This document shows, one piece after another, positions 1-64,000 of a stretch of 64,000 nt of DNA. How positions within the stretch are numbered: position 1 is the stretch's first letter; the number at the start of each line of letters is the position of its first letter. The translations under genes were made by a program, and so were the position numbers. The DNA lies in the NCBI RefSeq assembly GCF_057098645.1, contig NZ_CM169472.1, one strand, 5' to 3'. The notes under the pieces were generated by a model. The model searched no databases. It was not told the origin of the DNA and saw only the letters and a program-made list of their open reading frames with translations.

Positions 1-1331
1 AGCTGGAACGCAATCATCCCAACGATGGCACCGACAGTGCCGAGGATGGTTTCCATCATGGTCCAGGTTTTCAGCGTTTCGGCTTCGGTCGCGCCGGTAA
101 ATTTACCGAACAACCAGAAACCAGCGTCGTTAACGTGGCTGACAACAATCGAACCACCGGCGATACAAATCGACAGCGCCGCCATTTGCGCACCGGAGTA
201 GTTCAGTTGTTCAATGACTGGCATCACCAGTCCCACCGCCGTTAAACAGGCAACGGTGGCAGAACCCTGAATGATGCGCACTGCAGCGGCCAGCACGAAG
301 CAGGTGATAGCAATCGGCAGGCCCATGCCGGTTAACGCTTCGCCCAGTGCCGGACCTACGCCAGAGTCAACCAGCACCTGTTTGAACACGCCGCCCGCAC
401 CAATCACCAGCAGAATGATCCCCGCCGGTTGCAGCGCGTGACCGCAAATCTCCATCACTTTGTCTTTTGGCATGCCCTGACGCATTGCCAGGCCATAAAT
501 CGCTACCAGACAAGCAACCAGAATTGCGGTAAACGGATGACCAATAAACTCGAACCATTCGTAAGCGGTAGAGCCTTCTGGCACAAAACGCGCGGCAATG
601 GTTTTCAGCCCCACCAGCACCAGCGGCAGCAGGATCAGCGACAGGCTGAATCCGAAGGACGGCATTTTGCCTTCGCCGAGATGCGGCTCGCTGATGTCGT
701 CAGGAATATGCAACTCCACGTAGCGGCTGATGAAGTTACCCCACAGCGGCCCGGCAATAATCATTCCCGGAATTGCCGCACACAGGCCAATCAGGATCAT
801 CCAGCCAAAATCGGCGTTCATCTGCGATGCCAGCAGCATTGGCGCTGGCCCTGGCACCAGGAACGCCGCCGCTGCCGCCACGCCTGCGAATAATGGGATT
901 ACCAGCTTCACCAGGTTCGTACCGGTGTGGCGCGCCATTGAGAAAGCAACGCTAATCAGCAGAACAATCGCCACTTCAAAGAACAGCGGTAGCGCACAGA
1001 CCAGCCCCGCAAGGCCGATGGCATAATGCGCGCGGCTGTGACCGAAGGATTTAAGCATTTTGACGGCAATCTGATCGACTGCGCCGGTTTCATGTAAGAT
1101 CTTGCCAAACATAGCTCCCAGGGCGACAACCACCGCCAGGAAGCCGAGGGTGCCTCCCATCCCTTTTTCCATCGTCGCTGCGATTTTATCGAGCGGCATA
1201 CCGGAAAAAAGGCCAGCCCCCATGGACACCACCATTAAAGCCAGGAAAGCGTGCATACGCGCCTTCATGACTAAAAACAGCAGCAGTAAAACAGACCCTA
1301 CTGCTGTTAAAACAAGCGTTAATGTAGTCAC
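1..1331 (-). CDS. gntU: Gluconate:H+ symporter (GntP family), 5' portion; gene continues beyond window start
   Basis: Reverse-strand translation from GTG at 1331 gives MTTLTLVLTAVGSVLLLLFLVMKARMHAFLALMVV... with no stop to position 1; sits 4 nt downstream of the gntK stop, as in the gntRKU operon. Confidence 0.85.
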   Translation of the reverse strand, partial: MTTLTLVLTAVGSVLLLLFLVMKARMHAFLALMVVSMGAGLFSGMPLDKIAATMEKGMGGTLGFLAVVVALGAMFGKILHETGAVDQIAVKMLKSFGHSRAHYAIGLAGLVCALPLFFEVAIVLLISVAFSMARHTGTNLVKLVIPLFAGVAAAAAFLVPGPAPMLLASQMNADFGWMILIGLCAAIPGMIIAGPLWGNFISRYVELHIPDDISEPHLGEGKMPSFGFSLSLILLPLVLVGLKTIAARFVPEGSTAYEWFEFIGHPFTAILVACLVAIYGLAMRQGMPKDKVMEICGHALQPAGIILLVIGAGGVFKQVLVDSGVGPALGEALTGMGLPIAITCFVLAAAVRIIQGSATVACLTAVGLVMPVIEQLNYSGAQMAALSICIAGGSIVVSHVNDAGFWLFGKFTGATEAETLKTWTMMETILGTVGAIVGMIAFQ

Positions 1332-1334
1332 TAC

Positions 1335-1862
1335 TTATTTGCCTTTTTTAATAACCTCAATGGTGCTTGCCACAACACCTTCCAGCGGTTGATCGATATC
1401 CACCACCAGTACATCGGTTTCGTCCGCACCCGGCTCCTGCAGCGTTTCAAACTGCGTCACCAACATTTGGGTTTTAAAGAAATGGCCTTTGCGCGCTTTC
1501 AGGCGGCTTTCAATCACATCAAAATCGCCTTTCAGGTAGATGAAAGAGAGATTCGGATTACCTTCACGCAGCAAGTCGCGATAGTGTTTTTTCAATGCAG
1601 AACAGACGATCAGTGACACTTTATTAGTGCGCTGCATAGCAAACGCGGCGTCGTTCAGCGCCTGCAACCACGGTTTGCGATCATCGTCATTCAGCGGTTC
1701 GCCAGACGCCATTTTTTCGATATTGCGCCGTGGATGGAGGAAATCGCCATCAAGAAACGCGGCATGAAGTTGATGCGCCACTTCACTTGCGACCGCAGAT
1801 TTGCCGCTGCCCGATACGCCCATCAAGACGTAAATGTGGTGATCATGGTTAGTCGTGCTCAA
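1335..1862 (-). CDS. gntK: Gluconokinase (175 aa)
   Basis: ORF track 1335..1883; Walker A GVSGSGKS; start moved to the TTG giving MSTTNHDHH; lies between gntR and gntU. Confidence 0.9.
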   Translation of the reverse strand: MSTTNHDHHIYVLMGVSGSGKSAVASEVAHQLHAAFLDGDFLHPRRNIEKMASGEPLNDDDRKPWLQALNDAAFAMQRTNKVSLIVCSALKKHYRDLLREGNPNLSFIYLKGDFDVIESRLKARKGHFFKTQMLVTQFETLQEPGADETDVLVVDIDQPLEGVVASTIEVIKKGK

Positions 1863-1892
1863 AGTGGTGCCCCCACAATACAAGAATTAAAA

Positions 1893-1921
1893 ATGTTACG
1901 GGTAACTGTTATCGGTAACAT
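1893..1921 (-). promoter_or_regulatory. GntR operator palindrome in the gntK promoter region
   Basis: Near-perfect palindrome ATGTTACGGGTAACTGTTATCGGTAACAT between gntR stop and gntK start. Confidence 0.55.
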
Positions 1922-2000
1922 TGTCCAGCCGGACATTATCAGAAGCAATATCCATCCGTGCCTTAAGTGTATAAGTGTGAGCTACTTCAAATTTGTGGGC

Positions 2001-2996
2001 TTAAATAGATCCGCCCGGTGACAAGGTGAAACCTAAATCTAACATTTTCGGTGTCACAGATTCGCCACGAATACGCGCCAGCAGGCGTTCAGCGCCAATA
2101 CTGCCCATCCGCTCACGCGGCGTCAGCACGCTCGCAAGTCGTGGCTCCATCACCTGACCAATGTCATGACCGTGGAAACCGGCAATCGCCATATCGTCAG
2201 GAACTTTTAACCCCAGACGCTGACATTCAAACGCCGCGCCGACCGCCAGGTCATCATTAGTACAGAACACGCCATCCAGCTGCGGATATTCTCGCCGCGC
2301 CTGGCGAATCAGTTCAATACCGGAAGAGTAAGAAGAAGATTGCTCAACCATCACGCTATACGGCACCAGGCCTGCATCCAGCATCGCCTGTTCGTATCCC
2401 TTCTGTTTGATGATAGTACGTTCGTCGAGACGTGCGCCGAGATAGGCAATGTGGCGATGGCCGCGAGCAATAATGGCGGCGGTCATCTGGCGTGCCGCTT
2501 CAAAGTTATCAAAACCGACGGCGATATCGAGGCACGGCGACTTGCTGTCCATCAGTTCCACCACGGGAATACCCGCCACTTCAATCATCTTTAAGGTGCG
2601 CGGCGTGTGGGTACGTTCGGTGAGGATAAGTCCGTCGATATTCCATGAGAGCATTGATTCGAGACGTTCTTGCTCCATTTCCGGTTTATAACCGTAGTGC
2701 GCCAGCATGGTCTGATAACCGTGCGCGTCGGTGACACTTTCGATTCCGCGTAATACTTCCGCGAAAACCTGGTTGGTGAGAGAAGGTAACAGGACGCCAA
2801 TCGCCCGGCTGGTGGCGTTAGAGAGGATATCGGGCGCACGATTGGGAATATAGCCCAGTTCATCAAGAGCCGCGGCAATCTTGCCGCGTAGAGCGACGGA
2901 AACCTGCTCCGGGTTGCGTAAAAAACGGCTGACCGTCATTTTGGTCACGCCTACACGGTCAGCCACATCCTGAAGTACGGGTCTTTTCTTTTTCAT
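2001..2996 (-). CDS. gntR: LacI-family gluconate repressor
   Basis: 331 aa ORF; N-terminal HTH (VTKMTVSRFL) and periplasmic-binding-protein-like sugar domain; position upstream of gntK. Confidence 0.9.
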   Translation of the reverse strand: MKKKRPVLQDVADRVGVTKMTVSRFLRNPEQVSVALRGKIAAALDELGYIPNRAPDILSNATSRAIGVLLPSLTNQVFAEVLRGIESVTDAHGYQTMLAHYGYKPEMEQERLESMLSWNIDGLILTERTHTPRTLKMIEVAGIPVVELMDSKSPCLDIAVGFDNFEAARQMTAAIIARGHRHIAYLGARLDERTIIKQKGYEQAMLDAGLVPYSVMVEQSSSYSSGIELIRQARREYPQLDGVFCTNDDLAVGAAFECQRLGLKVPDDMAIAGFHGHDIGQVMEPRLASVLTPRERMGSIGAERLLARIRGESVTPKMLDLGFTLSPGGSI

Positions 2997-3219
2997 CGTC
3001 CTGAAGGTACAAAAGAGATAGATTCTCTTAGTTTAACACGGACGCATCAGAACCTTCCCGGGGAAAACAGTGCTTGTTTACAATTATTAGATATACACTA
3101 AATCAATTGCATCGCATTGTGCTAACGACGCGGCAAAACCCCGGAAGCGTACATCAGCACGCGACCGGAGCGAGCGAGGAAGCCTGCAAAAAGGCAGGCT
3201 TCAAAGATGCCGTTGAGCT

Positions 3220-3915
3220 TTAAACCGGCGGCAGATCGAACAGTAACACTTCGCTGTCGCTATCCGCATGGATGGAGATTGCCTGCTCATCCCAGATTGC
3301 CAGACCATCGCTGGTCGAGGCTTTCACGCCGTTAATGGTGACATTGCCTTTCACCACCTGGATCCAGACGCGGCGTTCAGCGGCAATCTGATGCACCGAC
3401 TGCTCATCTTTCAGCAACGCCCAGCGGTACAGTTCCATATCCTGATGCACTTTCAATGAACCATCTCGCGCATCTGGCGAAAGCACCAGTTGTTTGCCCT
3501 GTACAGCATCGAAGCGACGCTGTTCATAACGCGGCGTAATACCATTTTCTTCAGGCATGATCCAGATCTGATACAGATGCAGACGCTCGGTGCTGCTTGG
3601 GTTGTACTCTGAGTGACGAATACCCGTACCCGCACTCATAATCTGGAACTCGCCCGCCGGAACCTGCTCTTTATTGCCCATGCTGTCCTGGTGCTCAACA
3701 GTACCTTCCAGCACGTAGGTCAAAATTTCCATATCTTTATGCGGGTGAGTGCCGAAGCCCTGCCCTGCTTCAATCACGTCGTCGTTAATCACGCGCAGCG
3801 CGGAGAAGCCCATAAAGTTCGGATCGTAATAGTTGGCAAAAGAGAAAGTATGCCAGGAGTCCAGCCAGCCATGATTTGCATGACCACGTTCATTTGCTTT
3901 GCGTAAGTAGATCAT
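3220..3915 (-). CDS. yhhW: Pirin-like cupin protein (quercetin 2,3-dioxygenase family)
   Basis: 231 aa ORF with cupin His motifs (HPHKDMEILTYVLEG); conserved position after gntR. Confidence 0.8.
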   Translation of the reverse strand: MIYLRKANERGHANHGWLDSWHTFSFANYYDPNFMGFSALRVINDDVIEAGQGFGTHPHKDMEILTYVLEGTVEHQDSMGNKEQVPAGEFQIMSAGTGIRHSEYNPSSTERLHLYQIWIMPEENGITPRYEQRRFDAVQGKQLVLSPDARDGSLKVHQDMELYRWALLKDEQSVHQIAAERRVWIQVVKGNVTINGVKASTSDGLAIWDEQAISIHADSDSEVLLFDLPPV

Positions 3916-4037
3916 TTGTATTCGCCCCCTGAATGATTTCGATGGGCTTAGTGTGGACCCGATCTGCCTGGGATGATAGAGGGTGAAAATTGACCCCTCT
4001 GTTCAAAAAAATTGAACTATTCGAGGGGCCATCAAAC

Positions 4038-5075
4038 TTACTTCGCGAGAGTCACTGTGGAGGGAGAGGCTTGCTCGAATCCGCGTTCAAGGATTTCCAG
4101 ATTCGTAAGAACTTCAGATTCCTTGACGTAATTTGGCGCACCGTGGGTGATGGTTTGATACAACGCATCATAAACGCGCCCGTAATCGCCCATCTCCGGC
4201 TTCATCTCTTCTCTGACCGTCACGCCCTCGTCATTGACATACTCCAGCACACCGACCGAATCATCCGCTGCGAATCCCGGTTCGCCCGGCATAATATTAG
4301 CCTTCAGGCTGGTTTCCTGCTGGTCGATACCGTATTTAATAAACGAACCTTTCTTACCGTGAACGATAAATTTCGGATAATCGATTTTCACCAGATGGCT
4401 GGTTTTGACGATGGCTTTCAGGTCGCCATAAAACAGTTGCGCTTCAAAGGTGTCGTCAGGATTGGCTTTATTACGCAGGCTGCGGATGTCATAAGCGACG
4501 TGATCCGGGCGACCGAACAGAGAAATAATCTGGTCCATCGTATGCACACCAAGGCCATAGAACGCGCCATCCTGCGGCAGCCCAGGTTTGGTTTCTGCCA
4601 CCGGGCGGTAATAGTCAAAATGGCTTTCCACTTCAACAATCTCTCCCAGCTTACCGCTTTCAATCGCTTTTTTCGCCGTCAGGAAGCAGGAATCAAAGCG
4701 ACGATTCTGATACGGCGTGACGGTCAGCCCTTTGCTTTTCGCCAGTGCAAACAGCTCCTTCGCCTGGGCAAGCGTCGGGGTGAACGGTTTTTCGACCAGC
4801 ACATTTTTCCCGGCTTCCAGCGCGCGTTTCGCGTACTCGAAATGGCTGTCCGCGTGGGTGCAGACAACAACCAGCTTAACATCGGGATCGTTTAGCACTT
4901 CGTCGAGATCGCTGGTGAAATGGATATGAGAGTAAATGGGAGCCTGTTCTTCCGGCTTCGCATGGCGACGAAAAATATGCGCGACATGCCAGCTATCCTT
5001 GCGGTTAAGTACATACGGCAGATGGTAACGGGTGGTGCTTTTGCCGAAGCCAATAAAGGCGCAGTTGATGACCAT
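4038..5075 (-). CDS. yhhX: Gfo/Idh/MocA-family NAD(P)-dependent oxidoreductase
   Basis: 345 aa ORF; N-terminal Rossmann motif (INCAFIGFGKST). Confidence 0.8.
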   Translation of the reverse strand: MVINCAFIGFGKSTTRYHLPYVLNRKDSWHVAHIFRRHAKPEEQAPIYSHIHFTSDLDEVLNDPDVKLVVVCTHADSHFEYAKRALEAGKNVLVEKPFTPTLAQAKELFALAKSKGLTVTPYQNRRFDSCFLTAKKAIESGKLGEIVEVESHFDYYRPVAETKPGLPQDGAFYGLGVHTMDQIISLFGRPDHVAYDIRSLRNKANPDDTFEAQLFYGDLKAIVKTSHLVKIDYPKFIVHGKKGSFIKYGIDQQETSLKANIMPGEPGFAADDSVGVLEYVNDEGVTVREEMKPEMGDYGRVYDALYQTITHGAPNYVKESEVLTNLEILERGFEQASPSTVTLAK

Positions 5076-5196
5076 GATTTCGTCCTTTTTAAGGTGGTTA
5101 TTTACACCTTAGCGCAAAGCGGACGTGGTTCCTACTGGAGTGCGCATAACGAACACAAGCCCCCCCGTGGATAAATTGAGAACGAAAGATCAAAAA

Positions 5197-5286
5197 AAAA
5201 GCCAGCACCCGGCTGGCTAAGTAATACTGGAAGCAATGTGAGCAATGTCGTGCTTTCAGGTTCTCCGCGAGGGTCTTCCTGATCGC
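5197..5286 (-). ncRNA. ryhB: RyhB iron-responsive small RNA
   Basis: Reverse complement reads GCGATCAGGAAGACCCTCGCGGAGAACCTGAAAGCACGACATTGCTCACATTGCTTCCAGTATTACTTAGCCAGCCGGGTGCTGGCTTTT, ending in a GC-rich hairpin plus U-run; located between yhhX and yhhY. Confidence 0.85.
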
Positions 5287-5325
5287 GAGACAATAATAAT
5301 CATTCTCATTCGCACTTGTCCAACA
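5287..5325 (-). promoter_or_regulatory. ryhB promoter with Fur box
   Basis: Directly upstream of the RyhB 5' end on the minus strand: GAATGAGAATGATTATTATTGTCTC resembles the Fur consensus GATAATGATAATCATTATC. Confidence 0.55.
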
Positions 5326-5407
5326 CTTTTTGCAAAAAAATGCATTTGACTCGCATTTGAAAGTCAATGATGTTGAAAGGGACATTTACCCCAAAGAGGA
5401 CAAAGGA

Positions 5408-5896
5408 ATGAGTGAGATAGTAATACGCCACGCAGAAACACGGGATTACGAGGCCATTCGGCAGATTCACGCCCAGCCAGAGGTGTATTACAACACGCTA
5501 CAGGTGCCTCATCCTTCCGATCATATGTGGCAGGAGCGACTCGCCGATCGTCCCGGCATCAAACAGTTAGTTGCCTGTATTGATGGAACCGTCGTGGGTC
5601 ACCTCACCATTGACGTGCAACAGCGCCCACGCCGCAGTCATGTTGCCGATTTTGGTATCTGTGTCGACTCCCGTTGGAAGAATCGCGGCGTCGCCAGCGC
5701 CCTTATGCGAGAGATGATTGAAATGTGCGACAACTGGTTGCGGGTAGATCGTATCGAGCTAACGGTGTTCGTCGATAACGCGCCAGCAATTAAGGTCTAT
5801 AAAAAATACGGCTTTGAAATTGAAGGGACTGGTAAGAAGTACGCATTGCGTAATGGTGAATATGTCGATGCGTATTATATGGCGCGGGTGAAGTAA
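5408..5896 (+). CDS. yhhY: GNAT-family N-acetyltransferase (162 aa)
   Basis: ORF track 5330..5896; start moved to ATG giving MSEIVIRHAETRDYEAI; acetyl-CoA motif region RGVASALMREMIE. Confidence 0.8.
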   Translation: MSEIVIRHAETRDYEAIRQIHAQPEVYYNTLQVPHPSDHMWQERLADRPGIKQLVACIDGTVVGHLTIDVQQRPRRSHVADFGICVDSRWKNRGVASALMREMIEMCDNWLRVDRIELTVFVDNAPAIKVYKKYGFEIEGTGKKYALRNGEYVDAYYMARVK

Positions 5897-6132
5897 GATA
5901 GTGCCCTTTTTCTGAGATGGAAAAAGGGTGTCATTCAAAATCGGCATACCTTCCTTTAATGTATTTATTTTCCCAATAAATATATTGAGATTTACCTCAT
6001 AATTACTTCCTAAAGTGTAATATTTTATTTTTTAATATATACGCCTACAATTTCCTGGAGTAAATAAATAAAAATTAACAAGCATAATAGTGCCATTGAT
6101 AAAATAGCATGCCATAAAAGGACTTTTCAGGG

Positions 6133-6878
6133 ATGAGTAATATTGTTTATCTGACAGTAACGGGAGAACAACAAGGAAGCATCTCCGCAGGTTGTGGGAC
6201 TACTTAATCTATAGGTAATCGCTGGCAGAGCGGGCATGAGAATGAAATATTTACATTCTCACTCGCAAATAGCATTACTAATACGGGGCTTGGTTCACAG
6301 TTACAGGGTATAACATTTTGTAAATTAATTGATAAAAGCACTCCATTACTTATTAATTCCATTAACAATAATGAGCAATTATTTATGGAATTTGACTTTT
6401 ATAGAATCAATAGATTTGGCAGATGGGAAAAGTATTATTATATACAACTAAGAGGCGCTTTTTTATCGGCTATTCATCATCAGATCATTGAAAATCAACT
6501 GGATACAGAAACAATAACTGTTAGTTATGAATTTATCCTCTGTCAACATCTTATCGCAAATACCGAGTTCAGCTATTTGGTTGGCACTCCCTGAAAATTA
6601 TAACCGTTTGTTTTTACCAAATTCAAAAAACCAAACAAATAATGGTTTCAAAACGTTAAACAGCAAAGCTGTTGGCAGGCTACTTGCTGCTGGTGGCGTA
6701 TACAATGGGAACATTGAAGGTTTCAGAGATACTGCGGAAAAACTGGGTGGAGATGCAATCAAAGGCTATGATCAAATACTAAATGAAAAAACAGCGGGCA
6801 TAGCGATAGCAACAGCATCTATTCTTTTAACAAAGCGTTCTAAAGTTGATACATATACAGAAATAAATAGTTACTTAG
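6133..6878 (+). pseudogene. yhhZ: Hcp-domain-fused toxin gene, 5' part (Hcp-ET type T6SS effector); in-frame TAA at 6205-6207 and a frameshift in the 6527-6594 overlap
   Basis: ATG 6133 encodes MSNIVYLTVTGEQQGSISAGCGTT then stop; same frame reopens 6208..6594 (SIGNRWQSGHENEIFTFSLANSITNTGLGSQLQGITFCKLIDK...), then shifts to the 6527..6925 frame and runs into the IS5 end; AT-rich; positional equivalent of K-12 yhhZ (symbol assigned by position, from memory). Confidence 0.6.
6875..6878. repeat. Target-site duplication TTAG (left copy) of the IS5 insertion
   Basis: TTAG immediately precedes the IS left terminus GGAAGGTGCGAATAAGC at 6879; identical TTAG follows the right terminus at 8075. Confidence 0.7.
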
Positions 6879-8074
<1,196 letters not shown>

Positions 8075-8078
8075 TTAG
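8075..8078. repeat. Target-site duplication TTAG (right copy)
   Basis: See left copy at 6875-6878. Confidence 0.7.
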
Positions 8079-8515
8079 GCAAACTTAGAGGTCAACAAAA
8101 ACTTCTTGATGGCATAGACATAATAGAAATAAAATACATTAAGAGACCTTCAAAAGACTTAGCTAACTTACGAAAGGAGTTTAACAAAACTGTAAGAAAA
8201 AATTTTCTTATCAAACTTGCAAAAACCTCCGAAGCATCTGGAAGATTCAACGCCGAAGACCTTTTAAGAATGAGAAAGGGCTATGTTCCTCTAAATTATA
8301 ATGTTCACCATAAACTATCTCTAGATGATGGTGGTACTAATGATTTCGAAAATTTAGTATTAATCGAAAACGAACCATATCATAAAGTTTTTACTAACAT
8401 GCAATCACGAATAGCTAAGGGAATATTAGTAGGTGAAAGCAAAATCACTCCCTGGGCCATTCCATCTGGCTCAATTTATCCTCCCATGAAAAATATTATG
8501 GAACCCACAAAATGA
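8075..8515 (+). pseudogene. yhhZ: Hcp-ET toxin gene, 3' part encoding an HNH-type nuclease domain
   Basis: Removing the IS and one TTAG copy joins ...SYL to GKLRGQQKLLDGIDIIEIKY... in frame; C-terminal motif NVHHKLSLDDGGTNDFENLVLIENEPYH is HNH-like; stop TGA 8513-8515 overlaps the next ATG. Confidence 0.65.
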
Positions 8516-9006
8516 TGACTAAAACCCAAATAAACAAATTAATAAAAATGATGAATGATTTAGACTATCCATTTGAAGCACCGCTCAAGGAATCATTTAT
8601 TGAAAGTATAATCCAAATAGAATTTAATTCTAATTCAACTAATTGCCTGGAGAAGTTATGTAATGAAGTTAGTATTCTTTTTAAGAATCAACCTGATTAT
8701 CTTACTTTTTTAAGAGCAATGGATGGATTCGAAGTTAATGGATTGCGATTATTTAGCCTCTCGATTCCAGAACCTTCAGTTAAAAACCTTTTTGCCGTAA
8801 ATGAATTTTATAGAAATAATGATGATTTCATAAACCCTGATCTACAAGAACGGTTAGTGATCGGGGATGATAGCATTTCAATATTTACTTATGACATTAA
8901 AAGTAACTTTTTTGAAATTAGAGATAATATTGGCACAGAAAATATATTCAGTTCGTTTAGTGATTTCTCTTCATTCTTAAACGAAATCATGGACAGTTGT
9001 TCATAA
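8512..9006 (+). CDS. Putative cognate immunity protein of the HNH toxin (164 aa, acidic)
   Basis: ATG overlaps the toxin stop (ATGA); intact ORF MMTKTQINKLIKMMNDLDYPFEAPLKESF...; AT-rich; immediately downstream and co-directional with the toxin; positional equivalent of K-12 yrhA. Confidence 0.55.
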   Translation: MMTKTQINKLIKMMNDLDYPFEAPLKESFIESIIQIEFNSNSTNCLEKLCNEVSILFKNQPDYLTFLRAMDGFEVNGLRLFSLSIPEPSVKNLFAVNEFYRNNDDFINPDLQERLVIGDDSISIFTYDIKSNFFEIRDNIGTENIFSSFSDFSSFLNEIMDSCS

Positions 9007-9455
9007 TAATCAAAAGGAAACAAAAATCATTGTAAACCATGCCATCTTTTTAGAGATTACCACCAGAAAATTCCTTGTTCGAAATTTAGCAATGCAAGCT
9101 ATGGAAAAACTTACAACGGAACTACACTCCTTAAGTGAGATGGACCGAAGACATGTAGTCTCTATTTTAGCCGAAATAGCTAATGGCTATGATGATTTTA
9201 GTGACATGTTGATTTATTTAGAATTTTACCCAAATCATAAGATTCTGATATCTTAAATAAGAAAATCCCGTTCGAAGTTCTGAAAAAGAAATCACAAAAT
9301 ATTAGCAGATACTTATTTCGTGACTATATCTTATCCGATGAACTTTTTTCAAAACCAGCATTTAATAATATCTTTGACGAAGATGAATGCACCTTTGCTC
9401 AATGTATCACACAGGAATAATAATATAACACTCAACAATAATATTTATTATAATT

Positions 9456-9794
9456 ATGATTACTTATCACGACGCATTCGCGAAAGCGAACCATTACCTT
9501 GATGATGCAGATCTCCCGGTCGTCATTACTCTACATGGACGCTTTAGCCAGGGCTGGTATTTCTGTTTCGAAGCACGAGAATTTCTCGAAACTGGAGATG
9601 AGGCCGCGCGCTTAGCTGGTAACGCACCTTTTATTATTGATAAAGACAGTGGTGAAATTCATTCTCTGGGAACGGCAAAGCCGCTGGAAGAATATCTACA
9701 GGATTACGAAAAAAAAAGGCTACCTTCGGCTTGCCCTGACAAAATAGCCCTCTTCCCACGAAGAGGGCCGCTAACCTTAATACCCCGCAGTTAA
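9456..9794 (+). CDS. yrhB: YrhB-like small protein; as read, 112 aa with a C-terminal extension caused by a 1-nt difference in an A9 tract
   Basis: MITYHDAFAKANHYLDDADLPVVITLHGRFSQGWYFCFEAREFLETGDEAARLAGNAPFIIDKDSGEIHSLGTAKPLEEYLQDYE...; A9 run at 9709-9717; with one extra A the frame ends ...KKKATFGLP at TGA 9735-9737 (94 aa). Confidence 0.7.
   Translation: MITYHDAFAKANHYLDDADLPVVITLHGRFSQGWYFCFEAREFLETGDEAARLAGNAPFIIDKDSGEIHSLGTAKPLEEYLQDYEKKRLPSACPDKIALFPRRGPLTLIPRS
9738..9768 (-). terminator. Rho-independent terminator downstream of ggt
   Basis: Stem GCCCTCTTC / GAAGAGGGC (9747-9755 and 9760-9768) followed on the minus strand by a T-rich run (plus-strand AAAAT 9741-9745). Confidence 0.6.
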
Positions 9795-11510
9795 ATCATC
9801 CACCGAGCGCGGGTCGGATGCACCATACAGCTCACCGTCCGGCCCAACCATAATGCTTTGTGTACTGCCCATCGCCTCTTTCAGCGCCACTTTCTGACCT
9901 TTTGCTTCCAGCAGCTTGAGCGTATCCGGGCTAAACCCTTTTTCGACACGCAGCTCGTCCGGCAACCACTGATGGTGGAAACGCGGCGCATTGGTCGCTT
10001 CGGCGACGTTCATGCCATAATCGATGCTATTCACCACCATTTGAAGCACTGTAGTGATGATCCGGCTCCCGCCAGGGCTACCGGTGACCAGCCAGGTTTT
10101 ACCGTCTTTCACCACAATGGTGGGTGACATCGATGACAGCGGGCGTTTGTTCGGCCCGACGGCGTTGGCATCACCGCCCACCAGCCCGTAAACGTTCGGT
10201 ACGCCCGGTTTGGCGGAGAAATCATCCATCTGGTTATTAAGCAGAATACCGCTCTCGCCCGCGACAATGCCCGTACCGAAGGTGGTGTTCAGCGTATAGG
10301 TCACCGCCACCGCGTTACCATCTTTATCCACCACTGAGTAATGGGTAGTTTGATTACTCTCATAAGGCGCAAGCTTGCCAGGGCGAATCTCGCTGGACGG
10401 TTTCGCTTTATTGATATCGATTTGCTCGGCAATAGATTTGGCATAGGCTTTATTGGTCAGCGCCTGCCACGGGACTTTCACAAAATCCGGGTCGCCAAGA
10501 TATTCCGAGCGGTCAGCGTAGGCATATTTCTCCGCTTCTGCCATGATCTGCATCGCGTCGGCGCTGCCAAAACCGTATTTCTTCATATCGAAGTTTTCCA
10601 GAATATTGAGGATTTGTACGATATGGATCCCGCCGGAGGATGGCGGTGGCATGGAGTAAACCTGATACCCGCGATAATCGCCGCTTATCGGTGTGCGTTC
10701 GACCGCTTTATACGCCGCTAAATCTTCTTTAGTGATCAGGCCACCGTTTTTCTGCATCTCCTGGGCAATCTGTTCCGCTATCGTGCCTTTGTAGAATTCG
10801 TCCGGGCCGTTTTCGGCAATCATCTCCAGGCTCTTTGCCAGGTTCGCCTGCACCAGCTTGTCGCCCTTTTTCAGCGGCTCGCCCTCTTTCCAGAAGATAG
10901 CCTTGCTGTTTTCGTGATTCGGCAGCACTTCGCTCCCGTAGGTTTTGAGATCGTCAGCCAGCGCGTCGTTAACGATAAAACCATCGCGTGCCAGTTTAAA
11001 CGCTGGCTGCACCACTTTGTTCAACGGCATTGTGCCGTATTTATCCAACGCCAGCGAGAAACCAGCGACCGTACCGGGCGTGCCGGAAGCCAGATGCGAA
11101 GTGAGTGATTTTTTGCTGTCCGGGTTGCCCTGGTCATCAAGGAACATATCGCGGGTCGCTTTGGCGGGTGCCATTTCGCGGAAATCGATAGCGGTGGTAT
11201 TGCCATTTTTCGAGCGGATCAGCATAAAACCACCACCGCCCAGATTCCCTGCCTGCGGATGCGTTACCGCCAGCGCGTAGCCCACAGCCACGGCGGCATC
11301 AACGGCATTCCCGCCCTCCTTGAGGATATCCACCCCCACCTGAGTGGCAGTAGCATCTACAGATGCCACCATCCCCTGTTTCGCGCGTACCGGATGGAAG
11401 ACATCTTCCTCCACGCCGTAAGAAACAGGAGGCGCGGCGGCGGCGCTAAAACAACTTCCTGAGAGCAGAGCAGCAATAGCCACCCGGCGTAAAAACGTCG
11501 GTTTTATCAT
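9777..11510 (-). CDS. ggt: Gamma-glutamyltranspeptidase (periplasmic, signal peptide)
   Basis: ORF track 9777..11537; start moved to MIKPTFLRRVAIAALLSGSCFSAAAA; conserved GGT motifs including the autoprocessing threonine region (NQTTHYSVVD). Confidence 0.9.
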   Translation of the reverse strand: MIKPTFLRRVAIAALLSGSCFSAAAAPPVSYGVEEDVFHPVRAKQGMVASVDATATQVGVDILKEGGNAVDAAVAVGYALAVTHPQAGNLGGGGFMLIRSKNGNTTAIDFREMAPAKATRDMFLDDQGNPDSKKSLTSHLASGTPGTVAGFSLALDKYGTMPLNKVVQPAFKLARDGFIVNDALADDLKTYGSEVLPNHENSKAIFWKEGEPLKKGDKLVQANLAKSLEMIAENGPDEFYKGTIAEQIAQEMQKNGGLITKEDLAAYKAVERTPISGDYRGYQVYSMPPPSSGGIHIVQILNILENFDMKKYGFGSADAMQIMAEAEKYAYADRSEYLGDPDFVKVPWQALTNKAYAKSIAEQIDINKAKPSSEIRPGKLAPYESNQTTHYSVVDKDGNAVAVTYTLNTTFGTGIVAGESGILLNNQMDDFSAKPGVPNVYGLVGGDANAVGPNKRPLSSMSPTIVVKDGKTWLVTGSPGGSRIITTVLQMVVNSIDYGMNVAEATNAPRFHHQWLPDELRVEKGFSPDTLKLLEAKGQKVALKEAMGSTQSIMVGPDGELYGASDPRSVDDLTAGY

Positions 11511-11629
11511 CGTTATTCTCCAGAGATTAAGGGGCAACCCCAGCTAAGCCTGGTATATAACTCTGAATTAATCCTGATGATTGCAGGAAAGGAGTAAACT
11601 TAAAGAATATCTTCAGAGGAGGATACGCG

Positions 11630-12070
11630 ATGAAACGACTTCTGATTCTTACGGCACTCCTGCCGTTTGTCGGCTTTGCACAGCCCATTAATACTCTGAA
11701 CAACCCTAACCAGCCGGGGTATCAGATCCCCAGTCAGCAGCGGATGCAAACCCAGATGCAGACTCAGCAAATCCAGCAAAAAGGGATGCTGAATCAGCAA
11801 CTGAAAACGCAAACTCAGTTGCAACAACAGCATTTAGAAAACCAGATAAACAATAATTCTCAGCGGGTGTTGCAGTCACAGCCGGGGGAGCGAAATCCCG
11901 CCCGGCAGCAAATGCTGCCCAACACCAATGGCGGGATGTTAAACAGCAACCGTAATCCGGATAGTTCGTTGAATCAGCAGCATATGTTGCCGGAGAGGAG
12001 AAACGGCGACATGCTGAATCAGCCCGGCACGCCGCAGCCTGATATACCGTTGAAAACTATTGGGCCGTAA
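11630..12070 (+). CDS. yhhA: Secreted Q/N-rich protein of unknown function (DUF2756-like)
   Basis: 146 aa ORF with signal peptide [17 protein letters not shown] and glutamine-rich low-complexity body; divergent from ggt. Confidence 0.75.
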
Positions 12071-12800
12071 AGTTCGGACCAATCACATCAATCGCATCGG
12101 TACAGATGCAATCCACGCCCCAGCGCAGCAACTCTGCCGCGCGCTGGGGTTTATTGACGGTATAAACCAGAATCCGCAGTCCAGCATCTTTCAACTGCAT
12201 TACTCGCGCTTTATCAAGCAACTTATGATTGAGATGAATAGAGACGCAGCCCAGCCGCGTAGTCAGTTCGCGCCAGTCGTCGCGCCATTCATCCAGCAAC
12301 AAACCGCGCGGCAGTTCTGGTACTGCCTGTTGTGCGGCTTCTAAAGCATCAATTTCGAACGATGACAGCAGCGGCGGCGTCATACCGCCCCACAGCTCGC
12401 GTGCCGCCAGCGCCACCATTTTGCCCGTTAATGGCCCGGTGCCAGTGGTGGGTTTGATTTCGATATTCGCCATCATCCCATGTTCGCGACAGCGTTCCGC
12501 CACCTGCGAAAGCAACGGCAGCGGCTCACCTTTAAACGCTTTGCCGTACCAACTGCCTGCATCCACACGTAGTAAATCCTGCCAGTTCAGTTCACCCGCG
12601 ACGCCCCAGCCGTTGCTGGTACGTTCGAGATTGTCGTCATGGAGCAGGAAGATTTCGCCATCTTTCGACAACTTCGCGTCAAATTCGATCATCTTATGAC
12701 CGTATTTTGCCCCGACGTCGATTGCCGCCAGGGTGTTTTCCGGGGCCAGCTTACCGCCGCCACGATGAGCGACGATGCGGGGATAAGGCCAGTTACTCAT
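12057..12800 (-). CDS. ugpQ: Glycerophosphodiester phosphodiesterase, cytoplasmic
   Basis: 247 aa ORF; GDPD motifs ([12 protein letters not shown]); last gene of the ugp operon. Confidence 0.9.
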
Positions 12801-13867
12801 ACTCGTTGTCCTGTTTCACCATCAAAAAGATGCAGCTGATTTTCCGCCAGATGCAGCCACAGCGTGCTGCCTGCCGTCGGGCGCTCCTGATGCGCCAGTC
12901 GCACCACCAGCTTCTGTTCGCCCCAGCGTCCGTGCGCCAGGTTATCTGCGCCGAGGATCTCCAGCGTGTCCATCACCAGCGGAACGCCACCTTCTGCCTG
13001 CGAGCTTAGCGCAATATGTTCCGGGCGAATGCCGAGAGTCATTTTACGCCCGGCATACTGACGGTAGCCACCGTTTAGCGGCAGCACAATACCGCCGTCC
13101 AGTTCGAAATGCGTGCCTTCGGTATTCACGCGGCCTGTCAGCAGGTTCATCGCCGGGCTGCCGATAAAACTCGCCACAAACAGGCTGGCGGGCTTTTCGT
13201 AGACTTCAACTGGCGTGCCAATCTGTTCGGCAACGCCGCCGTTCATCACCATTACTCGCTGGGCGAGGGTCATCGCCTCAACCTGATCGTGAGTAACGTA
13301 GAGTGAAGTCGTTTTCAGGCGACGGTGCAGCTGTTGCAGTTCAAGACGCATCTGTACGCGCAGCTTGGCATCGAGGTTAGAGAGTGGCTCATCAAACAGG
13401 AACACCGCCGGATCGCGCACAATCGCGCGGCCCATCGCCACACGCTGACGCTGACCGCCGGAAAGCTCGCGCGGGCGGCGCTTAAGCAGACCGTCCAGTT
13501 CCAGAATGCGCGCCGCTTCTTTAACGCGCTCGGCAATTTGCTGCTTGCCCATGCCGCGAATTTTCAGCCCCCACGCCATGTTTTCTTCAACACTCATATG
13601 CGGATAAAGCGCGTAGTTCTGGAACACCATCGCAATCCCGCGATCTTTCGGCTCCATTTCGGTCACCCGCTGGTCGTTGATCCAGATATCGCCTTCCGTC
13701 ACCCGCTCCAGCCCGGCAACCATGCGCAGCAGCGTCGATTTCCCGCAGCCTGACGGCCCGACCATCACGATAAATTCGCCATCCGCCACATCAAGGGTCA
13801 GCGGTTTAATCACCTGGGTTTTGCCATCCCAGCTTTTGGTTACTGCCTGTAATTTCAGTCCTGCCAT
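12797..13867 (-). CDS. ugpC: sn-glycerol-3-phosphate ABC transporter ATP-binding protein
   Basis: ORF track 12797..13906; start moved to MAGLKLQAV; Walker [13 protein letters not shown] signature LSGGQRQR. Confidence 0.9.
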
Positions 13868-13868
13868 C

Positions 13869-14714
13869 TTATTTCTCACTATCGACCAGGCCGCGCACGA
13901 AGGCACGCTGCATCACTAAAACAATCACTACTGGTGGGATCAGGGTTAACAACATCGCCGCCATCACTGAGTTCCATTCTGTGGTGCCTTCGCCAGTGGC
14001 GATCATCCCTTTGATCCCTGCCACGGTGGTGCCGAGATCCACGTCGGTAATAATCAACAACGGCCACAAATACTGGTTCCAGCCGTAAATAAAGGTGATC
14101 ACAAACAACGCCGCCAGATTAGTTTTGGACAACGGAAAAACGATGTCGCAAAAGAAGCGCATTGGCGATGCGCCGTCGATCCGCGCGGCTTCCACCAGTT
14201 CATCCGGTAGGGTCATAAAGAACTGGCGGAAAAGAAACGTCGCGGTCGCCGAGGCCATCAGCGGCAGCGTTAAACCTGCGTAGCTGTCGAGCATCTTCAG
14301 GTTGGCGATGACTTCCACCGTCGGGAAGATACGTACTTCAACCGGCAACATCAGGGTGATAAAAATCATCCAGAAAAAGAGGTTACGCAGCGGAAAACGA
14401 AACCAGACAATGGCGAATGCCGAGAGCATCGAGACGGTAATTTTGCCGAGCGTAATGCTGAACGCCATCACGAAGCTGTTAAGCAACATCCGCCAGAACG
14501 GCGCACTATTTGTGCCTACCCCGTTTACCCAGATGTTGTGGATGTTTTCCAGCAGATGCGTGCCGGGGATTAGCGTCATCGGCGCGGCGTAGACGGCTTG
14601 TTTATCCAGCGTCGCCGCGACAAACGCCACGTACAGCGGGAAGAGGATCACCGCGATCCCGAGGATCAGCATGGTATGGCTGAATATCGTCAGCCACGGA
14701 CGGTTCTCAATCAT
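13869..14714 (-). CDS. ugpE: sn-glycerol-3-phosphate ABC transporter permease
   Basis: 281 aa polytopic membrane ORF in the ugp operon. Confidence 0.9.
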
Positions 14715-15598
14715 TGGTAACGCACCTTGCTTTCAACATAGCGGAACTGCACCACCGTCAGCACGATGACGAGGAACATCAACACCACCGACTGTGCGGC
14801 AGACGAAGCCAGATCCAGTCCGGTAAAGCCTTCGCGGTAGATCTTATAAATCAGCGTCGTGGTGGCCTGAACCGGCCCGCCGGACGTGGCGGCGTCGATC
14901 ACCGGGAAGGTGTCGAAGAAGGCATACACCAGGTTCACTACCAGCAGGAAGAAACTCACTGGGGCGATAAGCGGCAGCGCAATCTTAAAGAAGCGGCGAA
15001 TCGGCCCTGCACCGTCGATGGCTGCGGCTTCGATCAACGAACGGGGAATGGATTGCAGCGCGGCATAGAAGAACAGGAAGTTGTAGCTGATTTGCTTCCA
15101 TACTGAGGCAAACACCACCAGAAACATCGCCTGACCGCTATTTTGCGCGTGGTTCCAGTCGTAGCCGAACTCAGCGAGAAAATAGGTGATCAGCCCGCGA
15201 CCGGGGTTAAACAGGAAGATCCACAATACGGCGGCAACGGCGGGAGCCACGGCATACGGCAGCAGCATCAAGGTTTGATAGAAACGACTGCCGCGCACGA
15301 TGTACTCCACCAGCGCCGCAAAGAACAGCGATACCAGCAAACCGCTGACGGTGACAAAGGTGCTGAATTTTATCGTCGTCCAGAAGGAGTCGAGATAGTA
15401 GCTGTCATGAAACAGCGCGACGAAGTTATCCAGGCCGACAAACTGGCTGGAGAAACCAAACGGATCGACGCTTTGCAGCGAGTACCACAACGCTTCGCCC
15501 GCAGGCCAGATAAAAAAGATAACGGTGATGATGAGCTGCGGCGCGACCAGCAGATAAGGCAGCCAGCGCGCGCGGAACACCGGACGGGATGATGACAT
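14711..15598 (-). CDS. ugpA: sn-glycerol-3-phosphate ABC transporter permease
   Basis: 295 aa polytopic membrane ORF in the ugp operon. Confidence 0.9.
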
Positions 15599-15617
15599 TA
15601 CGGTTAATTCCTGAACT

Positions 15618-15690
15618 GTGCCGGATGCGCTTCGCTTATCCGGCCTACACGCGATGCCAGGTCAGATAAGCGAAACGCATCCGACATTAC
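15618..15690. repeat. REP / BIME-type extragenic palindromic repeats between ugpA and ugpB
   Basis: GCCGGATGCGCTTCGCTTATCCGGCCTAC and an inverted partner GATAAGCGAAACGCATCCGAC in the ugpB-ugpA intergenic spacer. Confidence 0.6.
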
Positions 15691-15695
15691 ACTGA

Positions 15696-17012
15696 TTAAG
15701 ACTTCGTCGATTTCTCAAAGCGGCGCAGTAACTGGTTCCCACGCTCAACGGCGGTATCCAGTGCCTGCTGCGGTGTCTTCTTACCGGTCCACACGCTCTC
15801 CAGCTCTTCATCCACAATCACGCGGATCTGCGGCATGTTGCCCAGACGCAGCCCTTTGGTGAACGGCAACGGCGGCTTGTTCAGCATCTGACGCGTCGCG
15901 GTATCCGCCCCTGGGTTTTTCTCATAAAAGCCCTGCTCACGGGTCAGGTCATACGCTGCTTTGGTGATTGGCAGATAACCGGTTTTCTGATGCCACTCGG
16001 CAGCGTTTTCTGGCTTCGCGAGGAAGTCGAGGAACTTCGCCACGCCGGTATACGTTTCTTTATCTTTGCCCTGCATCACCCACAGGCTGGCCCCGCCGAT
16101 AATGGCGTTTTGCGGTGCATCTTTCGCATCGGCGTCGTAAGGCATCATGCCTACGCCATAGTTAAATTTGGCGTACTCACGAATATTAGCGAGAGAACCG
16201 GAAGAGGCGGTGGTCATCGCGCAATCACCGTTATAGAACTTCTCGGTGGATTCATCCTTACGCCCGACGTAGCTGAAATCGCCCTTCTTGTTCATCTCTT
16301 CGAGCATGGCGATGTGTTTCACCTGCTCCGGCTTGTTGAACTCCAGCACCGCATCCGTGCCGTCAAAGCCGTTGTTTTTGCTGGCAAACGGCAGACCGTT
16401 CCAGGCGCTAAAGTTTTCCAGTTGGATCCAGCCCTGCCAGCCGCTGGCGTAGCCGCACTTCATTCCGGAGGCTTTCAGTTTTGCAGAATAGTCCGCCAGA
16501 TCCTGCCAGGTTTTCGGCGGCTGTTCCGGGTCTAATCCTGCTTTCTTGAAGGCGTCTTTGTTGTAATAGAGAACGGGGGTCGAGCTGTTGAATGGCTGGG
16601 AGAGTAAGTGGCCCGTTTTGCTGTCGGAGTAGTAACCGGAAACCGTCGGCACAAACTGCGACTCATCGAATTGAATCCCCGCCTCTTTAAACACGTCATA
16701 TACCGGTTTAATGGCTTTCGACGCCATCATGGTGGCGGTGCCAACTTCATAAACCTGCAAAATAGCCGGAGCATTGCCGGTACGAAATGCGGCAATCCCC
16801 GCGCTTAAATTCTGTTCGTAGTTGCCTTTATAGGTCGGTACAATTTTGTAATCCGGGTTTTCGGCGTTAAAACGTTGGGCCAGAGAATCCACCTCTTTAC
16901 CCAGTTCCCCTTCCATAGAATGCCAGAACGGAATGGTCGTCACTGCCTGTGCATTCCCCATTAACGCCAGTCCGAGCGCCAGTGCTGAAGCTGTATAATG
17001 TAACGGTTTCAT
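15696..17012 (-). CDS. ugpB: Periplasmic sn-glycerol-3-phosphate-binding protein
   Basis: 438 aa ORF with signal peptide [23 protein letters not shown]; first gene of the ugp operon. Confidence 0.9.
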
Positions 17013-17039
17013 CGTTTATCTCTCTTGTTGTACCGAATG

Positions 17040-17150
17040 CGCGAATTCACGCGTTTTATGCTCGCGGGGTAACATGACATGCTCGAATTACAGAAAAATA
17101 ACTTTTTTGTTACATTTGTAAGATAGTAAGGTGTCAGAAAGATGACAAGG
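17040..17150 (-). promoter_or_regulatory. ugpB promoter region with Pho-box-like repeats
   Basis: Minus-strand reading contains CTGTCATCTTTCTGACAC and further TGTAAC/TGTCAT repeats upstream of ugpB, consistent with PhoB control. Confidence 0.5.
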
Positions 17151-17205
17151 CGGTGACGGTACGGGTGAGGGAAAATGGGAGATGGGGCACGGATATCCCG
17201 AGAAT

Positions 17206-17242
17206 GCACTGAAAAGAGGCGATTAACGGCCAGCTAATCGCC
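17206..17242 (-). terminator. Intrinsic terminator downstream of the 249-codon ORF
   Basis: Minus-strand hairpin GGCGATTA-(loop)-TAATCGCC followed by TCTTTTCAG. Confidence 0.5.
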
Positions 17243-17371
17243 AGAACTCCTTACCATGAAGAGCAAAAATGGCAGCAAATTCTGCGTCCAGTTTTGCTGC
17301 CCGATGAGAGCTACATTTTTCAATTTTAACAAAAGATTGCCGCGACACTGGTCTAACGGCAAAGAAGATTT

Positions 17372-18121
17372 TCATTGCACCACACTCTGCTTCAACCGTT
17401 CATTGGCGGTCTTAATCCATTCCCGGTGGTGTTTTCTATAATGAGGTCTTGAGCGTTTAGCCGTATCAACTACAGCAACATACTGCTCGTTGGCTTCACG
17501 TAACCGACTCATTTTCGCCAACATTTCCGCATAGTAAATACGCGCCTGCGGGCCGGGGTAATAAGAAATCAATACTTCAAACTCGCTTTCCGCATCAGCG
17601 TATTTTTCTTGTGCGGCTAACGTTCTGGCAAATAACAAATGCCCGTCTGCCGACTGAAAATCAGGGTTATAACGCATCACATCTTCCAGCGTCTGCTGAC
17701 AGGCGGCGAACTCCTGAATAGCAAACTGTGCCTGCGCCAGGCTTAGCATCATTGCCGCCGCTTCATGGGCGAATATCCCGCTTAACGCCTGCTGATAATG
17801 GGGAACGGCTTCGTGGTAACGCTCCAGACGCGCCAGCTCGTTGGCAAGTTGATAGTGGTTTTGATTGGTCTCGGCAATCGCCAGCTCTTCGGTTAATTTG
17901 CGCAGGTGACGTTCCGGATTGATTTTGTCCTGCAGGCGCATCAGAAAGGTACGCCCGTGACGGTCAGCGCCCGTTTCTGGCAGCATCACCATGACAAAAT
18001 ACGCCACGCAACCAATCACCGGAAAACAGAAGATGATAAAAAACCAATATCGCTCTTGTCCGGTACGGTAAGCGTGGATACAGCAAAGCATTTCAAGCAT
18101 GGCGACAACGGCATAATGCAT
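17372..18121 (-). CDS. Hypothetical inner-membrane protein: N-terminal PLD-nuclease-N-like transmembrane hairpin plus cytoplasmic helical-repeat (TPR-like) domain
   Basis: 249 aa ORF; GGAAAGG Shine-Dalgarno about 9 nt before the ATG; hydrophobic segment YWFFIIFCFPVIGCVAYFVMVML; helical repeat body; own terminator; E. coli-like composition. Confidence 0.55.
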   Translation of the reverse strand: MHYAVVAMLEMLCCIHAYRTGQERYWFFIIFCFPVIGCVAYFVMVMLPETGADRHGRTFLMRLQDKINPERHLRKLTEELAIAETNQNHYQLANELARLERYHEAVPHYQQALSGIFAHEAAAMMLSLAQAQFAIQEFAACQQTLEDVMRYNPDFQSADGHLLFARTLAAQEKYADAESEFEVLISYYPGPQARIYYAEMLAKMSRLREANEQYVAVVDTAKRSRPHYRKHHREWIKTANERLKQSVVQ

Positions 18122-18239
18122 GGGAGGGAACCTTTCCGTGGCAAATAAGTGGTCTGGTTTTAATCCTCCCGGTCAGTTGAAACAAGTCTGTATACGGACG
18201 AAGAGCCCGGCAGAACGTGGCTGCCGGGTATTCGATAAT

Positions 18240-18953
18240 TTACCCGCCTAAATACGCACTTCTCACCGCTTCGTTCGCCAGTAGTGCATCACCAGTATCG
18301 GAGAGCACCACATGGCCGTTTTCCAGCACGTAGCCGCGATCCGCCAGCTTTAGCGCCTGGTTGGCGTTCTGCTCGACGAGGAAGATAGTCATCCCCTGCT
18401 CGCGCAGCTGCTCGATGGTGTCGAAAATTTGCTGGATGATAATCGGCGCAAGACCGAGAGATGGCTCATCAAGCAACAACAAACGCGGGTTGCTCATCAG
18501 CGCGCGACCAATCGCCAGCATCTGCTGTTCACCGCCGGACATGGTGCCCGCCCGCTGAACACGACGCTCATGAAGACGTGGAAACAGCTCATACACCCAC
18601 TTTATGCGCTCCTGAAACTGATCACGTTCGGCAAAAAAGCCGCCCATCGCCAGGTTCTCTTCCACCGTCATCCGCGAGAAGACGCGACGCCCTTCCGGGA
18701 CAATCGCTACCGCTTCGCGCATGATTTTCGCCGTCTGCCAGTCGGTAATGTCTTTATCATCAAACACAATTCGCCCGCTGGTGGCGCGCGGATCGCCGCA
18801 TAACGTGCCGAGCAAGGTGGTTTTCCCCGCCCCGTTCGCGCCAATCAGCGTGACAATCTCGCCCTGATTGATATGCAGGCTCACCTCATGCAGCGCCTGG
18901 ATTTTGCCGTAGTGGGCGCTGACTTTGTCAAAGGACAACATGACTTTTTCCAT
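18240..18953 (-). CDS. livF: Branched-chain amino acid ABC transporter ATP-binding protein
   Basis: ORF track 18240..18965; start moved to MEKVMLSF; Walker A GANGAGKTT. Confidence 0.9.
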   Translation of the reverse strand: MEKVMLSFDKVSAHYGKIQALHEVSLHINQGEIVTLIGANGAGKTTLLGTLCGDPRATSGRIVFDDKDITDWQTAKIMREAVAIVPEGRRVFSRMTVEENLAMGGFFAERDQFQERIKWVYELFPRLHERRVQRAGTMSGGEQQMLAIGRALMSNPRLLLLDEPSLGLAPIIIQQIFDTIEQLREQGMTIFLVEQNANQALKLADRGYVLENGHVVLSDTGDALLANEAVRSAYLGG

Positions 18954-18954
18954 C

Positions 18955-19722
18955 TTATGCCTCACCTAAATAGGCACGGATCACGTCCGGGTTATTACGG
19001 ATTTGCTCCGGCGTACCGTTTGCCAGCGGCGTCCCCTGATTGACCACGTAAATTCGGTCCGAAATTCCCATCACCAGCTTCATATCGTGTTCAATCAACA
19101 AGATAGTGGTGTTGTGATGATTGCGCAGTTCGGCAATCAGCTCATCCAGCTCTTTCGTTTCTTTCGGGTTAAGACCTGCCGCAGGTTCGTCGAGCATTAA
19201 AATCTCCGGCTGCGTCACCATGCAGCGGGCGATCTCCAGACGGCGCTGGTCACCGTAGGCCAGGTTGCTCGCCTGGCGGTTGGCGTGTTCCAGCAAACCA
19301 ATGCGCTCAAGCCAGATGGCGGCGCGGTCGAGCGCTTCGCTCTGGGCGCGACGGAAAGAAGGCGTTTTCAACAGGCCAGAGAACAGCCCGGTTTTCAGTT
19401 GCTGATGCTGCGCCACCAGCAGGTTTTCAATTACCGTCATTTCACGGAACAGACGCACATGCTGGAAGGTGCGCACCACGCCCATGCGGGCGATTTGCTG
19501 CCCCGGCAAACCCTCCAGATGCTGATCGCGCAGTAAAATAGTGCCGCCGGTGGGTTTGTAGAATCCGGTCAGGCAGTTAAAGACCGTGGTTTTTCCGGCA
19601 CCGTTAGGACCGATTAACGAGACGATCTCCTGCGGGTACAGTTCAAGATTGACGTTGTTCACTGCCAGCAGGCCGCCGAAGCGCATCATCAGGCCGTTAA
19701 CAGATAATAATGGCTGACTCAT
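18955..19722 (-). CDS. livG: Branched-chain amino acid ABC transporter ATP-binding protein
   Basis: 255 aa; Walker [10 protein letters not shown]. Confidence 0.9.
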
Positions 19723-20996
19723 GCCTGCTCTCCTTTCGCTGCGCCGTTTTTCAGCTTGAGTTGCGGGCGCGTCATGGGCAGCAAGCCCTGCGGACGCCAG
19801 ATCATCATCAGCACCATCAAACCACCGAGCATTAACATGCTGTATTCGTTGAAATCACGCATCAACTCGCGCGACACCACCAGCAAAATTGCCGCCAGAA
19901 TCACCGCAAATTGCGAGCCCATACCGCCGAGCACCACTATCGCCAGTACAAAGGCTGATTCAGCAAAGGTGAAGGATTCCGGGCTGACAAAGCCCTGACG
20001 CGCCGCAAACAGCGTTCCGGCAAAACCCGCAAACGCGGCGCTGATGGTAAAGGCGGTCAGCTTGATACGACGCGGGCTTAAGCCCAGCGAACGGCAGGCG
20101 ATTTCGTCTTCACGCAACGCTTCCCAGGCGCGACCCAGCGGCATCCGCAGCAGGCGGTTAATGACAAACAGGCTTAATACCACCAGCAGCAACGCCACCA
20201 GGTAGAGGAAGATAACGCGATCGGAGGGATCGTATTTCAGGCCAAAGAAATTACTGAACGTGTCCCAGCCGCCTTCACGGGCGGTACGGCTGAACTCGAG
20301 GCCGAAGAAAGTCGGTTTCGGGATCTGACTGATACCATTCGGGCCGCCGGTAATTTCGGTGTTATTGAGCAGCAATATGCGCACAATTTCGCCGAAACCG
20401 AGGGTAACGATCGCCAGATAGTCGCCGCGCAGGCGCAGCACCGGAAAACCGAGCAGGAAGCCCGCCGCCGCTGCCATTAACCCGGCAATCGGCAGACAGG
20501 TCCAGAAGCCCAGGCCGTAATAGTGATTGAGCAGCGCAAAGGTGTAAGCGCCGATGGCGTAAAAGCCGCCGTAACCCAGCACCAGCAGGCCAGAAAGCCC
20601 TACCACCACGTTCAGCCCGAGGCCGAGGATAATGTAGATCATGGTCAAGGTGGCGATATCCACCGTCCCGCGTGAAACCATAAACGGCCACGCCACCGCA
20701 AGCACCAGCAGCGCCACGAGAAACAGCTTTTGCTTCACCGTGGAGCCATCAATCGCGGGCAGAATAAACTTCGGTCCGGAAACGCTTTTCAACCCTTTCT
20801 GGAAAGCCGGTCGCAAAAGCTGGAAGAAAAAGACCACCGCCGTGCCGATAAACACCCACTGCCAACGGACATCCGAAGCGCTATCGACCACCAGTTTGGT
20901 GCCATCCAGCTCCAGTTGCACGCCCATAAAGACGCCCGCCAGCACAAAGAACATCGCGGCAGAGAGCAGCGCCATTGCAATATGCATCGGTTTCAT
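19719..20996 (-). CDS. livM: Branched-chain amino acid ABC transporter permease
   Basis: 425 aa polytopic membrane ORF in the liv operon. Confidence 0.9.
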
Positions 20997-21919
20997 ACTT
21001 TCTCTACCTCCGGGCGCCCCAGAATACCGGTCGGCATCACCAGCAGCACCAGAATCAGCAGGGCGAATGAGACCACATCTTTATATTCCGTACTCAGATA
21101 GGCAGAAGAGAGCGCCTCCGCAATCCCCAGAATCAGCCCGCCAATCATCGCTCCCGGAATGCTGCCAATCCCACCGAGCACCGCAGCGGTAAAGGCTTTC
21201 ATCCCGGCCATAAAGCCGATGTAGGGGTTAATGACGCCGTAGAACTGACCGAGCAGTACGCCCGCCACCGCCGCCATTGCCGCGCCAATCACAAAGGTCA
21301 GCGCAATCACCCGGTCGGTGTTAATGCCAAGCAGGCTCGCCATTTTCAGATCTTCGGCGCAGGCACGGCAGGCGCGCCCCATACGGGAATAACGAATGAA
21401 AATCGTCAGCGCCAGCATGGCGAGGAAAGTAACAATCCAGATCACCGCCTGCATGGTAGTAATAGAGGCAGAGAAGTTTTCGCTATGGCCCACCACCCAC
21501 TGACCGTTAAACAGGCTCGGCAGCGCCACGTCGCGCGAACCTTCGGTCAGGCTGACGTAGTTTTGCAGGAAGATGGACATACCGATTGCCGAGATGAGTG
21601 CAATCAGGCGCTTAGAGTTACGCACCGGGCGGTAAGCCACCCGTTCGATACTCCAGCCGTAGGCGCTGGCAATGACGATTGCGCCAACGAATCCCGCCGC
21701 CACCAGCAGCCAGCCGGTATCAATGCCCAGCATCATCAGCGCGGAGATGATCATAAAGGAGACATAGCTACCAATCATATAAACCTCGCCGTGGGCGAAG
21801 TTGATCATGCCGATAATGCCGTAAACCATGGTGTAGCCGATGGCTATCAGCGCGTAGGTACTGCCCAGCGTGACGCCGTTAAACATCTGCTGCAAGAAAT
21901 ATAAAAACTGCTCAGACAT
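20993..21919 (-). CDS. livH: Branched-chain amino acid ABC transporter permease
   Basis: 308 aa polytopic membrane ORF in the liv operon. Confidence 0.9.
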
Positions 21920-21966
21920 AAGGTAACCTTTCTAAACCCGCCCGCATTTCACGGGCGGTGGGATTT

Positions 21967-23076
21967 TCACTTGGCTGCCGTGGATGAACCGTCGGCGTGC
22001 CACTGGAAGACACCAAAATCAAATCCCTTAAGATCGCCTTTTTCATCCCAGTTCAGCGGCCCAATCACGGTGTTTGCACCGTTAGCTTTTAAATCTTTCA
22101 CCAGCGCCAGCGGCTCATCGCTGCCGGTACGCTCAAGGGCAGTTGCCAGAGATTGCACCGCCGCGTAGGTGATCCAGACATAAGGCCCGGACGGATCTTT
22201 CTTGTCTGCTTTCAGCGCATCAACGATGCCCTGGTTTGCCGGGTCCTGGTCATAGCGTTTTGGCATAGTGACCAACATGCCTTCGGCGGCTTCGCCAGCA
22301 ATGTTCGACAGCGACGCATTACCCACACCTTCCGGCCCCATAAACTGGGTTTTCAGGCCAACGGAACGGGCCTGGCGCAGCATCTGCCCCATTTCCGGGT
22401 AGTAACCGCCGTAGTAAACGAAGTCGATGTTTTCTTTTTTCAGGCGTGCGATCAGCGCGGAGAAATCTTTCTCGCCAGCGGTAATGCCGTCGAAGAAGAC
22501 GACATTGGCGTTAGCCGCTTTCAGCCCGTCCTGCACCGAACGCGCCAGCCCTTCGCCATACTGTTGTTTGTCGTGAATGATGGCGATGCGCTGGGGCTTC
22601 ACCGTCTCAAGAATGTATTTTGCCGCCGTTGGCCCCTGGGAAGAGTCCAGCCCGGCAGTACGCATAATGTGTTGATAACCGCGTTGGGTCAGCTCCGGGT
22701 TGGTCGCTCCCGGCGAGATCATCAGAATACCTTCGTCTTCATAGATATCTGACGCAGGCTGGGTAGAAGAAGAACACAGATGACCAATAACGTATTTAAT
22801 GCCGTCATTAACGATTTTGTTGGCGACCGCAACGGCTTGTTTCGGGTCGCAGGCGTCGTCATATTCCACGCCAACCAGCTTATCGCCTTTAATTCCCCCT
22901 TTGGCATTAATGTCTTTAATCGCCTGACGCGCGCCGTTAAATTCCATATCGCCCCACTGGGCAATCGGGCCGGACATCGCGCCGACAACGGCAACTTTAA
23001 TATCGTCGGCTAAAGCGGTGTGTGAAATTGCCAGTGCAATCATCCCTGCGATGATAGTTTTCGCATTCCGTTTCAT
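21967..23076 (-). CDS. livK: Leucine-specific periplasmic binding protein
   Basis: ORF track 21967..23130; start moved to [23 protein letters not shown] (signal peptide); paralogous to the livJ product at 24831. Confidence 0.9.
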
Positions 23077-23500
23077 AGTCAAAAATCCCCATTCGTGATG
23101 TTGTGTTGCTTTGTTTTTATGTGTTAACAAATCAGACTGTTCTTTTTTTATACTGCACTGTTTTTGCCTGTCTGATTAAGGGTTTAGCGCAGTATTTTGT
23201 GATAATAGCGATTAAAGTCCCTATTTTTCAGTCGATTAAGAACAGATAATATTCTGAATTTATTGATAGATAAACAGAAAAAAGTGCCTTTGTCAGCATA
23301 AAATAACGGCATAAAGGGCGGAATAATTCACTACCATTCAGGGGATTATGCTGGACATTTTTCATTCTCTAATGTTTTAACTTTGTAATTATTGCTGAAA
23401 AAAAAATTAATCACCTGCCAAAAGAAATAAAAAAGAGAAAGCCTCCGATTAAATTATTTCGTTACACTGGTTCCACTTTTGTGATTTACACGGGTTCCCC

Positions 23501-23884
23501 ATGAAGCTGACCATCATTCGATTAGAAAACTTTAGCGACCAGGACCGGATTGACCTGCAAAAGATCTGGCCGGAGTATTCCCCTTCCTCTTTACAGGTTG
23601 ACGATAACCACCGCATCTACGCCGCGCGTTTTAACGAGCGCCTGCTCGCTGCCGTACGGGTAACCTTAAGCGGCACCGAGGGAGCACTGGATTCCCTGCG
23701 CGTGCGGGAAGTCACTCGACGTCGCGGTGTGGGGCAATATCTGCTGGAAGAGGTTTTGCGTAACAATCCTGGCGTTTCATGCTGGTGGATGGCGGATGCA
23801 GGCGTGGAAGATCGCGGTGTGATGACGGCGTTTATGCAGGCGCTGGGGTTTACGGCACAGCAGGGCGGCTGGGAGAAGCGTTAA
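23501..23884 (+). CDS. panM: PanD maturation/regulatory factor (GNAT-like, 127 aa)
   Basis: MKLTIIRLENFSDQDRIDLQKIWPEYSPSSLQVDDNHRIYAARFNERLLAAVRV...; conserved position between livK and livJ. Confidence 0.85.
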   Translation: MKLTIIRLENFSDQDRIDLQKIWPEYSPSSLQVDDNHRIYAARFNERLLAAVRVTLSGTEGALDSLRVREVTRRRGVGQYLLEEVLRNNPGVSCWWMADAGVEDRGVMTAFMQALGFTAQQGGWEKR

Positions 23885-24408
23885 TCGCTCTGTGTAAAAA
23901 GCAGTTCAATGGATTTGGTTGGGAAAAATAACGCATTTTCGTTTTCCCCGACCAACGGGATAAAGCCCAGCGATTTATAAAACGTATGGGCTTTTTCATT
24001 CAGCGCCTCTACAAAAAGACCGTGAATACCTACTGCTAAAGAGGCTGACCAGACGACTTTCATGGCATGAGCAACCAGTGTTGCTCCCCATCCCTGCCCC
24101 TGTATTGAATGATCAATTGCCAGACGCCCAAGAGTGACGCTGGGAATATTTTTGTAGGGAATTTTTTTCTGTTTCGATTTCGAGGGCAATGCGGCTCGTT
24201 CAAAACAACTGCCGCATAATGTGTAATATCCCAGCACCTGACGTTCTGGAGTGTTGCGACAAAGGATATACGCTCGCAGAATTTTGTTGCGATGTTGACG
24301 AACGAGATGTGTCGTCAGAAAGAGATTTAACGCTTCCTCGCCGCAGTCGAATCGCTGTAGATCATAATCTGCATCATCGGTCAGAATCTCTATCGTCAGA
24401 TCATCCAT
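23881..24408 (-). CDS. GNAT-family toxin of a type II TA system (AtaT/TacT/ItaT-like aminoacyl-tRNA acetyltransferase)
   Basis: 175 aa; acetyl-CoA motif QGQGWGATLVAHAM; immediately downstream of, and 7 nt from, an RHH/DUF1778-like ORF; stop overlaps the panM stop convergently. Confidence 0.8.
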   Translation of the reverse strand: MDDLTIEILTDDADYDLQRFDCGEEALNLFLTTHLVRQHRNKILRAYILCRNTPERQVLGYYTLCGSCFERAALPSKSKQKKIPYKNIPSVTLGRLAIDHSIQGQGWGATLVAHAMKVVWSASLAVGIHGLFVEALNEKAHTFYKSLGFIPLVGENENALFFPTKSIELLFTQSD

Positions 24409-24414
24409 AAATTA

Positions 24415-24681
24415 TTACATTCCCTGAAGACGTTTTACCGCACGTTTTAGCTTTTCACCTGGTGACGGTGGATTACTCAGCGCATCCATCACCCGCGTCC
24501 AGGATTCCTCATTGAGGATCACCCGCCGATGCTGTTCAATCACTTCCGCAGCCCGCTGCGAAGCGCTGTTCAACATAAATTGGCTGACGGACTGATTAGA
24601 TATCGCTGCCGCTTCCTCAATCATACTTTTGTCATCGTCAGTTAAACGCAGATCGATACGCTGCTTTTTAACAGCAGACAT
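24415..24681 (-). CDS. DUF1778/RHH-type antitoxin (AtaR/TacA-like)
   Basis: 88 aa; typical antitoxin N-terminus (KKQRIDLRLTDDDKSMIEEAAAISNQSVSQFMLNSA); GGAGAG SD; first gene of the two-gene operon. Confidence 0.8.
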   Translation of the reverse strand: MSAVKKQRIDLRLTDDDKSMIEEAAAISNQSVSQFMLNSASQRAAEVIEQHRRVILNEESWTRVMDALSNPPSPGEKLKRAVKRLQGM

Positions 24682-24694
24682 GTGAACTCTCCTG

Positions 24695-24730
24695 CTCCGT
24701 ATAATATGTACGGCACATCACCGTACAATA
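24695..24730 (-). promoter_or_regulatory. Putative TA promoter with overlapping inverted repeats (candidate autoregulatory operator)
   Basis: Minus strand: TTGTAC - 16 nt - TATTAT with inverted repeats GTACGG...CCGTAC spanning the spacer, then the GGAGAG SD. Confidence 0.4.
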
Positions 24731-24773
24731 AGCATATCCTGGATTGTTTAATCTTTCTACAACCATTTCGACA

Positions 24774-24810
24774 AACATAAAAAAACCCGATGGACGTTAA
24801 GCGCATCGGG
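24774..24810 (-). terminator. Rho-independent terminator of livJ
   Basis: Minus-strand hairpin CCCGATG-(loop)-CATCGGG followed by TTTTTTT. Confidence 0.6.
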
Positions 24811-24830
24811 CATTTTCATTTATCTATCCG

Positions 24831-25934
24831 TTACTTCGCATCGGTCGCCGTGCCGTTGGCGTGCCAGTCAAACACACCGAACTCAAAGCCTTTCAGATCG
24901 CCTTTCTCATCCCAGGTCAGCGGTCCCATTACGGTATCCACGGAGTTCGCTTTCAGGTATTTGGCGATTTCAGCCGGATCGTCAGACTGATTCAGGCCCG
25001 CCTGCAAAGATTGCAGCGCGGCGTAGGTGGTCCAAACGAATGCGCCGCTTGGGTCCTGTTTTTTCGCTTTGATCGCATCAACAATGGGTTTGTTTGCCGG
25101 AACCTGATCGTAGTTCTTCGGCTTGGTCACCAGCAGCCCTTCCGCTGACTCGCCCGCAATGTTAGACAGCGAGACGTTAGCCACGCCTTCCGGCCCCATA
25201 AACTGAGTTTTCAACCCTGCCGCGCGTGCCTGACGCAGGATTTGCCCCATTTCCGGGTGATAACCGCCGTAGTAAACGAAGTCGATATTCTCTTTTTTCA
25301 GACGCGCCACCAGCGTTGAGAAATCTTTTTCCCCGGCGGTGATGCCATCAAAGAACACCACGTTAGCATTGCCTTTCTTCAGGCCGTCCTGCACCGCACG
25401 CGCCAGACCTTCGCCGTATTGCTGTTTGTCGTGAACGATAGCAATACGCTGCGGTTTCACTTTCTCAAGAATATATTTCGCCGCCGTCGGCCCCTGGTCG
25501 GAGTCCAGGCCGGTGGTGCGCAGGATCAGCTGATAGCCACGGGCGGTCAGCTCCGGCGCGGTTGCCGCTGGGGTGATCATTAAAATGCCTTCGTCTTCGT
25601 AGATGTCAGACGCAGGCTGCGTTGATGAAGAACAGAGGTGACCAATCACATATTTAATGCCGTCGTTAACGACTTTGTTCGCCACCGCAACCGCCTGTTT
25701 CGGGTCACAGGCATCGTCATATTTTACGATTTGCAGTTTGTTGCCTTTAATGCCGCCTTTAGCGTTGATATCCGCAACCGCCTGCTCTGCGCCGGTAAAC
25801 TCCTGGTCACCGTACTGCGCAACCGGACCGGACATTGCGCCCACGACCGCGACTTTAATATCTTCTGCCAGAGCCATATTGCTGAATGCCAGCGCGATAC
25901 ATCCTGCCAGTAACGCTTTACCCTTTATGTTCAT
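24831..25934 (-). CDS. livJ: Leu/Ile/Val-binding periplasmic protein
   Basis: ORF track 24831..25991; start moved to [23 protein letters not shown]. Confidence 0.9.
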
Positions 25935-26149
25935 CCTGAGAATCCCCATTCTTCTGGTTATTACGTGTGTTGTGATGTTGTTGTTCAGCACTTTATTTCG
26001 TTTTATGCATGACTACCCGTGCTTTAGCAGCATACTCTGCTAAAACATACCCGATTTTTATGATATTGGAATAGCTATTTTGACAGTTTATTAACAATCT
26101 GCGTGGGGATTGGCGTTTTGCCGGAGGGGAAATTGATTATTGTAGAGGC

Positions 26150-26190
26150 CCAAAAAACAAAAACCCCGGACTCGCATCCAGGGTTCTCTG
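26150..26190 (-). terminator. Rho-independent terminator of rpoH
   Basis: Minus-strand RNA GAACCCUGG-AUGCGAGU-CCGGGGUU followed by UUUUUGUUUUUU. Confidence 0.65.
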
Positions 26191-26204
26191 CTTTATAGCG
26201 GAAA

Positions 26205-27059
26205 TTACGCTTCTATAGCAGCGCGCAGTTTTTTCATCGCGTTCTTTTCCAGCTGGCGTACACGTTCAGCGGAAACACCGTAACGGTCAGCCAGTTCCTG
26301 CAACGTGGACTTGTTGTCTTCGTCCAGCCAGCGCGCGCGGATGATGTCCTGGCTGCGTTCGTCCAGCCCCTGCATCGCGTCGGTCAGACGGTTTGCTGCC
26401 TGCTCTTCCCAGTTATCATCTTCAATGCCGTCGGCAAAGTTAGATGATTTATCCTGCAGATAGAGCACCGGTGCCATCGGTTGGCTATCGGAATCGTCGT
26501 CGGAAGACAGGTCAAAGGTCATGTCCTGTGCCGCCATACGTGATTCCATCTCACGTACGTCTTTGCTGGTTACGCCCAGTTCACGGGCCACCATTTCGAC
26601 TTCATCCTGGTTAAACCAGCCCAGACGCTGCTTGGTTTTACGCAGGTTGAAGAACAGTTTGCGCTGCGCTTTGGTGGTCGCAACTTTGACGATACGCCAG
26701 TTACGCAGAACGTATTCGTGGATCTCTGCTTTGATCCAGTGAACGGCGAAGGAGACCAGGCGCACACCCACTTCCGGGTTGAAACGGCGCACTGCTTTCA
26801 TCAGGCCGATGTTACCTTCCTGAATCAAATCCGCCTGTGGCAGGCCATAGCCCGCATAATTACGAGCAATATGAACAACAAACCGCAGGTGAGACAGGAT
26901 CAGCGTTTTAGCTGCTTCCAGATCGCCATGGTAATGCAGCTTTTCAGCCAGCGCCCGCTCCTCGTCAGCCGACAACATCGGCCACGCGTTAGCTGCCCGG
27001 ATGTAGGAATCCAGGTTGCCAACTGGGGCTAAAGCTAAACTTTGCATTTTGTCAGTCAT
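26205..27059 (-). CDS. rpoH: RNA polymerase sigma-32 (heat-shock sigma factor)
   Basis: 284 aa; [93 protein letters not shown]... sigma-70 family regions 2-4. Confidence 0.95.
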
Positions 27060-27300
27060 TCAAATCCTCTCAATCGATATCTTCTGGCGCTTCAGTGGTA
27101 GCAACAACTGTGCCAGAGCTTAAGAGCAACGAGGTTATCATTCACTGTTTTATCAGACCGTGATTTTATCCACAAGTTCAATGCAAGCTTGTGAATAAAT
27201 TACGCACAAAATGTGACATAGAGATGAAATACCGGGAAGAGACAACGGGGTCTCTCTCCCTGCTACGGAACCCATTGCAGGGAAAGAGTATAACACGCTT
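27060..27300 (-). promoter_or_regulatory. rpoH multi-promoter leader region
   Basis: Non-coding spacer between ftsX stop and rpoH start; rpoH is known to have several tandem promoters here (established knowledge, individual elements not mapped). Confidence 0.4.
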
Positions 27301-27303
27301 TTA

Positions 27304-28362
27304 TTATTCAGGCGTAAAGTGGCGTAAATGTTGTACAGTGGCAAGCCACGCTGCCACCCAGCCAATCATCGAGCATACCAGCAGCAATAGCAGGCATTCA
27401 TCGAACGATAAGCCATTGATATCAAACTTCGTTCCGAAAACCTGTGCCACTTCCGCAACCGCCGATGACAATCGCAGTACCAGAATTTCTGACAAAATTA
27501 GTGACAACAATGCGCCAGAAAACCCCAGCAATGCGCCACCGTACAGGAACGGGCGCAGGATGAAACCATCCGTTGCACCAATCAGTTTCTGCACGTTAAT
27601 GGAGTCACGACGAGCAAAGATACTCAGACGGACACTGTTACCGATGACGAGGAACACTGCCGCCACCATCAACACGCCGATCACCGCCGAAACGCGCCCG
27701 ACCAGCCCGGTCAACGCCGCCAGACGGGCAAACCAGCTGTCATCCATCCGCACTTCGTCAATGCCGTTAATCTGCGTGATACGATCACGCAGCGTATTGA
27801 GTGATTCCGTACCCTGGAAATCGAGTTTCGGGATCACCACCGCCACTGCCGGAAGCGGGTTTTCTTCCAGCATATCCAGCGCACCACCAAAACCAGACCA
27901 GTTACGGAACTCGCCCAGTGCGTCTTCACGAGAAAGATAGTTCACTTTCTCCACGCCTTGCTCGGCCTGCAACTGTGCCACCACGCCCGCAGCGGCGTCA
28001 TCGTCCAGCGTTTTTTGCAGATAAACAGTGATTTGCGGTGACGGATAATACTGCGTCGCCGCCTGGTTAACGTTTTTGTACACCATATAACAGACACTGG
28101 GCAGCGTCAGGGAGATGGCGATAACCATCACCGTTAAAAACGTGGCGAACGGTTTGCTTTTCAGATCCTGCAATGCGCCGTGGAAGGCATAGCGCACCTG
28201 TTCGTTGAAAACGTTGGTTTTGCGATTTACCGGTTTTGGCGAGGATTTCGCGCGTTTCGGTGCGTTACGACCGCCGTCGCCTGAGCCGCCGACCGATTTA
28301 CGGAAGCGATCAAGACGCCCGCCAAACTGCCGAATATGATTGATTGCATCGCGCTTATTCAT
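27304..28362 (-). CDS. ftsX: Cell-division ABC-transporter-like permease
   Basis: ORF track 27304..28389; start moved to [15 protein letters not shown]; 4-TM FtsX fold. Confidence 0.9.
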
Positions 28363-29023
28363 GGCCCACGCCTCCATGCAAGTGACCATCGCTCAGGGTG
28401 AGCATGCGATAGGAACGCCGTGAAATCAGGTTGATGTCGTGCGTTGCCATCAATACGGTTACCCCAACGCGGTTAAACTCTTCAAACAGACGTAGAATCC
28501 CTTCCGACAACGCGTCGTCCAGGTTACCAGTCGGTTCGTCCGCCAGCAGTACCGCGGGCTTATTCACCACCGCGCGGGCAATGCCAACACGCTGTTGTTC
28601 ACCGCCCGAAAGCTGAATAGGGAAGTTCTTCGCTTTGTCCAGTAGCCCGACTTTATCCAGTGCCGCCGACACCCGGCGACGAATATCGTCACCGCTGGCA
28701 CCGGCGATAATCAGCGGGATCGCCACGTTATCGTAGACAGTACGGTCCATCAGTAGATGGTGATCCTGGAAAATCATGCCAATCTGGCGGCGCAGAAACG
28801 GAACTTCACGGTTTTTCAGACGCGTGATGTCATGGCCGCTAAACCAGATTTTCCCGGCGCTGGGCCGCTCAATCCCACAGATCAGCTTCAGGAGGGTACT
28901 TTTCCCTGCGCCGGAATGACCGGTCAGAAACGCCATCTCACCCGGCTGCATATGGAACGTAACGCCCTGCAGCGCCTGTCTCCCACCGAGATAAGCCTTG
29001 CTGACATGTTCAAAGCGAATCAT
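28355..29023 (-). CDS. ftsE: Cell-division ATP-binding protein
   Basis: 222 aa; Walker [10 protein letters not shown], signature LSGGEQQR. Confidence 0.9.
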
Positions 29024-29025
29024 TG

Positions 29026-30522
29026 TTAATCCTCTCGGGCAAAAAGTGCCTCTATAAAGTCGTCCGCCTTAAACGGACGCAAATCCTCAATACGTTCGCC
29101 GACACCAATGTAGCGGATAGGGATACCAAACTGGTCAGCCACCGAGAAAATTACCCCGCCTTTCGCCGTGCCGTCCAGTTTCGTTAGCGTGATGCCGGTT
29201 AAGCCAACAGCTTCGTGGAACAGTTTGGCCTGGCTTACCGCGTTCTGCCCGGTGCTGGCATCAATAGTCAGCATAACTTCATGCGGCGCTTCAACGTCGA
29301 GTTTCTTCATCACGCGGACGATTTTCTTCAACTCTTCCATCAGATGCGATTTGTTCTGCAGACGTCCGGCGGTATCGGCAATCAGGACGTCGATATTACG
29401 CGCTTTAGCTGCCTGAATGGCGTCGAAGATAACAGAGGCGGAATCCGCACCGGTATGCTGGGCAATCACCGGAATATTGTTGCGCTGACCCCAGACCTGA
29501 AGCTGTTCAACCGCTGCTGCACGGAAAGTATCGCCCGCCGCCAGCATCACCGATTTACCCTGCTGCTCAAACTGACGTGCCAGCTTACCAATCGTCGTGG
29601 TTTTACCCACACCGTTGACGCCCACCATCAGGATCACGAACGGCGTTTTACCTTCAACATTCAGCGGCTCATCGACTTTCGCCAGAATCTCGCCCATCTC
29701 TTCTTTCAGCAGGCCATAGAGCGCCTCGGCATCACGAAGCTGCTTGCGGGATGCGCCTTCCGTCAGATTGGTGATAATTTTACGTGTAGTTTCCACGCCC
29801 ACATCGGCGATCAACAACTGTTCTTCCAGCTCTTCAAACAGATCATCGTCGATTTTTTTACCGCGGAACAGGCTGATAAATCCGGAACCGAGATTTTCTT
29901 TGGTTTTTAACAGGCTGCGTTTCAGGCGCGCGAAAAAACCTTCTTTGGTCGGTTTTTCCTGCTCCTGAGCGATTTCTTCCACCGGCTGCTCTTCTTCTGC
30001 CGGAGGAACCACCATCACCGCCTCTTCTGCCGCTTCGGCAGCCAGCGCCTGTGTTTCCAGCTCTTCGTCGGTAATTTCTTCTTTAGCCGCTTCTTCTTCC
30101 GCCGCTTCGACAATCTCTACGGTTTCCGCTTCAGCCTGCCACTCTTCTGGCGAAACCTCTTCGGCGTTGACGTCTTCCGGCAACGGCAGCTCTTCACGCT
30201 CGATAGCCACTGGCTCCGGCATTTCTTCTACGACCGGTTCCGGCTGTGCAACGACTTCCGCTTCAGGCTGCGCTTTTTCACTTTCAGCTACCTGTTCAGT
30301 GACTTCCACAACTTCGGCAGCAAAAGTTTCCGCCTCGGCTTCAGTATGCGCCTGCGGCTGCTCTTCAACGGCTTGTTCAGAAGCCTTCACAGGCTCTTGC
30401 GCCTGAACGATTTCTTCTACAACCGGTTGTTCATTCTGAACTTCTGTCTCTTTTTCCGGGGTCTGCTCTTTTTGACCAAAGCCCAGCCAGGAAAAAAAGC
30501 CACGTTTTTTTTCTTTCGCCAT
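29026..30522 (-). CDS. ftsY: Signal recognition particle receptor
   Basis: 498 aa; acidic E/A-rich N-terminal domain, NG domain with GVNGVGKTT and DTAGR motifs. Confidence 0.9.
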   Translation of the reverse strand: MAKEKKRGFFSWLGFGQKEQTPEKETEVQNEQPVVEEIVQAQEPVKASEQAVEEQPQAHTEAEAETFAAEVVEVTEQVAESEKAQPEAEVVAQPEPVVEEMPEPVAIEREELPLPEDVNAEEVSPEEWQAEAETVEIVEAAEEEAAKEEITDEELETQALAAEAAEEAVMVVPPAEEEQPVEEIAQEQEKPTKEGFFARLKRSLLKTKENLGSGFISLFRGKKIDDDLFEELEEQLLIADVGVETTRKIITNLTEGASRKQLRDAEALYGLLKEEMGEILAKVDEPLNVEGKTPFVILMVGVNGVGKTTTIGKLARQFEQQGKSVMLAAGDTFRAAAVEQLQVWGQRNNIPVIAQHTGADSASVIFDAIQAAKARNIDVLIADTAGRLQNKSHLMEELKKIVRVMKKLDVEAPHEVMLTIDASTGQNAVSQAKLFHEAVGLTGITLTKLDGTAKGGVIFSVADQFGIPIRYIGVGERIEDLRPFKADDFIEALFARED

Positions 30523-30671
30523 TTGCGACTACACTCCTCGCTGTTGCTTCATGGCACAGCGTTAACGCTATGTACATAGCAGCTAAAAAAATGATGAAAT
30601 AGTCTATCACTTAACTTAATTCACATCACCGCCTGCAAGTATGTGTTATCTGGCGGATTGAGCAATTTATC

Positions 30672-31268
30672 ATGAAAAAACCGAATCATTCCGGCAGCGG
30701 CCAAATCCGCATTATTGGCGGGCAGTGGCGAGGCCGTAAACTACCGGTTCCTGATAGCCCAGGTCTGCGCCCCACCACCGACCGCGTACGCGAAACGTTG
30801 TTTAACTGGCTGGCTCCGGTCATTGTTGACGCCCAATGTCTGGATTGCTTCGCCGGGAGCGGCGCGCTGGGGCTGGAAGCGTTATCGCGCTATGCTGCGG
30901 GGGCCACGTTGATTGAGATGGATCGCGCGGTTTCTCAGCAGTTAATTAAGAATCTGGCGACACTAAAAGCAGGCAATGCACGCGTGGTGAACAGCAACGC
31001 GATGTCATTCCTGGCGCAAAAAGGCACACCGCATAATATCGTGTTTGTCGATCCACCGTTCCGCCGTGGCTTGTTAGAAGAGACGATAAATTTACTGGAA
31101 GATAACGGCTGGCTGGCTGACGAATCCCTGATTTATGTCGAAAGCGAAGTCGAAAACGGTCTGCCCACCGTTCCGGCAAACTGGTCATTGCATCGGGAAA
31201 AAGTGGCGGGTCAGGTGGCTTATCGGCTGTATCAACGCGAAGCACAAGGAGAAAGTGATGCTGATTAA
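30672..31268 (+). CDS. rsmD: 16S rRNA (guanine966-N2)-methyltransferase
   Basis: 198 aa; SAM motif region (LDCFAGSGALGLEALSRYA) and DPPF motif. Confidence 0.85.
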   Translation: MKKPNHSGSGQIRIIGGQWRGRKLPVPDSPGLRPTTDRVRETLFNWLAPVIVDAQCLDCFAGSGALGLEALSRYAAGATLIEMDRAVSQQLIKNLATLKAGNARVVNSNAMSFLAQKGTPHNIVFVDPPFRRGLLEETINLLEDNGWLADESLIYVESEVENGLPTVPANWSLHREKVAGQVAYRLYQREAQGESDAD

Positions 31269-31527
31269 TATTGGACGTTTGTTAATGCTCTGCGTTTGGG
31301 GATTTTTAATCCTCAACCTGGTGCATCCCTTCCCGCGCCCGCTGAATATTTTCGTTAACGTGGCGCTGATTTTTACCGTGCTGATGCATGGTATGCAGCT
31401 GGCGCTATTGAAATCCACTTTACCGAAAGATGGCCCGCAGATGACCACCGCCGAAAAGGTGCGGATTTTCCTTTTCGGCGTGTTTGAACTGCTGGTCTGG
31501 CAGAAGAAATTTAAAGTTAAAAAATAA
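31258..31527 (+). CDS. yhhL: Small inner-membrane protein (DUF1145, 89 aa)
   Basis: ATG 31258 overlapping the rsmD stop; MLINIGRLLMLCVWGFLILNLVHPF... Confidence 0.7.
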   Translation: MLINIGRLLMLCVWGFLILNLVHPFPRPLNIFVNVALIFTVLMHGMQLALLKSTLPKDGPQMTTAEKVRIFLFGVFELLVWQKKFKVKK

Positions 31528-31529
31528 CC

Positions 31530-31889
31530 TTATTGTTCGCCAACAAAGCTAACAAAGCGCGTTCCTTTATAGCTCAGCGTACCTTTATCGCCCACTGTCA
31601 GGGCGTGGTACTGCTGGGCGTCGAGGCGAAACGTCTGCTCCATTCCTCCGCTTTGCGGTTTGAAGCTTGCCTCATAGCGCATACTGGTGCCTGCCGGAGT
31701 CACTTCCTGCTGACGCGAACGGCGATCGTTAATCGGTTTTTCCCGCTTGTTGCTCACCACCACCAGCTTTTGCTGGAGCGGTGCCATATCATTATCAGCT
31801 TTTTCCCGTCGCTGTTGCATAAAACGAAACGATGCGGCGACGATGATTAAGCCAATGATAACAATAAAGAAAAGAGGTGGTTTGCTCAT
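31530..31889 (-). CDS. yhhM: DUF2500 membrane-anchored protein
   Basis: 119 aa ORF with N-terminal TM segment MSKPPLFFIVIIGLIIVAASF. Confidence 0.75.
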   Translation of the reverse strand: MSKPPLFFIVIIGLIIVAASFRFMQQRREKADNDMAPLQQKLVVVSNKREKPINDRRSRQQEVTPAGTSMRYEASFKPQSGGMEQTFRLDAQQYHALTVGDKGTLSYKGTRFVSFVGEQ

Positions 31890-32029
31890 CTTTATCCCTC
31901 ATCGGAAAATGCGGAATTAAGCATACCCTGCCAGTTATGGTGTTGTCATCCGTCCACCCTCGCCACTAAACTGGAAGCAAGACCGTAGGCATTCCGCCTA
32001 CGAAAAAATAACGAATTCAAGGAACTAAG

Positions 32030-32656
32030 ATGCTTTGGTCGTTTATCGCTGTCTGTCTTTCCGCATGGCTATCTGTGGATGCATCGTATCGTGGGCCAAC
32101 CTGGCAACGCTGGGTGTTTAAACCGTTAACCCTTCTTCTCCTGTTGTTACTGGCCTGGCAAGCGCCGATGTTCGACGCCATTAGCTATCTGGTGCTGGCG
32201 GGGCTGTGCGCCTCACTGCTGGGCGATGCGCTAACCCTGTTGCCACGTCAACGTCTGATGTACGCCATCGGCGCGTTTTTCCTCTCGCACCTGCTGTACA
32301 CCATCTATTTCGCCAGTCAGATGACGCTCTCTTTCTTCTGGCCTCTGCCACTGGTGTTGCTGGTTCTGGGCGCGCTGTTACTGGCGATTATCTGGACGCG
32401 GCTGGAAGAGTATCGTTGGCCCATCTGCACGTTTATCGGCATGACGCTGGTGATGGTGTGGCTGGCAGGTGAACTGTGGTTCTTCCGTCCGACCGCTCCG
32501 GCACTCTCTGCGTTTGTCGGCGCTTCGTTGCTGTTTATCAGTAACTTTGTCTGGCTGGGTAGCCACTATCGCCGACGCTTCCGTGCGGATAACGCGATTA
32601 CTGCGGCCTGCTACTTTGCCGGTCACTTCCTCATCGTCCGCTCGCTGTATCTCTGA
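32030..32656 (+). CDS. yhhN: YhhN-family integral membrane protein (putative lysoplasmalogenase-like)
   Basis: 208 aa polytopic membrane ORF. Confidence 0.75.
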
Positions 32657-32662
32657 TAAAAC

Positions 32663-32695
32663 TTGACTCTGGAGTCGACTCCAGAGTGTATCCTT
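32663..32695 (+). promoter_or_regulatory. zntA promoter with ZntR (MerR-type) operator
   Basis: TTGACT then the palindrome ACTCTGGAGTCGACTCCAGAGT inside a long (about 20 bp) spacer, typical of MerR-family promoters. Confidence 0.55.
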
Positions 32696-32729
32696 CGGTT
32701 AATGAGAAAAAACTTAACCGGAGGATGCC

Positions 32730-34928
32730 ATGTCGACTCCTGACAATCACGGCAAGAAAGCCCCTCAATTTGCTGCGTTCAAACCGCTAACCACGGTACA
32801 GAACGCCAACGACTGTTGCTGCGACGGCGCATGTTCCAGCACGCCAACGCTCTCTGAAAACGTCTCCGGCACCCGCTATAGCTGGAAAGTCAGCGGCATG
32901 GACTGCGCCGCCTGTGCGCGCAAGGTAGAAAATGCCGTGCGCCAGCTTGCAGGCGTGAATCAGGTGCAGGTACTGTTCGCCACCGAAAAACTGGTGGTTG
33001 ATGCCGACAATGACATCCGTGCCCAGGTTGAATCTGCGGTGCAAAAAGCGGGCTATTCCCTGCGCGATGAGCAGGCCGCCGACGAGCCACAAGCATCGCG
33101 CCTGAAAGAGAATCTGCCGCTGATTACGCTAATCGTGATGATGGCAATCAGCTGGGGTCTGGAGCAGTTCAATCATCCGTTCGGGCAACTGGCGTTTATC
33201 GCGACCACGCTGGTTGGGCTGTACCCGATTGCTCGTCAGGCATTACGGCTGATCAAATCCGGCAGCTACTTCGCCATTGAAACCTTAATGAGCGTAGCTG
33301 CTATTGGTGCGCTGTTTATTGGCGCAACGGCTGAAGCTGCGATGGTGTTGCTGCTGTTTTTGATTGGTGAACGACTGGAAGGCTGGGCCGCCAGCCGCGC
33401 GCGTCAGGGCGTTAGCGCGTTAATGGCGCTGAAACCAGAAACCGCCACGCGCCTGCGTAACGGTGAGCGGGAAGAGGTGGCGATTCACAGCCTGCGCCCT
33501 GGCGATGTGATTGAAGTTGCGGCGGGCGGGCGTTTGCCTGCCGACGGTAAACTGCTCTCGCCCTTTGCCAGTTTTGATGAAAGCGCCCTGACCGGCGAAT
33601 CCATTCCGGTGGAGCGCGCAACGGGCGATAAAGTTCCTGCAGGAGCCACCAGCGTAGACCGTCTGGTAACGCTGGAAGTGCTGTCAGAACCGGGTGCCAG
33701 CACCATTGACCGGATTCTGAAACTGATCGAAGAAGCCGAAGAGCGCCGTGCCCCCATTGAGCGGTTTATCGACCGTTTCAGCCGTATTTATACGCCAGCA
33801 ATTATGGCCGTCGCCCTGCTGGTAACGCTGGTGCCGCCGCTGCTGTTTGCCGCCAGCTGGCAAGAGTGGATTTATAAAGGGCTGACGCTGCTGCTGATTG
33901 GCTGCCCGTGTGCGTTAGTTATCTCCACGCCCGCGGCGATTACCTCCGGGCTGGCAGCAGCGGCACGTCGTGGGGCGTTAATTAAAGGCGGTGCGGCGCT
34001 GGAGCAGCTAGGTCGTGTTACCCAGGTGGCGTTTGATAAAACCGGTACGCTGACCGTCGGTAAACCGCGCGTTACCGCGATTCATCCGGCAACGGGTATT
34101 AGTGAATCTGAACTGCTGACACTGGCGGCGGCGGTCGAGCAAGGCGCGACGCATCCACTGGCGCAGGCCATCGTGCGCGAAGCACAGGTTGCTGCACTCG
34201 CCATTCCCGCCGCCGAATCACAGCGGGCGCTGGTCGGGTCTGGCATTGAAGCGCAGGTTAACGGTGAGCGCGTATTGATTTGCGCTGCCGGGAAACATCC
34301 CGCTGATGCATTTGCTGGTTTAATTAACGAACTGGAAAGCGCCGGGCAAACGGTAGTGCTGGTAGTACGTAACGATGACGTGCTTGGTGTCATTGCGTTA
34401 CAGGATACCCTGCGCGCCGATGCTGCAACTGCCATCAGTGAACTGAACGCGCTGGGCGTCAAAGGGGTGATCCTCACCGGCGATAATCCACGCGCAGCGG
34501 CGGCAATTGCCGGGGAGCTGGGGCTGGAGTTTAAAGCGGGCCTGTTGCCGGAAGATAAAGTCAAAGCGGTGACCGAGCTGAATCAACATGCGCCGCTGGC
34601 GATGGTCGGTGACGGTATTAACGACGCGCCAGCGATGAAAGCTGCCGCCATCGGGATTGCAATGGGCAGCGGCACAGACGTGGCGCTGGAAACCGCCGAC
34701 GCAGCATTAACCCATAACCACCTGCGCGGTCTGGTGCAAATGATTGAACTGGCACGCGCCACTCACGCCAATATCCGCCAGAACATCACTATTGCGCTGG
34801 GGCTGAAAGGGATCTTCCTCGTCACCACGCTGTTAGGAATGACCGGACTATGGCTGGCGGTGCTGGCAGATACGGGTGCGACGGTGCTGGTAACGGCGAA
34901 TGCGTTAAGGTTGTTGCGCAGGAAATAA
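32730..34928 (+). CDS. zntA: Zn(II)/Cd(II)/Pb(II)-translocating P-type ATPase
   Basis: 732 aa; N-terminal metal-binding GMDCAAC, CPC motif (IGCPCALVIS), DKTGT phosphorylation site. Confidence 0.95.
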   Translation: MSTPDNHGKKAPQFAAFKPLTTVQNANDCCCDGACSSTPTLSENVSGTRYSWKVSGMDCAACARKVENAVRQLAGVNQVQVLFATEKLVVDADNDIRAQVESAVQKAGYSLRDEQAADEPQASRLKENLPLITLIVMMAISWGLEQFNHPFGQLAFIATTLVGLYPIARQALRLIKSGSYFAIETLMSVAAIGALFIGATAEAAMVLLLFLIGERLEGWAASRARQGVSALMALKPETATRLRNGEREEVAIHSLRPGDVIEVAAGGRLPADGKLLSPFASFDESALTGESIPVERATGDKVPAGATSVDRLVTLEVLSEPGASTIDRILKLIEEAEERRAPIERFIDRFSRIYTPAIMAVALLVTLVPPLLFAASWQEWIYKGLTLLLIGCPCALVISTPAAITSGLAAAARRGALIKGGAALEQLGRVTQVAFDKTGTLTVGKPRVTAIHPATGISESELLTLAAAVEQGATHPLAQAIVREAQVAALAIPAAESQRALVGSGIEAQVNGERVLICAAGKHPADAFAGLINELESAGQTVVLVVRNDDVLGVIALQDTLRADAATAISELNALGVKGVILTGDNPRAAAAIAGELGLEFKAGLLPEDKVKAVTELNQHAPLAMVGDGINDAPAMKAAAIGIAMGSGTDVALETADAALTHNHLRGLVQMIELARATHANIRQNITIALGLKGIFLVTTLLGMTGLWLAVLADTGATVLVTANALRLLRRK

Positions 34929-34936
34929 AGGTGTTG

Positions 34937-34959
34937 CCTGATAGCCTCTGGCTATCAGG
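34937..34959. terminator. Hairpin between convergent zntA and the small minus-strand ORF (possible bidirectional terminator)
   Basis: CCTGATAGC-CTCTG-GCTATCAGG perfect 9 bp stem; U-tract is weak on both strands. Confidence 0.35.
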
Positions 34960-34960
34960 G

Positions 34961-35278
34961 TTAGTGCTGGGCCGGGAACGGTGGCATGGTCAGGAAAGTG
35001 TAATATAGCGCTAACATCAGAATGACGGAGATAACACAACATGTAGCAACCAGGCGGGACGTGAATGATGGCCTTTTGAACATCAACCACAGGGCATAAG
35101 CAAGCCCGACGCCGTTAAGTAAAGGTAAAAAAATCATTAGCCAGAGCCAACCACAGGCAAGTACCCCCAGCCATCCCCCCACGGCGATTAAAACAGGCAT
35201 CAGCCAATTGGGGGCGAACATCGCGAACAATCCCAGCAATCCCAGCAATCCCAGGCAAACAGGAATTAAATAATCCAT
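34961..35278 (-). CDS. Hypothetical small membrane protein (105 aa) with an internal 3x9-bp tandem repeat
   Basis: Three predicted TM segments; repeat CAATCCCAG x3 (plus strand 35223-35249) encodes LGLLGLLGL; weak SD. Confidence 0.35.
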   Translation of the reverse strand: MDYLIPVCLGLLGLLGLFAMFAPNWLMPVLIAVGGWLGVLACGWLWLMIFLPLLNGVGLAYALWLMFKRPSFTSRLVATCCVISVILMLALYYTFLTMPPFPAQH

Positions 35279-35298
35279 TTGTGTATTCCATTACACTT

Positions 35299-35337
35299 GC
35301 TTGCCGGATGCGGCGTGAACGCCTTATCCGTCCTACG
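35299..35337. repeat. REP element
   Basis: GCCGGATGCGGCGTGAACGCCTTATCCGTCCTAC matches the REP consensus; a second palindrome CCCCTCGCCCCTCAGGGGAGAGGG lies at about 35376-35400. Confidence 0.5.
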
Positions 35338-35422
35338 TACCGGTTTCAAGCAGCAACATTGAGTGCGATCGGTCCCCTCGCCCCTCAGGGGAGAGGGTTA
35401 GGGTAACAGTCCGTGATCCACC

Positions 35423-35668
35423 TTAACCACCTTTACGAATCAAATAGCGATAAGGCAGTCCATCCGTCTCTTTGGCAACCAGTTCGTGTTCCATAAAGGT
35501 ACAAAACCCAGGGATATCGCGGGTCGTCGCCGGATCGTCAGCAATAATCAGCAACGTTTCACCTGGCTGCATATTGCGCACTGTTTTGCGCACCATCATT
35601 ACGGGTTCCGGGCAGCGCAGGCCAAGTGCGTCGAGTGTGTGGTCAGGGCTGGAAAAGAGATCGGTCAT
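35423..35668 (-). CDS. tusA: Sulfur carrier protein TusA
   Basis: 81 aa; conserved [17 protein letters not shown] Cys-Pro-x-Pro motif. Confidence 0.9.
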
Positions 35669-35887
35669 TTTCTTCTCATCACATAAAAAACGGCGCTAGT
35701 TTACGCCCTGTGAGTCCGTAAGCAAACCAGGTTAACGATTGCGTGAAAATTAACCATTGCATTGTCAACGTAAAGCAGTATCATGCGGCGGCTCGAAAAA
35801 AGGGTAAGCACGTTATTATGTTAAGGTAACAGACGTGTCGTACGTATTGGGTTCCCTCACCCCAATGGTTAATCAAAAAGGTACAAT

Positions 35888-36553
35888 ATGAACGTTTTCT
35901 CGCAAACTCAACGCTATAAGGCGTTGTTCTGGTTATCGTTATTTCATCTGCTGGTGATCACCTCCAGTAACTATCTGGTTCAGCTTCCCGTCTCCATTTT
36001 TGGTTTCCATACCACCTGGGGCGCGTTTAGCTTCCCGTTTATTTTCCTTGCTACCGACCTGACCGTGCGTATTTTTGGCGCACCGCTGGCCCGTCGTATC
36101 ATCTTTGCGGTGATGATCCCCGCTTTGCTGATCTCCTACGTCATCTCGTCGCTATTCTATATGGGTTCCTGGCAGGGATTCGGCGCACTCGCCCACTTCA
36201 ACCTGTTTGTCGCCCGTATCGCCACCGCCAGTTTCATGGCCTACGCGCTGGGGCAGATCCTCGACGTGCACGTTTTTAACCGCCTGCGTCAGAGTCGCCG
36301 CTGGTGGCTGGCACCGACAGCGTCCACACTGTTCGGTAACGTCAGCGACACGCTGGCCTTTTTCTTCATTGCCTTCTGGCGTAGCCCGGATGCCTTTATG
36401 GCTGAACACTGGATGGAAATCGCGCTGGTCGATTACTGTTTCAAAGTGTTAATCAGTATCGTTTTCTTCCTGCCAATGTATGGCGTATTACTCAATATGC
36501 TGTTGAAAAGACTGGCAGATAAATCCGAAATCAACGCTTTGCAGGCGAGTTAA
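35888..36553 (+). CDS. yhhQ: Queuosine-precursor transporter family membrane protein
   Basis: 221 aa polytopic membrane ORF. Confidence 0.8.
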   Translation: MNVFSQTQRYKALFWLSLFHLLVITSSNYLVQLPVSIFGFHTTWGAFSFPFIFLATDLTVRIFGAPLARRIIFAVMIPALLISYVISSLFYMGSWQGFGALAHFNLFVARIATASFMAYALGQILDVHVFNRLRQSRRWWLAPTASTLFGNVSDTLAFFFIAFWRSPDAFMAEHWMEIALVDYCFKVLISIVFFLPMYGVLLNMLLKRLADKSEINALQAS

Positions 36554-36625
36554 AGGTTCGTTATCAGAGTTGTGATAAGATGGATGAATGAGCCGTTATG
36601 GCCGTTTATCGAAAGGAAGAAGTCA

Positions 36626-37183
36626 ATGCGCAATCTGGTTAAATATGTCGGAATTGGCCTGCTGGTTATGGGGCTTGCGGCCTGTGATGATAAAGACACT
36701 AACGCTACGGCGCAGGGTTCGGTCGCGGAAAGTAACGCTACCGGGAATCCCGTCAACCTGCTTGATGGCAAGTTAAGTTTCTCGCTGCCAGCGGATATGA
36801 CCGACCAGAGCGGTAAGCTGGGAACGCAGGCCAATAACATGCATGTCTGGTCCGACGCCACCGGGCAGAAAGCAGTCATCGTCATCATGGGCGATGATCC
36901 GAAAGAAGATCTGGCGGTGCTGGCGAAGCGTCTGGAAGATCAGCAACGTAGCCGCGATCCGCAGCTGCAAGTGGTAACCAATAAAGCCATTGAGCTGAAA
37001 GGTCACAAAATGCAGCAGTTAGACAGTATTATCTCCGCGAAAGGCCAGACGGCGTACTCTTCCGTTATTCTGGGTAACGTGGGTAATCAACTGCTGACCA
37101 TGCAAATTACTCTGCCAGCTGACAATCAGCAAAAAGCGCAGACCACCGCAGAAAACATCATTAATACGCTGGTTATTCAGTAA
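36626..37183 (+). CDS. dcrB: Periplasmic lipoprotein DcrB
   Basis: ORF track 36572..37183; start moved to [22 protein letters not shown] (lipobox). Confidence 0.85.
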
Positions 37184-37186
37184 GTT

Positions 37187-38404
37187 TTAAGATGATGAGG
37201 CGGCCTCAGGGACGTGTTCCAGAGGCCGTTTTTTTAATCGCCACGTCAGTAATAACGCGATTGCGACCAGTCCCGCCGCTGCCAGATAAATCACCGGTAC
37301 GCCCGCCCAGCTCATCACCAGCCCAGCCAGTGGTCCAGTCACGCCAAGCGATAAATCCATAAATACGGTGTAAGTTGCCAGCGCCGCCCCCTGATTTTGC
37401 TGCGGAACCGCTTTTACCGCCACTACACCCAATGCCGGGAACACCAGCGAAAACCCGGCCCCCGCCAGTAAGACGCCGATTTTCGCCATCCACGGCATAG
37501 TCGCCACGCCAACCAGTAGCAGGCCGATTATCTCAACGCTAAAGCAAATCATCGCCACGTTTAAGCCGCCGATACGGTTAATGCCGTTAGGGAATAATAA
37601 ACGCGTACCGACAAACGCACAGCTAAACAGCGTCAGCGCGAAAGCCGCACCGTCCCAACCTTTAGCGTCATAAAACAGCGTGATAAAGGTGGCGATGACG
37701 CCAAATCCGGCGGAAGCCAGTGCCAGCGCCATACCGTACAGCCAGACGCGCCCAAGCACTGCGCGAAACGGCAGCGGTTTGCCTTTACTGGCTTTTACCG
37801 TCGGACGCGGGATCGCCAACAAAATGGCCACCAGCGCCACGCCCATAATGATTAACGCTAACGCCTGCAAGCCGCCCCAGTGATAAAACACGACGCCTAA
37901 CGGCGCACCCATCGCCATCGCCCCGTAAGTGACAATGCCGTTCCACGAAATCACCCGCCCGATATGCAGCGAGCCAACCACGCCAACGCCCCACAGGGTC
38001 GATCCCGTTCCGGCAAAACTTTGCCCAATCCCAAGGATCACGCGCCCCAGGCAAAGTAATAACAGGCTGATGACAGGCAGACTGGCGGTTAATCCTGCCG
38101 TCAGATATCCCAGACCGCTCAAAAAGCAGCCGCATAAACCGAAGACGACAATCTTTTTGGGGCCCAGCAAATCGGCGTAACGTCCGGCATGAGGACGGCT
38201 CAGCAAGGTGGCAAAATATTGCAGGCTGATAACCAATCCTGCCCAGAAAGCGCTAAAGCCCATCACATCATGGACATAGCCCGGTAATACAGCGAGCGGC
38301 AACCCGATGGTGAGGTAGCTGGCGAAGTTAAACATGACAATGGAGACAATGCGCAAATTCAGGCGCAATCCGTTTAGCGCGGGTTCGGCTACGGGTTCGG
38401 GCAT
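37187..38404 (-). CDS. yhhS: MFS transporter
   Basis: ORF track 37187..38446; start moved to MPEPVAEPALNGLRLNLRIV; 12-TM MFS-like hydropathy. Confidence 0.8.
   Translation of the reverse strand: MPEPVAEPALNGLRLNLRIVSIVMFNFASYLTIGLPLAVLPGYVHDVMGFSAFWAGLVISLQYFATLLSRPHAGRYADLLGPKKIVVFGLCGCFLSGLGYLTAGLTASLPVISLLLLCLGRVILGIGQSFAGTGSTLWGVGVVGSLHIGRVISWNGIVTYGAMAMGAPLGVVFYHWGGLQALALIIMGVALVAILLAIPRPTVKASKGKPLPFRAVLGRVWLYGMALALASAGFGVIATFITLFYDAKGWDGAAFALTLFSCAFVGTRLLFPNGINRIGGLNVAMICFSVEIIGLLLVGVATMPWMAKIGVLLAGAGFSLVFPALGVVAVKAVPQQNQGAALATYTVFMDLSLGVTGPLAGLVMSWAGVPVIYLAAAGLVAIALLLTWRLKKRPLEHVPEAASSS
37201..37236 (+). terminator. Rho-independent terminator of dcrB, embedded in the 3' coding end of convergent yhhS
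   Basis: CGGCCTC-(loop)-GAGGCCG followed by TTTTTTT on the plus strand. Confidence 0.55.
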
Positions 38405-38535
38405 GAGGATCACCACATTTTTACAACAGTGTTTCATTTTTACCACGTGCTGACGTGAAAATCAGCAGTAAGAATCAGAATATTGCTGGCGTGACTCCCG
38501 CTACACTTAATACAAAAAGTCACAAGGAAGCCCCA

Positions 38536-39585
38536 ATGGAAACCCCTCAACCCGATAAAACGGGCATGCACATTCTGCTCAAGCTGGCCTCGCTGGTAGT
38601 GATCCTCGCGGGCATTCACGCAGCGGCAGATATCATTGTGCAGCTGTTACTGGCGCTGTTTTTTGCCATCGTCCTCAACCCGCTCGTCACCTGGTTTATT
38701 CGTCGGGGAGTACAACGCCCCGTTGCCATTACGATTGTAGTGGTGGTGATGCTGATCGCACTAACCGCGCTGGTCGGCGTACTGGCGGCATCGTTTAACG
38801 AATTTATCTCTATGCTGCCGAAGTTTAATAAGGAGCTGACGCGCAAACTTTTTAAATTGCAGGAGATGTTGCCTTTTCTTAATTTGCATATGTCGCCGGA
38901 GCGAATGCTGCAGCGGATGGACTCGGAAAAAGTGGTTACCTTCACCACAGCGCTAATGACCGGGCTTTCCGGGGCAATGGCGAGCGTGCTTTTGCTGGTG
39001 ATGACCGTAGTTTTTATGCTGTTTGAAGTGCGCCACGTCCCTTACAAAATGCGTTTTGCGCTGAATAACCCACAGATTCACATCGCAGGATTACACCGCG
39101 CACTTAAAGGCGTTTCGCATTATCTGGCGTTAAAGACGCTACTCAGTTTATGGACAGGTGTCATCGTCTGGCTGGGGCTGGAGCTGATGGGGGTGCAGTT
39201 TGCGCTGATGTGGGCAGTACTGGCGTTTTTGCTCAACTACGTGCCCAATATCGGCGCGGTAATTTCCGCCGTACCGCCAATGATTCAGGTGCTGCTGTTT
39301 AATGGTGTTTACGAATGTATTCTGGTCGGCGCATTGTTTTTAGTGGTCCATATGGTCATCGGCAATATTTTAGAACCACGGATGATGGGCCATCGCCTGG
39401 GGATGTCCACCATGGTGGTATTTCTTTCATTGTTAATCTGGGGATGGCTGCTCGGCCCGGTAGGGATGCTACTTTCGGTGCCATTAACCAGCGTGTGTAA
39501 AATCTGGATGGAAACGACGAAAGGTGGCAGCAAACTGGCGATTTTACTGGGGCCGGGCAGACCGAAAAGTCGGTTACCGGGTTAA
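38536..39585 (+). CDS. yhhT: AI-2E (PerM) family transporter
   Basis: ORF track 38455..39585; start moved to METPQPDKTGMHILLK. Confidence 0.8.
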   Translation: METPQPDKTGMHILLKLASLVVILAGIHAAADIIVQLLLALFFAIVLNPLVTWFIRRGVQRPVAITIVVVVMLIALTALVGVLAASFNEFISMLPKFNKELTRKLFKLQEMLPFLNLHMSPERMLQRMDSEKVVTFTTALMTGLSGAMASVLLLVMTVVFMLFEVRHVPYKMRFALNNPQIHIAGLHRALKGVSHYLALKTLLSLWTGVIVWLGLELMGVQFALMWAVLAFLLNYVPNIGAVISAVPPMIQVLLFNGVYECILVGALFLVVHMVIGNILEPRMMGHRLGMSTMVVFLSLLIWGWLLGPVGMLLSVPLTSVCKIWMETTKGGSKLAILLGPGRPKSRLPG

Positions 39586-39604
39586 TAGCACCTCCTGAAC
39601 AGGC

Positions 39605-39645
39605 AATGGCCACCGTTTATCTAACAGTGGCCATTTGATTTGAGG
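39605..39645 (+). terminator. Putative terminator after yhhT
   Basis: Perfect 9 bp inverted repeat AATGGCCAC / GTGGCCATT followed by TTGATTTG. Confidence 0.4.
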
Positions 39646-39964
39646 AAATGATGAAACATTATTCAGAAAATTAATTTAAAAAAACCATTCCTTAAGTCAA
39701 ATATATATAAACGCCGAATAGCGATTAAATCCTTCTCAAAGAATGCACTGATAACATTGTGTTATTTTTATTGCCTCATTTTTCTCACTCACTTATAGTT
39801 GGTCCCTGCTGGCAGTAATTTAGTCATTTCAGAGATTTTTACTCTGATGTGCACTTACTGACTTATCTCACAAGTAATTTTTTCTCTAAATAAAGAATAG
39901 TGATGCCAGCAATTACAGTTAAAACTTGCTTTACTCGTAAAAACAATACTTTAATGGGGTTCTA

Positions 39965-40354
39965 ATGAGACATTACATGAAATGGTTTGCGGCTATTGCT
40001 GTTGTGGGTGCTTTAGCGGGTTGCGCGCGTACTGCGCCAATTGTTCAGGTTCACTCAACCGTCAGCGCTGGTCATACCCAGGAACAAGTGAAAAAAGCGA
40101 TTCTGAAAGCTGGCGTTGAACGCAAATGGATTATGTCCGAAGCCGGACAAGGCATAATTAAAGCACGTCAACAGTCACGCGATCATTCAGCGGAAATACG
40201 CATTAACTACACGGCATCCAGCTACGATATCAATTATGAAAATAGCCAGAACCTACAAGCGTCAGGCGGACAAATTCATAAAAACTACAATCGCTGGGTC
40301 CGCAATCTCGACAAAGATATTCAACTGAATTTGTCAGCGGGCGCAGATTTATAA
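39965..40354 (+). CDS. Small lipoprotein, first gene of the APE-like cluster
   Basis: 129 aa; signal peptide with lipobox (VVGALAGCA); preceded by about 380 bp of AT-rich leader. Confidence 0.55.
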   Translation: MRHYMKWFAAIAVVGALAGCARTAPIVQVHSTVSAGHTQEQVKKAILKAGVERKWIMSEAGQGIIKARQQSRDHSAEIRINYTASSYDINYENSQNLQASGGQIHKNYNRWVRNLDKDIQLNLSAGADL

Positions 40355-40413
40355 TTCTTCCTAAAGTCGGGCCGTTGCGGTCCGATAATAATTTAATTCC
40401 CTCTTAACAGGTT

Positions 40414-41481
40414 GTGCCCAACATGTACGAACAGGATTCTCTTAGCGCACTGGATGCGATTACCGAAGCTCAACGCATTGCCTTTGCCCCTATGCTTTTT
40501 CAAACAGCACTCTGCCTACGTAATGCGGGTGTACTTTCATATCTGGATCGGCAAGGCAAACATGGCGCAACGCTGGCTGATATCACCGAACATAGCCATA
40601 TCAACGAATATGCTGCCAGCGTTCTGTTAGATATGGGCTTAAGCGGGCGAATTATTACCTGTAAAGAGGGAATTTATTACCTGGCGAAAATCGGTCATTA
40701 CCTCCTGCATGACACTATGACTCGCGTGAATATGGATTTCACCCAGGATGTCTGTTACCAGGGGCTCTTCTTCCTCGCCGATTCACTCAATGAAGGAAAA
40801 CCTTCCGGGTTAAAAGTATTTGGCGACTGGTCGACGATATATCCGGCACTTTCGCAATTACCAGACGCCGCTCGTGAAAGCTGGTTTGCGTTTGATCATT
40901 ACTATTCAGATGGCGCATTTAACGCCGCACTGCCTTATGTATTCGCCAACAACCCCACAACATTGTACGATGTAGGCGGCAATACGGGTAAGTGGGCTTT
41001 GCGTTGCTGCAAATACAATGAAAACATCGCCGTGACGTTATTAGATCTGCCACAACAAATCGTACTAGCGAAAGAAAATATCGCGAATGCAGGTTTTTCT
41101 GATCGCATAGATTTCCATGCGGTGGATATGCTAAGCGATGCCCCATTACCGGGCGAGGCTGATATCTGGTGGATGAGCCAATTTTTAGACTGTTTTTCAC
41201 CCGAACAAATAATTAGCATACTCAGCAAAATCGCCAGCGTAATGAAGCCTGGCGCAAAAGTTTGCATCATGGAGTTGTTCTGGGATGCGCAGCGGTTTGA
41301 AGCAGCATCATTTAGCCTGAACGCGTCCTCACTTTATTTTACCTGCATGGCAAACGGTAACAGCCGTTTCTATAGTGCAGAGAAATTTTACGACTATCTG
41401 AATAAAGCAGGATTCCAGGTAGCAGAGCGCCACGATAATTTAGGCGTTGGGCATACACTTTTGATATGCCAAAAGAAATAA
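40414..41481 (+). CDS. Class I SAM-dependent O-methyltransferase
   Basis: 355 aa; N-terminal dimerisation-like region and Rossmann fold DVGGNTGKWA; track start is GTG 40414, an ATG lies at 40423. Confidence 0.7.
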   Translation: MPNMYEQDSLSALDAITEAQRIAFAPMLFQTALCLRNAGVLSYLDRQGKHGATLADITEHSHINEYAASVLLDMGLSGRIITCKEGIYYLAKIGHYLLHDTMTRVNMDFTQDVCYQGLFFLADSLNEGKPSGLKVFGDWSTIYPALSQLPDAARESWFAFDHYYSDGAFNAALPYVFANNPTTLYDVGGNTGKWALRCCKYNENIAVTLLDLPQQIVLAKENIANAGFSDRIDFHAVDMLSDAPLPGEADIWWMSQFLDCFSPEQIISILSKIASVMKPGAKVCIMELFWDAQRFEAASFSLNASSLYFTCMANGNSRFYSAEKFYDYLNKAGFQVAERHDNLGVGHTLLICQKK

Positions 41482-41521
41482 TCGTCACTTAATAATTTTG
41501 GTTTACCGCGGGCGCGCGTTG

Positions 41522-42244
41522 ATGAAATTTACATTAAATATTACCGACTGGCAGGCACTGGCGCCTGGACTTAGCGAAGCGCAGCAATGGCAAGCATGGT
41601 CGCGCCAGCCGTGGGCGATTGACCCTGCCGCGCCGTTGGCAAAATTAAGTGAACTGCCAATGATGACCGCCCGCCGCCTCAGTTCAGGCAGCAAACTGGC
41701 TGTTGAATGCGGTCTGGCAATGCTACGCCGCCATCAGCCAGACGCCGTTTTGTATACCAGTCGTCATGGCGAACTGGAGCGCAATTACCGCATTGTTCAT
41801 GCACTGGCAACCGAACAGGCGCTTTCTCCGACCGACTTTGCACTTTCAGTACACAACTCTTCCGTGGGTAACCTGACCATTGCGGCCAAACAGCCGATCG
41901 TTTCGTCATCGCTTTCTGCTGGTCGCGACACTTTCCAGCAAGGTTTGTGTGAAGTGCTTAGCCTGTTACAAGCGGGATACCAGCGCGTGCTGATGGTCGA
42001 TTTTGACGGTTTCCTGCCCGAGTTTTATCACCCACAACTGCCATCAGAAATGCCGACCTGGCCGTACGCCGTCGCGCTGGTGATTGAAGCTGGCGATGAC
42101 TGGCAATGTGAAACGCAGTCAGCCATTGCGGGCAATGAAACAACACTGCCGCAAAGCATGTTGTTTTTACAGCACTATTTACAAAATGTAGACACATTTT
42201 CACTGCCTGGCGAGCGCGTGCAATGGCGCTGGAGCCACAGATGA
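41522..42244 (+). CDS. Ketosynthase-like protein lacking the active-site Cys (chain-length-factor-like partner)
   Basis: ORF track 41498..42244; start moved to ATG giving MKFTLNITDWQ; thiolase-fold-like N-terminal half, no Cys-His-His triad. Confidence 0.6.
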   Translation: MKFTLNITDWQALAPGLSEAQQWQAWSRQPWAIDPAAPLAKLSELPMMTARRLSSGSKLAVECGLAMLRRHQPDAVLYTSRHGELERNYRIVHALATEQALSPTDFALSVHNSSVGNLTIAAKQPIVSSSLSAGRDTFQQGLCEVLSLLQAGYQRVLMVDFDGFLPEFYHPQLPSEMPTWPYAVALVIEAGDDWQCETQSAIAGNETTLPQSMLFLQHYLQNVDTFSLPGERVQWRWSHR

Positions 42245-43062
42245 GTAAGCTGATGTCACGTCTGGAGTGGACCTGGCGACTGGTCATGACCGGGTTATGT
42301 TTTGCCCTGTTTGGTCTCGGCGGCCTGCTGCTTTCTGTCGTGTGGTTTAACATATTGTTAGTTTTGGTGTGGGATACTTCCCGCCGCCGTCGTTTGGCGC
42401 GTCGCAGCATTGCCGCCAGTTTTCGCCTGTTTTTAACTGTCGCGAAAGGGCTTGGCGTGCTGGATTATCGTATTGATGGCGCTGAAATTTTACGTCAGGA
42501 ACGCGGTTGCCTCGTCGTAGCCAATCATCCCACGCTGATCGATTACGTGCTGCTGGCGTCAGTCATGCCAGAAACTGACTGCCTGGTGAAAAGCGCGCTG
42601 TTAAAAAATCCTTTTCTTGGCGGCGTCGTGCGGGCGGCAGATTATTTAATCAACAGCGAAGCTGAAACCCTGTTACCCCGCTGCCAACAGCGACTGGCAC
42701 AGGGTGACACTATCCTGATTTTCCCCGAAGGCACGCGAACGAAGCCCGGTGAAAAAATGACGCTGCAGCGCGGGGCGGCGAATATTGCCGTGCGCTGTGC
42801 CAGCGATTTACGCATCGTGACGATCGGCTGTAGCGAGCATCTGCTGGATAAACAAAGTAAATGGTATGACGTTCCACCTGACCGGCCGTTTTTTACGGTT
42901 GCAGTCCATGGTCGGGTTGAAATCAATAAATTTTACGATGCAACTTCACAAGAACCGGCGCTGGCAGCAAGGCAGTTAAACCGGCATCTTTTGCTTCAAT
43001 TACAACAAGGTTGTTTACCTCTCTCAGGAATAAATAATGCAAGCGCTTTATCTGGAAATTAA
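42241..43062 (+). CDS. Lysophospholipid (1-acyl-glycerol-3-phosphate-type) acyltransferase
   Basis: HX4D motif NHPTLID and FPEGTR motif; ATG overlaps previous stop (ATGA). Confidence 0.75.
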   Translation: MSKLMSRLEWTWRLVMTGLCFALFGLGGLLLSVVWFNILLVLVWDTSRRRRLARRSIAASFRLFLTVAKGLGVLDYRIDGAEILRQERGCLVVANHPTLIDYVLLASVMPETDCLVKSALLKNPFLGGVVRAADYLINSEAETLLPRCQQRLAQGDTILIFPEGTRTKPGEKMTLQRGAANIAVRCASDLRIVTIGCSEHLLDKQSKWYDVPPDRPFFTVAVHGRVEINKFYDATSQEPALAARQLNRHLLLQLQQGCLPLSGINNASALSGN

Positions 43063-43294
43063 AAACCTCATCATCAGCACCCTCAATCTGGACGAGTTGA
43101 CGCCTGATGATATCGATACCGACGCGCCGCTGTTTGGCGACGGTTTAGGGCTGGACTCTATCGATGCCCTGGAACTGGGACTGGCAGTAAAAAATGAGTA
43201 CGGCATCGTGCTCTCTGCGGAAAGCGAAGAGATGCGTCAGCACTTTTTCTCCGTCGCCACTCTGGCCTCTTTCATTGCTGCGCAACGTGCCTGA
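43037..43294 (+). CDS. Acyl carrier protein 1
   Basis: 85 aa; phosphopantetheine attachment motif GLDSIDALEL. Confidence 0.8.
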   Translation: MQALYLEIKNLIISTLNLDELTPDDIDTDAPLFGDGLGLDSIDALELGLAVKNEYGIVLSAESEEMRQHFFSVATLASFIAAQRA

Positions 43295-43305
43295 GGAAAG
43301 CCATC

Positions 43306-43557
43306 ATGACAGAACAACAAACCGTCTATCAGGAAGTCTCAGCCCTGCTGGTTAAGCTGTTTGAAATCGATCCGCAGGACATCAAACCTGAAGCGCGCCT
43401 GTACGAAGATCTGGAACTGGACAGCATCGACGCCGTTGACATGATTGTGCACCTGCAAAAGAAAACCGGTAAGAAAATCAAGCCGGAAGAGTTTAAAGCC
43501 GTGCGTACAGTCCAGGATGTCGTCGAGGCTGTAGAACGCCTGCTACAAGAAGCCTGA
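43306..43557 (+). CDS. Acyl carrier protein 2
   Basis: 83 aa; motif LELDSIDAVDM. Confidence 0.8.
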   Translation: MTEQQTVYQEVSALLVKLFEIDPQDIKPEARLYEDLELDSIDAVDMIVHLQKKTGKKIKPEEFKAVRTVQDVVEAVERLLQEA

Positions 43558-43561
43558 TCTG

Positions 43562-44143
43562 ATGTCGGGCATTCGCTCGCTACCGATGATTAAGCTGCTG
43601 ACTGGATTATTGCTGCTCGCCTGGCCGTTTGTGATTTGGTTTGGCTTAGCGCATAACGGCCTGCACTGGCTGTTACCGCTAATGGCGTTGCTGCTTTTGT
43701 TGCGTCTGCGCCAGACCCGTCGCCAGGCGGGGCCTTTACAAGCCGTCACGCAACTCGTCGCTGTCGTGGGCATCGCATTATGTGTCGCCAGCTTTATGTT
43801 GAAAACGCACCAGCTACTGCTGTTTTACCCGGTAGTGGTTAACGCGGTCATGCTGGCGGTTTTTGGCGGTTCGCTGTGGTCGGCAATGCCGATAGTTGAG
43901 CGGCTGGCGCGGTTGCAGGAGCCAGACCTCCCGGAAAAGGGCGTGCGCTATACCCGCCACGTCACGCAAATCTGGTGCGGCTTTTTCATCATTAACGGTG
44001 GAATTGCCCTCTTTACCGCGCTTTATGCCGATATGTCGTTATGGACCGCCTGGAACGGCATGATTGCTTATTTGTTGATGGGGACGTTAATGGCTGGTGA
44101 ATGGCTGCTGCGCCGTCAGGTGATGAAAAGAGATCGCGCATGA
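43562..44143 (+). CDS. Polytopic membrane protein of unknown function
   Basis: 193 aa with several hydrophobic helices; conserved position after the ACP pair. Confidence 0.55.
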   Translation: MSGIRSLPMIKLLTGLLLLAWPFVIWFGLAHNGLHWLLPLMALLLLLRLRQTRRQAGPLQAVTQLVAVVGIALCVASFMLKTHQLLLFYPVVVNAVMLAVFGGSLWSAMPIVERLARLQEPDLPEKGVRYTRHVTQIWCGFFIINGGIALFTALYADMSLWTAWNGMIAYLLMGTLMAGEWLLRRQVMKRDRA

Positions 44144-45501
44144 AGCAGACCTTACCGCTTGCACGCTGGCTGACTGCGCCACGCCCTGATGACACACCCA
44201 TTGCGTGGCTGGACGAAAGCTTCTGGACGCTGGGCGATTTGCGTCACGATGTCGCGCAACTTATCTGCCGCTTGCAGCAACAGCCGGGTGAACGCTGGGC
44301 GCTGTGCTTTGAGAACAGCTATCTGTTTATCGTTGCCCTGCTCGCCACGCTACACGCCGGAAAAACGCCGGTGCTTCCGGGGCATAACCGTGTTATCCAG
44401 CTTAACGAGCAACGTGAACTTTTTGATGGTGTGCTTAGCGACAGCGAACTTAACTGGCAAGGTTCATTGCTGTTGGTAGCAAGTTCTCCACAAATCGCGA
44501 CACAATCCTTCACCTTTTCCGCTATAGCGCCAGAGGCTTTTATCGAGCTGTTTACCTCTGGTTCCACGGGACAGCCGAAGCGGGTGATTAAACCTGTTCA
44601 TTTGCTGGACCGTGAAGCAGAACTGCTGGCTGAACGATTAGGCGCACGTCTGGCGGGTTGTCGTGTCGTCGGTTCCGTATTGCCGCAGCATTTGTACGGC
44701 CTGACTTTTCGCGTTTTCCTGCCAATGGCGCTGGGATTACCCCTACATGCCGCCATGCTCTGGTATGTCGAACAGTTTGCCGCGTTGAGTCATCAGCATC
44801 GCTATATCTTCATCAGCAGCCCGGCATTTTTGAAGCGTCTGGATACACAGATTTCCCCGCCCCCCGTTCAGGTGCTTCTCTCTGCTGGCGGTGAGCTACC
44901 GTGGCAGGACGTACAACACACCGCGAACTGGCTGCGCGTCTGGCCTGATGAAATCTACGGCAGCACGGAAACCGGCGTCATTGCCTGGCGTTACCGCGAT
45001 CAGGAGCAACGCCGCTGGCAGCCCTTCCCCGGTATGCAGTTCCGGGCCGAAGGGAATGCATTTCGTCTCTTTTCCCCGCTGATGACGGAAGATAACGGCC
45101 TGTTACTCGACGATATCTTACAGTTTAGCGAAGATGGTCAGTTCCATCTGATGGGGCGTCGCGGACGCATCGTTAAGATTGAAGAAAAACGTATTTCGTT
45201 GCAGGAAGTGGAACAACGTCTGCTGGCACTGGACGGTATTCGCGAGGCGGCGGCAGTTCCTGTTACGCGCGGCGGGCGTCAGAGCATAGGCGTTTTGCTG
45301 GTGCTGGATGACGAAGCTCGTCTGCAATGGCAGAACGGCGGCGGGCATAGCCAGGAAATGACCTGGCGGCGATTACTACGCCCGACGCTGGAGCCTGTTG
45401 CCATTCCGCGTTACTGGCGCGTTATTGATGAAATGCCAGTAAACAGTATGAACAAGCGTGTCTATGCGCAATTACAGGAGTTATTTCATGAAGCCCCATG
45501 A
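44140..45501 (+). CDS. AMP-dependent synthetase/ligase (acyl/aryl-adenylating enzyme)
   Basis: AMP-binding motif TSGSTGQPK; ATG 44140 overlaps previous stop (ATGA). Confidence 0.8.
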   Translation: MKQTLPLARWLTAPRPDDTPIAWLDESFWTLGDLRHDVAQLICRLQQQPGERWALCFENSYLFIVALLATLHAGKTPVLPGHNRVIQLNEQRELFDGVLSDSELNWQGSLLLVASSPQIATQSFTFSAIAPEAFIELFTSGSTGQPKRVIKPVHLLDREAELLAERLGARLAGCRVVGSVLPQHLYGLTFRVFLPMALGLPLHAAMLWYVEQFAALSHQHRYIFISSPAFLKRLDTQISPPPVQVLLSAGGELPWQDVQHTANWLRVWPDEIYGSTETGVIAWRYRDQEQRRWQPFPGMQFRAEGNAFRLFSPLMTEDNGLLLDDILQFSEDGQFHLMGRRGRIVKIEEKRISLQEVEQRLLALDGIREAAAVPVTRGGRQSIGVLLVLDDEARLQWQNGGGHSQEMTWRRLLRPTLEPVAIPRYWRVIDEMPVNSMNKRVYAQLQELFHEAP

Positions 45502-45841
45502 AATCGAGCGCCATCAGGCACAAGCGAATCACCTTGAGATTGTTTTGCATCTCAGGGCAGATCTGTTCTGGTTTCGCGGCCATTTTGCCGTGCAACCATT
45601 ACTCCCTGGCGTGGCACAAATCGACTGGGCAATGAGTTACGCGCTTGCCCTGCTCGCGCCTGGCTGGCGTTTTCACTCCATTCAGAACATAAAATTTCAG
45701 TCTCCGTTGCTGCCGGAAAACCGCGTCACGCTCACGCTTAACTGGCAGGAAGATCGCCAGATTCTGAGCTTTAGCTATCAGCGTCACGACGGTGACGCCC
45801 GCCACACCGCCAGTAGCGGGAAGATCCGCCTATGTCGGTAA
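45488..45841 (+). CDS. Hotdog-fold 3-hydroxyacyl-ACP dehydratase-like protein
   Basis: 117 aa from ATG 45488 (MKPHEIERHQ...); overlaps the ligase stop. Confidence 0.5.
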   Translation: MKPHEIERHQAQANHLEIVLHLRADLFWFRGHFAVQPLLPGVAQIDWAMSYALALLAPGWRFHSIQNIKFQSPLLPENRVTLTLNWQEDRQILSFSYQRHDGDARHTASSGKIRLCR

Positions 45842-47508
45842 ACTTTTCGCCCTGCGTGTTGATCCCCTGCTACAACCACGGCGCGATGATGCCGGGCGTG
45901 CTGGCGCGTCTTAAGCCATTTAATCTGCCCTGTATTGTGGTGGACGACGGCAGCGATGCCGCCACGCAACAGCAACTGGACAGTCTGCTTGCCGAGCAGC
46001 CTGGCGTGACTTTAATTCGCCTGGCAGAAAACGCAGGCAAAGGCGCGGCGGTGATGTACGGCTTACAGGCGGCGAAAGACGCGGGCTTCAGCCATGCGGT
46101 GCAGGTGGATGCTGACGGTCAACATGCGATTGAAGATATCCCCAAACTGCTGGCAGTCGCTGAACAACACCCTGCGGCGCTGATCTCCGGCCAGCCAATT
46201 TACGATGACTCCATCCCCCGCTCACGGCTTTACGGGCGCTGGGTCACCCACGTCTGGGTATGGATCGAAACGCTCTCCCTGCAACTGAAAGACAGCATGT
46301 GCGGTTTTCGCGTTTATCCGGTTGCGCCGACGCTGCAACTGGCAAAACACGCCACCATCGGCAAGCGGATGGATTTCGACACTGAAGTGATGGTGCGCCT
46401 CTACTGGCAGGGAAACACCAGCTATTTCGTGCCGACCCGCGTCACCTATCCACTGGACGGGCTTTCACATTTTGATGCCCTGAAAGATAACGTCCGCATC
46501 TCGCTCATGCACACGCGTCTGTTTTTCGGCATGTTGCCGCGTATTCCTTCACTGCTGATGCGCCGCTCTTCCAGCCACTGGGCGCGGCAGAGTGAAGTGA
46601 AAGGATTATGGGGAATGCGCCTGATGCTGCTGGTCTGGCGTCTGCTGGGAAGAACGGCGTTTAGCGCGCTGCTTTACCCGGTGGTGGGCGTCTACTGGCT
46701 CACTGCTTCTCGTGCGCGCAAAGCGTCGCAAGACTGGCTCGCCCGTGTACGACAGCATCAACCACAGGCGGCAAAACTCAACAGCTATCAGCACTTTCTA
46801 CGTTTCGGTAATGCCATGCTCGACAAAATCGCCAGCTGGCGCGGCGAGCTACAACTGGGGCGTGATGTGCTGTTTGCGCCAGGCGCAGAAGCGGCGCTTG
46901 ACGTCCGCGATCCGCGCGGCAAATTGCTGCTGGCCTCGCATCTTGGCGATGTGGAAGTGTGCCGGGCGCTGGCAAAAATTCAGGGCTACAAAACCATTAA
47001 CGCGCTGGTGTTTAGCGAAAACGCCCAACGCTTTAAACAGATAATGCAGGAGATGGCCCCGCAGGCTGGTATCAACCTGATGCCGGTAACAGATATCGGC
47101 CCGGAAACCGCCATCCTGCTAAAAGATAAGCTGGATAACGGCGAATGGGTGGCGATTGTCGGCGACCGCATCGCCGTCAACCCGCAACGCGGCGGCGACT
47201 GGCGCGTCTGCTGGAGTCCGTTTATGGGCCAGCCTGCGCCTTTCCCACAGGGGCCATTTATTCTCGCGTCTATTTTGCGCTGCCCGGTGAATCTGATTTT
47301 CGCCCTACGCCAGCACGGCAAGCTGCATATTCACTGCGAAACCTTTGCCGACCCGCTGCTGTTGCCGCGTGGCGAACGCCAACAGGCGCTGCAAAACGCT
47401 ATCGACCACTACGCCGCGCGTCTGGAACATTACGCGCTCCAGTCGCCCCTCGACTGGTTTAATTTTTTCGATTTCTGGCAACTGCCGGAAATTCAGGACA
47501 AGGAGTAA
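45832..47508 (+). CDS. Fusion protein: family-2 glycosyltransferase N-domain plus lipid-A-type (LpxL/HtrB-like) acyltransferase C-domain
   Basis: 558 aa; N-terminus CVLIPCYNHG...VVDDGSDA (GT2 signature); C-terminal half resembles lauroyl/myristoyl acyltransferases. Confidence 0.65.
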   Translation: MSVNFSPCVLIPCYNHGAMMPGVLARLKPFNLPCIVVDDGSDAATQQQLDSLLAEQPGVTLIRLAENAGKGAAVMYGLQAAKDAGFSHAVQVDADGQHAIEDIPKLLAVAEQHPAALISGQPIYDDSIPRSRLYGRWVTHVWVWIETLSLQLKDSMCGFRVYPVAPTLQLAKHATIGKRMDFDTEVMVRLYWQGNTSYFVPTRVTYPLDGLSHFDALKDNVRISLMHTRLFFGMLPRIPSLLMRRSSSHWARQSEVKGLWGMRLMLLVWRLLGRTAFSALLYPVVGVYWLTASRARKASQDWLARVRQHQPQAAKLNSYQHFLRFGNAMLDKIASWRGELQLGRDVLFAPGAEAALDVRDPRGKLLLASHLGDVEVCRALAKIQGYKTINALVFSENAQRFKQIMQEMAPQAGINLMPVTDIGPETAILLKDKLDNGEWVAIVGDRIAVNPQRGGDWRVCWSPFMGQPAPFPQGPFILASILRCPVNLIFALRQHGKLHIHCETFADPLLLPRGERQQALQNAIDHYAARLEHYALQSPLDWFNFFDFWQLPEIQDKE

Positions 47509-47511
47509 AGG

Positions 47512-47934
47512 GTGCTTAACGATCCCCGATTTACCGCTGAAGTCGAGCTGACCATTCCCTTTCACGACGTCGATATGATGGGCGTGGCCTGGCACGGTAA
47601 CTATTTTCGCTACTTTGAAGTGGCCCGCGAGGCGCTGCTCAACCAGTTCAATTACGGCTATCGGCAGATGAAAGAGTCCGGTTATTTGTGGCCAGTGGTC
47701 GATGCGCGGGTGAAATATCGCCACGCCCTCACCTTTGAGCAACGCATCCGCGTGCGTGCGCATATCGAAGAGTTCGAAAACCGTCTGCGGATTGGCTATC
47801 AGATTTTCGATGCCGAAACGGGCAAACGCGCCACCACCGGATACACCATTCAGGTCGCGGTCGACGAGCAAAGTCGCGAACTGTGCTTTGTCAGCCCCGA
47901 TATTCTGTTTGAACGCATGGGAGTCAAATCATGA
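47512..47934 (+). CDS. Hotdog-fold acyl-CoA/ACP thioesterase (4HBT/YbgC-like)
   Basis: 140 aa; motif HDVDMMGVAWHGNYFRYFE. Confidence 0.7.
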   Translation: MLNDPRFTAEVELTIPFHDVDMMGVAWHGNYFRYFEVAREALLNQFNYGYRQMKESGYLWPVVDARVKYRHALTFEQRIRVRAHIEEFENRLRIGYQIFDAETGKRATTGYTIQVAVDEQSRELCFVSPDILFERMGVKS

Positions 47935-48536
47935 AATTTTTACCGCTGCTGGCGCTGCTGATTAGCCCGTTTGTGAGCGCCCTGAGCCTGGACGATCTTC
48001 AGCAACGCTTTACCGAACAGCCGGTGATCCGCGCCCATTTCGATCAAACCCGGACGATTAAAGATCTGCCGCAGCCGCTGCGATCTCAGGGCCAGATGTT
48101 GATCACCCGCGACCAGGGGCTGTTGTGGGATCAAACCTCACCGTTCCCCATGCAACTATTACTGGACGATAAACGCATGGCGCAGGTGATCAACGGTCAG
48201 CCGCCGCAAATCATCACGGCAGAAAATAACCCGCAGATGTTCCAGTTTAACCACCTGCTGCGCGCGCTGTTCCAGGCCGATCGCAAAGTGCTGGAACAAA
48301 ACTTCCGCGTCGAATTTGCCGACAAAGGCGAAGGCCGCTGGACGCTGCGCCTGACGCCGACCACCACGCCACTGGATAAAATTTTCAACACCATCGATCT
48401 CGCCGGGCAAACCTATCTGGAGAGCATTCAGCTTAATGATAAACAGGGCGATCGCACCGATATTGCTCTTACCCAACATCAACTGACACCAGCGCAACTG
48501 ACCGATGACGAACGCCAACGTTTTGCCGCCCAGTAA
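47931..48536 (+). CDS. LolA-like outer-membrane lipoprotein carrier protein
   Basis: 201 aa; signal peptide MKFLPLLALLISPFVSA; size and pattern of LolA/LolB-fold proteins. Confidence 0.55.
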   Translation: MKFLPLLALLISPFVSALSLDDLQQRFTEQPVIRAHFDQTRTIKDLPQPLRSQGQMLITRDQGLLWDQTSPFPMQLLLDDKRMAQVINGQPPQIITAENNPQMFQFNHLLRALFQADRKVLEQNFRVEFADKGEGRWTLRLTPTTTPLDKIFNTIDLAGQTYLESIQLNDKQGDRTDIALTQHQLTPAQLTDDERQRFAAQ

Positions 48537-50823
48537 ACGCCCCGCGCTGTTATGGGGGCTAGTCTGCCTGGTCATGGCGGCGGCGTTGCTGATCCTGCTG
48601 CCGCAATCACGGCTGAACAGTAGCGTGCTGGCTATGTTACCCAAACAGGCGATGGGCGATATTCCCCCAGCGCTGAATGACGGCTTTATGCAGCGTCTGG
48701 ACCGCCAACTGGTGTGGCTGGTCAGCCCCGGTAAAGAGGCTAATCCCAGGGTCGCTCAGGAGTGGCTGACGCAGCTGCAAAAATCCGCTGCGCTTGGCGA
48801 CATTAAAGGGCCAATGGATGCCGCCAGCCAGCAGGCGTGGGGAGCGTTTTTCTGGCAGCACCGCAACGGCCTGATTGACCACGACACCCGCGCCCGCCTG
48901 CAAAACGGCGGCGAAGCGCAGGCGCAGTGGATCCTCTCCCAGCTTTATTCTGCATTCTCCGGGGTAAGCGGCAAGGAGCTGCAAAACGATCCGCTGATGT
49001 TAATGCGCGGCTCGCAGCTGGCGATGGCAAAAAATGGCCAGCGTTTGCGGCTGATGGACGGCTGGCTGGTGACGCAGGATCCCCAGGGCAACTACTGGTA
49101 TCTGCTGCACGGCGAACTGGCGGGATCGTCGTTTGATATGCAGCAAACCCACCAGCTCATCACGACCCTGAATACGCTGGAAAAGGATCTGAAAACGCGT
49201 TACCCACAGGCGCAGTTGCTCTCGCGCGGCACGGTATTTTACAGCGATTACGCCAGTCAACAGGCGAAGCAGGATATCTCAACCCTGGGCGTGGCAACGC
49301 TGCTGGGGGTGATATTGCTGATTGTGGCGGTGTTCCGCTCTTTGCGTCCGTTGCTGCTTTGCATGATTTCCATCGGCATCGGCGCGCTGGCGGGAACGGT
49401 CGCCACATTGTTGATTTTCGGTGAATTACACCTGATGACGCTGGTGATGAGCATGAGCGTTATCGGCATTTCCGCTGACTACACACTCTATTATCTCACC
49501 GAGCGGATGGTGCACGGCAACGACGTTTCGCCGTGGCAAAGCCTGGCGAAAGTACGCAATGCCTTGCTACTGGCGCTGCTCACCACCGTGGCGGCATATC
49601 TGATTATGATGCTCGCCCCCTTCCCCGGTATCCGCCAGATGGCGATTTTTGCCGCCATCGGGTTGAGCGCCTCTTGTCTGACCGTCCTGTTCTGGCATCC
49701 GTGGCTGTGCCGTGGCCTGCCGGTGCGCCCGGTTCCGGCGATGGCGCTGATGCTACGCTGGCTGGCAGCGTGGCGGCGCAATAAAAAACTGTCGCTGGGT
49801 CTGCCCGTCGCGCTGGCGCTGTTTTCGCTGGCGGGGATGTCAATGCTGCGCGTCGATGACGATATCTCGCAGTTACAGGCGCTGCCGCAGCATATTCTGG
49901 CGCAGGAGAAAGCCATTACCGCCCTGACCGGACAAAGCGTCGATCAAAAATGGTTTGTAGTTTACGGCGACTTCCCACAGCAAACATTGCGGCGGCTGGA
50001 GACATTTACCACCTCACTGGAGAAAGCGAAAAAAGACGGCCTTATCAGCAACTACCGCACCATTCCGCTGAACTCCCTGGCGCGGCAGGAGGAAGATTTA
50101 GACCTGCTGAAAACGGCGGCCCCGACAGTAACAAAAGCGCTGCAAAATGCCGGGCTGACGGCAGTGAACCCGGATCTCAACGCCATGCCAGTGAACGTTG
50201 ATGAATGGCTGGCAAGCCCCGCCAGTGAAGGCTGGCGTCTGCTGTGGCTGACGCTGGAAAACGGCGAAAGCGGCGTACTGGTGCCGGTTGAAGGGGTTAA
50301 AAGTAGCGCGTTGATGCAGGAAATCGCCACATATTACCCTTGCGGCATTGCCTGGGTTGATCGCAAAAGCACCTTTGATGAATTGTTCGCACTTTACCGC
50401 TACGTCTTAACCGGCTTGTTGCTGGTGGCGCTGGCAGTGATTGCCTGCGGCGCAGTGGCCCGTCTCGGCTGGCGCAAAGGGCTTATCAGCCTGGTGCCTT
50501 CGGTGCTTTCGCTGGGCTGTGGTCTGGCGGTGCTGGCGATGAGCGGGCAGGCGGTGAATCTCTTTTCGCTGCTGGCGCTGGTGCTGGTGCTTGGCATCGG
50601 TATCAACTACACGCTGTTTTTCAGTAATCCGCGCGGTACACCGTTAACTTCGCTACTGGCGATCGCGCTGGCAATGCTCACCACCTTGCTGACGCTGGGA
50701 ATGTTGGTATTCAGCGCCACCCAGGCCATCAGCAGTTTTGGCATTGTGCTGGTGAGCGGTATTTTCACCGCCTTCCTGCTTTCGCCGCTGGCTATGCCCG
50801 ATAAAAAGAGAACAAAAAAATGA
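48505..50823 (+). CDS. MMPL/RND-superfamily exporter
   Basis: 772 aa; two blocks of TM helices separated by soluble loops; exact start uncertain (overlaps previous gene by 32 nt). Confidence 0.7.
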   Translation: MTNANVLPPSKRPALLWGLVCLVMAAALLILLPQSRLNSSVLAMLPKQAMGDIPPALNDGFMQRLDRQLVWLVSPGKEANPRVAQEWLTQLQKSAALGDIKGPMDAASQQAWGAFFWQHRNGLIDHDTRARLQNGGEAQAQWILSQLYSAFSGVSGKELQNDPLMLMRGSQLAMAKNGQRLRLMDGWLVTQDPQGNYWYLLHGELAGSSFDMQQTHQLITTLNTLEKDLKTRYPQAQLLSRGTVFYSDYASQQAKQDISTLGVATLLGVILLIVAVFRSLRPLLLCMISIGIGALAGTVATLLIFGELHLMTLVMSMSVIGISADYTLYYLTERMVHGNDVSPWQSLAKVRNALLLALLTTVAAYLIMMLAPFPGIRQMAIFAAIGLSASCLTVLFWHPWLCRGLPVRPVPAMALMLRWLAAWRRNKKLSLGLPVALALFSLAGMSMLRVDDDISQLQALPQHILAQEKAITALTGQSVDQKWFVVYGDFPQQTLRRLETFTTSLEKAKKDGLISNYRTIPLNSLARQEEDLDLLKTAAPTVTKALQNAGLTAVNPDLNAMPVNVDEWLASPASEGWRLLWLTLENGESGVLVPVEGVKSSALMQEIATYYPCGIAWVDRKSTFDELFALYRYVLTGLLLVALAVIACGAVARLGWRKGLISLVPSVLSLGCGLAVLAMSGQAVNLFSLLALVLVLGIGINYTLFFSNPRGTPLTSLLAIALAMLTTLLTLGMLVFSATQAISSFGIVLVSGIFTAFLLSPLAMPDKKRTKK

Positions 50824-51404
50824 TCAAACCCACATTCTGGCGAGCGTTTGCCCTGACCGCTACGCTTATCCTCACCGGCTGTAGCCACTCGCAACCAGAA
50901 CAGGAAGGCCGCCCGCAAGCGTGGCTGCAACCTGGCTCGCGCATCACGCTGCCTGCGCCGGGGATTTCACCCGCCGTCAATTCCCAGCAACTGTTGACCG
51001 GCAGCTTCAACGGCAACACCCAGTCGCTGCTAGTGATGCTTAACGCCGACGACCAGAAAATCACCCTTGCCGGACTGTCGTCGGTCGGCATTCGCCTGTT
51101 TCTGGTGACCTACGATGCGCAAGGGCTACGCGCCGAGCAATCCATCGTCGTCCCACAGTTACCGCCCGCAAGTCAGGTACTGGCTGACGTGATGCTCAGC
51201 CACTGGCCGATTAGCGCCTGGCAACCGCAACTTCCCGCAGGATGGACACTTCGCGACAACGGTGACAAACGCGAGCTGCGTAACGCCAGCGGCAAACTGG
51301 TCACGGAAATAACCTATCTGAATCGCAAGGGCAAACGCGTGCCAATCAGCATTGAGCAGCATGTCTTTAAATACCACATCACCATTCAATACTTAGGTGA
51401 CTGA
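50820..51404 (+). CDS. Lipoprotein of unknown function (DUF3261-like)
   Basis: 194 aa; lipobox LTGCSHS. Confidence 0.55.
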   Translation: MIKPTFWRAFALTATLILTGCSHSQPEQEGRPQAWLQPGSRITLPAPGISPAVNSQQLLTGSFNGNTQSLLVMLNADDQKITLAGLSSVGIRLFLVTYDAQGLRAEQSIVVPQLPPASQVLADVMLSHWPISAWQPQLPAGWTLRDNGDKRELRNASGKLVTEITYLNRKGKRVPISIEQHVFKYHITIQYLGD

Positions 51405-51405
51405 T

Positions 51406-52575
51406 ATGATTTATATTTCCGCCGTCGGCATGATCAACGCCCTGGGAAATAACCTTGACGATATCGCAGCCAACCTGACTCGCGGTGTCGCCCCCGGAAT
51501 GCGCCCACGCGCAGGCTGGTTGCAGGGGCATCCGCAGGCGGTCCTGGCTGGCGTGGATGGCGAGCTTCCGCTTATCCCGGAAAAATTCGCTGCGCATCGC
51601 TCGCGCAACAATCAGATCCTGCTGGCGGCGCTGGCGCAGCTCCAGCCGCAGGTTGATGACGCTATCGCGAAATATGGTCGCCAGCGCATCGCGATTGTAC
51701 TTGGCACCAGCACCTCCGGCCTGCATGAAGGCGACACGCACGTTAACCTGCGCACCCACGGGCAGCCGAGCACCACATGGCACTACGCGCAACAGGAACT
51801 CGGCGATCCGTCGCGTTTTCTCAGCCACTGGCTGGCGCTCGACGGCCCGGCCTATACCCTTTCAACCGCCTGCTCTTCCAGCGCCAGAGCGATAATCAGC
51901 GGGCGCAGGCTTATCGAAGCGGGGCTGGTCGATGCCGCCATTGTGGGTGGCGCAGACACCCTGAGCCGGATGCCGATTAACGGTTTTCACAGCCTCGAAT
52001 CGCTGTCGCCAACCTTATGTCAGCCGTTTGGTCGTGACCGCGCAGGTATCACCATTGGTGAAGGGGCGGGGCTAATGCTGCTGACCCGGGAACCGCAGCC
52101 CATCGCGTTGCTGGGCGTTGGTGAATCGAGCGACGCTTACCATATTTCAGCCCCGCATCCGCAGGGCGAAGGAGCGATCCGCGCTATTAATCAGGCGCTG
52201 ACCGATGCGCAGCTTACGCCAGATGACGTCGGCTATATCAACCTGCACGGCACCGCCACACAACTCAACGATCAGATTGAATCAATGGTGGTTAACGCCC
52301 TGTTTGGCGAACGCGTACCGTGCAGCTCCACCAAACATTTGACCGGACACACGCTGGGCGCAGCGGGCATTACCGAGGCGGCAATTAGTATGTTGATTTT
52401 ACAGCGTGATTTACCGCTGCCCGCTCAGGACTTCAGCCTGTCGCCGCGCGATCCCACGCTGCCACCGTGTGGCATTATCGAAAAACCGCAGCCGCTGGCA
52501 CGTCCGGTGATCCTGTCCAATTCCTTCGCCTTTGGCGGCAATAACGCCAGCATTCTGCTCGGGAGGGTTTCGTGA
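51406..52575 (+). CDS. Beta-ketoacyl-ACP synthase (active KS)
   Basis: ORF track 51397..52575; start moved to ATG giving MIYISAVGMINALGN; active-site Cys in TACSSS, His motifs HGTATQ and GHTLGAAG. Confidence 0.8.
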   Translation: MIYISAVGMINALGNNLDDIAANLTRGVAPGMRPRAGWLQGHPQAVLAGVDGELPLIPEKFAAHRSRNNQILLAALAQLQPQVDDAIAKYGRQRIAIVLGTSTSGLHEGDTHVNLRTHGQPSTTWHYAQQELGDPSRFLSHWLALDGPAYTLSTACSSSARAIISGRRLIEAGLVDAAIVGGADTLSRMPINGFHSLESLSPTLCQPFGRDRAGITIGEGAGLMLLTREPQPIALLGVGESSDAYHISAPHPQGEGAIRAINQALTDAQLTPDDVGYINLHGTATQLNDQIESMVVNALFGERVPCSSTKHLTGHTLGAAGITEAAISMLILQRDLPLPAQDFSLSPRDPTLPPCGIIEKPQPLARPVILSNSFAFGGNNASILLGRVS

Positions 52576-53036
52576 GCCACTATTTATCCCCCGGCGCTTA
52601 TCTGCCCCACGACGCGCCCATGTTACTGCTGGAAGACGTGGTGAGCGTCAGCGATGACAGCGCGGTGTGCCGCGTAACGGTCTCGCCCAGCGGCGTACTG
52701 GCACCGTTCCTCGACCCGGACGGCAATCTACCCGGCTGGTTTGCCCTTGAACTGATGGCGCAAACCGTCGGTGTCTGGTCTGGCTGGCATCGCCGCCAGC
52801 AGGGCAAAAACAGTATTGAGTTAGGGATGATACTGGGCGCGCGTGAATTGCTTTGCACCACTGGCATTCTGCCCGCAGGCCAGACGCTGACCATTACCGT
52901 CAAACTGCTGATGCAAGACGATCGCTTCGGCAGTTTTGAGTGCAGCATCAACGACGGCGAGGCGACGGGCCGCATTAACACCTTCCAGCCGACCGCGGAA
53001 GAACTTACCACCCTGTTTCAACAAGGAGCGTCCTGA
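52572..53036 (+). CDS. Hotdog-fold dehydratase
   Basis: 154 aa; GTG start overlapping the KS stop. Confidence 0.55.
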   Translation: MSHYLSPGAYLPHDAPMLLLEDVVSVSDDSAVCRVTVSPSGVLAPFLDPDGNLPGWFALELMAQTVGVWSGWHRRQQGKNSIELGMILGARELLCTTGILPAGQTLTITVKLLMQDDRFGSFECSINDGEATGRINTFQPTAEELTTLFQQGAS

Positions 53037-53767
53037 TGAGTCGTTCAGTTCTGGTTACTGGTGCCAGCAAAGGCATTGGTCGCGCCATCGCCTGCCAACT
53101 GGCGGCAGACGGCTTTAACATTGGCGTTCACTATCACCGTGACGCCACAGGCGCTCAGGAAACGCTGAATGCCATTGTCGCCAACGGGGGTAACGGGCGT
53201 TTGCTCAGTTTCGACGTCGCAAACCGCGAACAGTGTCGGGAAGTGCTGGAGCATGAGATCGCGCAACACGGTGCCTGGTACGGCGTGGTCAGTAACGCCG
53301 GGATCGCCCGCGATGCCGCTTTTCCGGCTTTAAGCGATGACGACTGGGATGCGGTGATCCACACCAACCTCGACAGTTTCTACAACGTCATTCAGCCGTG
53401 CATTATGCCGATGATCGGCGCACGCCAGGGTGGGCGCATCATCACGCTATCCTCGGTTTCCGGCGTAATGGGCAATCGCGGCCAGGTGAATTACAGCGCT
53501 GCCAAAGCCGGAATTATCGGCGCAACAAAAGCGCTGGCTATCGAACTCGCGAAGCGCAAAATCACCGTCAACTGCATCGCGCCGGGGCTTATTGATACCG
53601 GGATGATCGAAATGGAAGAGAGCGCTCTGAAAGAGGCAATGTCGATGATCCCCATGAAACGTATGGGCCAGGCGGAAGAAGTTGCCGGGCTTGCCAGTTA
53701 TTTAATGTCTGATATTGCGGGTTACGTCACCCGCCAGGTTATTTCCATCAACGGAGGGATGTTATGA
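53036..53767 (+). CDS. 3-oxoacyl-ACP reductase (FabG-like SDR)
   Basis: TGASKGIGRAIA Rossmann motif and YSAAKAG catalytic motif. Confidence 0.85.
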   Translation: MSRSVLVTGASKGIGRAIACQLAADGFNIGVHYHRDATGAQETLNAIVANGGNGRLLSFDVANREQCREVLEHEIAQHGAWYGVVSNAGIARDAAFPALSDDDWDAVIHTNLDSFYNVIQPCIMPMIGARQGGRIITLSSVSGVMGNRGQVNYSAAKAGIIGATKALAIELAKRKITVNCIAPGLIDTGMIEMEESALKEAMSMIPMKRMGQAEEVAGLASYLMSDIAGYVTRQVISINGGML

Positions 53768-54993
53768 CACGTCGCGTAGTGATTACAGGAATGGGCGGCG
53801 TGACTGCCTTTGGTGAAAACTGGCAGGACGTTTCTGCACGCTTACTGGCGTATGAAAATGCGGTGCGCAAAATGCCGGAGTGGCAGGTCTACGATGGCCT
53901 GCACACCCTGCTTGGCGCGCCTGTTGATGATTTCACGCTACCGGAGCACTACACCCGCAAGCGTATCCGTGCGATGGGCCGCGTGTCGCAAATGTCGACC
54001 CGTGCCAGCGAGCTGGCGTTAGAGCAGGCAGGGTTGATTGGCGATCCGATATTAACCAGCGGCGAAACGGGCATTGCGTACGGTTCATCGACCGGCAGTA
54101 CCGGCCCGGTAAGCGAGTTCGCCACCATGCTGACGGAAAAGCACACCAATAACATCACTGGCACCACCTATGTGCAGATGATGCCGCACACCACCGCCGT
54201 TAATACTGGCCTCTTTTTCGGCCTGCGCGGGCGGGTGATCCCAACCTCCAGCGCCTGTACTTCCGGCAGCCAGGCAATCGGTTATGCGTGGGAAGCCATT
54301 CGCCACGGTTATCAAACGGTGATGGTTGCTGGTGGTGCCGAAGAGTTATGTCCTTCAGAAGCAGCGGTATTTGATACGCTTTTCGCCACCAGCCAGCACA
54401 ATGATGCGCCGAAAACCACACCTTCACCGTTCGATGAAAACCGCGACGGGCTGGTGATTGGTGAAGGCGCAGGTACGCTCATTCTCGAAGAACTGGAGCA
54501 CGCCAAAGCGCGCGGCGCGACCATTTACGGTGAAATCGTCGGCTTTGCGACGAACTGCGACGCGGCACATATTACCCAGCCGCAGCGCGAAACCATGCAG
54601 TATTGTATGGAGCAATCGCTGAAAATCGCCGGGTTAAGCGCACAAGATATCGGCTATATTTCAGCGCATGGTACGGCGACCGATCGCGGTGATATGGCAG
54701 AAAGTCTGGCGACAGCAACCATTTACGGTGATAATGTGCCGCTCTCCTCGCTGAAAAGTTATTTTGGTCATACGCTTGGTGCCTGTGGCGCGCTCGAAGC
54801 CTGGATGAGTCTGCAAATGATGCGCGAAGGTTGGTTTGCGCCTACGCTAAACCTGAATAAACCAGACCCGAATTGTGGCGCGCTGGATTACATCATGCAT
54901 GAAGCCCGCAAGGTTGATTGTGAGTTTTTGCAGAGTAACAACTTTGCCTTTGGCGGCATTAATACATCCATCATCATTAAACGTTGGCCCTGA
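53764..54993 (+). CDS. Beta-ketoacyl-ACP synthase II-like (FabF-like)
   Basis: 409 aa; Cys in SSACTSGS, His motifs HGTATD and GHTLGACGA. Confidence 0.85.
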   Translation: MTRRVVITGMGGVTAFGENWQDVSARLLAYENAVRKMPEWQVYDGLHTLLGAPVDDFTLPEHYTRKRIRAMGRVSQMSTRASELALEQAGLIGDPILTSGETGIAYGSSTGSTGPVSEFATMLTEKHTNNITGTTYVQMMPHTTAVNTGLFFGLRGRVIPTSSACTSGSQAIGYAWEAIRHGYQTVMVAGGAEELCPSEAAVFDTLFATSQHNDAPKTTPSPFDENRDGLVIGEGAGTLILEELEHAKARGATIYGEIVGFATNCDAAHITQPQRETMQYCMEQSLKIAGLSAQDIGYISAHGTATDRGDMAESLATATIYGDNVPLSSLKSYFGHTLGACGALEAWMSLQMMREGWFAPTLNLNKPDPNCGALDYIMHEARKVDCEFLQSNNFAFGGINTSIIIKRWP

Positions 54994-54994
54994 T

Positions 54995-55582
54995 ATGTAT
55001 CGGATAGTTCTGGGGAAAGTTTCGACCTTAAGCGCAGCTCCACTGCCACCGGGTTTACGCGAGCAAGCACCGCAAGGTCCACGACGCGAACGCTGGCTGG
55101 CGGGGCGTGCATTGCTTTCGCACACGCTTTCCCCGCTACCGGAGATCATCTATGGCGAACAAGGCAAACCTGCATTTGCGCCGGAAACGCCGCTATGGTT
55201 CAACTTAAGCCATAGCGGTGACGATATCGCTCTGCTGTTGAGTGATGAAGGCGAAGTCGGCTGCGATATCGAAGTGATTCGCCCGCGCGCCAACTGGCGC
55301 TGGCTGGCGAACGCCGTATTCAGCCTCGGGGAACACGCTGAGATGGACGCCGTGCATCCTGATCAGCAACTGGAAATGTTCTGGCGCATCTGGACGCGCA
55401 AAGAAGCCATCGTTAAACAGCGTGGTGGCAGCGCCTGGCAAATCGTCAGCGTAGACAGCACCTATCACTCCTCGCTGTCAGTCAGCCATTGTCAGCTAGA
55501 AAATTTAAGCCTGGCGATCTGCACCCCCACCCCCTTTACGCTCACCGCCGACAGTGTGCAATGGATCGATTCAGTTAACTGA
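54995..55582 (+). CDS. acpT: 4'-phosphopantetheinyl transferase (holo-ACP synthase AcpT)
   Basis: ORF track 54875..55582; start moved to MYRIVLGKVSTLSAAPLPPGL; PPTase motifs (FNLSHSGD, WTRKEAIVK). Confidence 0.85.
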   Translation: MYRIVLGKVSTLSAAPLPPGLREQAPQGPRRERWLAGRALLSHTLSPLPEIIYGEQGKPAFAPETPLWFNLSHSGDDIALLLSDEGEVGCDIEVIRPRANWRWLANAVFSLGEHAEMDAVHPDQQLEMFWRIWTRKEAIVKQRGGSAWQIVSVDSTYHSSLSVSHCQLENLSLAICTPTPFTLTADSVQWIDSVN

Positions 55583-55627
55583 TCCGCCCACCCGACTGCC
55601 CATCTATTGATCCAGAACAGGTAATCA

Positions 55628-55655
55628 GTATGACGAATACTTAAAATCGTCATAC
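55628..55655 (+). promoter_or_regulatory. NikR operator in the nikA promoter
   Basis: GTATGA-N16-TCATAC dyad (GTATGACGAATACTTAAAATCGTCATAC) 38 nt upstream of nikA. Confidence 0.7.
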
Positions 55656-55692
55656 TTATTTCCGCCATCTATTTTAATCCATTGGGGTTACC

Positions 55693-57267
55693 ATGCTCTC
55701 CACACTCCGCCGCACTCTATTTGCGCTGCTGGCTTGTGCGTCTTTTATCGTCCATGCCGCTGCGCCAGATGAAATTACCACCGCCTGGCCGGTGAATGTC
55801 GGGCCACTAAACCCGCACCTTTACACGCCTAACCAGATGTTCGCCCAGAGCATGGTTTATGAACCGCTGGTGAAATATCAGGCTGATGGTTCGGTGATCC
55901 CGTGGCTGGCAAAAAGCTGGACTCATTCAGAAGATGGTAAAACCTGGACCTTCACCCTGCGTGATGACGTGAAATTCTCCAACGGCGAACCGTTTGATGC
56001 AGAGGCAGCGGCAGAAAACTTCCGCGCAGTGCTCGATAACCGTCAACGTCACGCCTGGCTGGAGCTGGCAAACCAGATTGTTGATGTCAAAGCACTCAGT
56101 AAAACAGAGCTGCAAATCACCCTGAAAAGCGCCTACTATCCTTTCCTGCAAGAACTGGCCCTGCCGCGCCCTTTCCGCTTTATCGCCCCCTCGCAGTTTA
56201 AAAACCATGAAACCATGAACGGAATTAAAGCGCCGATTGGCACCGGGCCGTGGGTTTTGCAGGAATCGAAACTGAATCAGTACGATGTCTTCGTCCGTAA
56301 CGAAAACTACTGGGGCGAAAAGCCGGCGATTAAGAAGATCACTTTTAACGTCATCCCGGACCCGACGACCCGCGCGGTAGCGTTTGAAACTGGCGATATC
56401 GACCTGCTGTACGGAAACGAAGGGTTATTACCGCTCGATACCTTCGCCCGCTTTAGCCAGAACCCGGCTTACCATACCCAACTGTCACAGCCGATCGAAA
56501 CCGTGATGTTGGCGCTTAATACCGCCAAAGCCCCCACCAATGAGCTGGCAGTACGTGAAGCTCTTAATTACGCGGTAAACAAAAAATCGCTGATTGATAA
56601 CGCGTTGTATGGCACCCAGCAGGTCGCCGACACCCTGTTTGCCCCTTCTGTGCCCTACGCCAACCTCGGCCTGAAACCGCGCCAGTACGATCCGCAGAAA
56701 GCGAAAGCGTTGCTGGAAAAAGCCGGTTGGACGCTGCCTGCGGGCAAAGACATCCGCGAGAAAAATGGTCAGCCGCTGCACATTGAACTTTCGTTCATCG
56801 GCACCGATGCGTTAAGTAAATCGATGGCGGAAATCATTCAGGCTGATATGCGCCAGATTGGCGCAGATGTCTCGCTGATTGGCGAAGAAGAGAGCAGTAT
56901 CTATGCGCGTCAGCGCGACGGTCGTTTTGGCATGATTTTCCACCGCACCTGGGGCGCGCCATACGACCCACACGCCTTCCTGAGTTCAATGCGCGTACCG
57001 TCGCACGCTGACTTCCAGGCACAGCAAGGATTAGCCGACAAGCCGCTGATTGATAAAGAGATCGGCGAAGTGCTGGCGACACATGACGAAACGCAACGTC
57101 AGGCGCTGTATCGCGACATTCTGACCCGTCTGCATGACGAGGCGGTTTATCTGCCTATCAGTTACATCTCAATGATGGTGGTATCAAAACCGGAGCTGGG
57201 TAACATCCCCTACGCGCCGATCGCCACCGAAATTCCGTTCGAACAGATTAAACCGGTGAAACCTTAA
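55693..57267 (+). CDS. nikA: Nickel ABC transporter periplasmic binding protein
   Basis: 524 aa with signal peptide; first gene of nikABCDER. Confidence 0.9.
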
Positions 57268-58207
57268 TGTTGCGTTACGTATTACGCCGCTTTCTGCTGC
57301 TGATCCCGATGGTGCTCGCCGCCTCGGTGATCATTTTTCTGATGCTGCGCCTCGGTACCGGCGACCCGGCGCTCGATTATTTGCGTCTGTCTAACCTGCC
57401 GCCGACGCCGGAGATGCTGGCCTCTACCCGCACCATGCTCGGACTGGATCAGCCGCTGTACGTCCAGTACGGTACCTGGTTGTGGAAGGCGCTGCATCTT
57501 GACTTTGGTATCTCATTCGCCAGCCAACGCCCAGTGCTGGACGATATGCTGAACTTCCTGCCTGCTACGCTGGAACTGGCGGGTGCGGCGCTGGTATTAA
57601 TTCTGCTCACTTCCGTACCGCTCGGTATCTGGGCGGCGCGCCATCGTGACCGTCTGCCGGATTTCGCCGTACGTTTCATCGCGTTTCTTGGCGTGTCGAT
57701 GCCTAACTTCTGGCTGGCGTTTTTACTGGTGATGGCGTTTTCGGTGTATCTGCAATGGCTACCCGCGATGGGTTACGGCGGCTGGCAGCACATCATTTTG
57801 CCTGCGGTTTCCATTGCCTTTATGTCGCTGGCGATTAACGCGCGTTTACTGCGCGCCAGTATGTTGGACGTCGCCGGTCAGCGTCACGTCACCTGGGCGC
57901 GTCTGCGCGGCCTGAACGACAAACAGACCGAACGTCGCCACATCCTGCGCAATGCCTCGCTGCCGATGATCACCGCCGTGGGGATGCACATCGGCGAACT
58001 GATTGGCGGGACGATGATTATCGAAAACATCTTTGCCTGGCCGGGCGTCGGGCGCTATGCGGTGTCGGCGATTTTTAACCGTGACTATCCGGTGATCCAG
58101 TGCTTTACGCTGATGATGGTGGTGGTTTTTGTGGTCTGTAATTTGATTGTCGATTTGCTCAACGCCGCGCTGGACCCGCGCATTCGTCGTCATGAAGGAG
58201 CGCACGC

Positions 58208-58211
<4 letters not shown>
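57267..58211 (+). CDS. nikB: Nickel ABC transporter permease
   Basis: 314 aa membrane ORF. Confidence 0.9.
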
Positions 58212-61015
<2,804 letters not shown>

Positions 61016-61212
61016 CACCTCCCAACGCGCCGTTATTTCCTCACGGCGCAGTAAATTCCTGCCAAACTTCGACTTCCATCACATTTTTTTGATCACGATT
61101 TGGTCCCTCAAAATGTGAGACGCTTCGATCCTCTTTTTCGCCTGTTCACCTACTATACGCTGAAGTTGTCCATGATTGTCCATAGACAACTGTAAATGTT
61201 CAGGTGCGCGCC

Positions 61213-61959
61213 ATGAAATCATTAAGTAAGTCGTCACAAATACCGCTCTATCAACAAGTGGTGGAGTGGATAAGAGAAAGTATTTATACCGGAGATCTGG
61301 TGGAAGACGATCGCATCCCTTCGGAATACCAGATTATGGATATGCTGGAAGTCAGTCGGGGAACCGTTAAAAAAGCGGTCGCCCAACTGGTAAAAGAAGG
61401 CGTGTTGATTCAGGTCCAGGGCAAGGGAACATTTGTCAAAAAAGAGAACGTGGCCTATCCGTTAGGTGAAGGATTATTGTCATTCGCGGAATCGCTGGAA
61501 AGCCAGAAAATACATTTTACCACTGAAGTTATTACGTCACGGATTGAACCGGCTAATCGTTATGTGGCAGAGAAATTAAGAATAACGCCCGGTCAGGATA
61601 TTCTTTACCTTGAACGCTTACGCTCAATTGGTGATGAAAAAGCGATGCTGATAGAGAACCGTATCAATATTGAGCTATGCCCCGGTATTGCGGAAATCGA
61701 TTTTAATCAACACAATTTATTTCCAACAATAGAAAGTTTGTCGCAAAGAAAAATTCGTTACTCGGAAAGTCGCTATGCCGCGCGATTAATTGGTAATGAA
61801 CGTGGTCATTTTTTAGATATCAGTGAAGACGCACCCGTTTTGCATCTGGAGCAGTTAGTCTTTTTCTCCCGAGGATTACCCATTGAGTTTGGCAACGTCT
61901 GGTTAAAAGGAAATAAATATTATCTTGGCACCGTACTGCAACGGCGGGAAGTGAGTTAA
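61213..61959 (+). CDS. GntR-family (HutC/UTRA subfamily) transcriptional regulator
   Basis: ORF track 61204..61959; N-terminal winged HTH (PSEYQIMDMLEVSRGTVKKAVAQLVKEGVL) plus C-terminal effector domain. Confidence 0.75.
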   Translation: MKSLSKSSQIPLYQQVVEWIRESIYTGDLVEDDRIPSEYQIMDMLEVSRGTVKKAVAQLVKEGVLIQVQGKGTFVKKENVAYPLGEGLLSFAESLESQKIHFTTEVITSRIEPANRYVAEKLRITPGQDILYLERLRSIGDEKAMLIENRINIELCPGIAEIDFNQHNLFPTIESLSQRKIRYSESRYAARLIGNERGHFLDISEDAPVLHLEQLVFFSRGLPIEFGNVWLKGNKYYLGTVLQRREVS

Positions 61960-61983
61960 GTACACTTTTTTAAGAGGAATAAA

Positions 61984-62457
61984 ATGCAAGGCATACACTT
62001 TCAGGAAAATTATATTCAACGACTTCCGGCAGGGTTAAGCGTTGAACAGATCATCCGTCAGTTAGCGCAACCGTTGGTTGCCGCCGAGCTGGTCGTCCCT
62101 GATTTTGCCGATCACGTACTGAAACGTGAGGCGACGTACCCAACGGGGCTGCCTACCGAACCACCGTGCGTCGCTATTCCGCACACGGACCATAAACATG
62201 TCAGGCACAATGCAATTGCCGTCGGCATCCTGCCGGAACCGGTAGAGTTTGCCGATATGGGCGGCGATCCTGACCCCGTACCTGTCAGGGTGATTTTTTT
62301 GCTCGCCTTAAGCGAAAGTAATAAACAATTAAATGCCCTGGGCTGGATTATGGAAATGATTCAGGATACGCCCTTTATGCAAGCCCTGCTTGCGATGGAA
62401 ACAACAGAAATACACACAGTAATCTTAAACAAAATGAAAGAACGAGGTGAAATATGA
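61984..62457 (+). CDS. PTS EIIA component, mannitol/fructose (type 2) class, galactitol-like
   Basis: 157 aa; phosphorylatable His in AIPHTDHKH. Confidence 0.7.
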   Translation: MQGIHFQENYIQRLPAGLSVEQIIRQLAQPLVAAELVVPDFADHVLKREATYPTGLPTEPPCVAIPHTDHKHVRHNAIAVGILPEPVEFADMGGDPDPVPVRVIFLLALSESNKQLNALGWIMEMIQDTPFMQALLAMETTEIHTVILNKMKERGEI

Positions 62458-62735
62458 GTCAAACCATTTTATTTGTCTGCGCCACGGGTATTGCCACATC
62501 CACGGCGGTAACAGAAAAAGTCATGGAATATTGTAAAGAGCACGCTCTTAACGTCAATTATTCCCAAACCAACGTTGCCTCTTTACCTGGAAATACTGAT
62601 GGCGTAGCACTGGTAGTCTCAACGACTAAAGTGCCTTATGAACTCGACGTCCCGGTAGTTAACGGCTTGCCGATTATTACCGGTATTGGCGAAGAGAAAG
62701 TACTGGCGCAAATTGTTTCGATCCTTAAAAATTAA
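62454..62735 (+). CDS. PTS EIIB component, galactitol-type
   Basis: 93 aa; N-terminal phosphocysteine motif ILFVCATGIATS. Confidence 0.75.
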   Translation: MSQTILFVCATGIATSTAVTEKVMEYCKEHALNVNYSQTNVASLPGNTDGVALVVSTTKVPYELDVPVVNGLPIITGIGEEKVLAQIVSILKN

Positions 62736-62811
62736 TTAATAATAATTAATTTCAACCCACTCCATCAGGCGCTAACGCGAGGTGCGCTCTCGCCTGAAAA
62801 AGAGGTTTATT

Positions 62812-64000
62812 ATGAACGATATCGCGCATACCCTCTATAATATTGTGCAATATATATTGGGATTTGGGCCGACGGTAATGTTGCCGTTGGTGTTATTTAT
62901 TCTTGCTCTCTGTTTTAAAGTAAAACCCGCTAAAGCCTTACGTTCGTCATTAACAGTCGGCATTGGTTTTGTCGGTATTTATGCCATTTTCGATATTCTG
63001 ACCAGCAATGTCGGGCCAGCGGCCCAGGCGATGGTTGAACGCACCGGAATTAATTTACCGGTGGTAGATTTAGGCTGGCCGCCGCTTTCCGCTATTACAT
63101 GGGGTTCGCCAATTGCCCCGTTTGTTATTCCCCTGACCATTCTGATTAACGTGGCGATGCTGGCGTTAAATAAAACCCGTACCGTTGACGTAGATATGTG
63201 GAACTACTGGCATTTTGCCCTTGCTGGTACGTTGGTTTATTACAGCACCGGCAGCCTGTTCTTTGGTTTGCTGGCGGCGGCGATTGCTGCGGTGGTAGTA
63301 CTTAAACTCGCCGACTGGTCTGCGCCACTGGTACAAAAATACTTTGGACTGGAAGGGATCTCATTGCCGACGCTCTCTTCGGTGGTGTTCTTCCCGGTCG
63401 GTCTGCTGGTCGACAAAATCATCGACCATATCCCCGGCCTCAATCGTATTCATATCGACCCGGAAACCGTACAGAAAAAGTTTGGCATCTTCGGCGAACC
63501 GATGATGGTTGGCACTATTCTGGGCATACTGCTCGGCGTGATTGCAGGATACGATTTCAAAAAAGTGTTGCTGCTTGGCATCAGCATTGGCGGTGTGATG
63601 TTCATCCTGCCACGCATGGTTCGCATCCTGATGGAAGGTTTATTACCGCTGTCTGAAGCCATTAAAAAGTATCTCAATGCCAAATACCCTGACCGTGACG
63701 ATCTCTATATCGGACTGGATATCGCCGTTGCCGTAGGTAATCCGGCGATTATCTCCACCGCCCTGCTGCTAACGCCAATCTCGGTCTTTATCGCGTTTGT
63801 CCTCCCAGGTAATGAAGTCCTGCCGCTTGGCGACCTTGCCAACCTGGCGGTAATGGCGTCGATGATTGCTTTAGCCAGCCGTGGCAATATTTTCCGCACC
63901 GTTCTGGCGGCGATCCCGGTGATTATTGCCGACCTGTGGATTGCGACTAAAATCGCACCGTTTATTACCGGCATGGCGAAAGACGTTAACTTCAAATTTG
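62812..64000 (+). CDS. PTS EIIC permease, galactitol family (5' part; continues beyond window end)
   Basis: My own translation from ATG 62812 is open to position 64000 (MNDIAHTLYNIVQYILGFGPTVMLPLVLFILALCFKV...); not in the ORF track because no stop lies inside the window. Confidence 0.75.
   Translation, partial: MNDIAHTLYNIVQYILGFGPTVMLPLVLFILALCFKVKPAKALRSSLTVGIGFVGIYAIFDILTSNVGPAAQAMVERTGINLPVVDLGWPPLSAITWGSPIAPFVIPLTILINVAMLALNKTRTVDVDMWNYWHFALAGTLVYYSTGSLFFGLLAAAIAAVVVLKLADWSAPLVQKYFGLEGISLPTLSSVVFFPVGLLVDKIIDHIPGLNRIHIDPETVQKKFGIFGEPMMVGTILGILLGVIAGYDFKKVLLLGISIGGVMFILPRMVRILMEGLLPLSEAIKKYLNAKYPDRDDLYIGLDIAVAVGNPAIISTALLLTPISVFIAFVLPGNEVLPLGDLANLAVMASMIALASRGNIFRTVLAAIPVIIADLWIATKIAPFITGMAKDVNFKF

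Follow-up and report, generated by a model that had tools for sequence, protein, structure and literature searches.

The ryhB small RNA locus and its Fur-box promoter between yhhX and yhhY in an Escherichia coli chromosome

The spacer separating yhhX from yhhY on this chromosome raises the question of whether its minus strand encodes a complete and conventional copy of the small RNA RyhB, promoter and terminator included, or whether the RNA-like features found there belong to something else, such as a short protein gene or the control region of a neighbouring gene. Few bacterial sRNAs have been studied as thoroughly as RyhB. The original prediction was of a 90-nt RyhB with its terminator, preceded directly by a Fur-box-like element, serving as an orientation landmark within standard core genome. 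We analysed this proposal in the whole 64-kb stretch of DNA, referred to here as the window, in which the span 5197..5325 takes in the RyhB transcript together with the Fur box and the core promoter. Almost certainly, the locus is the canonical E. coli ryhB, encoding a Fur-repressed, Hfq-dependent, trans-acting, iron-sparing sRNA, and none of the results obtained speaks against this.

Identity and extent of the RNA

In a scan against Rfam 15, positions 5257..5193 of the minus strand matched RF00057 (RyhB) with 83.1 bits against a gathering score of 55 (E = 3.6e-14). The match spans model positions 1-67 of 67, which places the RNA in the family, and it is the sole gathering-level Rfam match in the whole window, which holds one RyhB copy. 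The original prediction had named this covariance scan as a check on its call, to be abandoned if no RyhB match appeared; RF00057 was found at the predicted place.

The Rfam model represents just the 3' two-thirds of RyhB, and the 5' end was set by alignment to K-12 MG1655. Over window positions 5150-5420 on the minus strand, the two sequences agree at 100% of bases from a point before the -35 hexamer as far as the T-run of the terminator, including the 5' part of the RNA that falls outside the model. The alignment to K-12 ryhB, also suggested beforehand, thus found every base the same across promoter, RNA and terminator. Differences in the 271-nt region are limited to two bases of the yhhX-proximal spacer, 5163 and 5161, about 30 nt past the terminator. 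They form part of a run of seven G residues on the minus strand at 5160..5166 (GGGGGGG here, GGGAGTG in K-12), a change that gives rise to another, weak hairpin call of terminator-like form (5169..5154).

The K-12 MG1655 record describes a ‘small regulatory RNA RyhB’, an ncRNA feature (ryhB, b4451) of 95 nt at 3580922..3581016 on the minus strand, flanked by yhhX (b3440) and yhhY (b3441). By colinear alignment, this 95-nt feature corresponds to window positions 5286..5192, its 3' limit being the last T of the run, at 5192. The classical 90-nt form occupies 5286..5197 on the minus strand and reads GCGATCAGGAAGACCCTCGCGGAGAACCTGAAAGCACGACATTGCTCACATTGCTTCCAGTATTACTTAGCCAGCCGGGTGCTGGCTTTT; it is defined by its identity to b4451, by the RF00057 match and by its recurrence in 5,424 of 5,426 complete E. 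coli genomes. Its lower coordinate is the one given earlier, and the proposed length of 90 nt holds for this classical form, whereas the current K-12 RefSeq record annotates 95 nt.

The flanking open reading frames agree with the Rfam match and the K-12 identity in placing RyhB on the minus strand between yhhX and yhhY, as had been proposed. Downstream and on the same strand lies yhhX, encoding an oxidoreductase (4038..5075, a 345-aa ORF that maps to yhhX of both K-12 and O145). The divergent neighbour, yhhY, encodes an N-acetyltransferase (5408..5896, plus strand) and maps to the 489-bp yhhY of K-12, the gene being annotated under the same name in O145. The yhhX-ryhB-yhhY arrangement is colinear with O145:H28 (99.9%) and with K-12, where BLAST aligned window positions 2770..6879 with positions 1..4106 of the K-12 locus at 97.6% DNA identity. 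Compared with K-12 RyhB (b4451; RF00057), therefore, the copy studied here has the same -35 hexamer, Fur box, -10 hexamer, transcript, terminator and position between the two genes, without any difference inside the element; the nearest ones are the two spacer bases and then an IS5 element about 1.6 kb away.

Comparison with other iron-responsive sRNAs leads to the same assignment. Pseudomonas PrrF1 and PrrF2 are Fur-repressed sRNAs that lower the mRNAs of iron-using proteins, and they are functional analogues of RyhB. We rescanned positions 4900..5600 on both strands with permissive Rfam settings, and the only other RNA signal in this interval was a sub-threshold match to the PrrF model (RF00444) at 5191..5322 on the minus strand, overlapping RyhB and its promoter. 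Its score (21.3 bits, E = 0.37) is far below the gathering score of 90, and PrrF membership was rejected, the match being treated as chance or terminator-driven. The likeness of ryhB to PrrF1/PrrF2 is thus one of function, not of homology. Other enterobacteria carry second RyhB paralogues, such as Salmonella RyhB-2/IsrE, that share the conserved core modelled by Rfam. Unlike these, the copy described here is the syntenic one between yhhX and yhhY, and the only RF00057 match in the window.

Promoter and Fur box

A consensus scan located a sigma-70-like promoter on the minus strand, consisting of the -35 hexamer TGGACA (5322..5317), an 18-nt spacer and the -10 hexamer TATTAT (5298..5293), with 10 of 12 positions matching the consensus. 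The -35 hexamer is the same in K-12, and the -10 hexamer stops 6 nt short of the RyhB 5' end (5286). Overlapping the -10 hexamer is a 19-bp near-palindrome at 5289..5307, whose plus-strand sequence, GACAATAATAATCATTCTC, shares 16 of 19 positions with the Fur-box consensus GATAATGATAATCATTATC. Nowhere else in the 64-kb window does that consensus match with three or fewer mismatches; shuffled sequence gave a mean of 0.03 matches, with a single shuffle out of 100 containing any. Counted from the RyhB 5' end, the box takes in positions -3 to -21, and with them the -10 hexamer; repressors that occlude RNA polymerase usually sit here.

Read from its sequence, this element is a predicted Fur box lying over the ryhB promoter, and the binding itself is known from the identical sequence in K-12. 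There, the ryhB promoter was given a score of 25.2 bits for a cluster of Fur sites at about -15, and a gel shift with a ryhB promoter oligonucleotide demonstrated that Fur binds it (Chen et al. 2007, PMC2189734). The Fur-box-like element said to lie directly upstream of the RNA is therefore borne out.

On a different reading of the same site, the sRNA is not the main target of the box, which would chiefly control either yhhX, downstream, or the divergent yhhY. These Fur sites were indeed associated with yhhX in an early in vivo selection study (PMC2189734), and only 122 bp separate the yhhY ATG from the 5' end of RyhB. However, the box covers the ryhB -10 hexamer, where repressors classically bind, RyhB and yhhX have an intrinsic terminator between them, and the literature also argues against yhhX or yhhY as the main target of the box (PMC2189734). 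We regard control of these genes as its chief role as very improbable, and take ryhB to be the regulated gene, though the box may have a secondary effect on yhhY.

RNA architecture, coding potential and target pairing

Starting from its 5' end, the transcript comprises a stem-loop at nt 1-20 (5267..5286, minus strand), in which nt 1-4 pair with nt 17-20 in both the MFE and the centroid folds. It is followed by a single-stranded core or seed region at nt 37-57 (CGACAUUGCUCACAUUGCUUC; 5230..5250, minus strand), the most conserved portion of the RF00057 consensus, which includes the sodB-pairing nt 38-46 (5249..5241). Next comes an A/U-rich linker, AGUAUUACUU, read directly from the sequence at 5228..5219 on the minus strand. 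Ahead of the terminator as it is, the linker is a putative Hfq-binding site, in keeping with what is established for Hfq-dependent sRNAs. The Rho-independent terminator (5192..5218, minus strand) was recovered by the terminator scan, by the Rfam structure line and by the MFE fold. It has a 7-bp stem with five G-C pairs at 5218..5200, a 5-nt loop and nine T residues at 5200..5192. At the level of sequence, the RNA therefore displays the architecture of an Hfq-dependent sRNA, with a U-tailed terminator and an A/U-rich stretch upstream of it.

The overall fold of the 90-nt RNA was no more stable than that of shuffled sequences (z = -0.67, with 49 out of 200 shuffles folding as well). Fold energy was consequently discarded as independent evidence for RyhB, although the terminator and the core hairpin were recovered. 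Given that it is indistinguishable from shuffles in this respect, support for the 5' stem-loop, which falls outside the Rfam model, comes from the K-12 identity rather than from the fold.

Open reading frames also cross the locus, and it could be argued that one of them is a real protein gene to which the RNA features are incidental. The six-frame list contains two minus-strand ORFs, at 5098..5385 (95 aa) and 5132..5293 (53 aa), and frame 0 of RyhB is open over its full length. Their anatomy is at odds with a coding role, since both open at or ahead of the transcription start and run on through the terminator; the 95-aa ORF has its start at 5385, before the promoter as well as the transcription start (5286), and traverses both hairpin and T-run. 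Neither is annotated in K-12 or O145, and the match to Rfam in structure and sequence, together with the Fur-box promoter, suffices to explain the conservation, with no need for a coding role. Given the anatomy of the ORFs and the missing annotation in K-12 and O145, we rejected the protein-coding reading, whose chance of being right we put close to nil, in favour of a non-coding RyhB.

A related possibility is that the locus does something beyond the textbook, either as a dual-function RyhB that is also translated or through strain-specific virulence-gene targets in an O145:H28-like pathogen. The core does contain a candidate nine-codon frame in frame 1 (nt 41-70: AUU GCU CAC AUU GCU UCC AGU AUU ACU UAG), with a non-canonical AUU start. 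This frame lacks both a canonical start codon and an evident Shine-Dalgarno sequence, and the 64-kb window held no pointers to new RyhB targets. Such an additional role seems highly unlikely, leaving the conventional base-pairing sRNA as the reading that we follow.

As for that base pairing, we used RNAduplex to compare the RyhB core (nt 30-62) with K-12 sodB from -60 to +40. RyhB nt 38-46 (GACAUUGCU, 5249..5241) and sodB -4..+5 (AGCAAUGUC) form nine contiguous Watson-Crick pairs across the AUG, so the core is complementary to the sodB translation-initiation region. The duplex reaches -18.0 kcal/mol in total, with further interrupted pairs extending to the Shine-Dalgarno region. Among 500 dinucleotide shuffles, 41 did as well, so that the energy stands out only modestly, and it is to be read as consistency, not proof. 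A run with full-length RyhB gave an unrealistic end-to-end duplex with sodB (-35 kcal/mol; 24 of 500 shuffles as good) and was set aside.

In K-12, RyhB is under Fur and iron control and has about 20 direct target mRNAs, including sodB and sdhC; translation of the targets is blocked and their decay by the RNase E degradosome stimulated, with Hfq needed for rapid decay (PMC8544716). On the strength of the literature on the identical K-12 sequence, the circuit would operate as follows. When iron is sufficient, Fe2+-Fur would occupy the box and block ryhB transcription. When iron is scarce, Fur would leave the promoter and RyhB would accumulate. Its core would then pair with mRNAs that encode non-essential iron-using proteins (sodB, sdhCDAB and others), at the regions where translation is initiated, and RyhB with Hfq would block their translation and recruit the RNase E degradosome, leading to mRNA decay. 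We infer that ryhB behaves likewise in the present strain, apparently an O145:H28-like E. coli; both its accumulation under iron limitation and the Hfq- and RNase E-dependent decay of its targets are expected by virtue of the identity to K-12.

Genomic setting, distribution and significance

Window positions 1..12000 are 99.94-99.98% identical to E. coli O145:H28 RM13514, save for one insertion. This is an IS5-family element of about 1.2 kb (6879..8074), with terminal inverted repeats GGAAGGTGCGAATAAG and CTTGTTCGCACCTTCC, a TTAG duplication on both sides (6875..6878 and 8075..8078) and a 326-aa transposase ORF on the minus strand (7026..8006) from the ORF list. The gene that it interrupts is yhhZ/tssD(Hcp)-like and lies downstream of yhhY; ryhB, about 1.6 kb away, is left untouched. 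RM13514 and K-12, both otherwise colinear, are without IS5 at this site. In the annotation of RM13514, the nearest relative with a sequenced genome, two features of its locus (2882..3165 and 4106..5288) are degraded: yrhB is frameshifted, and the yhhZ/tssD-like gene is already a pseudogene, frameshifted and with an internal stop. Given the 99.9% identity there, the window probably carries the same decay of the yhhZ/tssD-like gene and yrhB, at about 6130..9800.

Among 5,426 complete E. coli genomes, the 90-nt RyhB was present in 5,424, always on the chromosome and with a median of one place per genome. Identity over the 90 nt was at least 99% in 5,360 genomes, whereas only 2,110 reached 99% over the 271-nt region with flanks. 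RyhB is thus better conserved than its surroundings. The description of the segment as standard core genome accordingly holds for the RNA, though the wider neighbourhood departs from it in part, with its IS5 copy in the yhhZ/tssD-like gene.

Some departures from this pattern were observed. Two of the 5,426 genomes lacked a RyhB match, and the remaining 5,424 contained 5,429 places, a few genomes having two or three. E. coli 23AR0151 (NZ_CP195448.1, 310823..310921) carries a 99-nt variant in which a 9-nt unit, ACATTGCTC, occurs three times instead of two in the target-pairing core, with the rest of the promoter and RNA unchanged.

RefSeq/PGAP records of O145 genomes and of the other genomes sampled had no feature under the RyhB match; of the records examined, K-12 MG1655 alone carried ryhB as an ncRNA feature. 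The missing PGAP label reflects a gap in the annotation of a universally present sRNA and is not evidence of absence. As ryhB goes unlabelled in most E. coli RefSeq/PGAP records, annotation alone would miss the locus.

The RyhB element is already known, and an identical copy adds no new biology. As a landmark, it does what was claimed for it: ryhB places the segment in the E. coli chromosome, within the order gntU-gntK-gntR-yhhW-yhhX-ryhB-yhhY-yhhZ-yrhA-yrhB-ggt. For the strain itself, the conserved promoter, Fur box, RNA and terminator point to an intact iron-sparing circuit.

Follow-up and report, generated by a model that had tools for sequence, protein, structure and literature searches.

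A nine-adenine run in yrhB of Escherichia coli O145:H28, probably the scar of a single lost T in a decaying toxin/immunity islet

The fact that yrhB carries a nine-base adenine run close to its 3' end, and that its reading frame then continues into the convergent ggt gene, has led us to wonder whether this frame is a sequencing error, a switch that toggles by slippage, or the inherited trace of some other mutation. The stretch of DNA analyzed here (the window) covers 64,000 nucleotides of contig NZ_CM169472.1 from the RefSeq assembly GCF_057098645.1. A first-pass annotation, made from the letters alone, had pointed to an A9 run at positions 9709-9717 and to a 112-aa yrhB product running into the terminator and the 3' end of ggt, and direct reading of the window agrees with both statements. 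The run is bounded by G9708 and by GG9718-9719 and is read in the frame ...GAT TAC GAA AAA AAA AGG CTA CCT...; the ORF extends on the plus strand from the ATG at 9456 to the TAA at 9792-9794 and its translation ends ...DYEKKRLPSACPDKIALFPRRGPLTLIPRS. The ggt gene (577 aa; 9777-11510, minus strand) has its stop codon at 9777-9779 and its PGAP start at 11510, and it shares 18 nt (9777-9794) with the yrhB ORF. Between the yrhB tract and the ggt stop lies a G+C-rich hairpin of 9-10 bp (9746-9769), after which the minus strand reads AUUUUGU; since the U-tract is present on that strand only, we take the hairpin to be part of the ggt intrinsic terminator (9739-9769, minus strand). The yrhB ORF of the window crosses this hairpin, whose plus-strand sequence thereby codes for a stretch of the tail of its product. 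It is conceivable that yrhB transcripts, too, terminate at the hairpin, in which case the 112-aa ORF would lack a stop codon and its product would go to tmRNA tagging; against this, a terminator scan of 9746-9769 made its call on the minus strand only and returned neither a plus-strand call nor a plus-strand U-tract 3' of the hairpin. The annotation had also reasoned that an A10 run would close the frame after 94 aa at a TGA placed at 9735-9737. The arithmetic is right, but the TGA lies at 9737-9739.

What the run looked like before the frame was broken can be read from other strains. In K-12 (BW25113), BS-04, ATCC 8739, SCU-116, and E67, whose loci were read directly, the tract is GAA ATA AAA AAG GCT..., that is A3-T-A6, in a gene of 94 codons whose product ends ...DYEIKKATFGLP. 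The outgroup strain A30 also has A3-T-A6 (...EIKKATFGLP), and strain 98206 has A3-T-A7 with one G fewer, which keeps the same frame. None of these alleles reads A10. Tract alleles were then counted with synthetic queries of 62-63 nt against 5,426 genomes, for which the identity band of at least 99% can be reached by an exact match only. With a TAC flank, the wild-type A3-T-A6 tract is present in 2,708 complete genomes and the A9 tract in 26 of 2,862; with a TAT flank, for which the test is partial and 355 genomes could be seeded, the wild-type tract is present in 613 genomes and A9 in 0/355. An A10 tract in yrhB is absent from all complete genomes whose flank could be tested (0/2,862 and 0/355). 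The 94-aa form had been equated with an A10 allele, and these counts, together with the A3-T-A6 tract of the intact alleles, speak against that equation. The tract of the window is the wild-type sequence less one T: the A9 run is the ancestral AAATAAAAAA without its single T, whose place would be between 9711 and 9712. Because the intact alleles that were read have a run interrupted by T, the A9 run is the product of a mutation and not an older slippery tract; the suggestion that slipped-strand change of a homopolymer had created the frameshift does not hold in the form in which it was made, the A9 run being the consequence of the deletion and not its cause.

We propose that codon 86 (ATA) of yrhB lost its T in the ancestor of E. 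coli O145:H28, which would convert GAA-ATA-AAA-AAG-G into GAA-AAA-AAA-AGG with two effects. The frame would move to +1, carrying translation through the ggt hairpin to the TAA located 18 nt inside ggt, and A3 and A6 would be fused into an A9 homopolymer that was absent before. Base composition predicts about 0.11 A9 runs per 64 kb and the window has three, of which the one in yrhB would owe its presence to this fusion. The T may have been lost when an AAA primer end realigned on the downstream template T run and skipped the interrupting base. The mutation would then have been inherited by the whole O145:H28 clone, and the A9 run would later have slipped in ordinary replication, giving the rare A8 and A10 derivatives that are seen at the level of assemblies.

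The distribution of the allele places this event on one branch. The A9 tract is found in 26/26 complete genomes by which the O145:H28 clone is represented in the collection (among them strains recorded as O145:H28 and as O145:NM, from several submitters). When positions 8100-33000 of the window are compared, exactly 26 genomes are at least 99% identical, all of them at about 100%, and the nearest after them is strain A30, from a baboon, with 98.6% identity over 24.9 kb. Among complete genomes, none has the O145 haplotype with another tract, the next match below 100% being at 99.4%. The YrhB of A30 is intact (WP_000634159.1) and identical to that of K-12, its YrhA and YrhD proteins are those of O145, and its tssD already contains an internal stop. 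As A30 retains the T, the branch on which the deletion occurred is the one that gave rise to O145:H28. PGAP calls the gene at this position a "frameshifted" pseudogene in all four O145-type records that were inspected (RM9872, RM12761, 95-3192, and Z1323HEC0422), and the yrhB frameshift of O145:H28 is in this sense already flagged in the RefSeq/PGAP annotation. A large protein collection has 1,558 assemblies with exactly this 112-aa product. The earlier statement that a real frameshift alters the C-terminus of YrhB is thus upheld, since 26 independent complete genomes share the same 361 nt and those 1,558 assemblies the product; a frame broken with respect to intact orthologues and inherited by a clone is one of the features of a frameshifted pseudogene. 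The window itself has an IS5-family insertion in tssD whose junction is missing from all 26 of the A9 complete genomes, and it therefore represents a further independent assembly with A9.

Once formed, the run has not kept a constant length. Tract lengths in assemblies were obtained by exact look-up of the predicted products in the protein collection, and the resulting numbers are counts of assemblies and not of independent events, many isolates, and most of them to judge from contig-length histograms, being apparently counted twice (the same reads having been assembled by NCBI and by Logan). In the O145 haplotype, A9 (112 aa) is found in 1,558 assemblies as given above, A8 (96 aa) in 74 and A10 (94 aa, ...EKKKATFGLP) in 4, and exact look-up in the same collection returned no product expected from A7, A11, or A12. 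In the K-12 type background, the intact A3-T-A6 (94 aa) accounts for 87,251 assemblies, A3-T-A5 (112 aa) for 110 and A3-T-A7 (97 aa) for 16. Variant lengths thus make up 78/1,636 assemblies (4.8%) in the O145 haplotype versus 126 of about 87,400 (0.14%) in the ancestral A6 background, again as assemblies and not events, so that length variants are about 30 times as frequent among assemblies for a nine-base run, once formed, as for the interrupted tract from which it came. Two loci with A8 (L009 and L010) and one with A10 (L008) were examined beside RM9872: they carry the O145-specific ggt SNPs, and apart from the tract 0-2 substitutions separate them from RM9872 within 5-8 kb. The assemblies with A8 include GCA_014111005.1 and GCA_019484205.1. 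A comparison of the 5.2 kb surrounding yrhB, made with two loci of A8, one of A10, and several of A9, brought out no shared SNP by which A8 could be recognized as one clade or as several. Another A9 run, at 5192-5200 in the yhhX-yhhY spacer, has the same length and no gaps in L008 and L009, which indicates that these assemblies do not suffer from general homopolymer compression. A non-coding A9 run in the livK-panM spacer (23398-23406) served as a control. It is A8 in RM12761, 95-3192, and Z1323HEC0422, which have two SNPs in common, at 18459 (A>C) and 27684 (C>T), and it gives a match one base shorter in 6/26 complete genomes; its length change is a clade-structured homopolymer drift. As this control varies in like manner, the yrhB run behaves as any long A run in the clone and is mildly unstable.

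The consequences for the protein appear limited to its end. The Imm35 domain (PF15567) occupies residues 5-83, encoded by 9468-9704, and matches the full profile (1-85/85) with 81.1 bits in the 112-aa form and 81.8 in the 94-aa form, above the curated cut-off of 27.5 in both. The N-terminal 85 residues are those of K-12 YrhB, and the last nine, IKKATFGLP, are replaced by 27, KKRLPSACPDKIALFPRRGPLTLIPRS. In comparison with the Imm35/YrhB family, which comprises immunity-type proteins of polymorphic toxin loci, the window protein is alike in these 85 residues and in the full profile, and differs in having 27 unrelated residues in place of the C-terminal nine. The gene also has the neighbors expected of this family, since it stands last in the row tssD(yhhZ)-yrhA-yrhD-yrhB, in which the K-12 orthologue of the first gene has an Hcp domain and the toxin gene is here a pseudogene. 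In the homologues from Citrobacter, Pectobacterium, Erwinia, Yersinia, Pantoea, Enterobacter, Serratia, and Limnobaculum, conservation extends down to ...YLQDYE-x-KK, after which come tails of 5-8 residues that are unrelated. No solved structure was found for the Imm35/YrhB family. AlphaFold2, run with the alignment of homologues, predicts with confidence a core over residues 1-90 with block-mean pLDDT of 74-90, of which the last helix (77-88) spans the frameshift junction; residues 91-103 fall below a pLDDT of 50, and residues 91-112 average 46-51 and have no predicted secondary structure. The new tail, of about 24-27 residues, is therefore predicted to be disordered, and its calculated pI of 11.6 makes it basic. 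As the deletion falls after the Imm35 domain, the product is likely to be a normally folded YrhB/Imm35 core followed by a floppy basic tail. The pseudogene status is accordingly putative, the PGAP label being a rule-based call on a gene whose Imm35 domain is intact. YrhB is described in PMC10723866, which cites Ahn et al. 2012 on this point, as a stable, chaperone-like small protein.

The genomic surroundings help to understand why such a change may have been tolerated. The islet tssD(yhhZ)-yrhA-yrhD-yrhB lies between yhhY and ggt. In the window, yrhA (8512-9006, plus strand, 164 aa) and yrhD (9101-9256, plus strand, 51 aa) are intact, and tssD/yhhZ (6133-8515, plus strand), the gene for an Hcp protein with a fused toxin domain, is a pseudogene that PGAP describes in O145 as frameshifted and with an internal stop. 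It is further disrupted by the insertion of some 1.2 kb of an IS5-family element (about 6880-8070), whose transposase ORF (7026-8006, minus strand) encodes a DDE_Tnp_1/DUF772 protein of 326 aa. The junction of this element with tssD occurs in no complete E. coli genome of the collection, and the loci of RM9872 and of draft O145 genomes also lack the element; the insertion is for this reason a marker of the source strain or of a sublineage. Elsewhere, IS1 disrupts tssD/yhhZ or its neighbors in K-12 and ATCC 8739, the islet of strain 98206 (L007) is reduced to yrhB alone, strain 134 (L026) has a DUF4225 gene in its place, and even yrhB is damaged in some strains, by an internal stop in E67 and by truncation in TW10590. 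The yhhY-ggt interval is a variable and decaying accessory locus, with which a neutral frameshift in yrhB fits well. Since the toxin gene of the islet was already dead, we infer that yrhB is a dispensable orphan immunity-type gene and that its frameshift is best read as neutral decay.

It seems very probable to us that the loss of one T in the ancestor of O145:H28 left an inherited yrhB frameshift together with an A9 run, followed by neutral decay and later slippage, and the other accounts of the locus have to be weighed against this one. That the A9 run is a homopolymer sequencing or assembly error, the true yrhB being one base longer and intact, was an alternative raised from the outset; long A runs are indeed error-prone on several platforms, and a few assemblies of the same haplotype read A8 or A10. 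Yet an artefact should not be reproduced across assemblies, and A9 recurs in the window and in every complete genome of the clone, from submitters or countries that include the USA, Japan, and South Korea, an isolate sourced from Belgium, and others, as well as in the 1,558 assemblies with the exact product. Moreover, the missing base is T and not A, and under-calling of a homopolymer cannot yield A9 from the ancestral tract; this refutes the error as an alternative, and we give it next to no probability. A phase-variable contingency tract, toggling between the C-termini of A8, A9, and A10 (96, 112, and 94 aa) at high frequency, would account for three tract lengths within one haplotype and for their raised share in comparison with the ancestral A6. 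The locus does resemble the slipped-strand contingency loci of Haemophilus, Neisseria, and Campylobacter in having a mononucleotide run within a coding region (A9, 9709-9717) and lengths of A8, A9, and A10 among isolates. It differs in that the run was made by a mutation and is not kept as a repeat across the species, the intact alleles that were read being interrupted by T (A3-T-A6/7), and in that it stands at the extreme 3' end, after the sole conserved domain, where A8, A9, and A10 all keep residues 1-85, so that the protein is switched off by none of them. The 26 complete genomes all have A9, the 78 of 1,636 assemblies already mentioned do vary in length, the non-coding control run varies in a similar way, and the toxin gene upstream is dead. 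The proposal of a phase-variable tract is weak, and we regard it as extremely improbable. A closer competitor is an origin in two steps, in which T>A would have given an in-frame A10 (I86K, ...EKKKATFGLP) and A10>A9 would have followed, the rare A10 alleles being relics. Four assemblies do have the A10 protein, one of which (L008, SRR6128620) shows 0 substitutions with respect to RM9872 over 8.36 kb, and an A10 run is prone to slip. On the other hand, A10 does not occur in the wild-type background, for which about 87,000 assemblies and about 3,200 testable complete genomes were covered, the outgroup A30 has the T, the A9 run does change length (A8, 74 assemblies) so that A10 arises just as easily as a +1 revertant, and one step is more parsimonious than two. 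We consider this route possible but the less likely of the two, the direct loss of T appearing roughly twice as probable.

A different kind of objection comes from the stop codon of the wild-type gene. A passage of PMC2790909, citing Gurvich et al. 2003, places yrhB with pheL, yjeF, and ykgD among the genes that end in the "shifty stop" CCC_UGA and show raised +1 frameshifting, and a passage of PMC3082878 states that CCC_UGA alone generally gives frameshifting of at most 2% and judges it incidental. Wild-type yrhB ends in this motif; a +1 slip enters GAC AAA ATA GCC..., which is the frame of the O145 allele, and gives a product of 112 aa in total that stops at the same TAA (9792-9794) and has the same last 18 residues. 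The deletion thus resembles the CCC_UGA frameshifting of Gurvich et al. 2003 in reaching the same +1 frame and stop; it differs in being genomic, in lying 27 nt upstream, in affecting all ribosomes, and in leaving the motif (9734-9739) out of frame, whereas in the wild type it is in frame. It is tempting to suppose that the deletion was adaptive and made constitutive a minor but useful +1 isoform of 112 aa, the more so as one-base deletions to that frame recur elsewhere (A3-T-A5 in 110 assemblies, the P0025/P0027 forms). Besides the low rate reported for CCC_UGA alone, the terminator hairpin and the 3' end of ggt account for the sequence of the tail, a 19-codon open run is calculated to occur by chance in about 40% of cases, and the tail is missing in other genera and predicted to be disordered. 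Furthermore, the commoner O145 derivative, A8, leaves the +1 frame, which makes the excess of deletions look mutational. We therefore hold adaptive hard-wiring to be highly doubtful. Its extended form, in which the 112-aa YrhB would be a used isoform hard-wired independently by the T loss in O145:H28, by A6>A5 in K-12-like alleles and by A7>A6 in a divergent allele, strikes us as just as improbable, even if it would, if true, amount to a convergent genomic fixation of a recoding product.

Taken as the loss of a single T followed by neutral decay, the yrhB allele shows a gene decaying in an ordinary way within an Hcp-toxin/immunity islet that is itself degrading, and it is neither an artefact nor a functional phase switch. 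It is comparable to the lineage-specific frameshift pseudogenes annotated by PGAP in clonal pathogenic E. coli and in Shigella, with which it shares a single-base indel fixed in a clone, an accessory islet, and a broken neighbor; it differs from them in that the conserved domain is fully kept and the tail alone is changed, the loss of function being putative. The allele has little biological weight and is at most a marker for the O145:H28 lineage. The lesson is rather one of method, as a homopolymer found at a frameshift may be the scar of another deletion and not what broke the frame, and adding back one A would give EKKK... and not the natural EIKK....

Some observations on neighboring sequences may be recorded here. 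In other yrhB alleles, separate one-base deletions (L015-L020, P0016, P0025, and P0027) also reach the +1 frame and 112 aa; the forms with EIKKLPSACPD... derive from the A3-T-A7 allele, and at least L018 has many split genes, so that this assembly may be of low quality. In one A9 locus (L013, OU349848.1), yrhB is directly preceded by a stretch of N and by genes foreign to the islet (EAL-domain, SDH, NUDIX, and others), which reflects either a scaffold join or a rearrangement of the islet. With respect to K-12, the window differs at 9780 and 9789, where the ggt codons change synonymously (TAC>TAT and ACG>ACT) and the yrhB extension changes V>I and R>S; among the loci read, 9789A is limited to the O145 haplotype and 9780A is common. 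The ggt of the window also lacks one of the two APP repeats that follow the signal peptide (about 11420-11440, minus strand), with AAAAPPVSY versus AAAAPPAPPVSY in K-12, so that Ggt has 577 instead of 580 aa; A30 likewise has a ggt of 1,734 nt. Finally, by correspondence with the annotation of RM12761, an ataT/ataR toxin-antitoxin pair lies between panM and livJ, at about 23880-24680.

Follow-up and report, generated by a model that had tools for sequence, protein, structure and literature searches.

In a 64,000-nt stretch of DNA (the window), a 249-codon open reading frame occupies the spacer between livF and ugpB, a position that, according to an earlier note on this DNA, holds no gene in the K-12 order. 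Is this ORF a real gene, what does it encode, and did it enter the spacer of some strains or was it lost from the others? Taken together, the data make it highly probable that it is a real, selected and ancestral gene coding for a PLDc_N-type hairpin followed by tetratricopeptide repeats (TPRs).

The gene and its transcription signals

The ORF is intact in the ORF listing of the window and begins with ATG. Both of its neighbours, ugpB (15696-17012) and livF (18240-18953), lie on the same minus strand. The features of the gene and its borders are the following.

17372..18121, minus strand: coding sequence, 249 amino acids plus stop (ORF list; 100% match to the annotated CDS WP_000558828.1; dN/dS 0.07-0.21; family of 651 clusters at E ≤ 1e-30)
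18131..18137, minus strand: Shine-Dalgarno-like GGAAAGG, 9 nt upstream of the ATG (18121-18119), read from the sequence and kept in all aligned Escherichia alleles
18122..18199, minus strand: conserved 5' region, from the allele alignment, with a weak putative sigma-70-like promoter inside
18206..18228, minus strand: GC-rich hairpin CCCGGCAG-N7-CTGCCGGG, directly 3' of the livF stop and without a U-run (RNA fold)
17208..17242, minus strand: intrinsic-terminator-like hairpin with a 10-bp stem (17242-17218) and a TCTTTTC tail (terminator scan and RNA fold)

The window is 100% identical to E. coli O145 strain RM9872, in which the ORF is annotated as WP_000558828.1, a 'hypothetical protein'. A 248-amino-acid allele, WP_000558842.1 (95-98% DNA identity), is labelled 'tetratricopeptide repeat protein' in O157:H7 and many other strains, and the window allele differs from it by one extra alanine (AHEAAAMM versus AHEAAMM). 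The earlier note had wondered whether the gene was overlooked, but RefSeq annotates it in every carrier examined; it is an already annotated accessory gene, and not a new kind of element. Judging from the published locus tags of its neighbours (ECs4299 for ugpB and Z4824 for livF), it would be ECs4300 in Sakai and Z4823 in EDL933. Literature searches (ugpB/livF/tetratricopeptide, Z4823, ECs4300 and the WP accessions) returned no paper discussing the gene, a lack of study that is probably explained by its absence from the laboratory model K-12.

The gene starts 118 nt after the livF stop codon and has a GC content of 50.3% (GC3 54%), against a window average of 52.8%. Its well-formed appearance, pointed out in the earlier note, holds on closer analysis: the frame is intact, GGAAAGG is suitably placed and the dN/dS is low. 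About 80 nt 5' of the start codon are almost invariant within Escherichia in the allele alignment, and the region 18122..18199 is near-identical in E. coli, the cryptic clades, E. whittamii and E. albertii, and in part in C. freundii. The promoter candidate within it consists of two hexamers read by eye (TTGTTT at 18185-18180 and TAAAAC at 18162-18157, separated by a 17-nt spacer), which match the consensus at three and four of six positions, respectively; a consensus promoter scan did not call this pair. Upstream, the hairpin at 18206..18228, which is kept in part of the aligned alleles, is a candidate end of the liv transcript. Downstream, the terminator scan recovered the hairpin and U-run mentioned in the earlier note: the 17242-17218 stem is directly followed by TCTTTTCAGT, the hairpin lies 130 nt past the stop codon of the ORF, and its position accounts for the left limit (17206) that the earlier note gave to the element. 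This hairpin is likely to be the 3' end of the transcript of the TPR gene, just upstream of the ugpB regulatory region. It is present in the O145 and O157 haplotypes only, the other haplotypes having a different hairpin; at least three versions of the 3' untranslated part exist, and their terminal hairpins differ. The gene thus seems to be transcribed independently, from its own conserved 5' region to its own terminator, rather than as a sixth liv gene; it is probably monocistronic, with possible read-through from liv.

Two other candidate elements were discarded. A 50-amino-acid ORF (17223-17375), which overlaps the stop codon (ATGA) and could have been a coupled downstream gene, is absent or devoid of an ATG in other haplotypes. 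A structured 5' leader, with a GGGAGG/CCCUCC stem at the ribosome-binding site, folds no better than shuffled sequences (z = -0.21), and a change in E. whittamii is not compensated. In addition, no RNA family was matched by an Rfam search of 16900-18400.

Protein architecture and family

The product is a 249-amino-acid protein, predicted to reside in the inner membrane, composed of a PLDc_N hairpin, approximately four to five TPRs and a basic C-terminal helix. These three parts map as follows.

17978..18121, minus strand: two-helix membrane hairpin of PLDc_N type, residues 1-48 (Pfam, hhalign, AF2 and hydropathy)
17429..17914, minus strand: TPR-like helical-repeat domain of about 4-5 helix pairs, residues ~70-231 (Pfam, AF2, Foldseek and conserved columns)
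17378..17425, minus strand: basic C-terminal helix HYRKHHREWIKTANERLKQ, residues 233-248 (AF2 helix; near-invariant Trp)

The AF2 model is all-helical, with a mean pLDDT of 86.6. It places the hairpin helices at residues 2-20 and 23-52, followed by a linker (residues 51-60) with a pLDDT of about 58, and then builds about ten TPR-type helices of 11-17 residues each, with a pLDDT of approximately 83-97 over residues 71-240. The Kyte-Doolittle hydropathy exceeds 1.6 for the second hairpin helix (TM2) only. For the window protein alone, the Pfam match of residues 26-43 to PLDc_N (PF13396) is weak or marginal (E = 0.0099); across the family, 33 of 43 members match at E ≤ 0.1 and nine at E ≤ 0.001, the best reaching 8.7e-7. 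In hhalign, residues 23-47 align with residues 37-61 of E. coli ClsA, including its TM2 (E = 1.4e-4, probability 52%), and share with them W, II, P-x-x-G and AY. The hydrophobic helix pair and the W...P-x-x-G...Y signature in the second helix, by which PLDc_N membership is recognized, are both present, and the hairpin of this type proposed from the letters alone is thus supported. Its invariant or near-invariant residues are H16, W26, P34-x-x-G37, Y41 and P48, with a basic RTGQER loop.

The TPR-like nature of the remainder, also suggested earlier, is equally well borne out. Pfam finds TPR_19 (E = 1.3e-4, and ≤ 0.001 in 37 of the 43 family members), TPR_1 (2.7e-4) and ANAPC3 (8.7e-4), and the domain shows the tandem repeats of about 34 residues and the right-handed superhelix of antiparallel helix pairs that characterize the TPR clan. 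It carries the family motifs EGHLLYAR and YYPGxEAR. Foldseek against the PDB retrieves generic TPR scaffolds only (MamA, designed consensus TPR proteins and the TPR domain of OGT; E of about 1e-4, probability 1.00), and a sequence search against solved structures gave only generic TPR matches with E > 0.08. MamA (PDB entries 3vty and 4xi0) superposes with a TM-score of 0.75-0.79, normalized to the target, and an rmsd of 3-3.6 Å over about 165-171 residues, but at a sequence identity of only 15-18%, which corresponds to generic TPR similarity and not to family membership. In the C-terminal helix, W235 is invariant in one homologue alignment.

A profile built from 20 homologues and searched against 1.84 billion representatives retrieved 2898 clusters at E ≤ 1e-10, of which 651 are at E ≤ 1e-30. 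In nearly all of the 150 matches listed, the alignment runs end to end and the protein length is about 245-255 amino acids. E-values range from 1e-152 to 1e-32 among close matches and go down to 1e-87 for profile matches. Members are found in Budviciaceae, the Pseudomonas mendocina/alcaligenes group, Lysobacterales, Xanthomonas, Xenorhabdus, Gilliamella, Beggiatoa-like bacteria and Alphaproteobacteria. Foldseek against AFDB50 recovers the family itself (TM-scores of 0.7-0.92), under the labels 'TPR protein', 'cardiolipin synthase N-terminal domain-containing protein' and 'membrane protein'. Proteins such as WP_000558842.1 of O157:H7 and A0AAD2SG93 of C. freundii share the full-length architecture and the invariant residues with the window allele, which shows no essential difference from them apart from the extra alanine and the 'hypothetical protein' label. 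We are therefore dealing with a conserved, selected and proteobacteria-wide family combining a PLDc_N hairpin with TPRs, which is found in the pathogens O157:H7 and O145. The sources searched describe no function for any of its members, a literature search on the PLDc_N domain name returned nothing relevant (Leishmania plasmid work only), and no family of the PADLOC defence profiles matched at E ≤ 1.

Among known proteins, ClsA (E. coli b1249) has a similar N-terminal two-TMD hairpin. The two TM2 helices are homologous and share W...II...P-x-x-G..AY, after which comes an acidic residue; in both proteins the loop between the helices is basic and the linker that follows TM2 is net positive. The window protein differs from ClsA in having TPRs fused to the hairpin in place of the PLD/HKD catalytic domain, and a shorter and less hydrophobic first helix (TM1). 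It is not a PLD-type enzyme or cardiolipin synthase: there is no PLDc domain match, the two HKD motifs (HxKxxxxD) are lacking and the protein ends at residue 249. The TIGR04265 match is limited to residues 24-99, with 12.5 bits against a cut-off of 290. The TPR region is weakly similar to CpoB/YbgF (TIGR02795, E = 1.3e-7) and HemY (TIGR00540, E = 4.6e-3), but identity with either is rejected, as the scores are 32.3 and 15.8 bits against curated cut-offs of 90.1 and 142, respectively, and the N-terminal modules and genomic contexts differ; CpoB/YbgF belongs to the tol-pal cluster, whereas the present gene is located between livF and ugpB. LapB/YciM consists of an N-terminal TM helix and cytoplasmic TPRs, with a C-terminal rubredoxin-like, zinc-binding CxxC domain. 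The window protein resembles it, and also the MamA-type scaffold, in its design: a small TPR domain associated with the membrane, presumably for docking partner proteins. It is not LapB, however: no LapB model is found among the NCBIfam matches at E ≤ 1, and the C-terminus contains no cysteine, hence no CxxC domain.

Topology and possible role

On which side of the membrane would the TPR domain be found? The mean number of lysines plus arginines is 0 in the N-terminal tail, 2.1 in the loop between the helices and 4.2 in the 21 residues that follow TM2, so that an N-in/C-in hairpin is weakly favoured; the hydrophobicity of TM1 is only moderate, and the loop, too, is basic. The C-terminal catalytic domain of ClsA is cytoplasmic in wild-type cells (PMC11698083). 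From this analogy and the charge distribution, a cytoplasmic orientation of the TPR domain seems moderately probable. In the model that we propose, the PLDc_N hairpin would tether the protein to the inner membrane, the TPR domain would face the cytoplasm, as does the catalytic domain of ClsA in wild-type cells, and it would offer a membrane-proximal docking scaffold to one or more partner proteins, as in other membrane-tethered TPR adaptors. The complete model, an inner-membrane-tethered and cytoplasm-facing TPR docking scaffold, is put forward tentatively.

The TPR domain could instead be periplasmic, through either an N-out/C-out hairpin or a single-span N-in/C-out arrangement, with a role like that of the envelope TPR proteins CpoB/YbgF or YfgM. 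The best NCBIfam match of the protein is to the TPR part of tol_pal_ybgF (E = 1.3e-7), but with 32 bits this match falls well short of the 90-bit cut-off, and it extends over generic TPR sequence only. The conserved basic RTGR inter-helix loop would favour a cytoplasmic loop, which agrees with a periplasmic TPR domain, as do the weak hydrophobicity of TM1 and the near-invariant acidic residue directly after TM2; the excess of lysines and arginines after TM2 over those in the loop points the other way, and the protein has neither a signal-peptide-like basic n-region nor a lipobox. ClsA can be read in both directions, since its homologous hairpin is able to expose the C-terminal domain to the periplasm under some conditions, whereas this domain is cytoplasmic in wild-type cells. 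On balance, we regard the periplasmic arrangement as rather unlikely.

ClsA can invert upon phosphatidylethanolamine depletion or osmotic down-shock, and its hairpin is required for this inversion (PMC11698083). By analogy, one may imagine a topologically switchable adaptor that would show its TPR domain to cytoplasmic or to periplasmic partners depending on the lipid state of the membrane, an idea that we consider very improbable. If true, the protein would be a sensor-effector of envelope or lipid stress that has gone unstudied because K-12 lacks the gene. Whatever its orientation, the protein carries a module recently shown to control the topology of ClsA, here attached to a non-enzymatic domain, and it therefore offers a convenient second test case.

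Ancestral residency, loss and selection

The gene belongs to a segment whose presence varies among strains.

17196..18239, no strand: presence/absence segment of 1044 bp (blastn of the K-12-like spacer against the window, megablast counts, MG1655 annotation and alignment of five ORF-less strains)

By megablast, this segment is carried by 659 of 5426 complete E. coli genomes (about 12%, or one in eight), including O157:H7 and O145, in line with the strain specificity envisaged in the earlier note. It is always chromosomal, with no plasmid location, and single-copy in all carriers but one genome. In K-12 MG1655, ugpB (b3453) and livF (b3454) are indeed neighbours, and the 398-bp spacer that separates them holds no gene; there is thus no annotated K-12 counterpart of known function, and the annotation elsewhere is descriptive only. 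The five ORF-less strains that were aligned (MG1655, 1EC213, Nissle 1917, FEX669 and elppa9) have one spacer type in common, in which the 1044-bp segment is replaced by an unrelated 212-bp stretch containing two REP elements (a BIME) and a small hairpin.

This pattern might suggest a recent horizontal insertion, the segment being a strain-specific islet put into the livF-ugpB spacer of some E. coli: carriers are a minority of the complete genomes, the swap for unrelated sequence in non-carriers is clean, and the family is patchily distributed across Enterobacterales. However, the same position between livF and ugpB is occupied by the gene in C. freundii (74% amino-acid identity) and in another enterobacterium (68%), and the livF-gene-ugpB order is also found in the cryptic Escherichia clades, E. 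whittamii, E. albertii, Citrobacter sp. NCU1 and a Pseudocitrobacter MAG. The dS of the gene between E. coli and the other Escherichia alleles is 0.10-0.37, compared with 0.13-0.18 for livF, livG and ugpB in the same genome pairs, so that its synonymous divergence tracks that of the flanking genes, and its GC content is native. No integrase or transposase ORF was found in the 14.5-21 kb interval, nor any tRNA or flanking direct or inverted repeats, and the composition is typical. This synteny, the flank-like dS and the lack of mobility signatures indicate that the gene is ancestral at this site. In addition, the interval from the ugpB promoter to the 3' end of the gene contains, in E. albertii, about 95 nt that resemble the K-12 spacer and include its first REP; since the K-12-like spacer and the gene are joined there, the K-12 arrangement looks like a deletion product. 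An insertion is therefore improbable, contrary to what the unexpected position had first suggested. The gene is vertically inherited and was lost from the haplotype that K-12 shares with the other ORF-less strains examined, a haplotype now predominant in E. coli. The ancestor common to Escherichia and its Citrobacter-like relatives would already have had it between livF and ugpB; some E. coli lineages (O157:H7, O145 and others) would have kept it, and in the ORF-less haplotype a REP/BIME spacer sits in its place. The locus is best described as a presence/absence polymorphism in which K-12 has the deleted state, and not as an unannotated or inserted gene.

The losses show that the gene is dispensable: about 88% of E. 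coli genomes lack it, a frameshift disrupts it in the type strain of E. albertii, and an IS4-like element splits it in one E. coli strain. Could the ORF of the window then be a decaying remnant without current function? Apart from these losses, such a reading could invoke the one-codon insertion of the window allele relative to all others and the outcome of searches for expression: the searched text of supplements to three O157:H7 transcriptome or translatome papers has no entry for Z4822-Z4824, and main-text literature searches gave no expression or translation data. Yet the frame is intact, every family-invariant residue is retained, the ribosome-binding site and 5' region are conserved, and the extra alanine falls in a loop between helices according to the alignment and the AF2 model. 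The dN/dS of 0.07-0.21 (around 0.1) against four other Escherichia alleles indicates, at the sequence level, that the gene is under purifying selection. More than 40 homologues have their N-termini aligned at the start methionine, and together with the low dN/dS and the large family of constant length this means that the ORF does not exist by chance. We thus consider decay in this strain to be very unlikely, in favour of a selected, although dispensable, gene.

A functional tie to the neighbours, with the product assisting or regulating, for example, the branched-chain amino-acid transporter Liv or the glycerol-3-phosphate transporter Ugp, is just as doubtful: the gene shares its strand with both operons, it follows livF after 118 nt with an intervening hairpin devoid of a U-run, which makes read-through from liv possible, and the liv-gene-ugp order is kept across Escherichia and Citrobacter, but it has its own conserved 5' region and terminator, and homologues outside these two genera lie in unrelated contexts (next to ybiT/putA-like genes in Budviciaceae, pepA/holC-like genes in Alphaproteobacteria and others in Pseudomonas). 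When the neighbours at 80 loci were clustered, no gene family recurred beyond closely related genera; an ABC-ATPase cluster that could have pointed to a partner is due to the homology of ABC proteins in general (LivG/F in Escherichia, ABC-F proteins elsewhere). As no neighbour travels with it outside close genera, the gene behaves as a stand-alone unit, which makes a specific tie to Liv or Ugp unlikely. Finally, both Liv and Ugp are functional in K-12, which lacks the TPR gene.

The 3′ region between the TPR gene and ugpB

Among the carriers, no fewer than three versions, unrelated to one another, are found of the stretch running from the stop codon of the TPR gene to the conserved regulatory region of ugpB (window 17196-17371), as seen when the window is compared with four other loci (L092, L012, L016 and L017, the last from E. 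albertii NBRC 107761). Every version has its own terminal hairpin, and that of E. albertii also contains a REP element. RNA folding of the 185-nt 3′ region (window 17196-17380) gave a structure more stable than those of shuffled sequences (z = -2.98), and the region has no match in Rfam.

A small ORF is also found at the end of the TPR gene:

17223-17375, minus strand: 50-aa ORF overlapping the TPR gene stop codon (ATGA), with its 3′ end within the terminator hairpin

We compared haplotypes at this position. Three haplotypes (PS10-3, E1V33 and E. whittamii) do not have the ORF, and the E. albertii sequence lacks its ATG; on this comparison of sequences we therefore consider that it is probably not a gene.

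Alleles, disrupted copies and start codons

The O145 RM9872 allele of the TPR gene carries one Ala codon more than all other aligned alleles (AHEAAAMM versus AHEAAMM):

17750-17770: extra Ala codon, at residues ~118-121, in an inter-helix loop

The database labels differ as well, the O145 RM9872 allele being a 'hypothetical protein' and the 248-aa allele a 'tetratricopeptide repeat protein'. Disrupted copies also occur. In the E. albertii type strain, NBRC 107761 (L017 5001-5743), a frameshift truncates the protein at 202 aa, and in E. coli Br_112_kylling (L093 1677-3266) a partial ISVsa5 element (IS4-like) interrupts the gene, which carries a pseudogene annotation.

For the neighbouring livF (window 18240-18965), the mechanically defined ORF encodes 241 aa from a GTG. 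The RefSeq start lies four codons further downstream (237 aa, 18240-18953), a trivial ambiguity in the choice of start codon.

Other cargo and paralogues in relatives

The livF-ugpB spacer of C. freundii (L004 5850-7324) contains, between the TPR gene and ugpB, two small ORFs of 93 and 135 aa of unannotated function together with a Phd/YefM-Fic toxin-antitoxin-like pair. The spacer thus appears to act as a hotspot of small accessory cargo. Finally, an Enterobacteriaceae MAG encodes a tandem pair of paralogues of the TPR-gene family (L018 2105-2875 and 3017-3778); the genes on either side of the pair are an ABC-F ATPase gene and one resembling putA.

Follow-up and report, generated by a model that had tools for sequence, protein, structure and literature searches.

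The panM-livJ intergenic region of the 64-kb window (the whole stretch of DNA analysed here) contains two minus-strand ORFs, encoding proteins of 88 and 175 amino acids (aa) and named ataR and ataT below. An earlier reading made from the letters alone, hereafter the sequence-only reading, had described them as a DUF1778/RHH-like ORF and a GNAT ORF wedged between panM and livJ. Both ORFs lie on the minus strand where it had placed them, and the flanks are indeed panM, on the plus strand, and livJ, on the minus strand (Table 1). ataR is located 5' of ataT on the same strand; its stop codon is separated from the start codon of ataT, an ATG, by the 6 nt TAATTT (24409-24414), rather than by the 7 nt previously counted.

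Table 1 Features of the panM-livJ region, with the promoter, operator and terminator elements given as predictions.
Feature	Position	Strand	Description	Basis
panM	23501-23884	+		ORF list
TTAA	23881-23884		Shared by the stop codons of ataT (-) and panM (+)	
ataT	23881-24408	-	175-aa GNAT toxin, acetyl-CoA-dependent aminoacyl-tRNA N-acetyltransferase	ORF list, PDB, Pfam
ataR	24415-24681	-	88-aa antitoxin; N-terminal ribbon-helix-helix domain, C-terminal toxin-binding region	ORF list, PDB, Pfam, RefSeq
Shine-Dalgarno AGGAG	24689-24693	-	7 nt 5' of the ataR ATG	Read from sequence
Third half-site TACGG	24697-24701	-	Candidate; second inverted repeat CCGTA-N7-TACGG, overlapping the first	
Putative -10 TATTAT	24701-24706	-	Overlapped by the operator	Read from sequence
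Palindrome TGTACGG-N7-CCGTACA	24707-24727	-	Probable AtaR/AtaRT operator core, predicted	Conserved arms
Weak -35 candidate TTGTAC	24723-24728	-		Read from sequence
Putative livJ intrinsic terminator CCCGATG-N11-CATCGGG then T7	24779-24810	-	Would part livJ from the ataRT promoter	
livJ	24831-25934	-	5' of ataR, same strand as the pair	

Both proteins have near-identical counterparts of known structure. In a PDB sequence search, the 175-aa protein was identical to AtaT chain 6gts_A at 173 of 175 positions (residues 1-175, E 2.9e-116), the two differences being R100H and L102I, and similar AtaT matches were obtained with 6ajm, 6ajn, 6gtp, 6gtq/6gtr and 7chd. The 88-aa protein matched AtaR chain 6ajm_C, a protein also present in 6gto and 6gts, over all 88 residues, with 87 identities and A81V as the sole difference (E 2.4e-51). 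KacT and KacA of Klebsiella are the next-closest PDB relatives of AtaT and AtaR, and the remaining matching chains, with E values from 1e-20 to 1e-3, are further acetyltransferases, mostly co-deposited with DUF1778 or CopG-type partners. Pfam places AtaT in the GNAT families Acetyltransf_7, _1 and _10, and AtaR in TacA1 (PF08681, formerly DUF1778; E 1.4e-25, residues 8-86). The canonical QGQGWG acetyl-CoA motif picked out by the sequence-only reading maps to AtaT residues 103-108, following the family pattern Q/R-x-x-G-x-G/A, and both G108 and Y144 are present. The NCBIfam HMMs provided no AtaT- or AtaR-specific model, only weak sub-threshold matches (RimI-like, MobA, RelB); PanM was confirmed by NF033213 at 190 bits.

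The pair displays the features of the GNAT/RHH (TacAT-like) family, namely an antitoxin-first bicistronic operon with a short gap, a GNAT toxin and a TacA1/DUF1778 antitoxin. No second GNAT/RHH pair, such as AtaRT2, was found within the window. The sequence-only reading had proposed a member of the AtaRT/TacAT/ItaRT tRNA-acetylating family, and had named a lack of likeness to characterised tRNA-acetylating toxins as evidence against its proposal. That likeness is close, as the window protein is near-identical to AtaT of solved structure, and the assignment can be narrowed from the family to AtaRT itself, the name that RefSeq also uses. We conclude that the pair almost certainly constitutes the known type II toxin-antitoxin operon ataR-ataT of the chromosome. 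Genetic, biochemical and structural studies have characterised AtaRT from 2017 onwards, and it is a known system whose structures are solved and which genome pipelines annotate routinely; here, the toxin-antitoxin module was recognisable from the raw sequence alone.

The distribution of the module was assessed by a megablast search of the region 23400-24900 of the window against 5426 complete E. coli genomes. The flanks are present in 5424 of these genomes and the full region with the module in 1612 (about 30%), always on the chromosome and always in the same arrangement, livJ-ataR-ataT convergent with panM. RefSeq names ataT and ataR in every module-carrying record among the matches listed. 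The best match was strain 95-3192, with 100% identity, and EDL933 aligned at 98.2% identity over 1.5 kb with the same gene layout. K-12 DH10B and BL21-AI do not carry ataRT and have an unrelated spacer of 187 bp in its place, and comparison with the DH10B spacer bears out the sequence-only reading, which knew of no such pair in K-12. The K-12 spacer measures 187 bp from the panM stop to the livJ stop, versus 946 bp for the spacer with ataRT, and the two have no detectable similarity; a short-word BLAST search for an ataRT remnant in the K-12 spacer returned chance matches only (E at least 0.5). The repeats in this K-12 spacer are read here as REP-type, by the REP consensus.

Other features were recorded elsewhere in the window. 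A copy of IS5 (6878-8072), which encodes a 326-aa InsH-type transposase (7026-8006, minus strand), has GGAAGGTGCGAATAAG as its terminal inverted repeats, with a TTAG duplication at its flanks. It interrupts a tssD/yhhZ-like pseudogene that was already frameshifted, and is absent from strain 95-3192, which is otherwise 99.96% identical to the window; the two are therefore distinct, though closely related, strains. Between ugpB and livF, a 249-aa ORF (about 17372-18121, minus strand) is annotated as 'hypothetical protein' (WP_000558828.1 in strain 95-3192). On the plus strand, some 15 kb between yhhT and acpT (about 39970-55580) form a cluster with genes for ketosynthases, a chain-length factor, acyl carrier proteins, an ApeP-family dehydratase and FabG2, together with an MMPL transporter, a LolA-like protein, a glycosyltransferase and an acyltransferase; judging by its annotation, it may be the E. 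coli aryl-polyene-type lipid biosynthetic cluster. Directly after nikR, genes for a GntR-family regulator and for PTS IIA/IIB/IIC components of the galactitol type (about 61210-64000, plus strand) may form another accessory block.

The module has a G+C content of 45.5%, against 52.8% for the whole window, 56.8% for panM and 54.5% for livJ. Despite this low G+C, the presence of the module at the same site in other species speaks against a recent insertion. In E. albertii and E. ruysiae it occupies the corresponding place, in the order livJ-ataR-ataT-panM, and Salmonella enterica subsp. salamae (GCA_007620915.1; extracted locus L016 2729-3519) carries a diverged AtaRT at the exact livJ-panM junction. 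Between the S. salamae locus and the window, protein identity is 96.8% for RpoH, 94.3% for LivJ, 83.5% for PanM, 79.8% for AtaR and 73.1% for AtaT. A plasmid origin was likewise rejected, because no copy above 80% identity was found on plasmids, and the only plasmid-borne relatives found, which are KacT-like and common on enterobacterial plasmids, share 60-69% identity. The 73%-identical pair at the panM-livJ junction of S. salamae makes it probable that the module is of long standing and has been lost in a patchy manner. Most simply, it would have resided in this spacer since before the divergence of Escherichia and Salmonella, with repeated losses that include those in the K-12 and B lineages; several independent gains at the one site are an alternative history, and not the simplest one. 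An old and patchily distributed resident of the panM-livJ spacer would bear on whether toxin-antitoxin systems of the chromosome have inserted recently as selfish elements or have resided there for long.

Two further forms of the toxin gene were noted. A 170-aa form of AtaT, five residues shorter and 92-94% identical, occurs in E. ruysiae, E. marmotae and some E. coli. In addition, a KacT-like GNAT gene with about 68% identity to AtaT is found on plasmids of 62-116 kb in E. coli and E. albertii. The chromosomal AtaRT and a paralogue on a plasmid could thus coexist in one strain, raising the question of cross-neutralisation.

The region between the livJ terminator and ataR contains the palindrome TGTACGG-TGATGTG-CCGTACA. 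In an alignment of six loci (the window, EDL933, a 96%-identical E. coli allele, E. albertii, E. ruysiae and the S. salamae homologue), both 7-nt arms are invariant and most of the spacer varies, so that even the diverged S. salamae pair keeps TGTACGG/CCGTACA. A second inverted repeat, CCGTA-CATATTA-TACGG, ends at 24697 and overlaps the first; the third half-site that it adds is present in the four E. coli alleles examined and absent in E. albertii, E. ruysiae and S. salamae. The sequence-only reading had reported overlapping inverted repeats at the promoter: both exist, and conservation across species holds for the first only. When the 89-nt upstream region was shuffled, a perfect 7-nt inverted repeat arose in 3.6% of the shuffles, and the three-half-site arrangement in 1 of 20000.

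A consensus promoter scan, whose rule the -35 candidate is too weak to satisfy, found no sigma-70 site in the ataR upstream region, and we therefore infer the position of the ataRT promoter from the putative elements listed in Table 1. The 61-nt region of the putative livJ terminator folds with an RNA free energy of -22.9 kcal/mol. A terminator scan with a loop limit of 8 nt did not report this terminator, probably because its 11-nt loop exceeds that limit, and a repeat search of the promoter reported the terminator hairpin only, the 7-nt operator arms being shorter than its length threshold. As the operator core, the conserved palindrome is the strongest candidate, and its overlap with a plausible -10 fits the operator repression published for AtaRT. 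AtaRT is reported to bind a palindromic operator (PMC6698736), and published descriptions have an AtaT-AtaR4-AtaT heterohexamer repressing transcription from such an operator, for which its affinity falls when toxin is in excess (PMC6698736, PMC8138530, PMC10135005). The earlier suggestion that the repeats are suited to antitoxin autoregulation agrees with what has been published on the AtaRT-operator complex (PMC6698736, PMC8138530).

The mechanism that we propose draws on studies of the near-identical O157:H7 proteins (PMC7595197, PMC7470980, PMC8138530, PMC10135005, PMC6698736). ataR and ataT would be co-transcribed from a promoter located just 3' of the livJ terminator. AtaT would act as a GNAT enzyme, homodimeric when active, that acetylates charged tRNAs and thereby blocks translation. 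The C-terminal region of AtaR would wrap AtaT and hold it in a monomeric state within the AtaT-AtaR4-AtaT heterohexamer, and this complex would bind the palindromic operator over the promoter and repress the operon, until excess toxin lowers its affinity and derepression follows. For the O157:H7 system, AtaT has been reported to acetylate aminoacyl-tRNAs on their alpha-amino group, and growth arrest by AtaT and its neutralisation by the antitoxin have been demonstrated with the EDL933 proteins (PMC7595197), AtaR preventing the dimerisation that activity requires (PMC8138530). Initiator Met-tRNAfMet was the first substrate reported, followed by Gly-, Trp-, Tyr- and Phe-tRNAs; consecutive G-C pairs in the lower part of the acceptor stem, together with the aminoacyl side chain, govern the choice of tRNA, and translation is blocked globally as a result (PMC7595197, PMC7470980). 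For the allele in the window, we infer toxicity, neutralisation, DNA binding and tRNA specificity from these proteins.

A different activity of AtaT may be the physiologically relevant one: AtaT is reported to acetylate K206 of EspB, a type III secretion translocon protein, and an EHEC ataT deletion mutant to be less virulent (PMC7957018). Protein lysine acetylation, enhancing virulence in enterohaemorrhagic strains, would then take the place of tRNA-based growth arrest, a possibility on which the close match of the window to strain 95-3192 may bear. We nevertheless consider it unlikely. The finding comes from a single report and does not exclude the tRNA activity, which crystal structures and in vivo and in vitro assays support (PMC7595197), and the module is also found in E. 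ruysiae, S. salamae and many non-EHEC E. coli. Acetylation of EspB would be a function added to the tRNA activity rather than a replacement for it.

At its other end, the operon meets panM. The sequence-only reading had described the toxin stop codon as overlapping that of panM head-to-tail: the overlap is real, and its orientation is instead convergent, or tail-to-tail, because the stop codons of both genes fall within a shared palindrome, TTAA. The same 4-bp ataT/panM overlap is found in E. albertii and E. ruysiae, and the corresponding overlap is CTAG in S. salamae. The convergent, overlapping stops of the ataRT-panM junction would thus have been kept since before the Escherichia-Salmonella split. 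PanM senses acetyl-CoA/CoA and controls the synthesis of pantothenate and CoA. The conserved overlap could in principle be functional, coupling an acetyl-CoA-consuming toxin to PanM, with convergent transcription or antisense effects letting toxin expression and CoA homeostasis interact, an idea that we regard as very unlikely; our search of the open-access literature found no paper that treats ataT and panM together.

We then consider the AtaT allele itself. The window protein is 98% identical to EDL933 AtaT (AAG58567.1), from which it differs by R100H, L102I and N117K, and its AtaR differs from that of EDL933 by A81V. Mutations reported to reduce or abolish AtaT toxicity comprise G108D, in acetyl-CoA binding, and Y144F, at a catalytic residue, as well as L27E, L136E, F30A, H34A/R37A/R40A, R71A, S76A, S78A, K77A/K79A/K81A/K82A, Y85A and R95A (Yashiro et al., PMC7595197). 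All of these residues (L27, F30, H34, R37, R40, R71, S76-K79, K81, K82, Y85, R95, G108, L136 and Y144) are unchanged in the window protein, in which the tRNA-contact residues of AtaT are also conserved. R100H and L102I lie 3 and 1 residues ahead of the acetyl-CoA motif, and this placement of two substitutions directly before the acetyl-CoA-binding site could mark an attenuated or inactive toxin, the module being a decaying remnant. Such decay is hardly credible, however: both ORFs are intact and full length, the residues shown to be important by mutagenesis are all kept, and the substituted positions vary in other AtaT proteins. K117 is shared with the solved chain 6gts_A, I102 is also found in E. 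ruysiae, and position 100 varies across the family between R, H and, in the S. salamae homologue, L. Moreover, the exact AtaT sequence is present on at least 1000 public contigs, where it is named AtaT, versus 219 for the EDL933 allele, and it is the commonest among those listed in its protein cluster. As the mutagenesis-tested residues are unchanged and positions 100 and 102 vary naturally, the H100/I102/K117 allele is expected to be active. Protection against phage is a role of some type II toxin-antitoxin systems, but there is next to no likelihood that AtaRT is mainly an anti-phage abortive-infection system, since no PADLOC defence model matched, the site is a core-genome intergenic region and not a defence island, and the AtaT papers cited here report no phage phenotype.

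Among known systems, the closest is AtaR-AtaT of O157:H7 EDL933/Sakai (ECs4308-ECs4307; PDB 6AJM, 6AJN, 6GTO-6GTS, 7CHD), in which the system was first characterised. The panM-livJ locus, the 88- and 175-aa proteins, the gene order and the operator arms are all the same, and the differences are confined to alleles (R100H, L102I and N117K in AtaT, A81V in AtaR) and to 3 of the 7 operator spacer bases. KacA-KacT of Klebsiella pneumoniae (PDB 5ZGN, 5XUN) shares the combination of a GNAT toxin and an RHH antitoxin, with the same sizes and architecture (toxin about 68% identical, antitoxin E 7e-38), and, as a heterohexamer, likewise binds a palindromic operator (PMC6698736). By contrast, its chromosomal site is a different one, with a gene for a CusS-type sensor kinase on one side and a roxA-like gene on the other, and it constitutes a distinct sister lineage. 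TacA-TacT of Salmonella, ItaR-ItaT of E. coli HS and AtaR2-AtaT2 of O157:H7 have only distant sequence similarity to AtaRT, but follow the same logic, in which a DUF1778/TacA1 antitoxin is paired with a GNAT toxin that acetylates aminoacyl-tRNAs, with differing reported tRNA specificities, for Ile, Val and Met in the case of ItaT and for Gly in that of AtaT2 (PMC7470980, PMC7367177).

Follow-up and report, generated by a model that had tools for sequence, protein, structure and literature searches.

A small hydrophobic open reading frame with an in-frame 9-bp coding repeat between zntA and tusA in Escherichia

Several described families of small membrane proteins resemble the protein considered here in one respect or another. 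Members of the SMR/EmrE family (PF00893) likewise have about 105–110 residues and four transmembrane helices, and a conserved glutamate in the first helix (TM1) is their hallmark. The MrpF/MnhF/PhaF subunit of Na+/H+ antiporters (NCBIfam NF009243) is likewise a small, hydrophobic, multi-helix protein, and YeeE/YedE proteins of the 'TsuA' type (PF04143), which are approximately three to four times the size of our protein, are membrane partners of a TusA-like carrier. With regard to repeats, MLVA-type in-frame coding VNTRs differ in copy number between close isolates, consistent with slipped-strand mispairing, whereas classical contingency loci carry out-of-frame repeats whose variation switches genes on and off.

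The locus described here was found in a window of 64,000 nucleotides (the whole stretch of contig NZ_CM169472.1, assembly GCF_057098645.1, that was analysed), in which a small open reading frame (ORF) lies between zntA and tusA and contains a 9-bp tandem repeat. Its protein does not belong to the SMR/EmrE family, having no Pfam match at E <= 1 and no membrane-embedded acidic residue (its only acidic residue is D2, at the N-terminus). MrpF was the only NCBIfam match, but its score of 14.6 bits (E = 0.04, over 47 residues) is far below the cut-off of 95, and with no mrp operon nearby this is a compositional similarity only. Like the TusA-like carriers' membrane partners, the ORF adjoins a TusA-family gene, and it does so across genera; membership of YeeE/YedE was nevertheless rejected, as the protein has no Pfam match to Sulf_transp, is a quarter to a third of their size and has no cysteine conserved across the core of its own family. 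The repeat behaves like those of MLVA-type loci in that its copy number differs between close isolates, and differs from contingency repeats in being present in one to three in-frame copies within a transmembrane helix.

The gene itself is not new to the databases, where hundreds of RefSeq genomes list it as a "hypothetical protein". The RefSeq/UniProt entry WP_000385059.1 (A0A066QZ38_ECOLX; 102 aa, E. coli O145:H28) is the same gene, WP_000385055.1, WP_032303952.1 and WP_250777490.1 are allelic forms, and orthologues from E. albertii are also deposited (e.g., AHE60355.1); these entries differ from the window protein only by repeat copy number and allelic substitutions. The exact 105-aa protein of the window has been deposited as well (EFA4758806.1 and others). 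None of the deposited entries carries a name, family or functional annotation, and a literature search for five protein accessions found no paper citing them.

Layout of the zntA–tusA interval and expression signals

The window is E. coli DNA. Its gene order, yhhN-zntA ... tusA-yhhQ-dcrB-yhhS, is that of E. coli K-12, and the proteins encoded on both sides of the ORF are 98.8–100% identical to their K-12 counterparts. The initial annotation placed a 105-codon minus-strand ORF in this interval, and such an ORF is indeed present with exactly the implied translation (Table 1). Its boundary at 34937 is, however, not the end of the reading frame, which lies at 34961, but the first base of an adjacent hairpin, nor does the ORF fill the spacer as had been stated: it takes up 318 of the 494 bp between the zntA and tusA stop codons, the remainder consisting of the hairpin, a REP element and a second dispersed palindromic repeat.

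Table 1. Positions of the features at the zntA–tusA interval, numbered along the window
Feature	Positions	Strand	Details
zntA (P-type Zn/Cd/Pb ATPase)	32730–34928	plus	convergent with the ORF
Hairpin	34937–34959		inverted repeat, 10-bp arms, 3-nt loop; 2 nt past the ORF TAA, 9 nt past the zntA stop
Small ORF	34961–35278	minus	105 codons + TAA, ATG start; from the ORF listing
Homopolymer tracts within the CDS	35127–35180	minus	T7 35127–35133, G5 35164–35168, G6 35175–35180
Perfect tandem repeat CAATCCCAG x3	35228–35254		TRF and repeat search
REP-type palindromic element	35262–35333	minus	core ~35294–35328; between tusA and the ORF
Weak Shine-Dalgarno core GGA	35287–35289	minus	9 nt upstream of the ATG (-11 to -9)
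Second dispersed GC-rich palindromic repeat GGTCCCCTCGCCCCTCAGGGGAGAGGGTTAGGG	~35353–35406		K-12 has a copy at the same site
tusA (sulfur carrier)	35423–35668	minus	same strand as the ORF, upstream neighbour

The hairpin separating the two convergent genes folds as minus-strand RNA with an energy of -17.8 kcal/mol (z = -2.6) and is probably a shared or bidirectional transcript-end hairpin; no T-run directly follows it on either strand. It is kept in other Escherichia loci in which the ORF abuts zntA (L003, L004, L007, L009 and L011), and in one of these, L007, the loop is flipped (TCT instead of AGA). On the other side of the ORF, the REP element belongs to a type present in tens of copies per E. 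coli genome and was matched by the Rfam naRNA4/REP model below threshold (32.7 bits against a gathering score of 59.5); the Rfam search at the locus returned nothing else. The number of REP copies at this site varies among strains and the length of the tusA–ORF spacer follows it, ranging from 136 to 315 bp, with the exception of L004, where the spacer reaches 453 bp because of an extra paralogous gene described below. Within the coding sequence, the G6 and T7 tracts are the sites at which rare database variants lose the frame, for which mutation and sequencing error are both possible causes.

The weak Shine-Dalgarno (SD) sequence noted initially was confirmed: it consists of GGA only, with a duplex energy against the anti-SD of -3.3 kcal/mol. 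It had been taken as a sign that the frame might be spurious, which does not follow, since the values for tusA (-2.7) and yhhQ (-3.9) are comparable and a weak SD is therefore no argument against the gene. A GGAAT motif is conserved upstream of all homologues, and the distant ones described below have a stronger SD, AAGGAATG (-5.9 to -7.3). No sigma-70-like promoter was found in the region 34700–35950, which includes the tusA–ORF spacer, and because no promoter of its own was detected we propose that its transcript most likely comes, at a low level, from tusA transcription reading through the REP element; translation would then rely on the weak GGA Shine-Dalgarno sequence. Its expression is thus probably low.

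Coding status, predicted structure and distant homologues

When the 494-bp spacer was shuffled, 7.4% of the shuffled sequences held an ORF of at least 105 codons, so the length of the frame alone is within chance and it is the comparison between genomes that speaks for a gene. Interruption of the frame in most relatives had been named beforehand as grounds for rejecting it; instead, the frame is intact in all 12 fetched loci, which represent several allele groups of E. coli and five other lineages of the genus, and every indel that distinguishes intact alleles has a length divisible by 3. Nine distinct alleles together have 73 variable sites, distributed 22/15/36 by codon position (p = 0.009). 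The pooled pN/pS is 0.40 in the ORF frame and 0.68–1.96 in the other frames, except for the antisense frame with which it has the wobble position in common (0.41). Synonymous changes make up 35 of the 79 changes from consensus against an expected 25–30% (p = 1e-4 to 5e-3), and no stop codon was observed, although approximately 4.7% of random substitutions would create one.

This constraint is weak in comparison with that on the neighbouring genes, for which pN/pS was computed from the same genomes and amounts to 0.049 in tusA, 0.024 in yhhQ and 0.065 at the 3' end of zntA; the pN of the ORF is 3–13 times that of its neighbours. It is also unevenly distributed, with values of 0.27 in the C-terminal 57 codons and 0.71 in the N-terminal 45, the N-terminal third being near neutral. 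Synonymous divergence is lower in the ORF (pS 0.15) than in the neighbours (0.20–0.29), which complicates the reading of the pN/pS ratio. Between the window and Escherichia sp. E1V33, for example, dS is 0.056 in the ORF and 0.19–0.24 in the flanks, and some other cross-species pairs behave likewise. This is a hint that recombination has passed the segment between Escherichia lineages, E. coli having perhaps re-acquired it from cryptic clades and not retained it, but some non-coding constraint could be the cause instead. Around the indel that distinguishes the window from K-12, divergence between the two shows no clear gradient.

The encoded protein is very hydrophobic (GRAVY +1.38), its only charged residues being D2, K68, R69, R75 and H105, so that the stretch K68-R69...R75 forms the only charged loop. 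AlphaFold2, run on a shallow alignment of 23 sequences, places four helices at residues 4–21, 24–42, 44–68 (with a kink near P52) and 72–97, in agreement with hydropathy; the best model reached a mean pLDDT of 83 (other four models, 66–73) and a pTM of 0.66. The protein thus probably has four transmembrane helices. Hydrophobic segments had been noted initially, correctly, but counted as three, a number that did not hold, given that residues 1–67 are continuously hydrophobic and four helices are predicted. By the positive-inside rule, the KRPSFTSR loop would be cytoplasmic and both termini periplasmic. A lipoprotein signal at C8 was ruled out, there being neither a basic n-region nor a lipobox (IPV|C).

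Searches of family libraries gave little. Apart from the results already mentioned for Pfam and NCBIfam, PADLOC returned no match, the only PHROGs hit (E = 0.047) was to a family without assigned function, and a Foldseek comparison of the AlphaFold2 model with the PDB gave a best E of 1.6, to generic helical bundles. When 1.84 billion representative proteins were searched exhaustively with a profile, one convincing relative was found outside Escherichia, P0039, a protein of 83 aa which is 36% identical over residues 24–105 and has the same hydropathy pattern and the same C-terminal FPAQH. Two further candidates were discarded, P0040 as a low-complexity repeat protein and P0041 as a frameshifted fragment, and a search seeded with P0039 recovered only P0039 itself.

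The P0039 gene was found on a metagenomic contig of enterobacterial origin (L013), separated by 36 bp from the tusA gene upstream of it; TusA of this contig is 89% identical to that of E. coli and has its nearest relatives in a JGI genome and in Superficieibacter. No such gene is called after tusA in Superficieibacter or Scandinavium, nor is one among the called genes of L014, the closest relative of L013, in which the tusA–zntA spacer is 217 bp. A third family member was found in the Escherichia locus L004, where a P0039-like paralogue, split by a frameshift at a T8 run, immediately follows tusA; it occurs in none of the 5426 complete E. coli genomes. These P0039-type homologues (83–84 aa) are 36–43% identical to the ORF protein over the three C-terminal helices, and like the ORF they follow tusA, carry the same GGAATG ribosome-binding motif and have in common with it a convergent neighbour of 162 or 165 aa. 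They differ in the absence of TM1, in a stronger SD, in their distance of only 27–36 bp from tusA and in having no REP element between.

Taken together, codon-level selection, conservation of the frame across the genus and the distant homologue argue for a real gene subject to purifying selection of moderate strength. The initial description of a small polytopic membrane-protein gene is in this respect borne out, by the intact frame in relatives, the excess of synonymous changes and the 36%-identical homologue located after tusA; the conservation and selection check it had called for gave the figures reported above (12 of 12 loci intact, pooled pN/pS 0.40).

Repeat copy number, distribution and history of the locus

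The three perfect 9-bp copies encoding LGLLGLLGL are present as initially described, but 5 nt to the right of the position given (35223–35249). On the coding strand, the unit CTGGGATTG occurs three times in frame and specifies LGL x3 at residues 9–17 (L9–L17), inside the predicted TM1. A TRF scan of the whole window found it to be the only perfect repeat of at least three copies with a unit of 7–12 nt, and 50 shuffles contained none. TM1 is the least constrained helix and is missing in both P0039 and the third family member, so the repeat sits in the least constrained, lineage-specific part of the protein.

The suggestion that copy number could vary proved right: one, two and three copies occur among strains, in at least three independent allele backgrounds. 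The clearest case is E. coli O145:H28, which has no mismatches to the window over 3.3 kb but one 9-bp unit fewer (two copies against three). The exact allele of the window is absent from the collection of 5426 complete E. coli genomes; its exact 105-aa protein is, however, found on 38 contigs of draft assemblies, one draft locus being 100% identical to the window over 3.3 kb, and the three-copy allele also occurs in a different flanking background (L019). The two-unit, 102-aa form dominates, with at least 1000 contigs against the 38 just mentioned and against 6, 2 and 1 for the remaining forms: respectively, a different 105-aa protein, P0001, which corresponds to the L008 allele plus one LGL; the one-unit, 99-aa P0003; and L009, in which the CTGGCATTG unit of the L012 allele is duplicated. 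Copy number has thus expanded independently at least three times and contracted once, in each case with the frame preserved.

Given its perfect units, its variation between otherwise identical sequences and its recurrence in independent backgrounds, the repeat is an ordinary coding VNTR. Outside E. coli, in E. albertii and the other lineages, the two units generally differ from each other, reading CTGGCATTG CTGGGATTG (LAL-LGL), and the 9-bp repeat probably arose when such an ancestral pair was turned into two perfect copies; in the allele group of the window it is this perfect pair that permits slippage. The variation itself is observed; as to mechanism, replication slippage would add or remove one LGL unit, approximately one helical turn, in TM1. 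As the unit is a multiple of three, copy changes never switch the gene off, and the variation is best read as a near-neutral length polymorphism.

Alignment with E. coli K-12 MG1655 shows that the 422-bp segment 34931–35352, comprising hairpin, ORF and REP element, is replaced there by about 10 bp. With the ORF alone as query, matches were obtained in 317 of the 5426 complete E. coli genomes (5.8%), always chromosomal and in single copy, so that approximately 94% are without it; identity is 95–99% in 50 of the positive genomes and 90–95% in 265. All of the 60 matches sampled evenly down the ranking overlie a CDS annotated as "hypothetical protein". An origin from a mobile element was ruled out, there being no match in phage records and only one in the plasmid collection, to a record of 4.9 Mb, the size of a chromosome. 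When one genome was scanned for each GTDB species, five ORF loci came up, all in Escherichia (E. albertii, E. whittamii, Escherichia sp. E1V33, Escherichia sp. MOD1-EC7003 and one labelled E. coli), and in all five the ORF is intact and syntenic (tusA -> ORF <- zntA). Look-ups of exact sequences extended this to several hundred contigs from E. albertii and, for intact forms of 102 aa, to more than 2400 from E. coli.

A further gene, of 165 aa, lies between the ORF and zntA in E. albertii and Escherichia sp. MOD1-EC7003, and P0039 is followed by a convergent gene of 162 aa; neither has a sequence match in Pfam, NCBIfam, PADLOC, PHROGs or the PDB. Since this 162-aa neighbour and the 165-aa gene of E. 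albertii are 64% identical, the older arrangement was tusA -> small membrane protein <- 165-aa gene <- zntA. The ORF thus appears to be the remnant of a former insert of two genes between tusA and zntA which is still complete in E. albertii; ORF-positive E. coli have lost the 165-aa gene, in whose place a hairpin remains, and about 94% of E. coli have lost both.

Interpretation and alternatives

As a whole, the data are with high probability best explained by a genuine, chromosomally inherited accessory gene restricted to Escherichia, encoding an inner-membrane protein of about 100 residues with four helices, the first of which is varied by slippage. The gene appears to be maintained in E. albertii and several other Escherichia lineages and to be dispensable in most E. 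coli. A somewhat different reading, which overlaps with this explanation and which we regard as unlikely, is that of a decaying relic, a former gene now near-neutral in E. coli and heading for loss, with the repeat polymorphism as a symptom. It would account for the absence of the ORF from 94% of complete E. coli genomes, the earlier loss of the partner 165-aa gene in ORF-positive E. coli, the near-neutral N-terminal codons (pN/pS 0.71) and the elevated pN relative to the neighbours, the frameshifted and truncated forms in databases and an SD weaker than that of the distant homologues. It fits poorly with the C-terminal 57 codons (0.27) and the significant excess of synonymous changes, with the frame being intact not only in the 12 fetched loci but also in thousands of contigs, several hundred of them from E. 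albertii, and with the stops, of which about three would be expected under neutrality from at least 73 variable sites and none was seen. That the ORF is spurious, i.e., non-coding DNA (for example the tusA 3' UTR or a REP-associated spacer) which is open by chance, we consider very improbable. The weak SD, the missing promoter, the frequency of equally long ORFs in shuffled spacers, the lack of a family match in any library and a synonymous divergence below that of the neighbours, as if all positions were constrained, may be cited in its favour, but such DNA would account neither for the periodicity by codon position and the pN/pS, lowest in the ORF frame and approached only by the wobble-sharing antisense frame, nor for indels of intact alleles confined to multiples of 3. 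Still less would it account for a protein homologue, with the same hydropathy and C-terminal motif, that is syntenic in another genus, or for the third, paralogous copy in L004, and no Rfam family apart from REP was found.

The repeat might also be viewed as a contingency (phase-variation) switch, in which slippage alters expression or function selectably and reversibly. Copy changes have occurred independently in at least three allele backgrounds, by both expansion and contraction, and the three-copy allele is present on dozens of contigs, one of them with different flanks; this idea nonetheless has hardly any probability in our view, as the unit lies inside the coding sequence and the 99-, 102- and 105-aa forms are all in frame, only one to three copies are seen with the two-copy form dominant, and the repeat occupies the least constrained helix, one that the distant homologues do not have. 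Slippage rates are, moreover, expected to be low with only two or three units. To a membrane-damaging toxin or holin-like peptide (a type I toxin or a prophage remnant) we likewise attach next to no credence: its small size, extreme hydrophobicity and patchy strain distribution would suit such a role, but the gene lies in neither a prophage nor another mobile context, copies on plasmids or phages were not found, it gave no significant PHROG or PADLOC match, and neither an antisense RNA family nor an antitoxin-like ORF accompanies it. With four transmembrane helices and about 100 aa the protein is larger than type I toxins, it does not have the charged C-terminal tail typical of holins, and its inheritance across the genus is vertical and syntenic.

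If, as we prefer, the ORF is a genuine accessory gene, we would guess, with little confidence, that its product is a small subunit which assists or modulates a membrane complex and that it may be connected with TusA, the one ground for this connection being the adjacency to tusA conserved across genera. No cysteine column is invariant across the family core once P0039 is included, which argues against a direct role in sulfur relay. A more far-reaching proposal may be formulated, in which the three branches (the Escherichia form with four transmembrane helices, P0039 with three, and the L004 paralogue) constitute an unnamed tusA-adjacent family of dedicated membrane partners or anchors of TusA, the Escherichia form having gained an N-terminal helix whose length is adjusted by LGL slippage with functional consequences; we consider this very improbable.

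In practical terms, annotations can retain the ORF frame, which is supported by comparison even though its SD is weak, and the 9-bp repeat could be of minor use for typing within ORF-positive lineages such as O145:H28. The overall significance is small, and the ORF would be of interest only if its protein is a functional partner of TusA. With regard to the biology of the genus, the locus illustrates the stepwise loss, within Escherichia, of a two-gene accessory insert between tusA and zntA.

Sequences flanking the small ORF

The spacer between tusA and the ORF ranges from 136 to 315 bp across the window and loci L003-L012, other Escherichia loci that carry the ORF, because the number of dispersed palindromic REP elements differs, from one to about five copies. 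In the window it holds one REP and a second GC-rich palindromic repeat, the latter being common to K-12. On the 3' side of the ORF there is a hairpin whose 3-nt loop is inverted between lineages (AGA in the window vs TCT in L007, on the ORF coding strand) while the stem is retained, with a stem mismatch in the L004 version.

An out-of-frame ATG upstream of the ORF opens an overlapping frame, and it was at this ATG that gene callers began the database variants P0023, P0025, P0028 and P0029, which carry homopolymer frameshifts. Besides the 9-bp repeat of the ORF, TRF reported a single other tandem repeat in the window (see table).

Coordinates of the features discussed
Feature	Location	Strand	Details
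Tandem repeat	window 30076-30108		15-bp unit TTCTTCTTCAGCCGC, 2.2 copies, 88% matches (TRF)
Hairpin 3' of ORF	window 34937-34959; L007:4310-4344		
58-codon overlapping frame	window 35115-35291	-	MEYTNGLFNS...
Extra N-terminal helix	window 35225-35278		ORF residues 1-18
tusA-ORF spacer	window 35279-35422		
Out-of-frame ATG	window 35289-35291	-	13 nt upstream of ORF start
Second family member	L004:3575-3828		E. coli strain SCPM-O-B-8794, GTDB species representative
165-aa gene	L006:4369-4866	-	E. albertii
165-aa gene and related loci	L005:4310-4989; L013:688-1176 (-)		

Divergence of the ORF and a second family member

In pairwise comparisons of the window with L003-L011, mean pS was 0.153 for the ORF at 34961-35278, lower than the 0.20-0.29 obtained for tusA, yhhQ and zntA, and in some cross-species pairs the ORF was far more similar than its flanks, which together suggest that this segment may have been swapped among Escherichia lineages by recombination, or that it is under some additional constraint.

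At L004 a second member of the family, with three helices and resembling P0039 (the 83-aa distant homologue from metagenomic contig L013), lies 27 bp past tusA behind a good Shine-Dalgarno sequence (AAGGA), the ORF itself lying further downstream. A frameshift at a T8 run interrupts its reading frame; the reconstructed protein has 84 aa and shares 43% identity with P0039 and 35% with the window ORF over residues 24-92 of the latter. None of 5426 complete E. coli genomes carries a copy. When the extra N-terminal helix of the ORF (MDYLIPVCLALLGLLAIF in most alleles) was compared with the N-termini of P0039 and this paralogue, it resembled that of the short homologues, MKYAMPVFLALVSWLALM (9/18 identical, counted by eye); the helix, a very short and very hydrophobic segment, could stem from a partial duplication, either internal or tandem.

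The neighbouring 165-aa gene

A 165-aa gene, for which Pfam, NCBIfam, PADLOC, PHROG and PDB all gave no match, separates the small ORF from zntA in Escherichia sp. MOD1-EC7003 and in E. albertii. It shares 64% identity with the convergent neighbour of P0039. That such a gene is shared beside both the ORF and P0039 implies that a two-gene insert is ancestral and that E. coli has since lost part or all of it.

Follow-up and report, generated by a model that had tools for sequence, protein, structure and literature searches.

The dcrB terminator of Escherichia coli lies within the reading frame of its convergent neighbour yhhS

The DNA analysed here (64,000 nucleotides of contig NZ_CM169472.1, assembly GCF_057098645.1; hereafter the window) is from Escherichia coli, and the 2.2 kb around the junction of dcrB and yhhS are 100% identical to those of strain O145:H28 RM12761. 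The same 2.2-kb region was found in 5425 of 5426 complete E. coli genomes. The two genes point towards each other, and their ends are occupied as follows.

36626–37183, plus strand: coding sequence of dcrB, 185 aa, periplasmic lipoprotein DcrB (RefSeq annotation of the identical genome, Pfam and sequence).
37184–37186, no strand: spacer GTT, 3 bp, between the convergent stop codons (sequence and RefSeq).
37187–38437, minus strand: coding sequence of yhhS, an MFS transporter, with its stop codon at 37187–37189 (RefSeq, Pfam and translation).
37190–37237, minus strand: the last 16 sense codons of yhhS, L K K R P L E H V P E A A S S S (translation).

The dcrB frame ends in CAG TAA, with the stop at 37181–37183, and the TTA at 37187–37189 is the reverse complement of the TAA that ends yhhS. 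Pfam recognizes DcrB (PF08786) at 3.4e-30 and, on YhhS, MFS_1 at 1.1e-35 over residues 25–351. Overexpression of yhhS has been reported to give glyphosate tolerance. The start of yhhS is placed at 38437 by PGAP, and the equivalent of the start annotated in K-12 is 38404 (405 aa). The RefSeq gene ends in RM12761 and MG1655 agree with those in the window, dcrB ending at 3610512 and yhhS at 3610516 in MG1655; the offset between window and K-12 coordinates changes upstream of tusA, where the O145 genome carries extra sequence. A sequence-only reading of the window had set the two stop codons 3 bp apart and had located a hairpin with a T7 run inside the final yhhS codons. The window sequence and both RefSeq annotations confirm the first of these coordinates exactly, and the sequence together with the minus-strand translation bears out the second to the base. 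The terminator itself consists of two parts.

37201–37228, plus strand: hairpin of the dcrB terminator (fold, covariation and RNAalifold consensus).
37229–37235, plus strand: U-tract (T7) abutting the stem with no gap; the 3' end of the mRNA is at its last base.

The hairpin has an outer stem of 7 bp, six of them G–C pairs (CGGCCUC at 37201–37207 with GAGGCCG at 37222–37228), which is interrupted by an A–A mismatch (37208/37221) and continued by an inner stem of 4 bp (GGGA at 37209–37212 with UUCC at 37217–37220) closed by the tetraloop CGUG (37213–37216). The K-12 hairpin differs from that of the window by a single base, G for A at 37221, and at least two loop alleles of the surrounding 70-nt region occur within E. 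coli. The hairpin begins 17 nt past the dcrB stop codon (13 nt when measured to the extended stem), and the median distance across orthologs is likewise 17 nt; with an end at 37235, the 3' untranslated region of dcrB is about 52 nt long. Both the anatomy and the stability of the hairpin with its T7 are above chance. Folded as plus-strand RNA, the sequence reaches −21.5 kcal/mol (z = −4.25); its shuffles average −10.4, and none of 200 was equally stable. Counting both strands, the 64-kb window has 73 runs of at least six T; the dcrB run ranks third among them in the stability of its upstream hairpin, and it is the strongest of those having a T7 without a stem gap. A simple terminator pattern scan (loop of at most 8) did not report the dcrB hairpin, probably because a stem interrupted by an A–A mismatch does not fit its pattern. 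Rfam covariance models run over 35000–40000 at E ≤ 1 gave no match at the terminator site; the sole match in that interval was naRNA4 at 35262–35333, under the gathering score. A REP-like repeated or mobile element was also considered and rejected, since the 70-nt region is single-copy, with a median of one place per E. coli genome.

The sequence-only reading had proposed 3'-end mapping as its check, and for dcrB such a map already exists. In the TRS catalogue of E. coli K-12 3' ends (Nat Commun 2023; PMC10687069), a plus-strand 'Primary' terminus is assigned to dcrB with its dominant position at MG1655 3610564; the peak extends from 3610559/60 to 3610568/71 with adjusted p values of 1e-37 to 1e-197, and the accompanying prediction gives a hairpin of −22.4 kcal/mol and a U-tract of 7. 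Locus coordinate mapping places the T7 run of K-12 at 3610558–3610564, so that the dcrB RNA ends at the last U, which is 37235 in the window. The proposal of a dcrB terminator thus agrees with a published K-12 end at the last T of the run, and comparative data agree with it independently. The experimental data on the dcrB end are all from K-12. No 3' end in the region of 3610564 (36105xx) appears in the curated Term-seq data of Adams et al. (2021; PMC7815308), which do report one inside dcrB, at 3609992; dcrB is not mentioned in the TERMITe supplements.

Transcription beyond the hairpin has also been recorded. A Rho region lies at 3610794 on the plus strand, antisense to yhhS, with a Rho score of 7.24 (p = 1.1e-15); the reads upstream and downstream of it number 171 and 16 in untreated cells versus 183 and 124 with bicyclomycin (PMC7815308). 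This position corresponds to about 37465 in the window, approximately 230 nt beyond the hairpin, and falls within the following stretch.

37250–37550, plus strand: C-rich, G-poor stretch antisense to yhhS (GC skew −0.20 to −0.31).

The bicyclomycin counts imply that Rho stops some plus-strand RNA synthesis that has either passed the hairpin or begun beyond it: the hairpin may release only part of the transcripts, or antisense RNA may be initiated within yhhS. By its composition, the stretch past the terminator looks like a Rho loading site, and we predict that it serves as a back-stop for transcripts escaping the hairpin. The sequence-only reading had held that dcrB transcripts running well past 37236 would speak against it; wholesale read-through of this kind is not seen, although some plus-strand RNA does extend beyond the hairpin until Rho stops it.

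The yhhS transcript would end in a different way, beyond its own coding sequence.

36700–37186, minus strand: untranslated 3' extension of yhhS, antisense through dcrB, without an intrinsic terminator and with a Rho region.

This Rho region, at 3610066 on the minus strand and antisense to dcrB, has a Rho score of 3.2 (PMC7815308); it corresponds to about 36737 in the window and lies approximately 450 nt further on in the direction of yhhS. Among the TRS termini listed, none is on the minus strand in 36099xx–36105xx (PMC10687069). A weak minus-strand candidate that the pattern scan reported at 37150–37137 in dcrB was rejected as a yhhS terminator, the fold of 37120–37186 on that strand having a z of 0.04. 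Accounts of overlapping transcription accord with this arrangement: dcrB–yhhS is one of 165 convergent excludons of E. coli MG1655 reported by ExcludonFinder (NAR 2025; PMC12288877) and is included in the core E. coli excludome, detected in at least 50% of 58 transcriptomes (PMC12288877).

How the junction is built in other enterobacteria was surveyed in a species scan with one genome each, which gave 80 loci with a dcrB ortholog. They divide as follows.

48 of 80 loci: the entire hairpin and T-run lie in the yhhS frame (one of these, L061, with an unreliable yhhS stop call).
2 of 80 loci: the yhhS stop falls within the hairpin loop (Kluyvera).
8 of 80 loci: another terminator lies in a true spacer of 60–260 bp (Kosakonia, Atlantibacter and one genome labelled Citrobacter freundii).
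14 of 80 loci: a terminator follows dcrB without an adjacent intact yhhS.
8 of 80 loci: no terminator was found by a simple rule.

A gap of 0–6 bp between the convergent stops is the condition in most genera, among them Escherichia, Citrobacter, Salmonella, Klebsiella, Lelliottia, Leclercia, Trabulsiella, Phytobacter, Franconibacter and Superficieibacter, and in most Buttiauxella. In Kosakonia and Atlantibacter the terminator is symmetric, its hairpin being flanked by an A-run and a T-run. Genomes without yhhS are the most informative about what the shared bases are kept for. A homologous hairpin with T7–8 is present in Enterobacter, Pluralibacter, Cedecea davisae, RIT693 and Buttiauxella warmboldiae, where it lies about 70–145 nt upstream of yhhT; the homologous hairpin and T-run are likewise present in Yokenella, in whose locus yhhT was not found. 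The junction is similar among genomes without yhhS, with the T-run and, further on, TTTCAGAC upstream of yhhT. Remnants of yhhS in Buttiauxella warmboldiae and Cedecea colo show that at least some of these absences are losses.

Because the hairpin is palindromic in the DNA, we used 41 distinct sequences, aligned without gaps and including taxa without yhhS, to ask which strand selection acts on. Stem cells are paired in 93.3% of cases versus 33–53% when the partner is slid by one to three columns. Compensatory double changes are found in six of the 12 stem pairs, and the cells with double changes number 45 against 13.6 in column shuffles (0/500 reaching the observed value); RNAalifold returns a consensus hairpin. 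The T7 is invariant in 41/41 taxa, and the YhhS lysine codons that it encodes in antisense are always AAA and never AAG (41/41). Pairs of the G–U type discriminate between the strands, 38 being valid only in dcrB-sense RNA versus three only in yhhS-sense RNA, and in 33 of the 41 taxa RNA of the dcrB sense folds more stably than its complement. Judged from these alignments, the structure is selected on the dcrB strand, and we conclude that the element is kept as the terminator of dcrB.

The consequences for the protein can be read along the yhhS frame, whose minus-strand translation ends in ...W R L K K R P L E H V P E A A S S S followed by the stop. The lysine pair corresponds to the T-run, R-P-(L) to the 3' stem arm and E-A to the 5' stem arm. 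Across the 41 taxa, K-K-(R/W)-P and E-A are conserved, and the four or five residues that the inner stem and loop specify vary freely (EHVP, VEVP, EESA, AQAA, TQAT, VTEP and others). In the stem change from ACGGCC..GGCCGT to ATGGCC..GGCCAT, in which the C–G pair at the base of the stem is replaced by U–A, the codon CGG becomes TGG and arginine is replaced by tryptophan; the same change alters the residue following Glu-Ala. The altered stem is carried by Trabulsiella odontotermitis, Leclercia and Silvania, and also by Enterobacter and Yokenella, which lack yhhS. The replacement of arginine by tryptophan is radical and was accepted to preserve the base pair. YhhS of Kluyvera terminates inside the loop, and that of Kosakonia ends at about residue 395, roughly ten residues earlier. 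Given the covariation, the dcrB-strand bias of the G–U pairs and the invariant T7, the tail of YhhS (KKRP..EA..) mirrors the terminator; the RNA structure on the dcrB strand would be the chief target of selection, with the C-terminal tail of YhhS, about its last dozen residues, largely a passenger. Slippage or frameshifting on the A7 that the T-run presents to yhhS was also considered; seven A's fall short of the run lengths linked to transcriptional slippage or ribosome sliding.

We consider the hairpin at 37201–37228 with its T7 to be a canonical, one-directional, Rho-independent terminator of dcrB, with a probability of about 0.9. RNA polymerase arriving from dcrB would make the GC-rich stem followed by the U7, and the RNA would be released at 37235. 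For hairpin folding, 10–15 nt of free RNA are needed past a terminating ribosome (Li et al., 2016; PMC4824070), which the stop-to-hairpin spacing of 13–17 nt would approximately fit; this spacing is also close to the range in which ribosomes partly repress terminators. On the other strand, the terminator DNA makes up the last 14–16 codons of yhhS, whose frame continues to its first stop, 3 bp short of dcrB. With the hairpin inside translated yhhS sequence, ribosomes would suppress its action, and yhhS would not be terminated there. Its transcript would instead proceed antisense into dcrB, where Rho would end it, giving rise to the overlapping transcripts that have been reported. Transcripts escaping the dcrB terminator would enter the C-rich stretch and, to judge from the published bicyclomycin data, would be stopped by Rho as well.

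A more elaborate interpretation treats the embedded terminator as the regulatory valve of a functional excludon, in which leakage from dcrB and antisense RNA from yhhS make the expression of the two genes mutually exclusive. Leakage would then be set by how closely the ribosome follows the polymerase at the dcrB stop, and by Rho; the leaked RNA would run antisense across yhhS, just as yhhS RNA runs antisense through dcrB. If this were true, the peptide at the C-terminus of YhhS would be dictated by an RNA structure of the opposite strand. We regard this interpretation as unlikely. The overlap of the two transcripts is forced by the 3-bp spacing together with the dcrB 3' untranslated region of about 52 nt, and it may be merely an unavoidable result of that spacing; a literature search for mutual exclusion or RNase III interference at dcrB–yhhS gave no paper.

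The end at 37235 could instead be an exonuclease stop, where 3'-to-5' trimming of a longer, Rho-terminated dcrB RNA halts at a protective hairpin. Such trimming is general for Rho-terminated transcripts (Adams et al.; PMC7815308), and here a Rho region does lie some 230 nt downstream, bicyclomycin strongly raises the reads beyond it and the RNA past the hairpin is C-rich, G-poor and rut-like. A protective hairpin, however, requires no U-tract, whereas the T7 abuts the stem and does not vary among the aligned taxa; it is kept as T7–8 even in genomes where no lysine codon of yhhS constrains it. Furthermore, the mapped end falls on the last U and not where the stem closes, and stem and U7 are arranged as in a textbook example of intrinsic termination. 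We therefore hold trimming to be quite improbable as the origin of this end.

It is also conceivable that the hairpin is a bidirectional or collision terminator, pausing polymerases from both sides and setting the 3' ends of both genes. In favour are the convergence of the genes, their spacing of 3 bp and their overlapping transcription; a collision model needs just a hairpin as a pause element, and the minus-strand RNA can form one too, albeit a weaker one (−16.9 kcal/mol, z = −3.9). Nevertheless, the plus strand 5' of the stem reads GATGATGAGG rather than the A-tract of a bidirectional terminator, so that RNA of the yhhS sense lacks a U-tract; past the hairpin it runs into CCUCAUCAUCUUAA rather than U's. 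Only 11 nt separate the 3' edge of the minus-strand hairpin from the yhhS stop that follows it, and release next to the hairpin would risk a non-stop mRNA. Against this reading also stand the lack of a minus-strand terminus in 36099xx–36105xx among the TRS termini listed, the position of the yhhS-strand Rho region and the G–U asymmetry in favour of the dcrB strand. A true element of this type is seen at the Kosakonia junction, where an A-run, a hairpin and a T-run occupy a spacer of 70–100 bp. The element in E. coli is one-directional and acts on the dcrB strand only, and a bidirectional role is very improbable.

Finally, we give almost no credence to the idea that the repeat is kept for a functional C-terminal peptide of YhhS (KKRP..EA..SSS) with the terminator-like fold as a by-product: K-K-R-P and E-A are indeed conserved in most YhhS orthologs, a basic juxtamembrane motif is expected after the last transmembrane helix of inner-membrane proteins and Kosakonia YhhS has a similar motif, RLKQKP, without a hairpin, but the hairpin and T-run survive where yhhS is absent, compensatory changes bring in radical replacements (R to W, A/V to M/I), nothing constrains the residues between the two arms, Kluyvera and Kosakonia have a shortened tail or none at all, and the lysine codons are fixed as AAA.

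As a probable Rho-independent terminator, the dcrB element resembles the hundreds of intrinsic terminators of E. coli that appear as 'Primary' termini in TRS and Term-seq data: a GC-rich stem–loop of about −21 kcal/mol just past the stop codon, followed by U7, with the 3' end at the end of the U-tract. It differs from typical ones in lying wholly in the coding sequence of a convergent neighbour, where it is translated in antisense, and from many in having a longer hairpin with a stem interrupted by an A–A mismatch. Bidirectional terminators are known between convergent genes, with ynaJ–uspE as the model pair (SEnd-seq; Ju et al., 2019, as relayed in bioRxiv 10.1101/2022.10.23.513370). The dcrB–yhhS junction shares with them its convergence and a hairpin possible in both transcripts, yet its element has a U-tract on one side, a mapped end on one strand and a position inside the frame of the partner. 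With the convergent excludons of ExcludonFinder, which also include yhhL–yhhM, the pair has in common its transcript overlap and very short intergenic distance. The yhhL–yhhM pair lies 5.6 kb away in the window, with stops at 31525–31527 and 31530–31532, 2 bp apart. Its TRS 3' ends, 3605347 for yhhL and 3605156 for yhhM, are each inside the coding sequence of the partner (PMC10687069), and a Rho region is antisense to yhhL (PMC7815308). Unlike the dcrB end, those of yhhL and yhhM fall about 95–100 nt into the partner rather than in its last codons, and they have no strong hairpin with U7. A phrase search of the literature for terminators overlapping convergent coding ends found none.

The dcrB terminator is thus real, ordinary and already documented, a case of gene crowding and not a new kind of element. 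The gene ends were annotated in every E. coli annotation, the 3' end of dcrB was catalogued and the pair was listed as an excludon. What is added here is modest: a comparative case in which RNA structure prevails over the protein-coding bases that it shares. The stem and T7 have been kept over long evolution, even after the loss of yhhS, while the tail of YhhS drifts, changes radically or is truncated. The junction may be of use as a teaching example, and it calls for caution in engineering the 3' end of yhhS: a yhhS deletion that takes the last 45 bp would remove the terminator of dcrB, and dcrB transcription would run on.

The window holds a second convergent pair, yhhL and yhhM, and short similarities occur at the two ends of yhhS; in Kosakonia, a different element occupies the dcrB-yhhS junction. 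Positions are those of the window unless a comparison locus is named.

31452-31532: junction of the convergent pair yhhL and yhhM
37229-37250 and 38425-38450: short stretches of similarity at the two ends of yhhS
~3580-3606 of each Kosakonia locus: symmetric element in a 70-100 bp spacer, for example AAAAAGGGAACCTGCGGGTTCCCTTTTTT

The stop codons of yhhL (TAA, 31525-31527) and yhhM (31530-31532) are separated by 2 bp. Read on the yhhM strand, the closing Lys-Lys codons of yhhL (AAAAAA) become a T6 run that is preceded by a weak hairpin (-9.9 kcal/mol); within yhhL, 31452-31480 holds a stronger one, CCGAAAAGG..CCTTTTCGG. The mapped K-12 3' ends of yhhL (3605347) and yhhM (3605156) each fall about 95-100 nt into the partner gene (PMC10687069), a Rho region at 3605061 (-) is antisense to yhhL (PMC7815308), and yhhL-yhhM is also among the listed excludons (PMC12288877). 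Elsewhere in the window, hairpin-plus-T6 elements at 2920-2965 (-) and 26152-26197 (-), with values of -19.7 and -18.8 kcal/mol, respectively, have upstream hairpins that exceed that of dcrB in stability; these are presumably the terminators of other genes.

Upstream of dcrB, the interval between zntA and tusA contains a match (35262-35333, -) to naRNA4 / CssrE, an Rfam family of REP-derived nucleoid-associated RNA; at 32.7 bits (E 0.004), the match stays below the family's gathering score of 59.5. In the O145 genome, this interval carries an extra hypothetical ORF and ~390 bp that are absent from K-12, and it is this extra sequence that shifts the offset between window and K-12 coordinates. 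Within dcrB itself, Term-seq placed a 3' end at MG1655 3609992 (+), window ~36663, 37 nt into the reading frame in the signal-peptide region, under two growth conditions; its Rho score is 0.5, marked 'No' (Adams et al. 2021, PMC7815308). This end may be due to early termination or to processing, or it may mark a 5' fragment.

Of the two similar stretches at the yhhS ends, TTTTTTTAATCGCCACGT lies just 3' of the dcrB terminator and CATTTTTACCACGTG just 5' of the yhhS start; the similarity is not conserved in Salmonella. Genomes without yhhS have a single junction, T-run-GCCACG...TTTCAGAC. The similarity, which is weak, might represent microhomology for the deletion or insertion of yhhS.

In E. 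coli strain E07 (L085, NZ_CM143880.1), an IS1 element is inserted exactly between the 3' arm of the hairpin and the T-run, corresponding to 37228/37229, so that the stem of the dcrB terminator is parted from its U-tract, and no annotated yhhS adjoins dcrB; in this strain, neither dcrB termination nor yhhS is likely to be intact. In the human ileal isolate E. coli MS 200-1 (L083), the annotated dcrB is a pseudogene with a frameshift, yhhS is intact and the hairpin is likewise intact, with the alternative loop allele CAGGTATTTCCACCGG.

The Kosakonia loci L032, L040, L041, L043, L046 and L049 carry at the dcrB-yhhS junction a symmetric element composed of an A-run, a GC hairpin and a T-run, which in K. 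cowanii (L040) is adjoined by a REP-like palindrome. This element resembles a textbook bidirectional terminator that has taken the place of the dcrB terminator embedded in yhhS.
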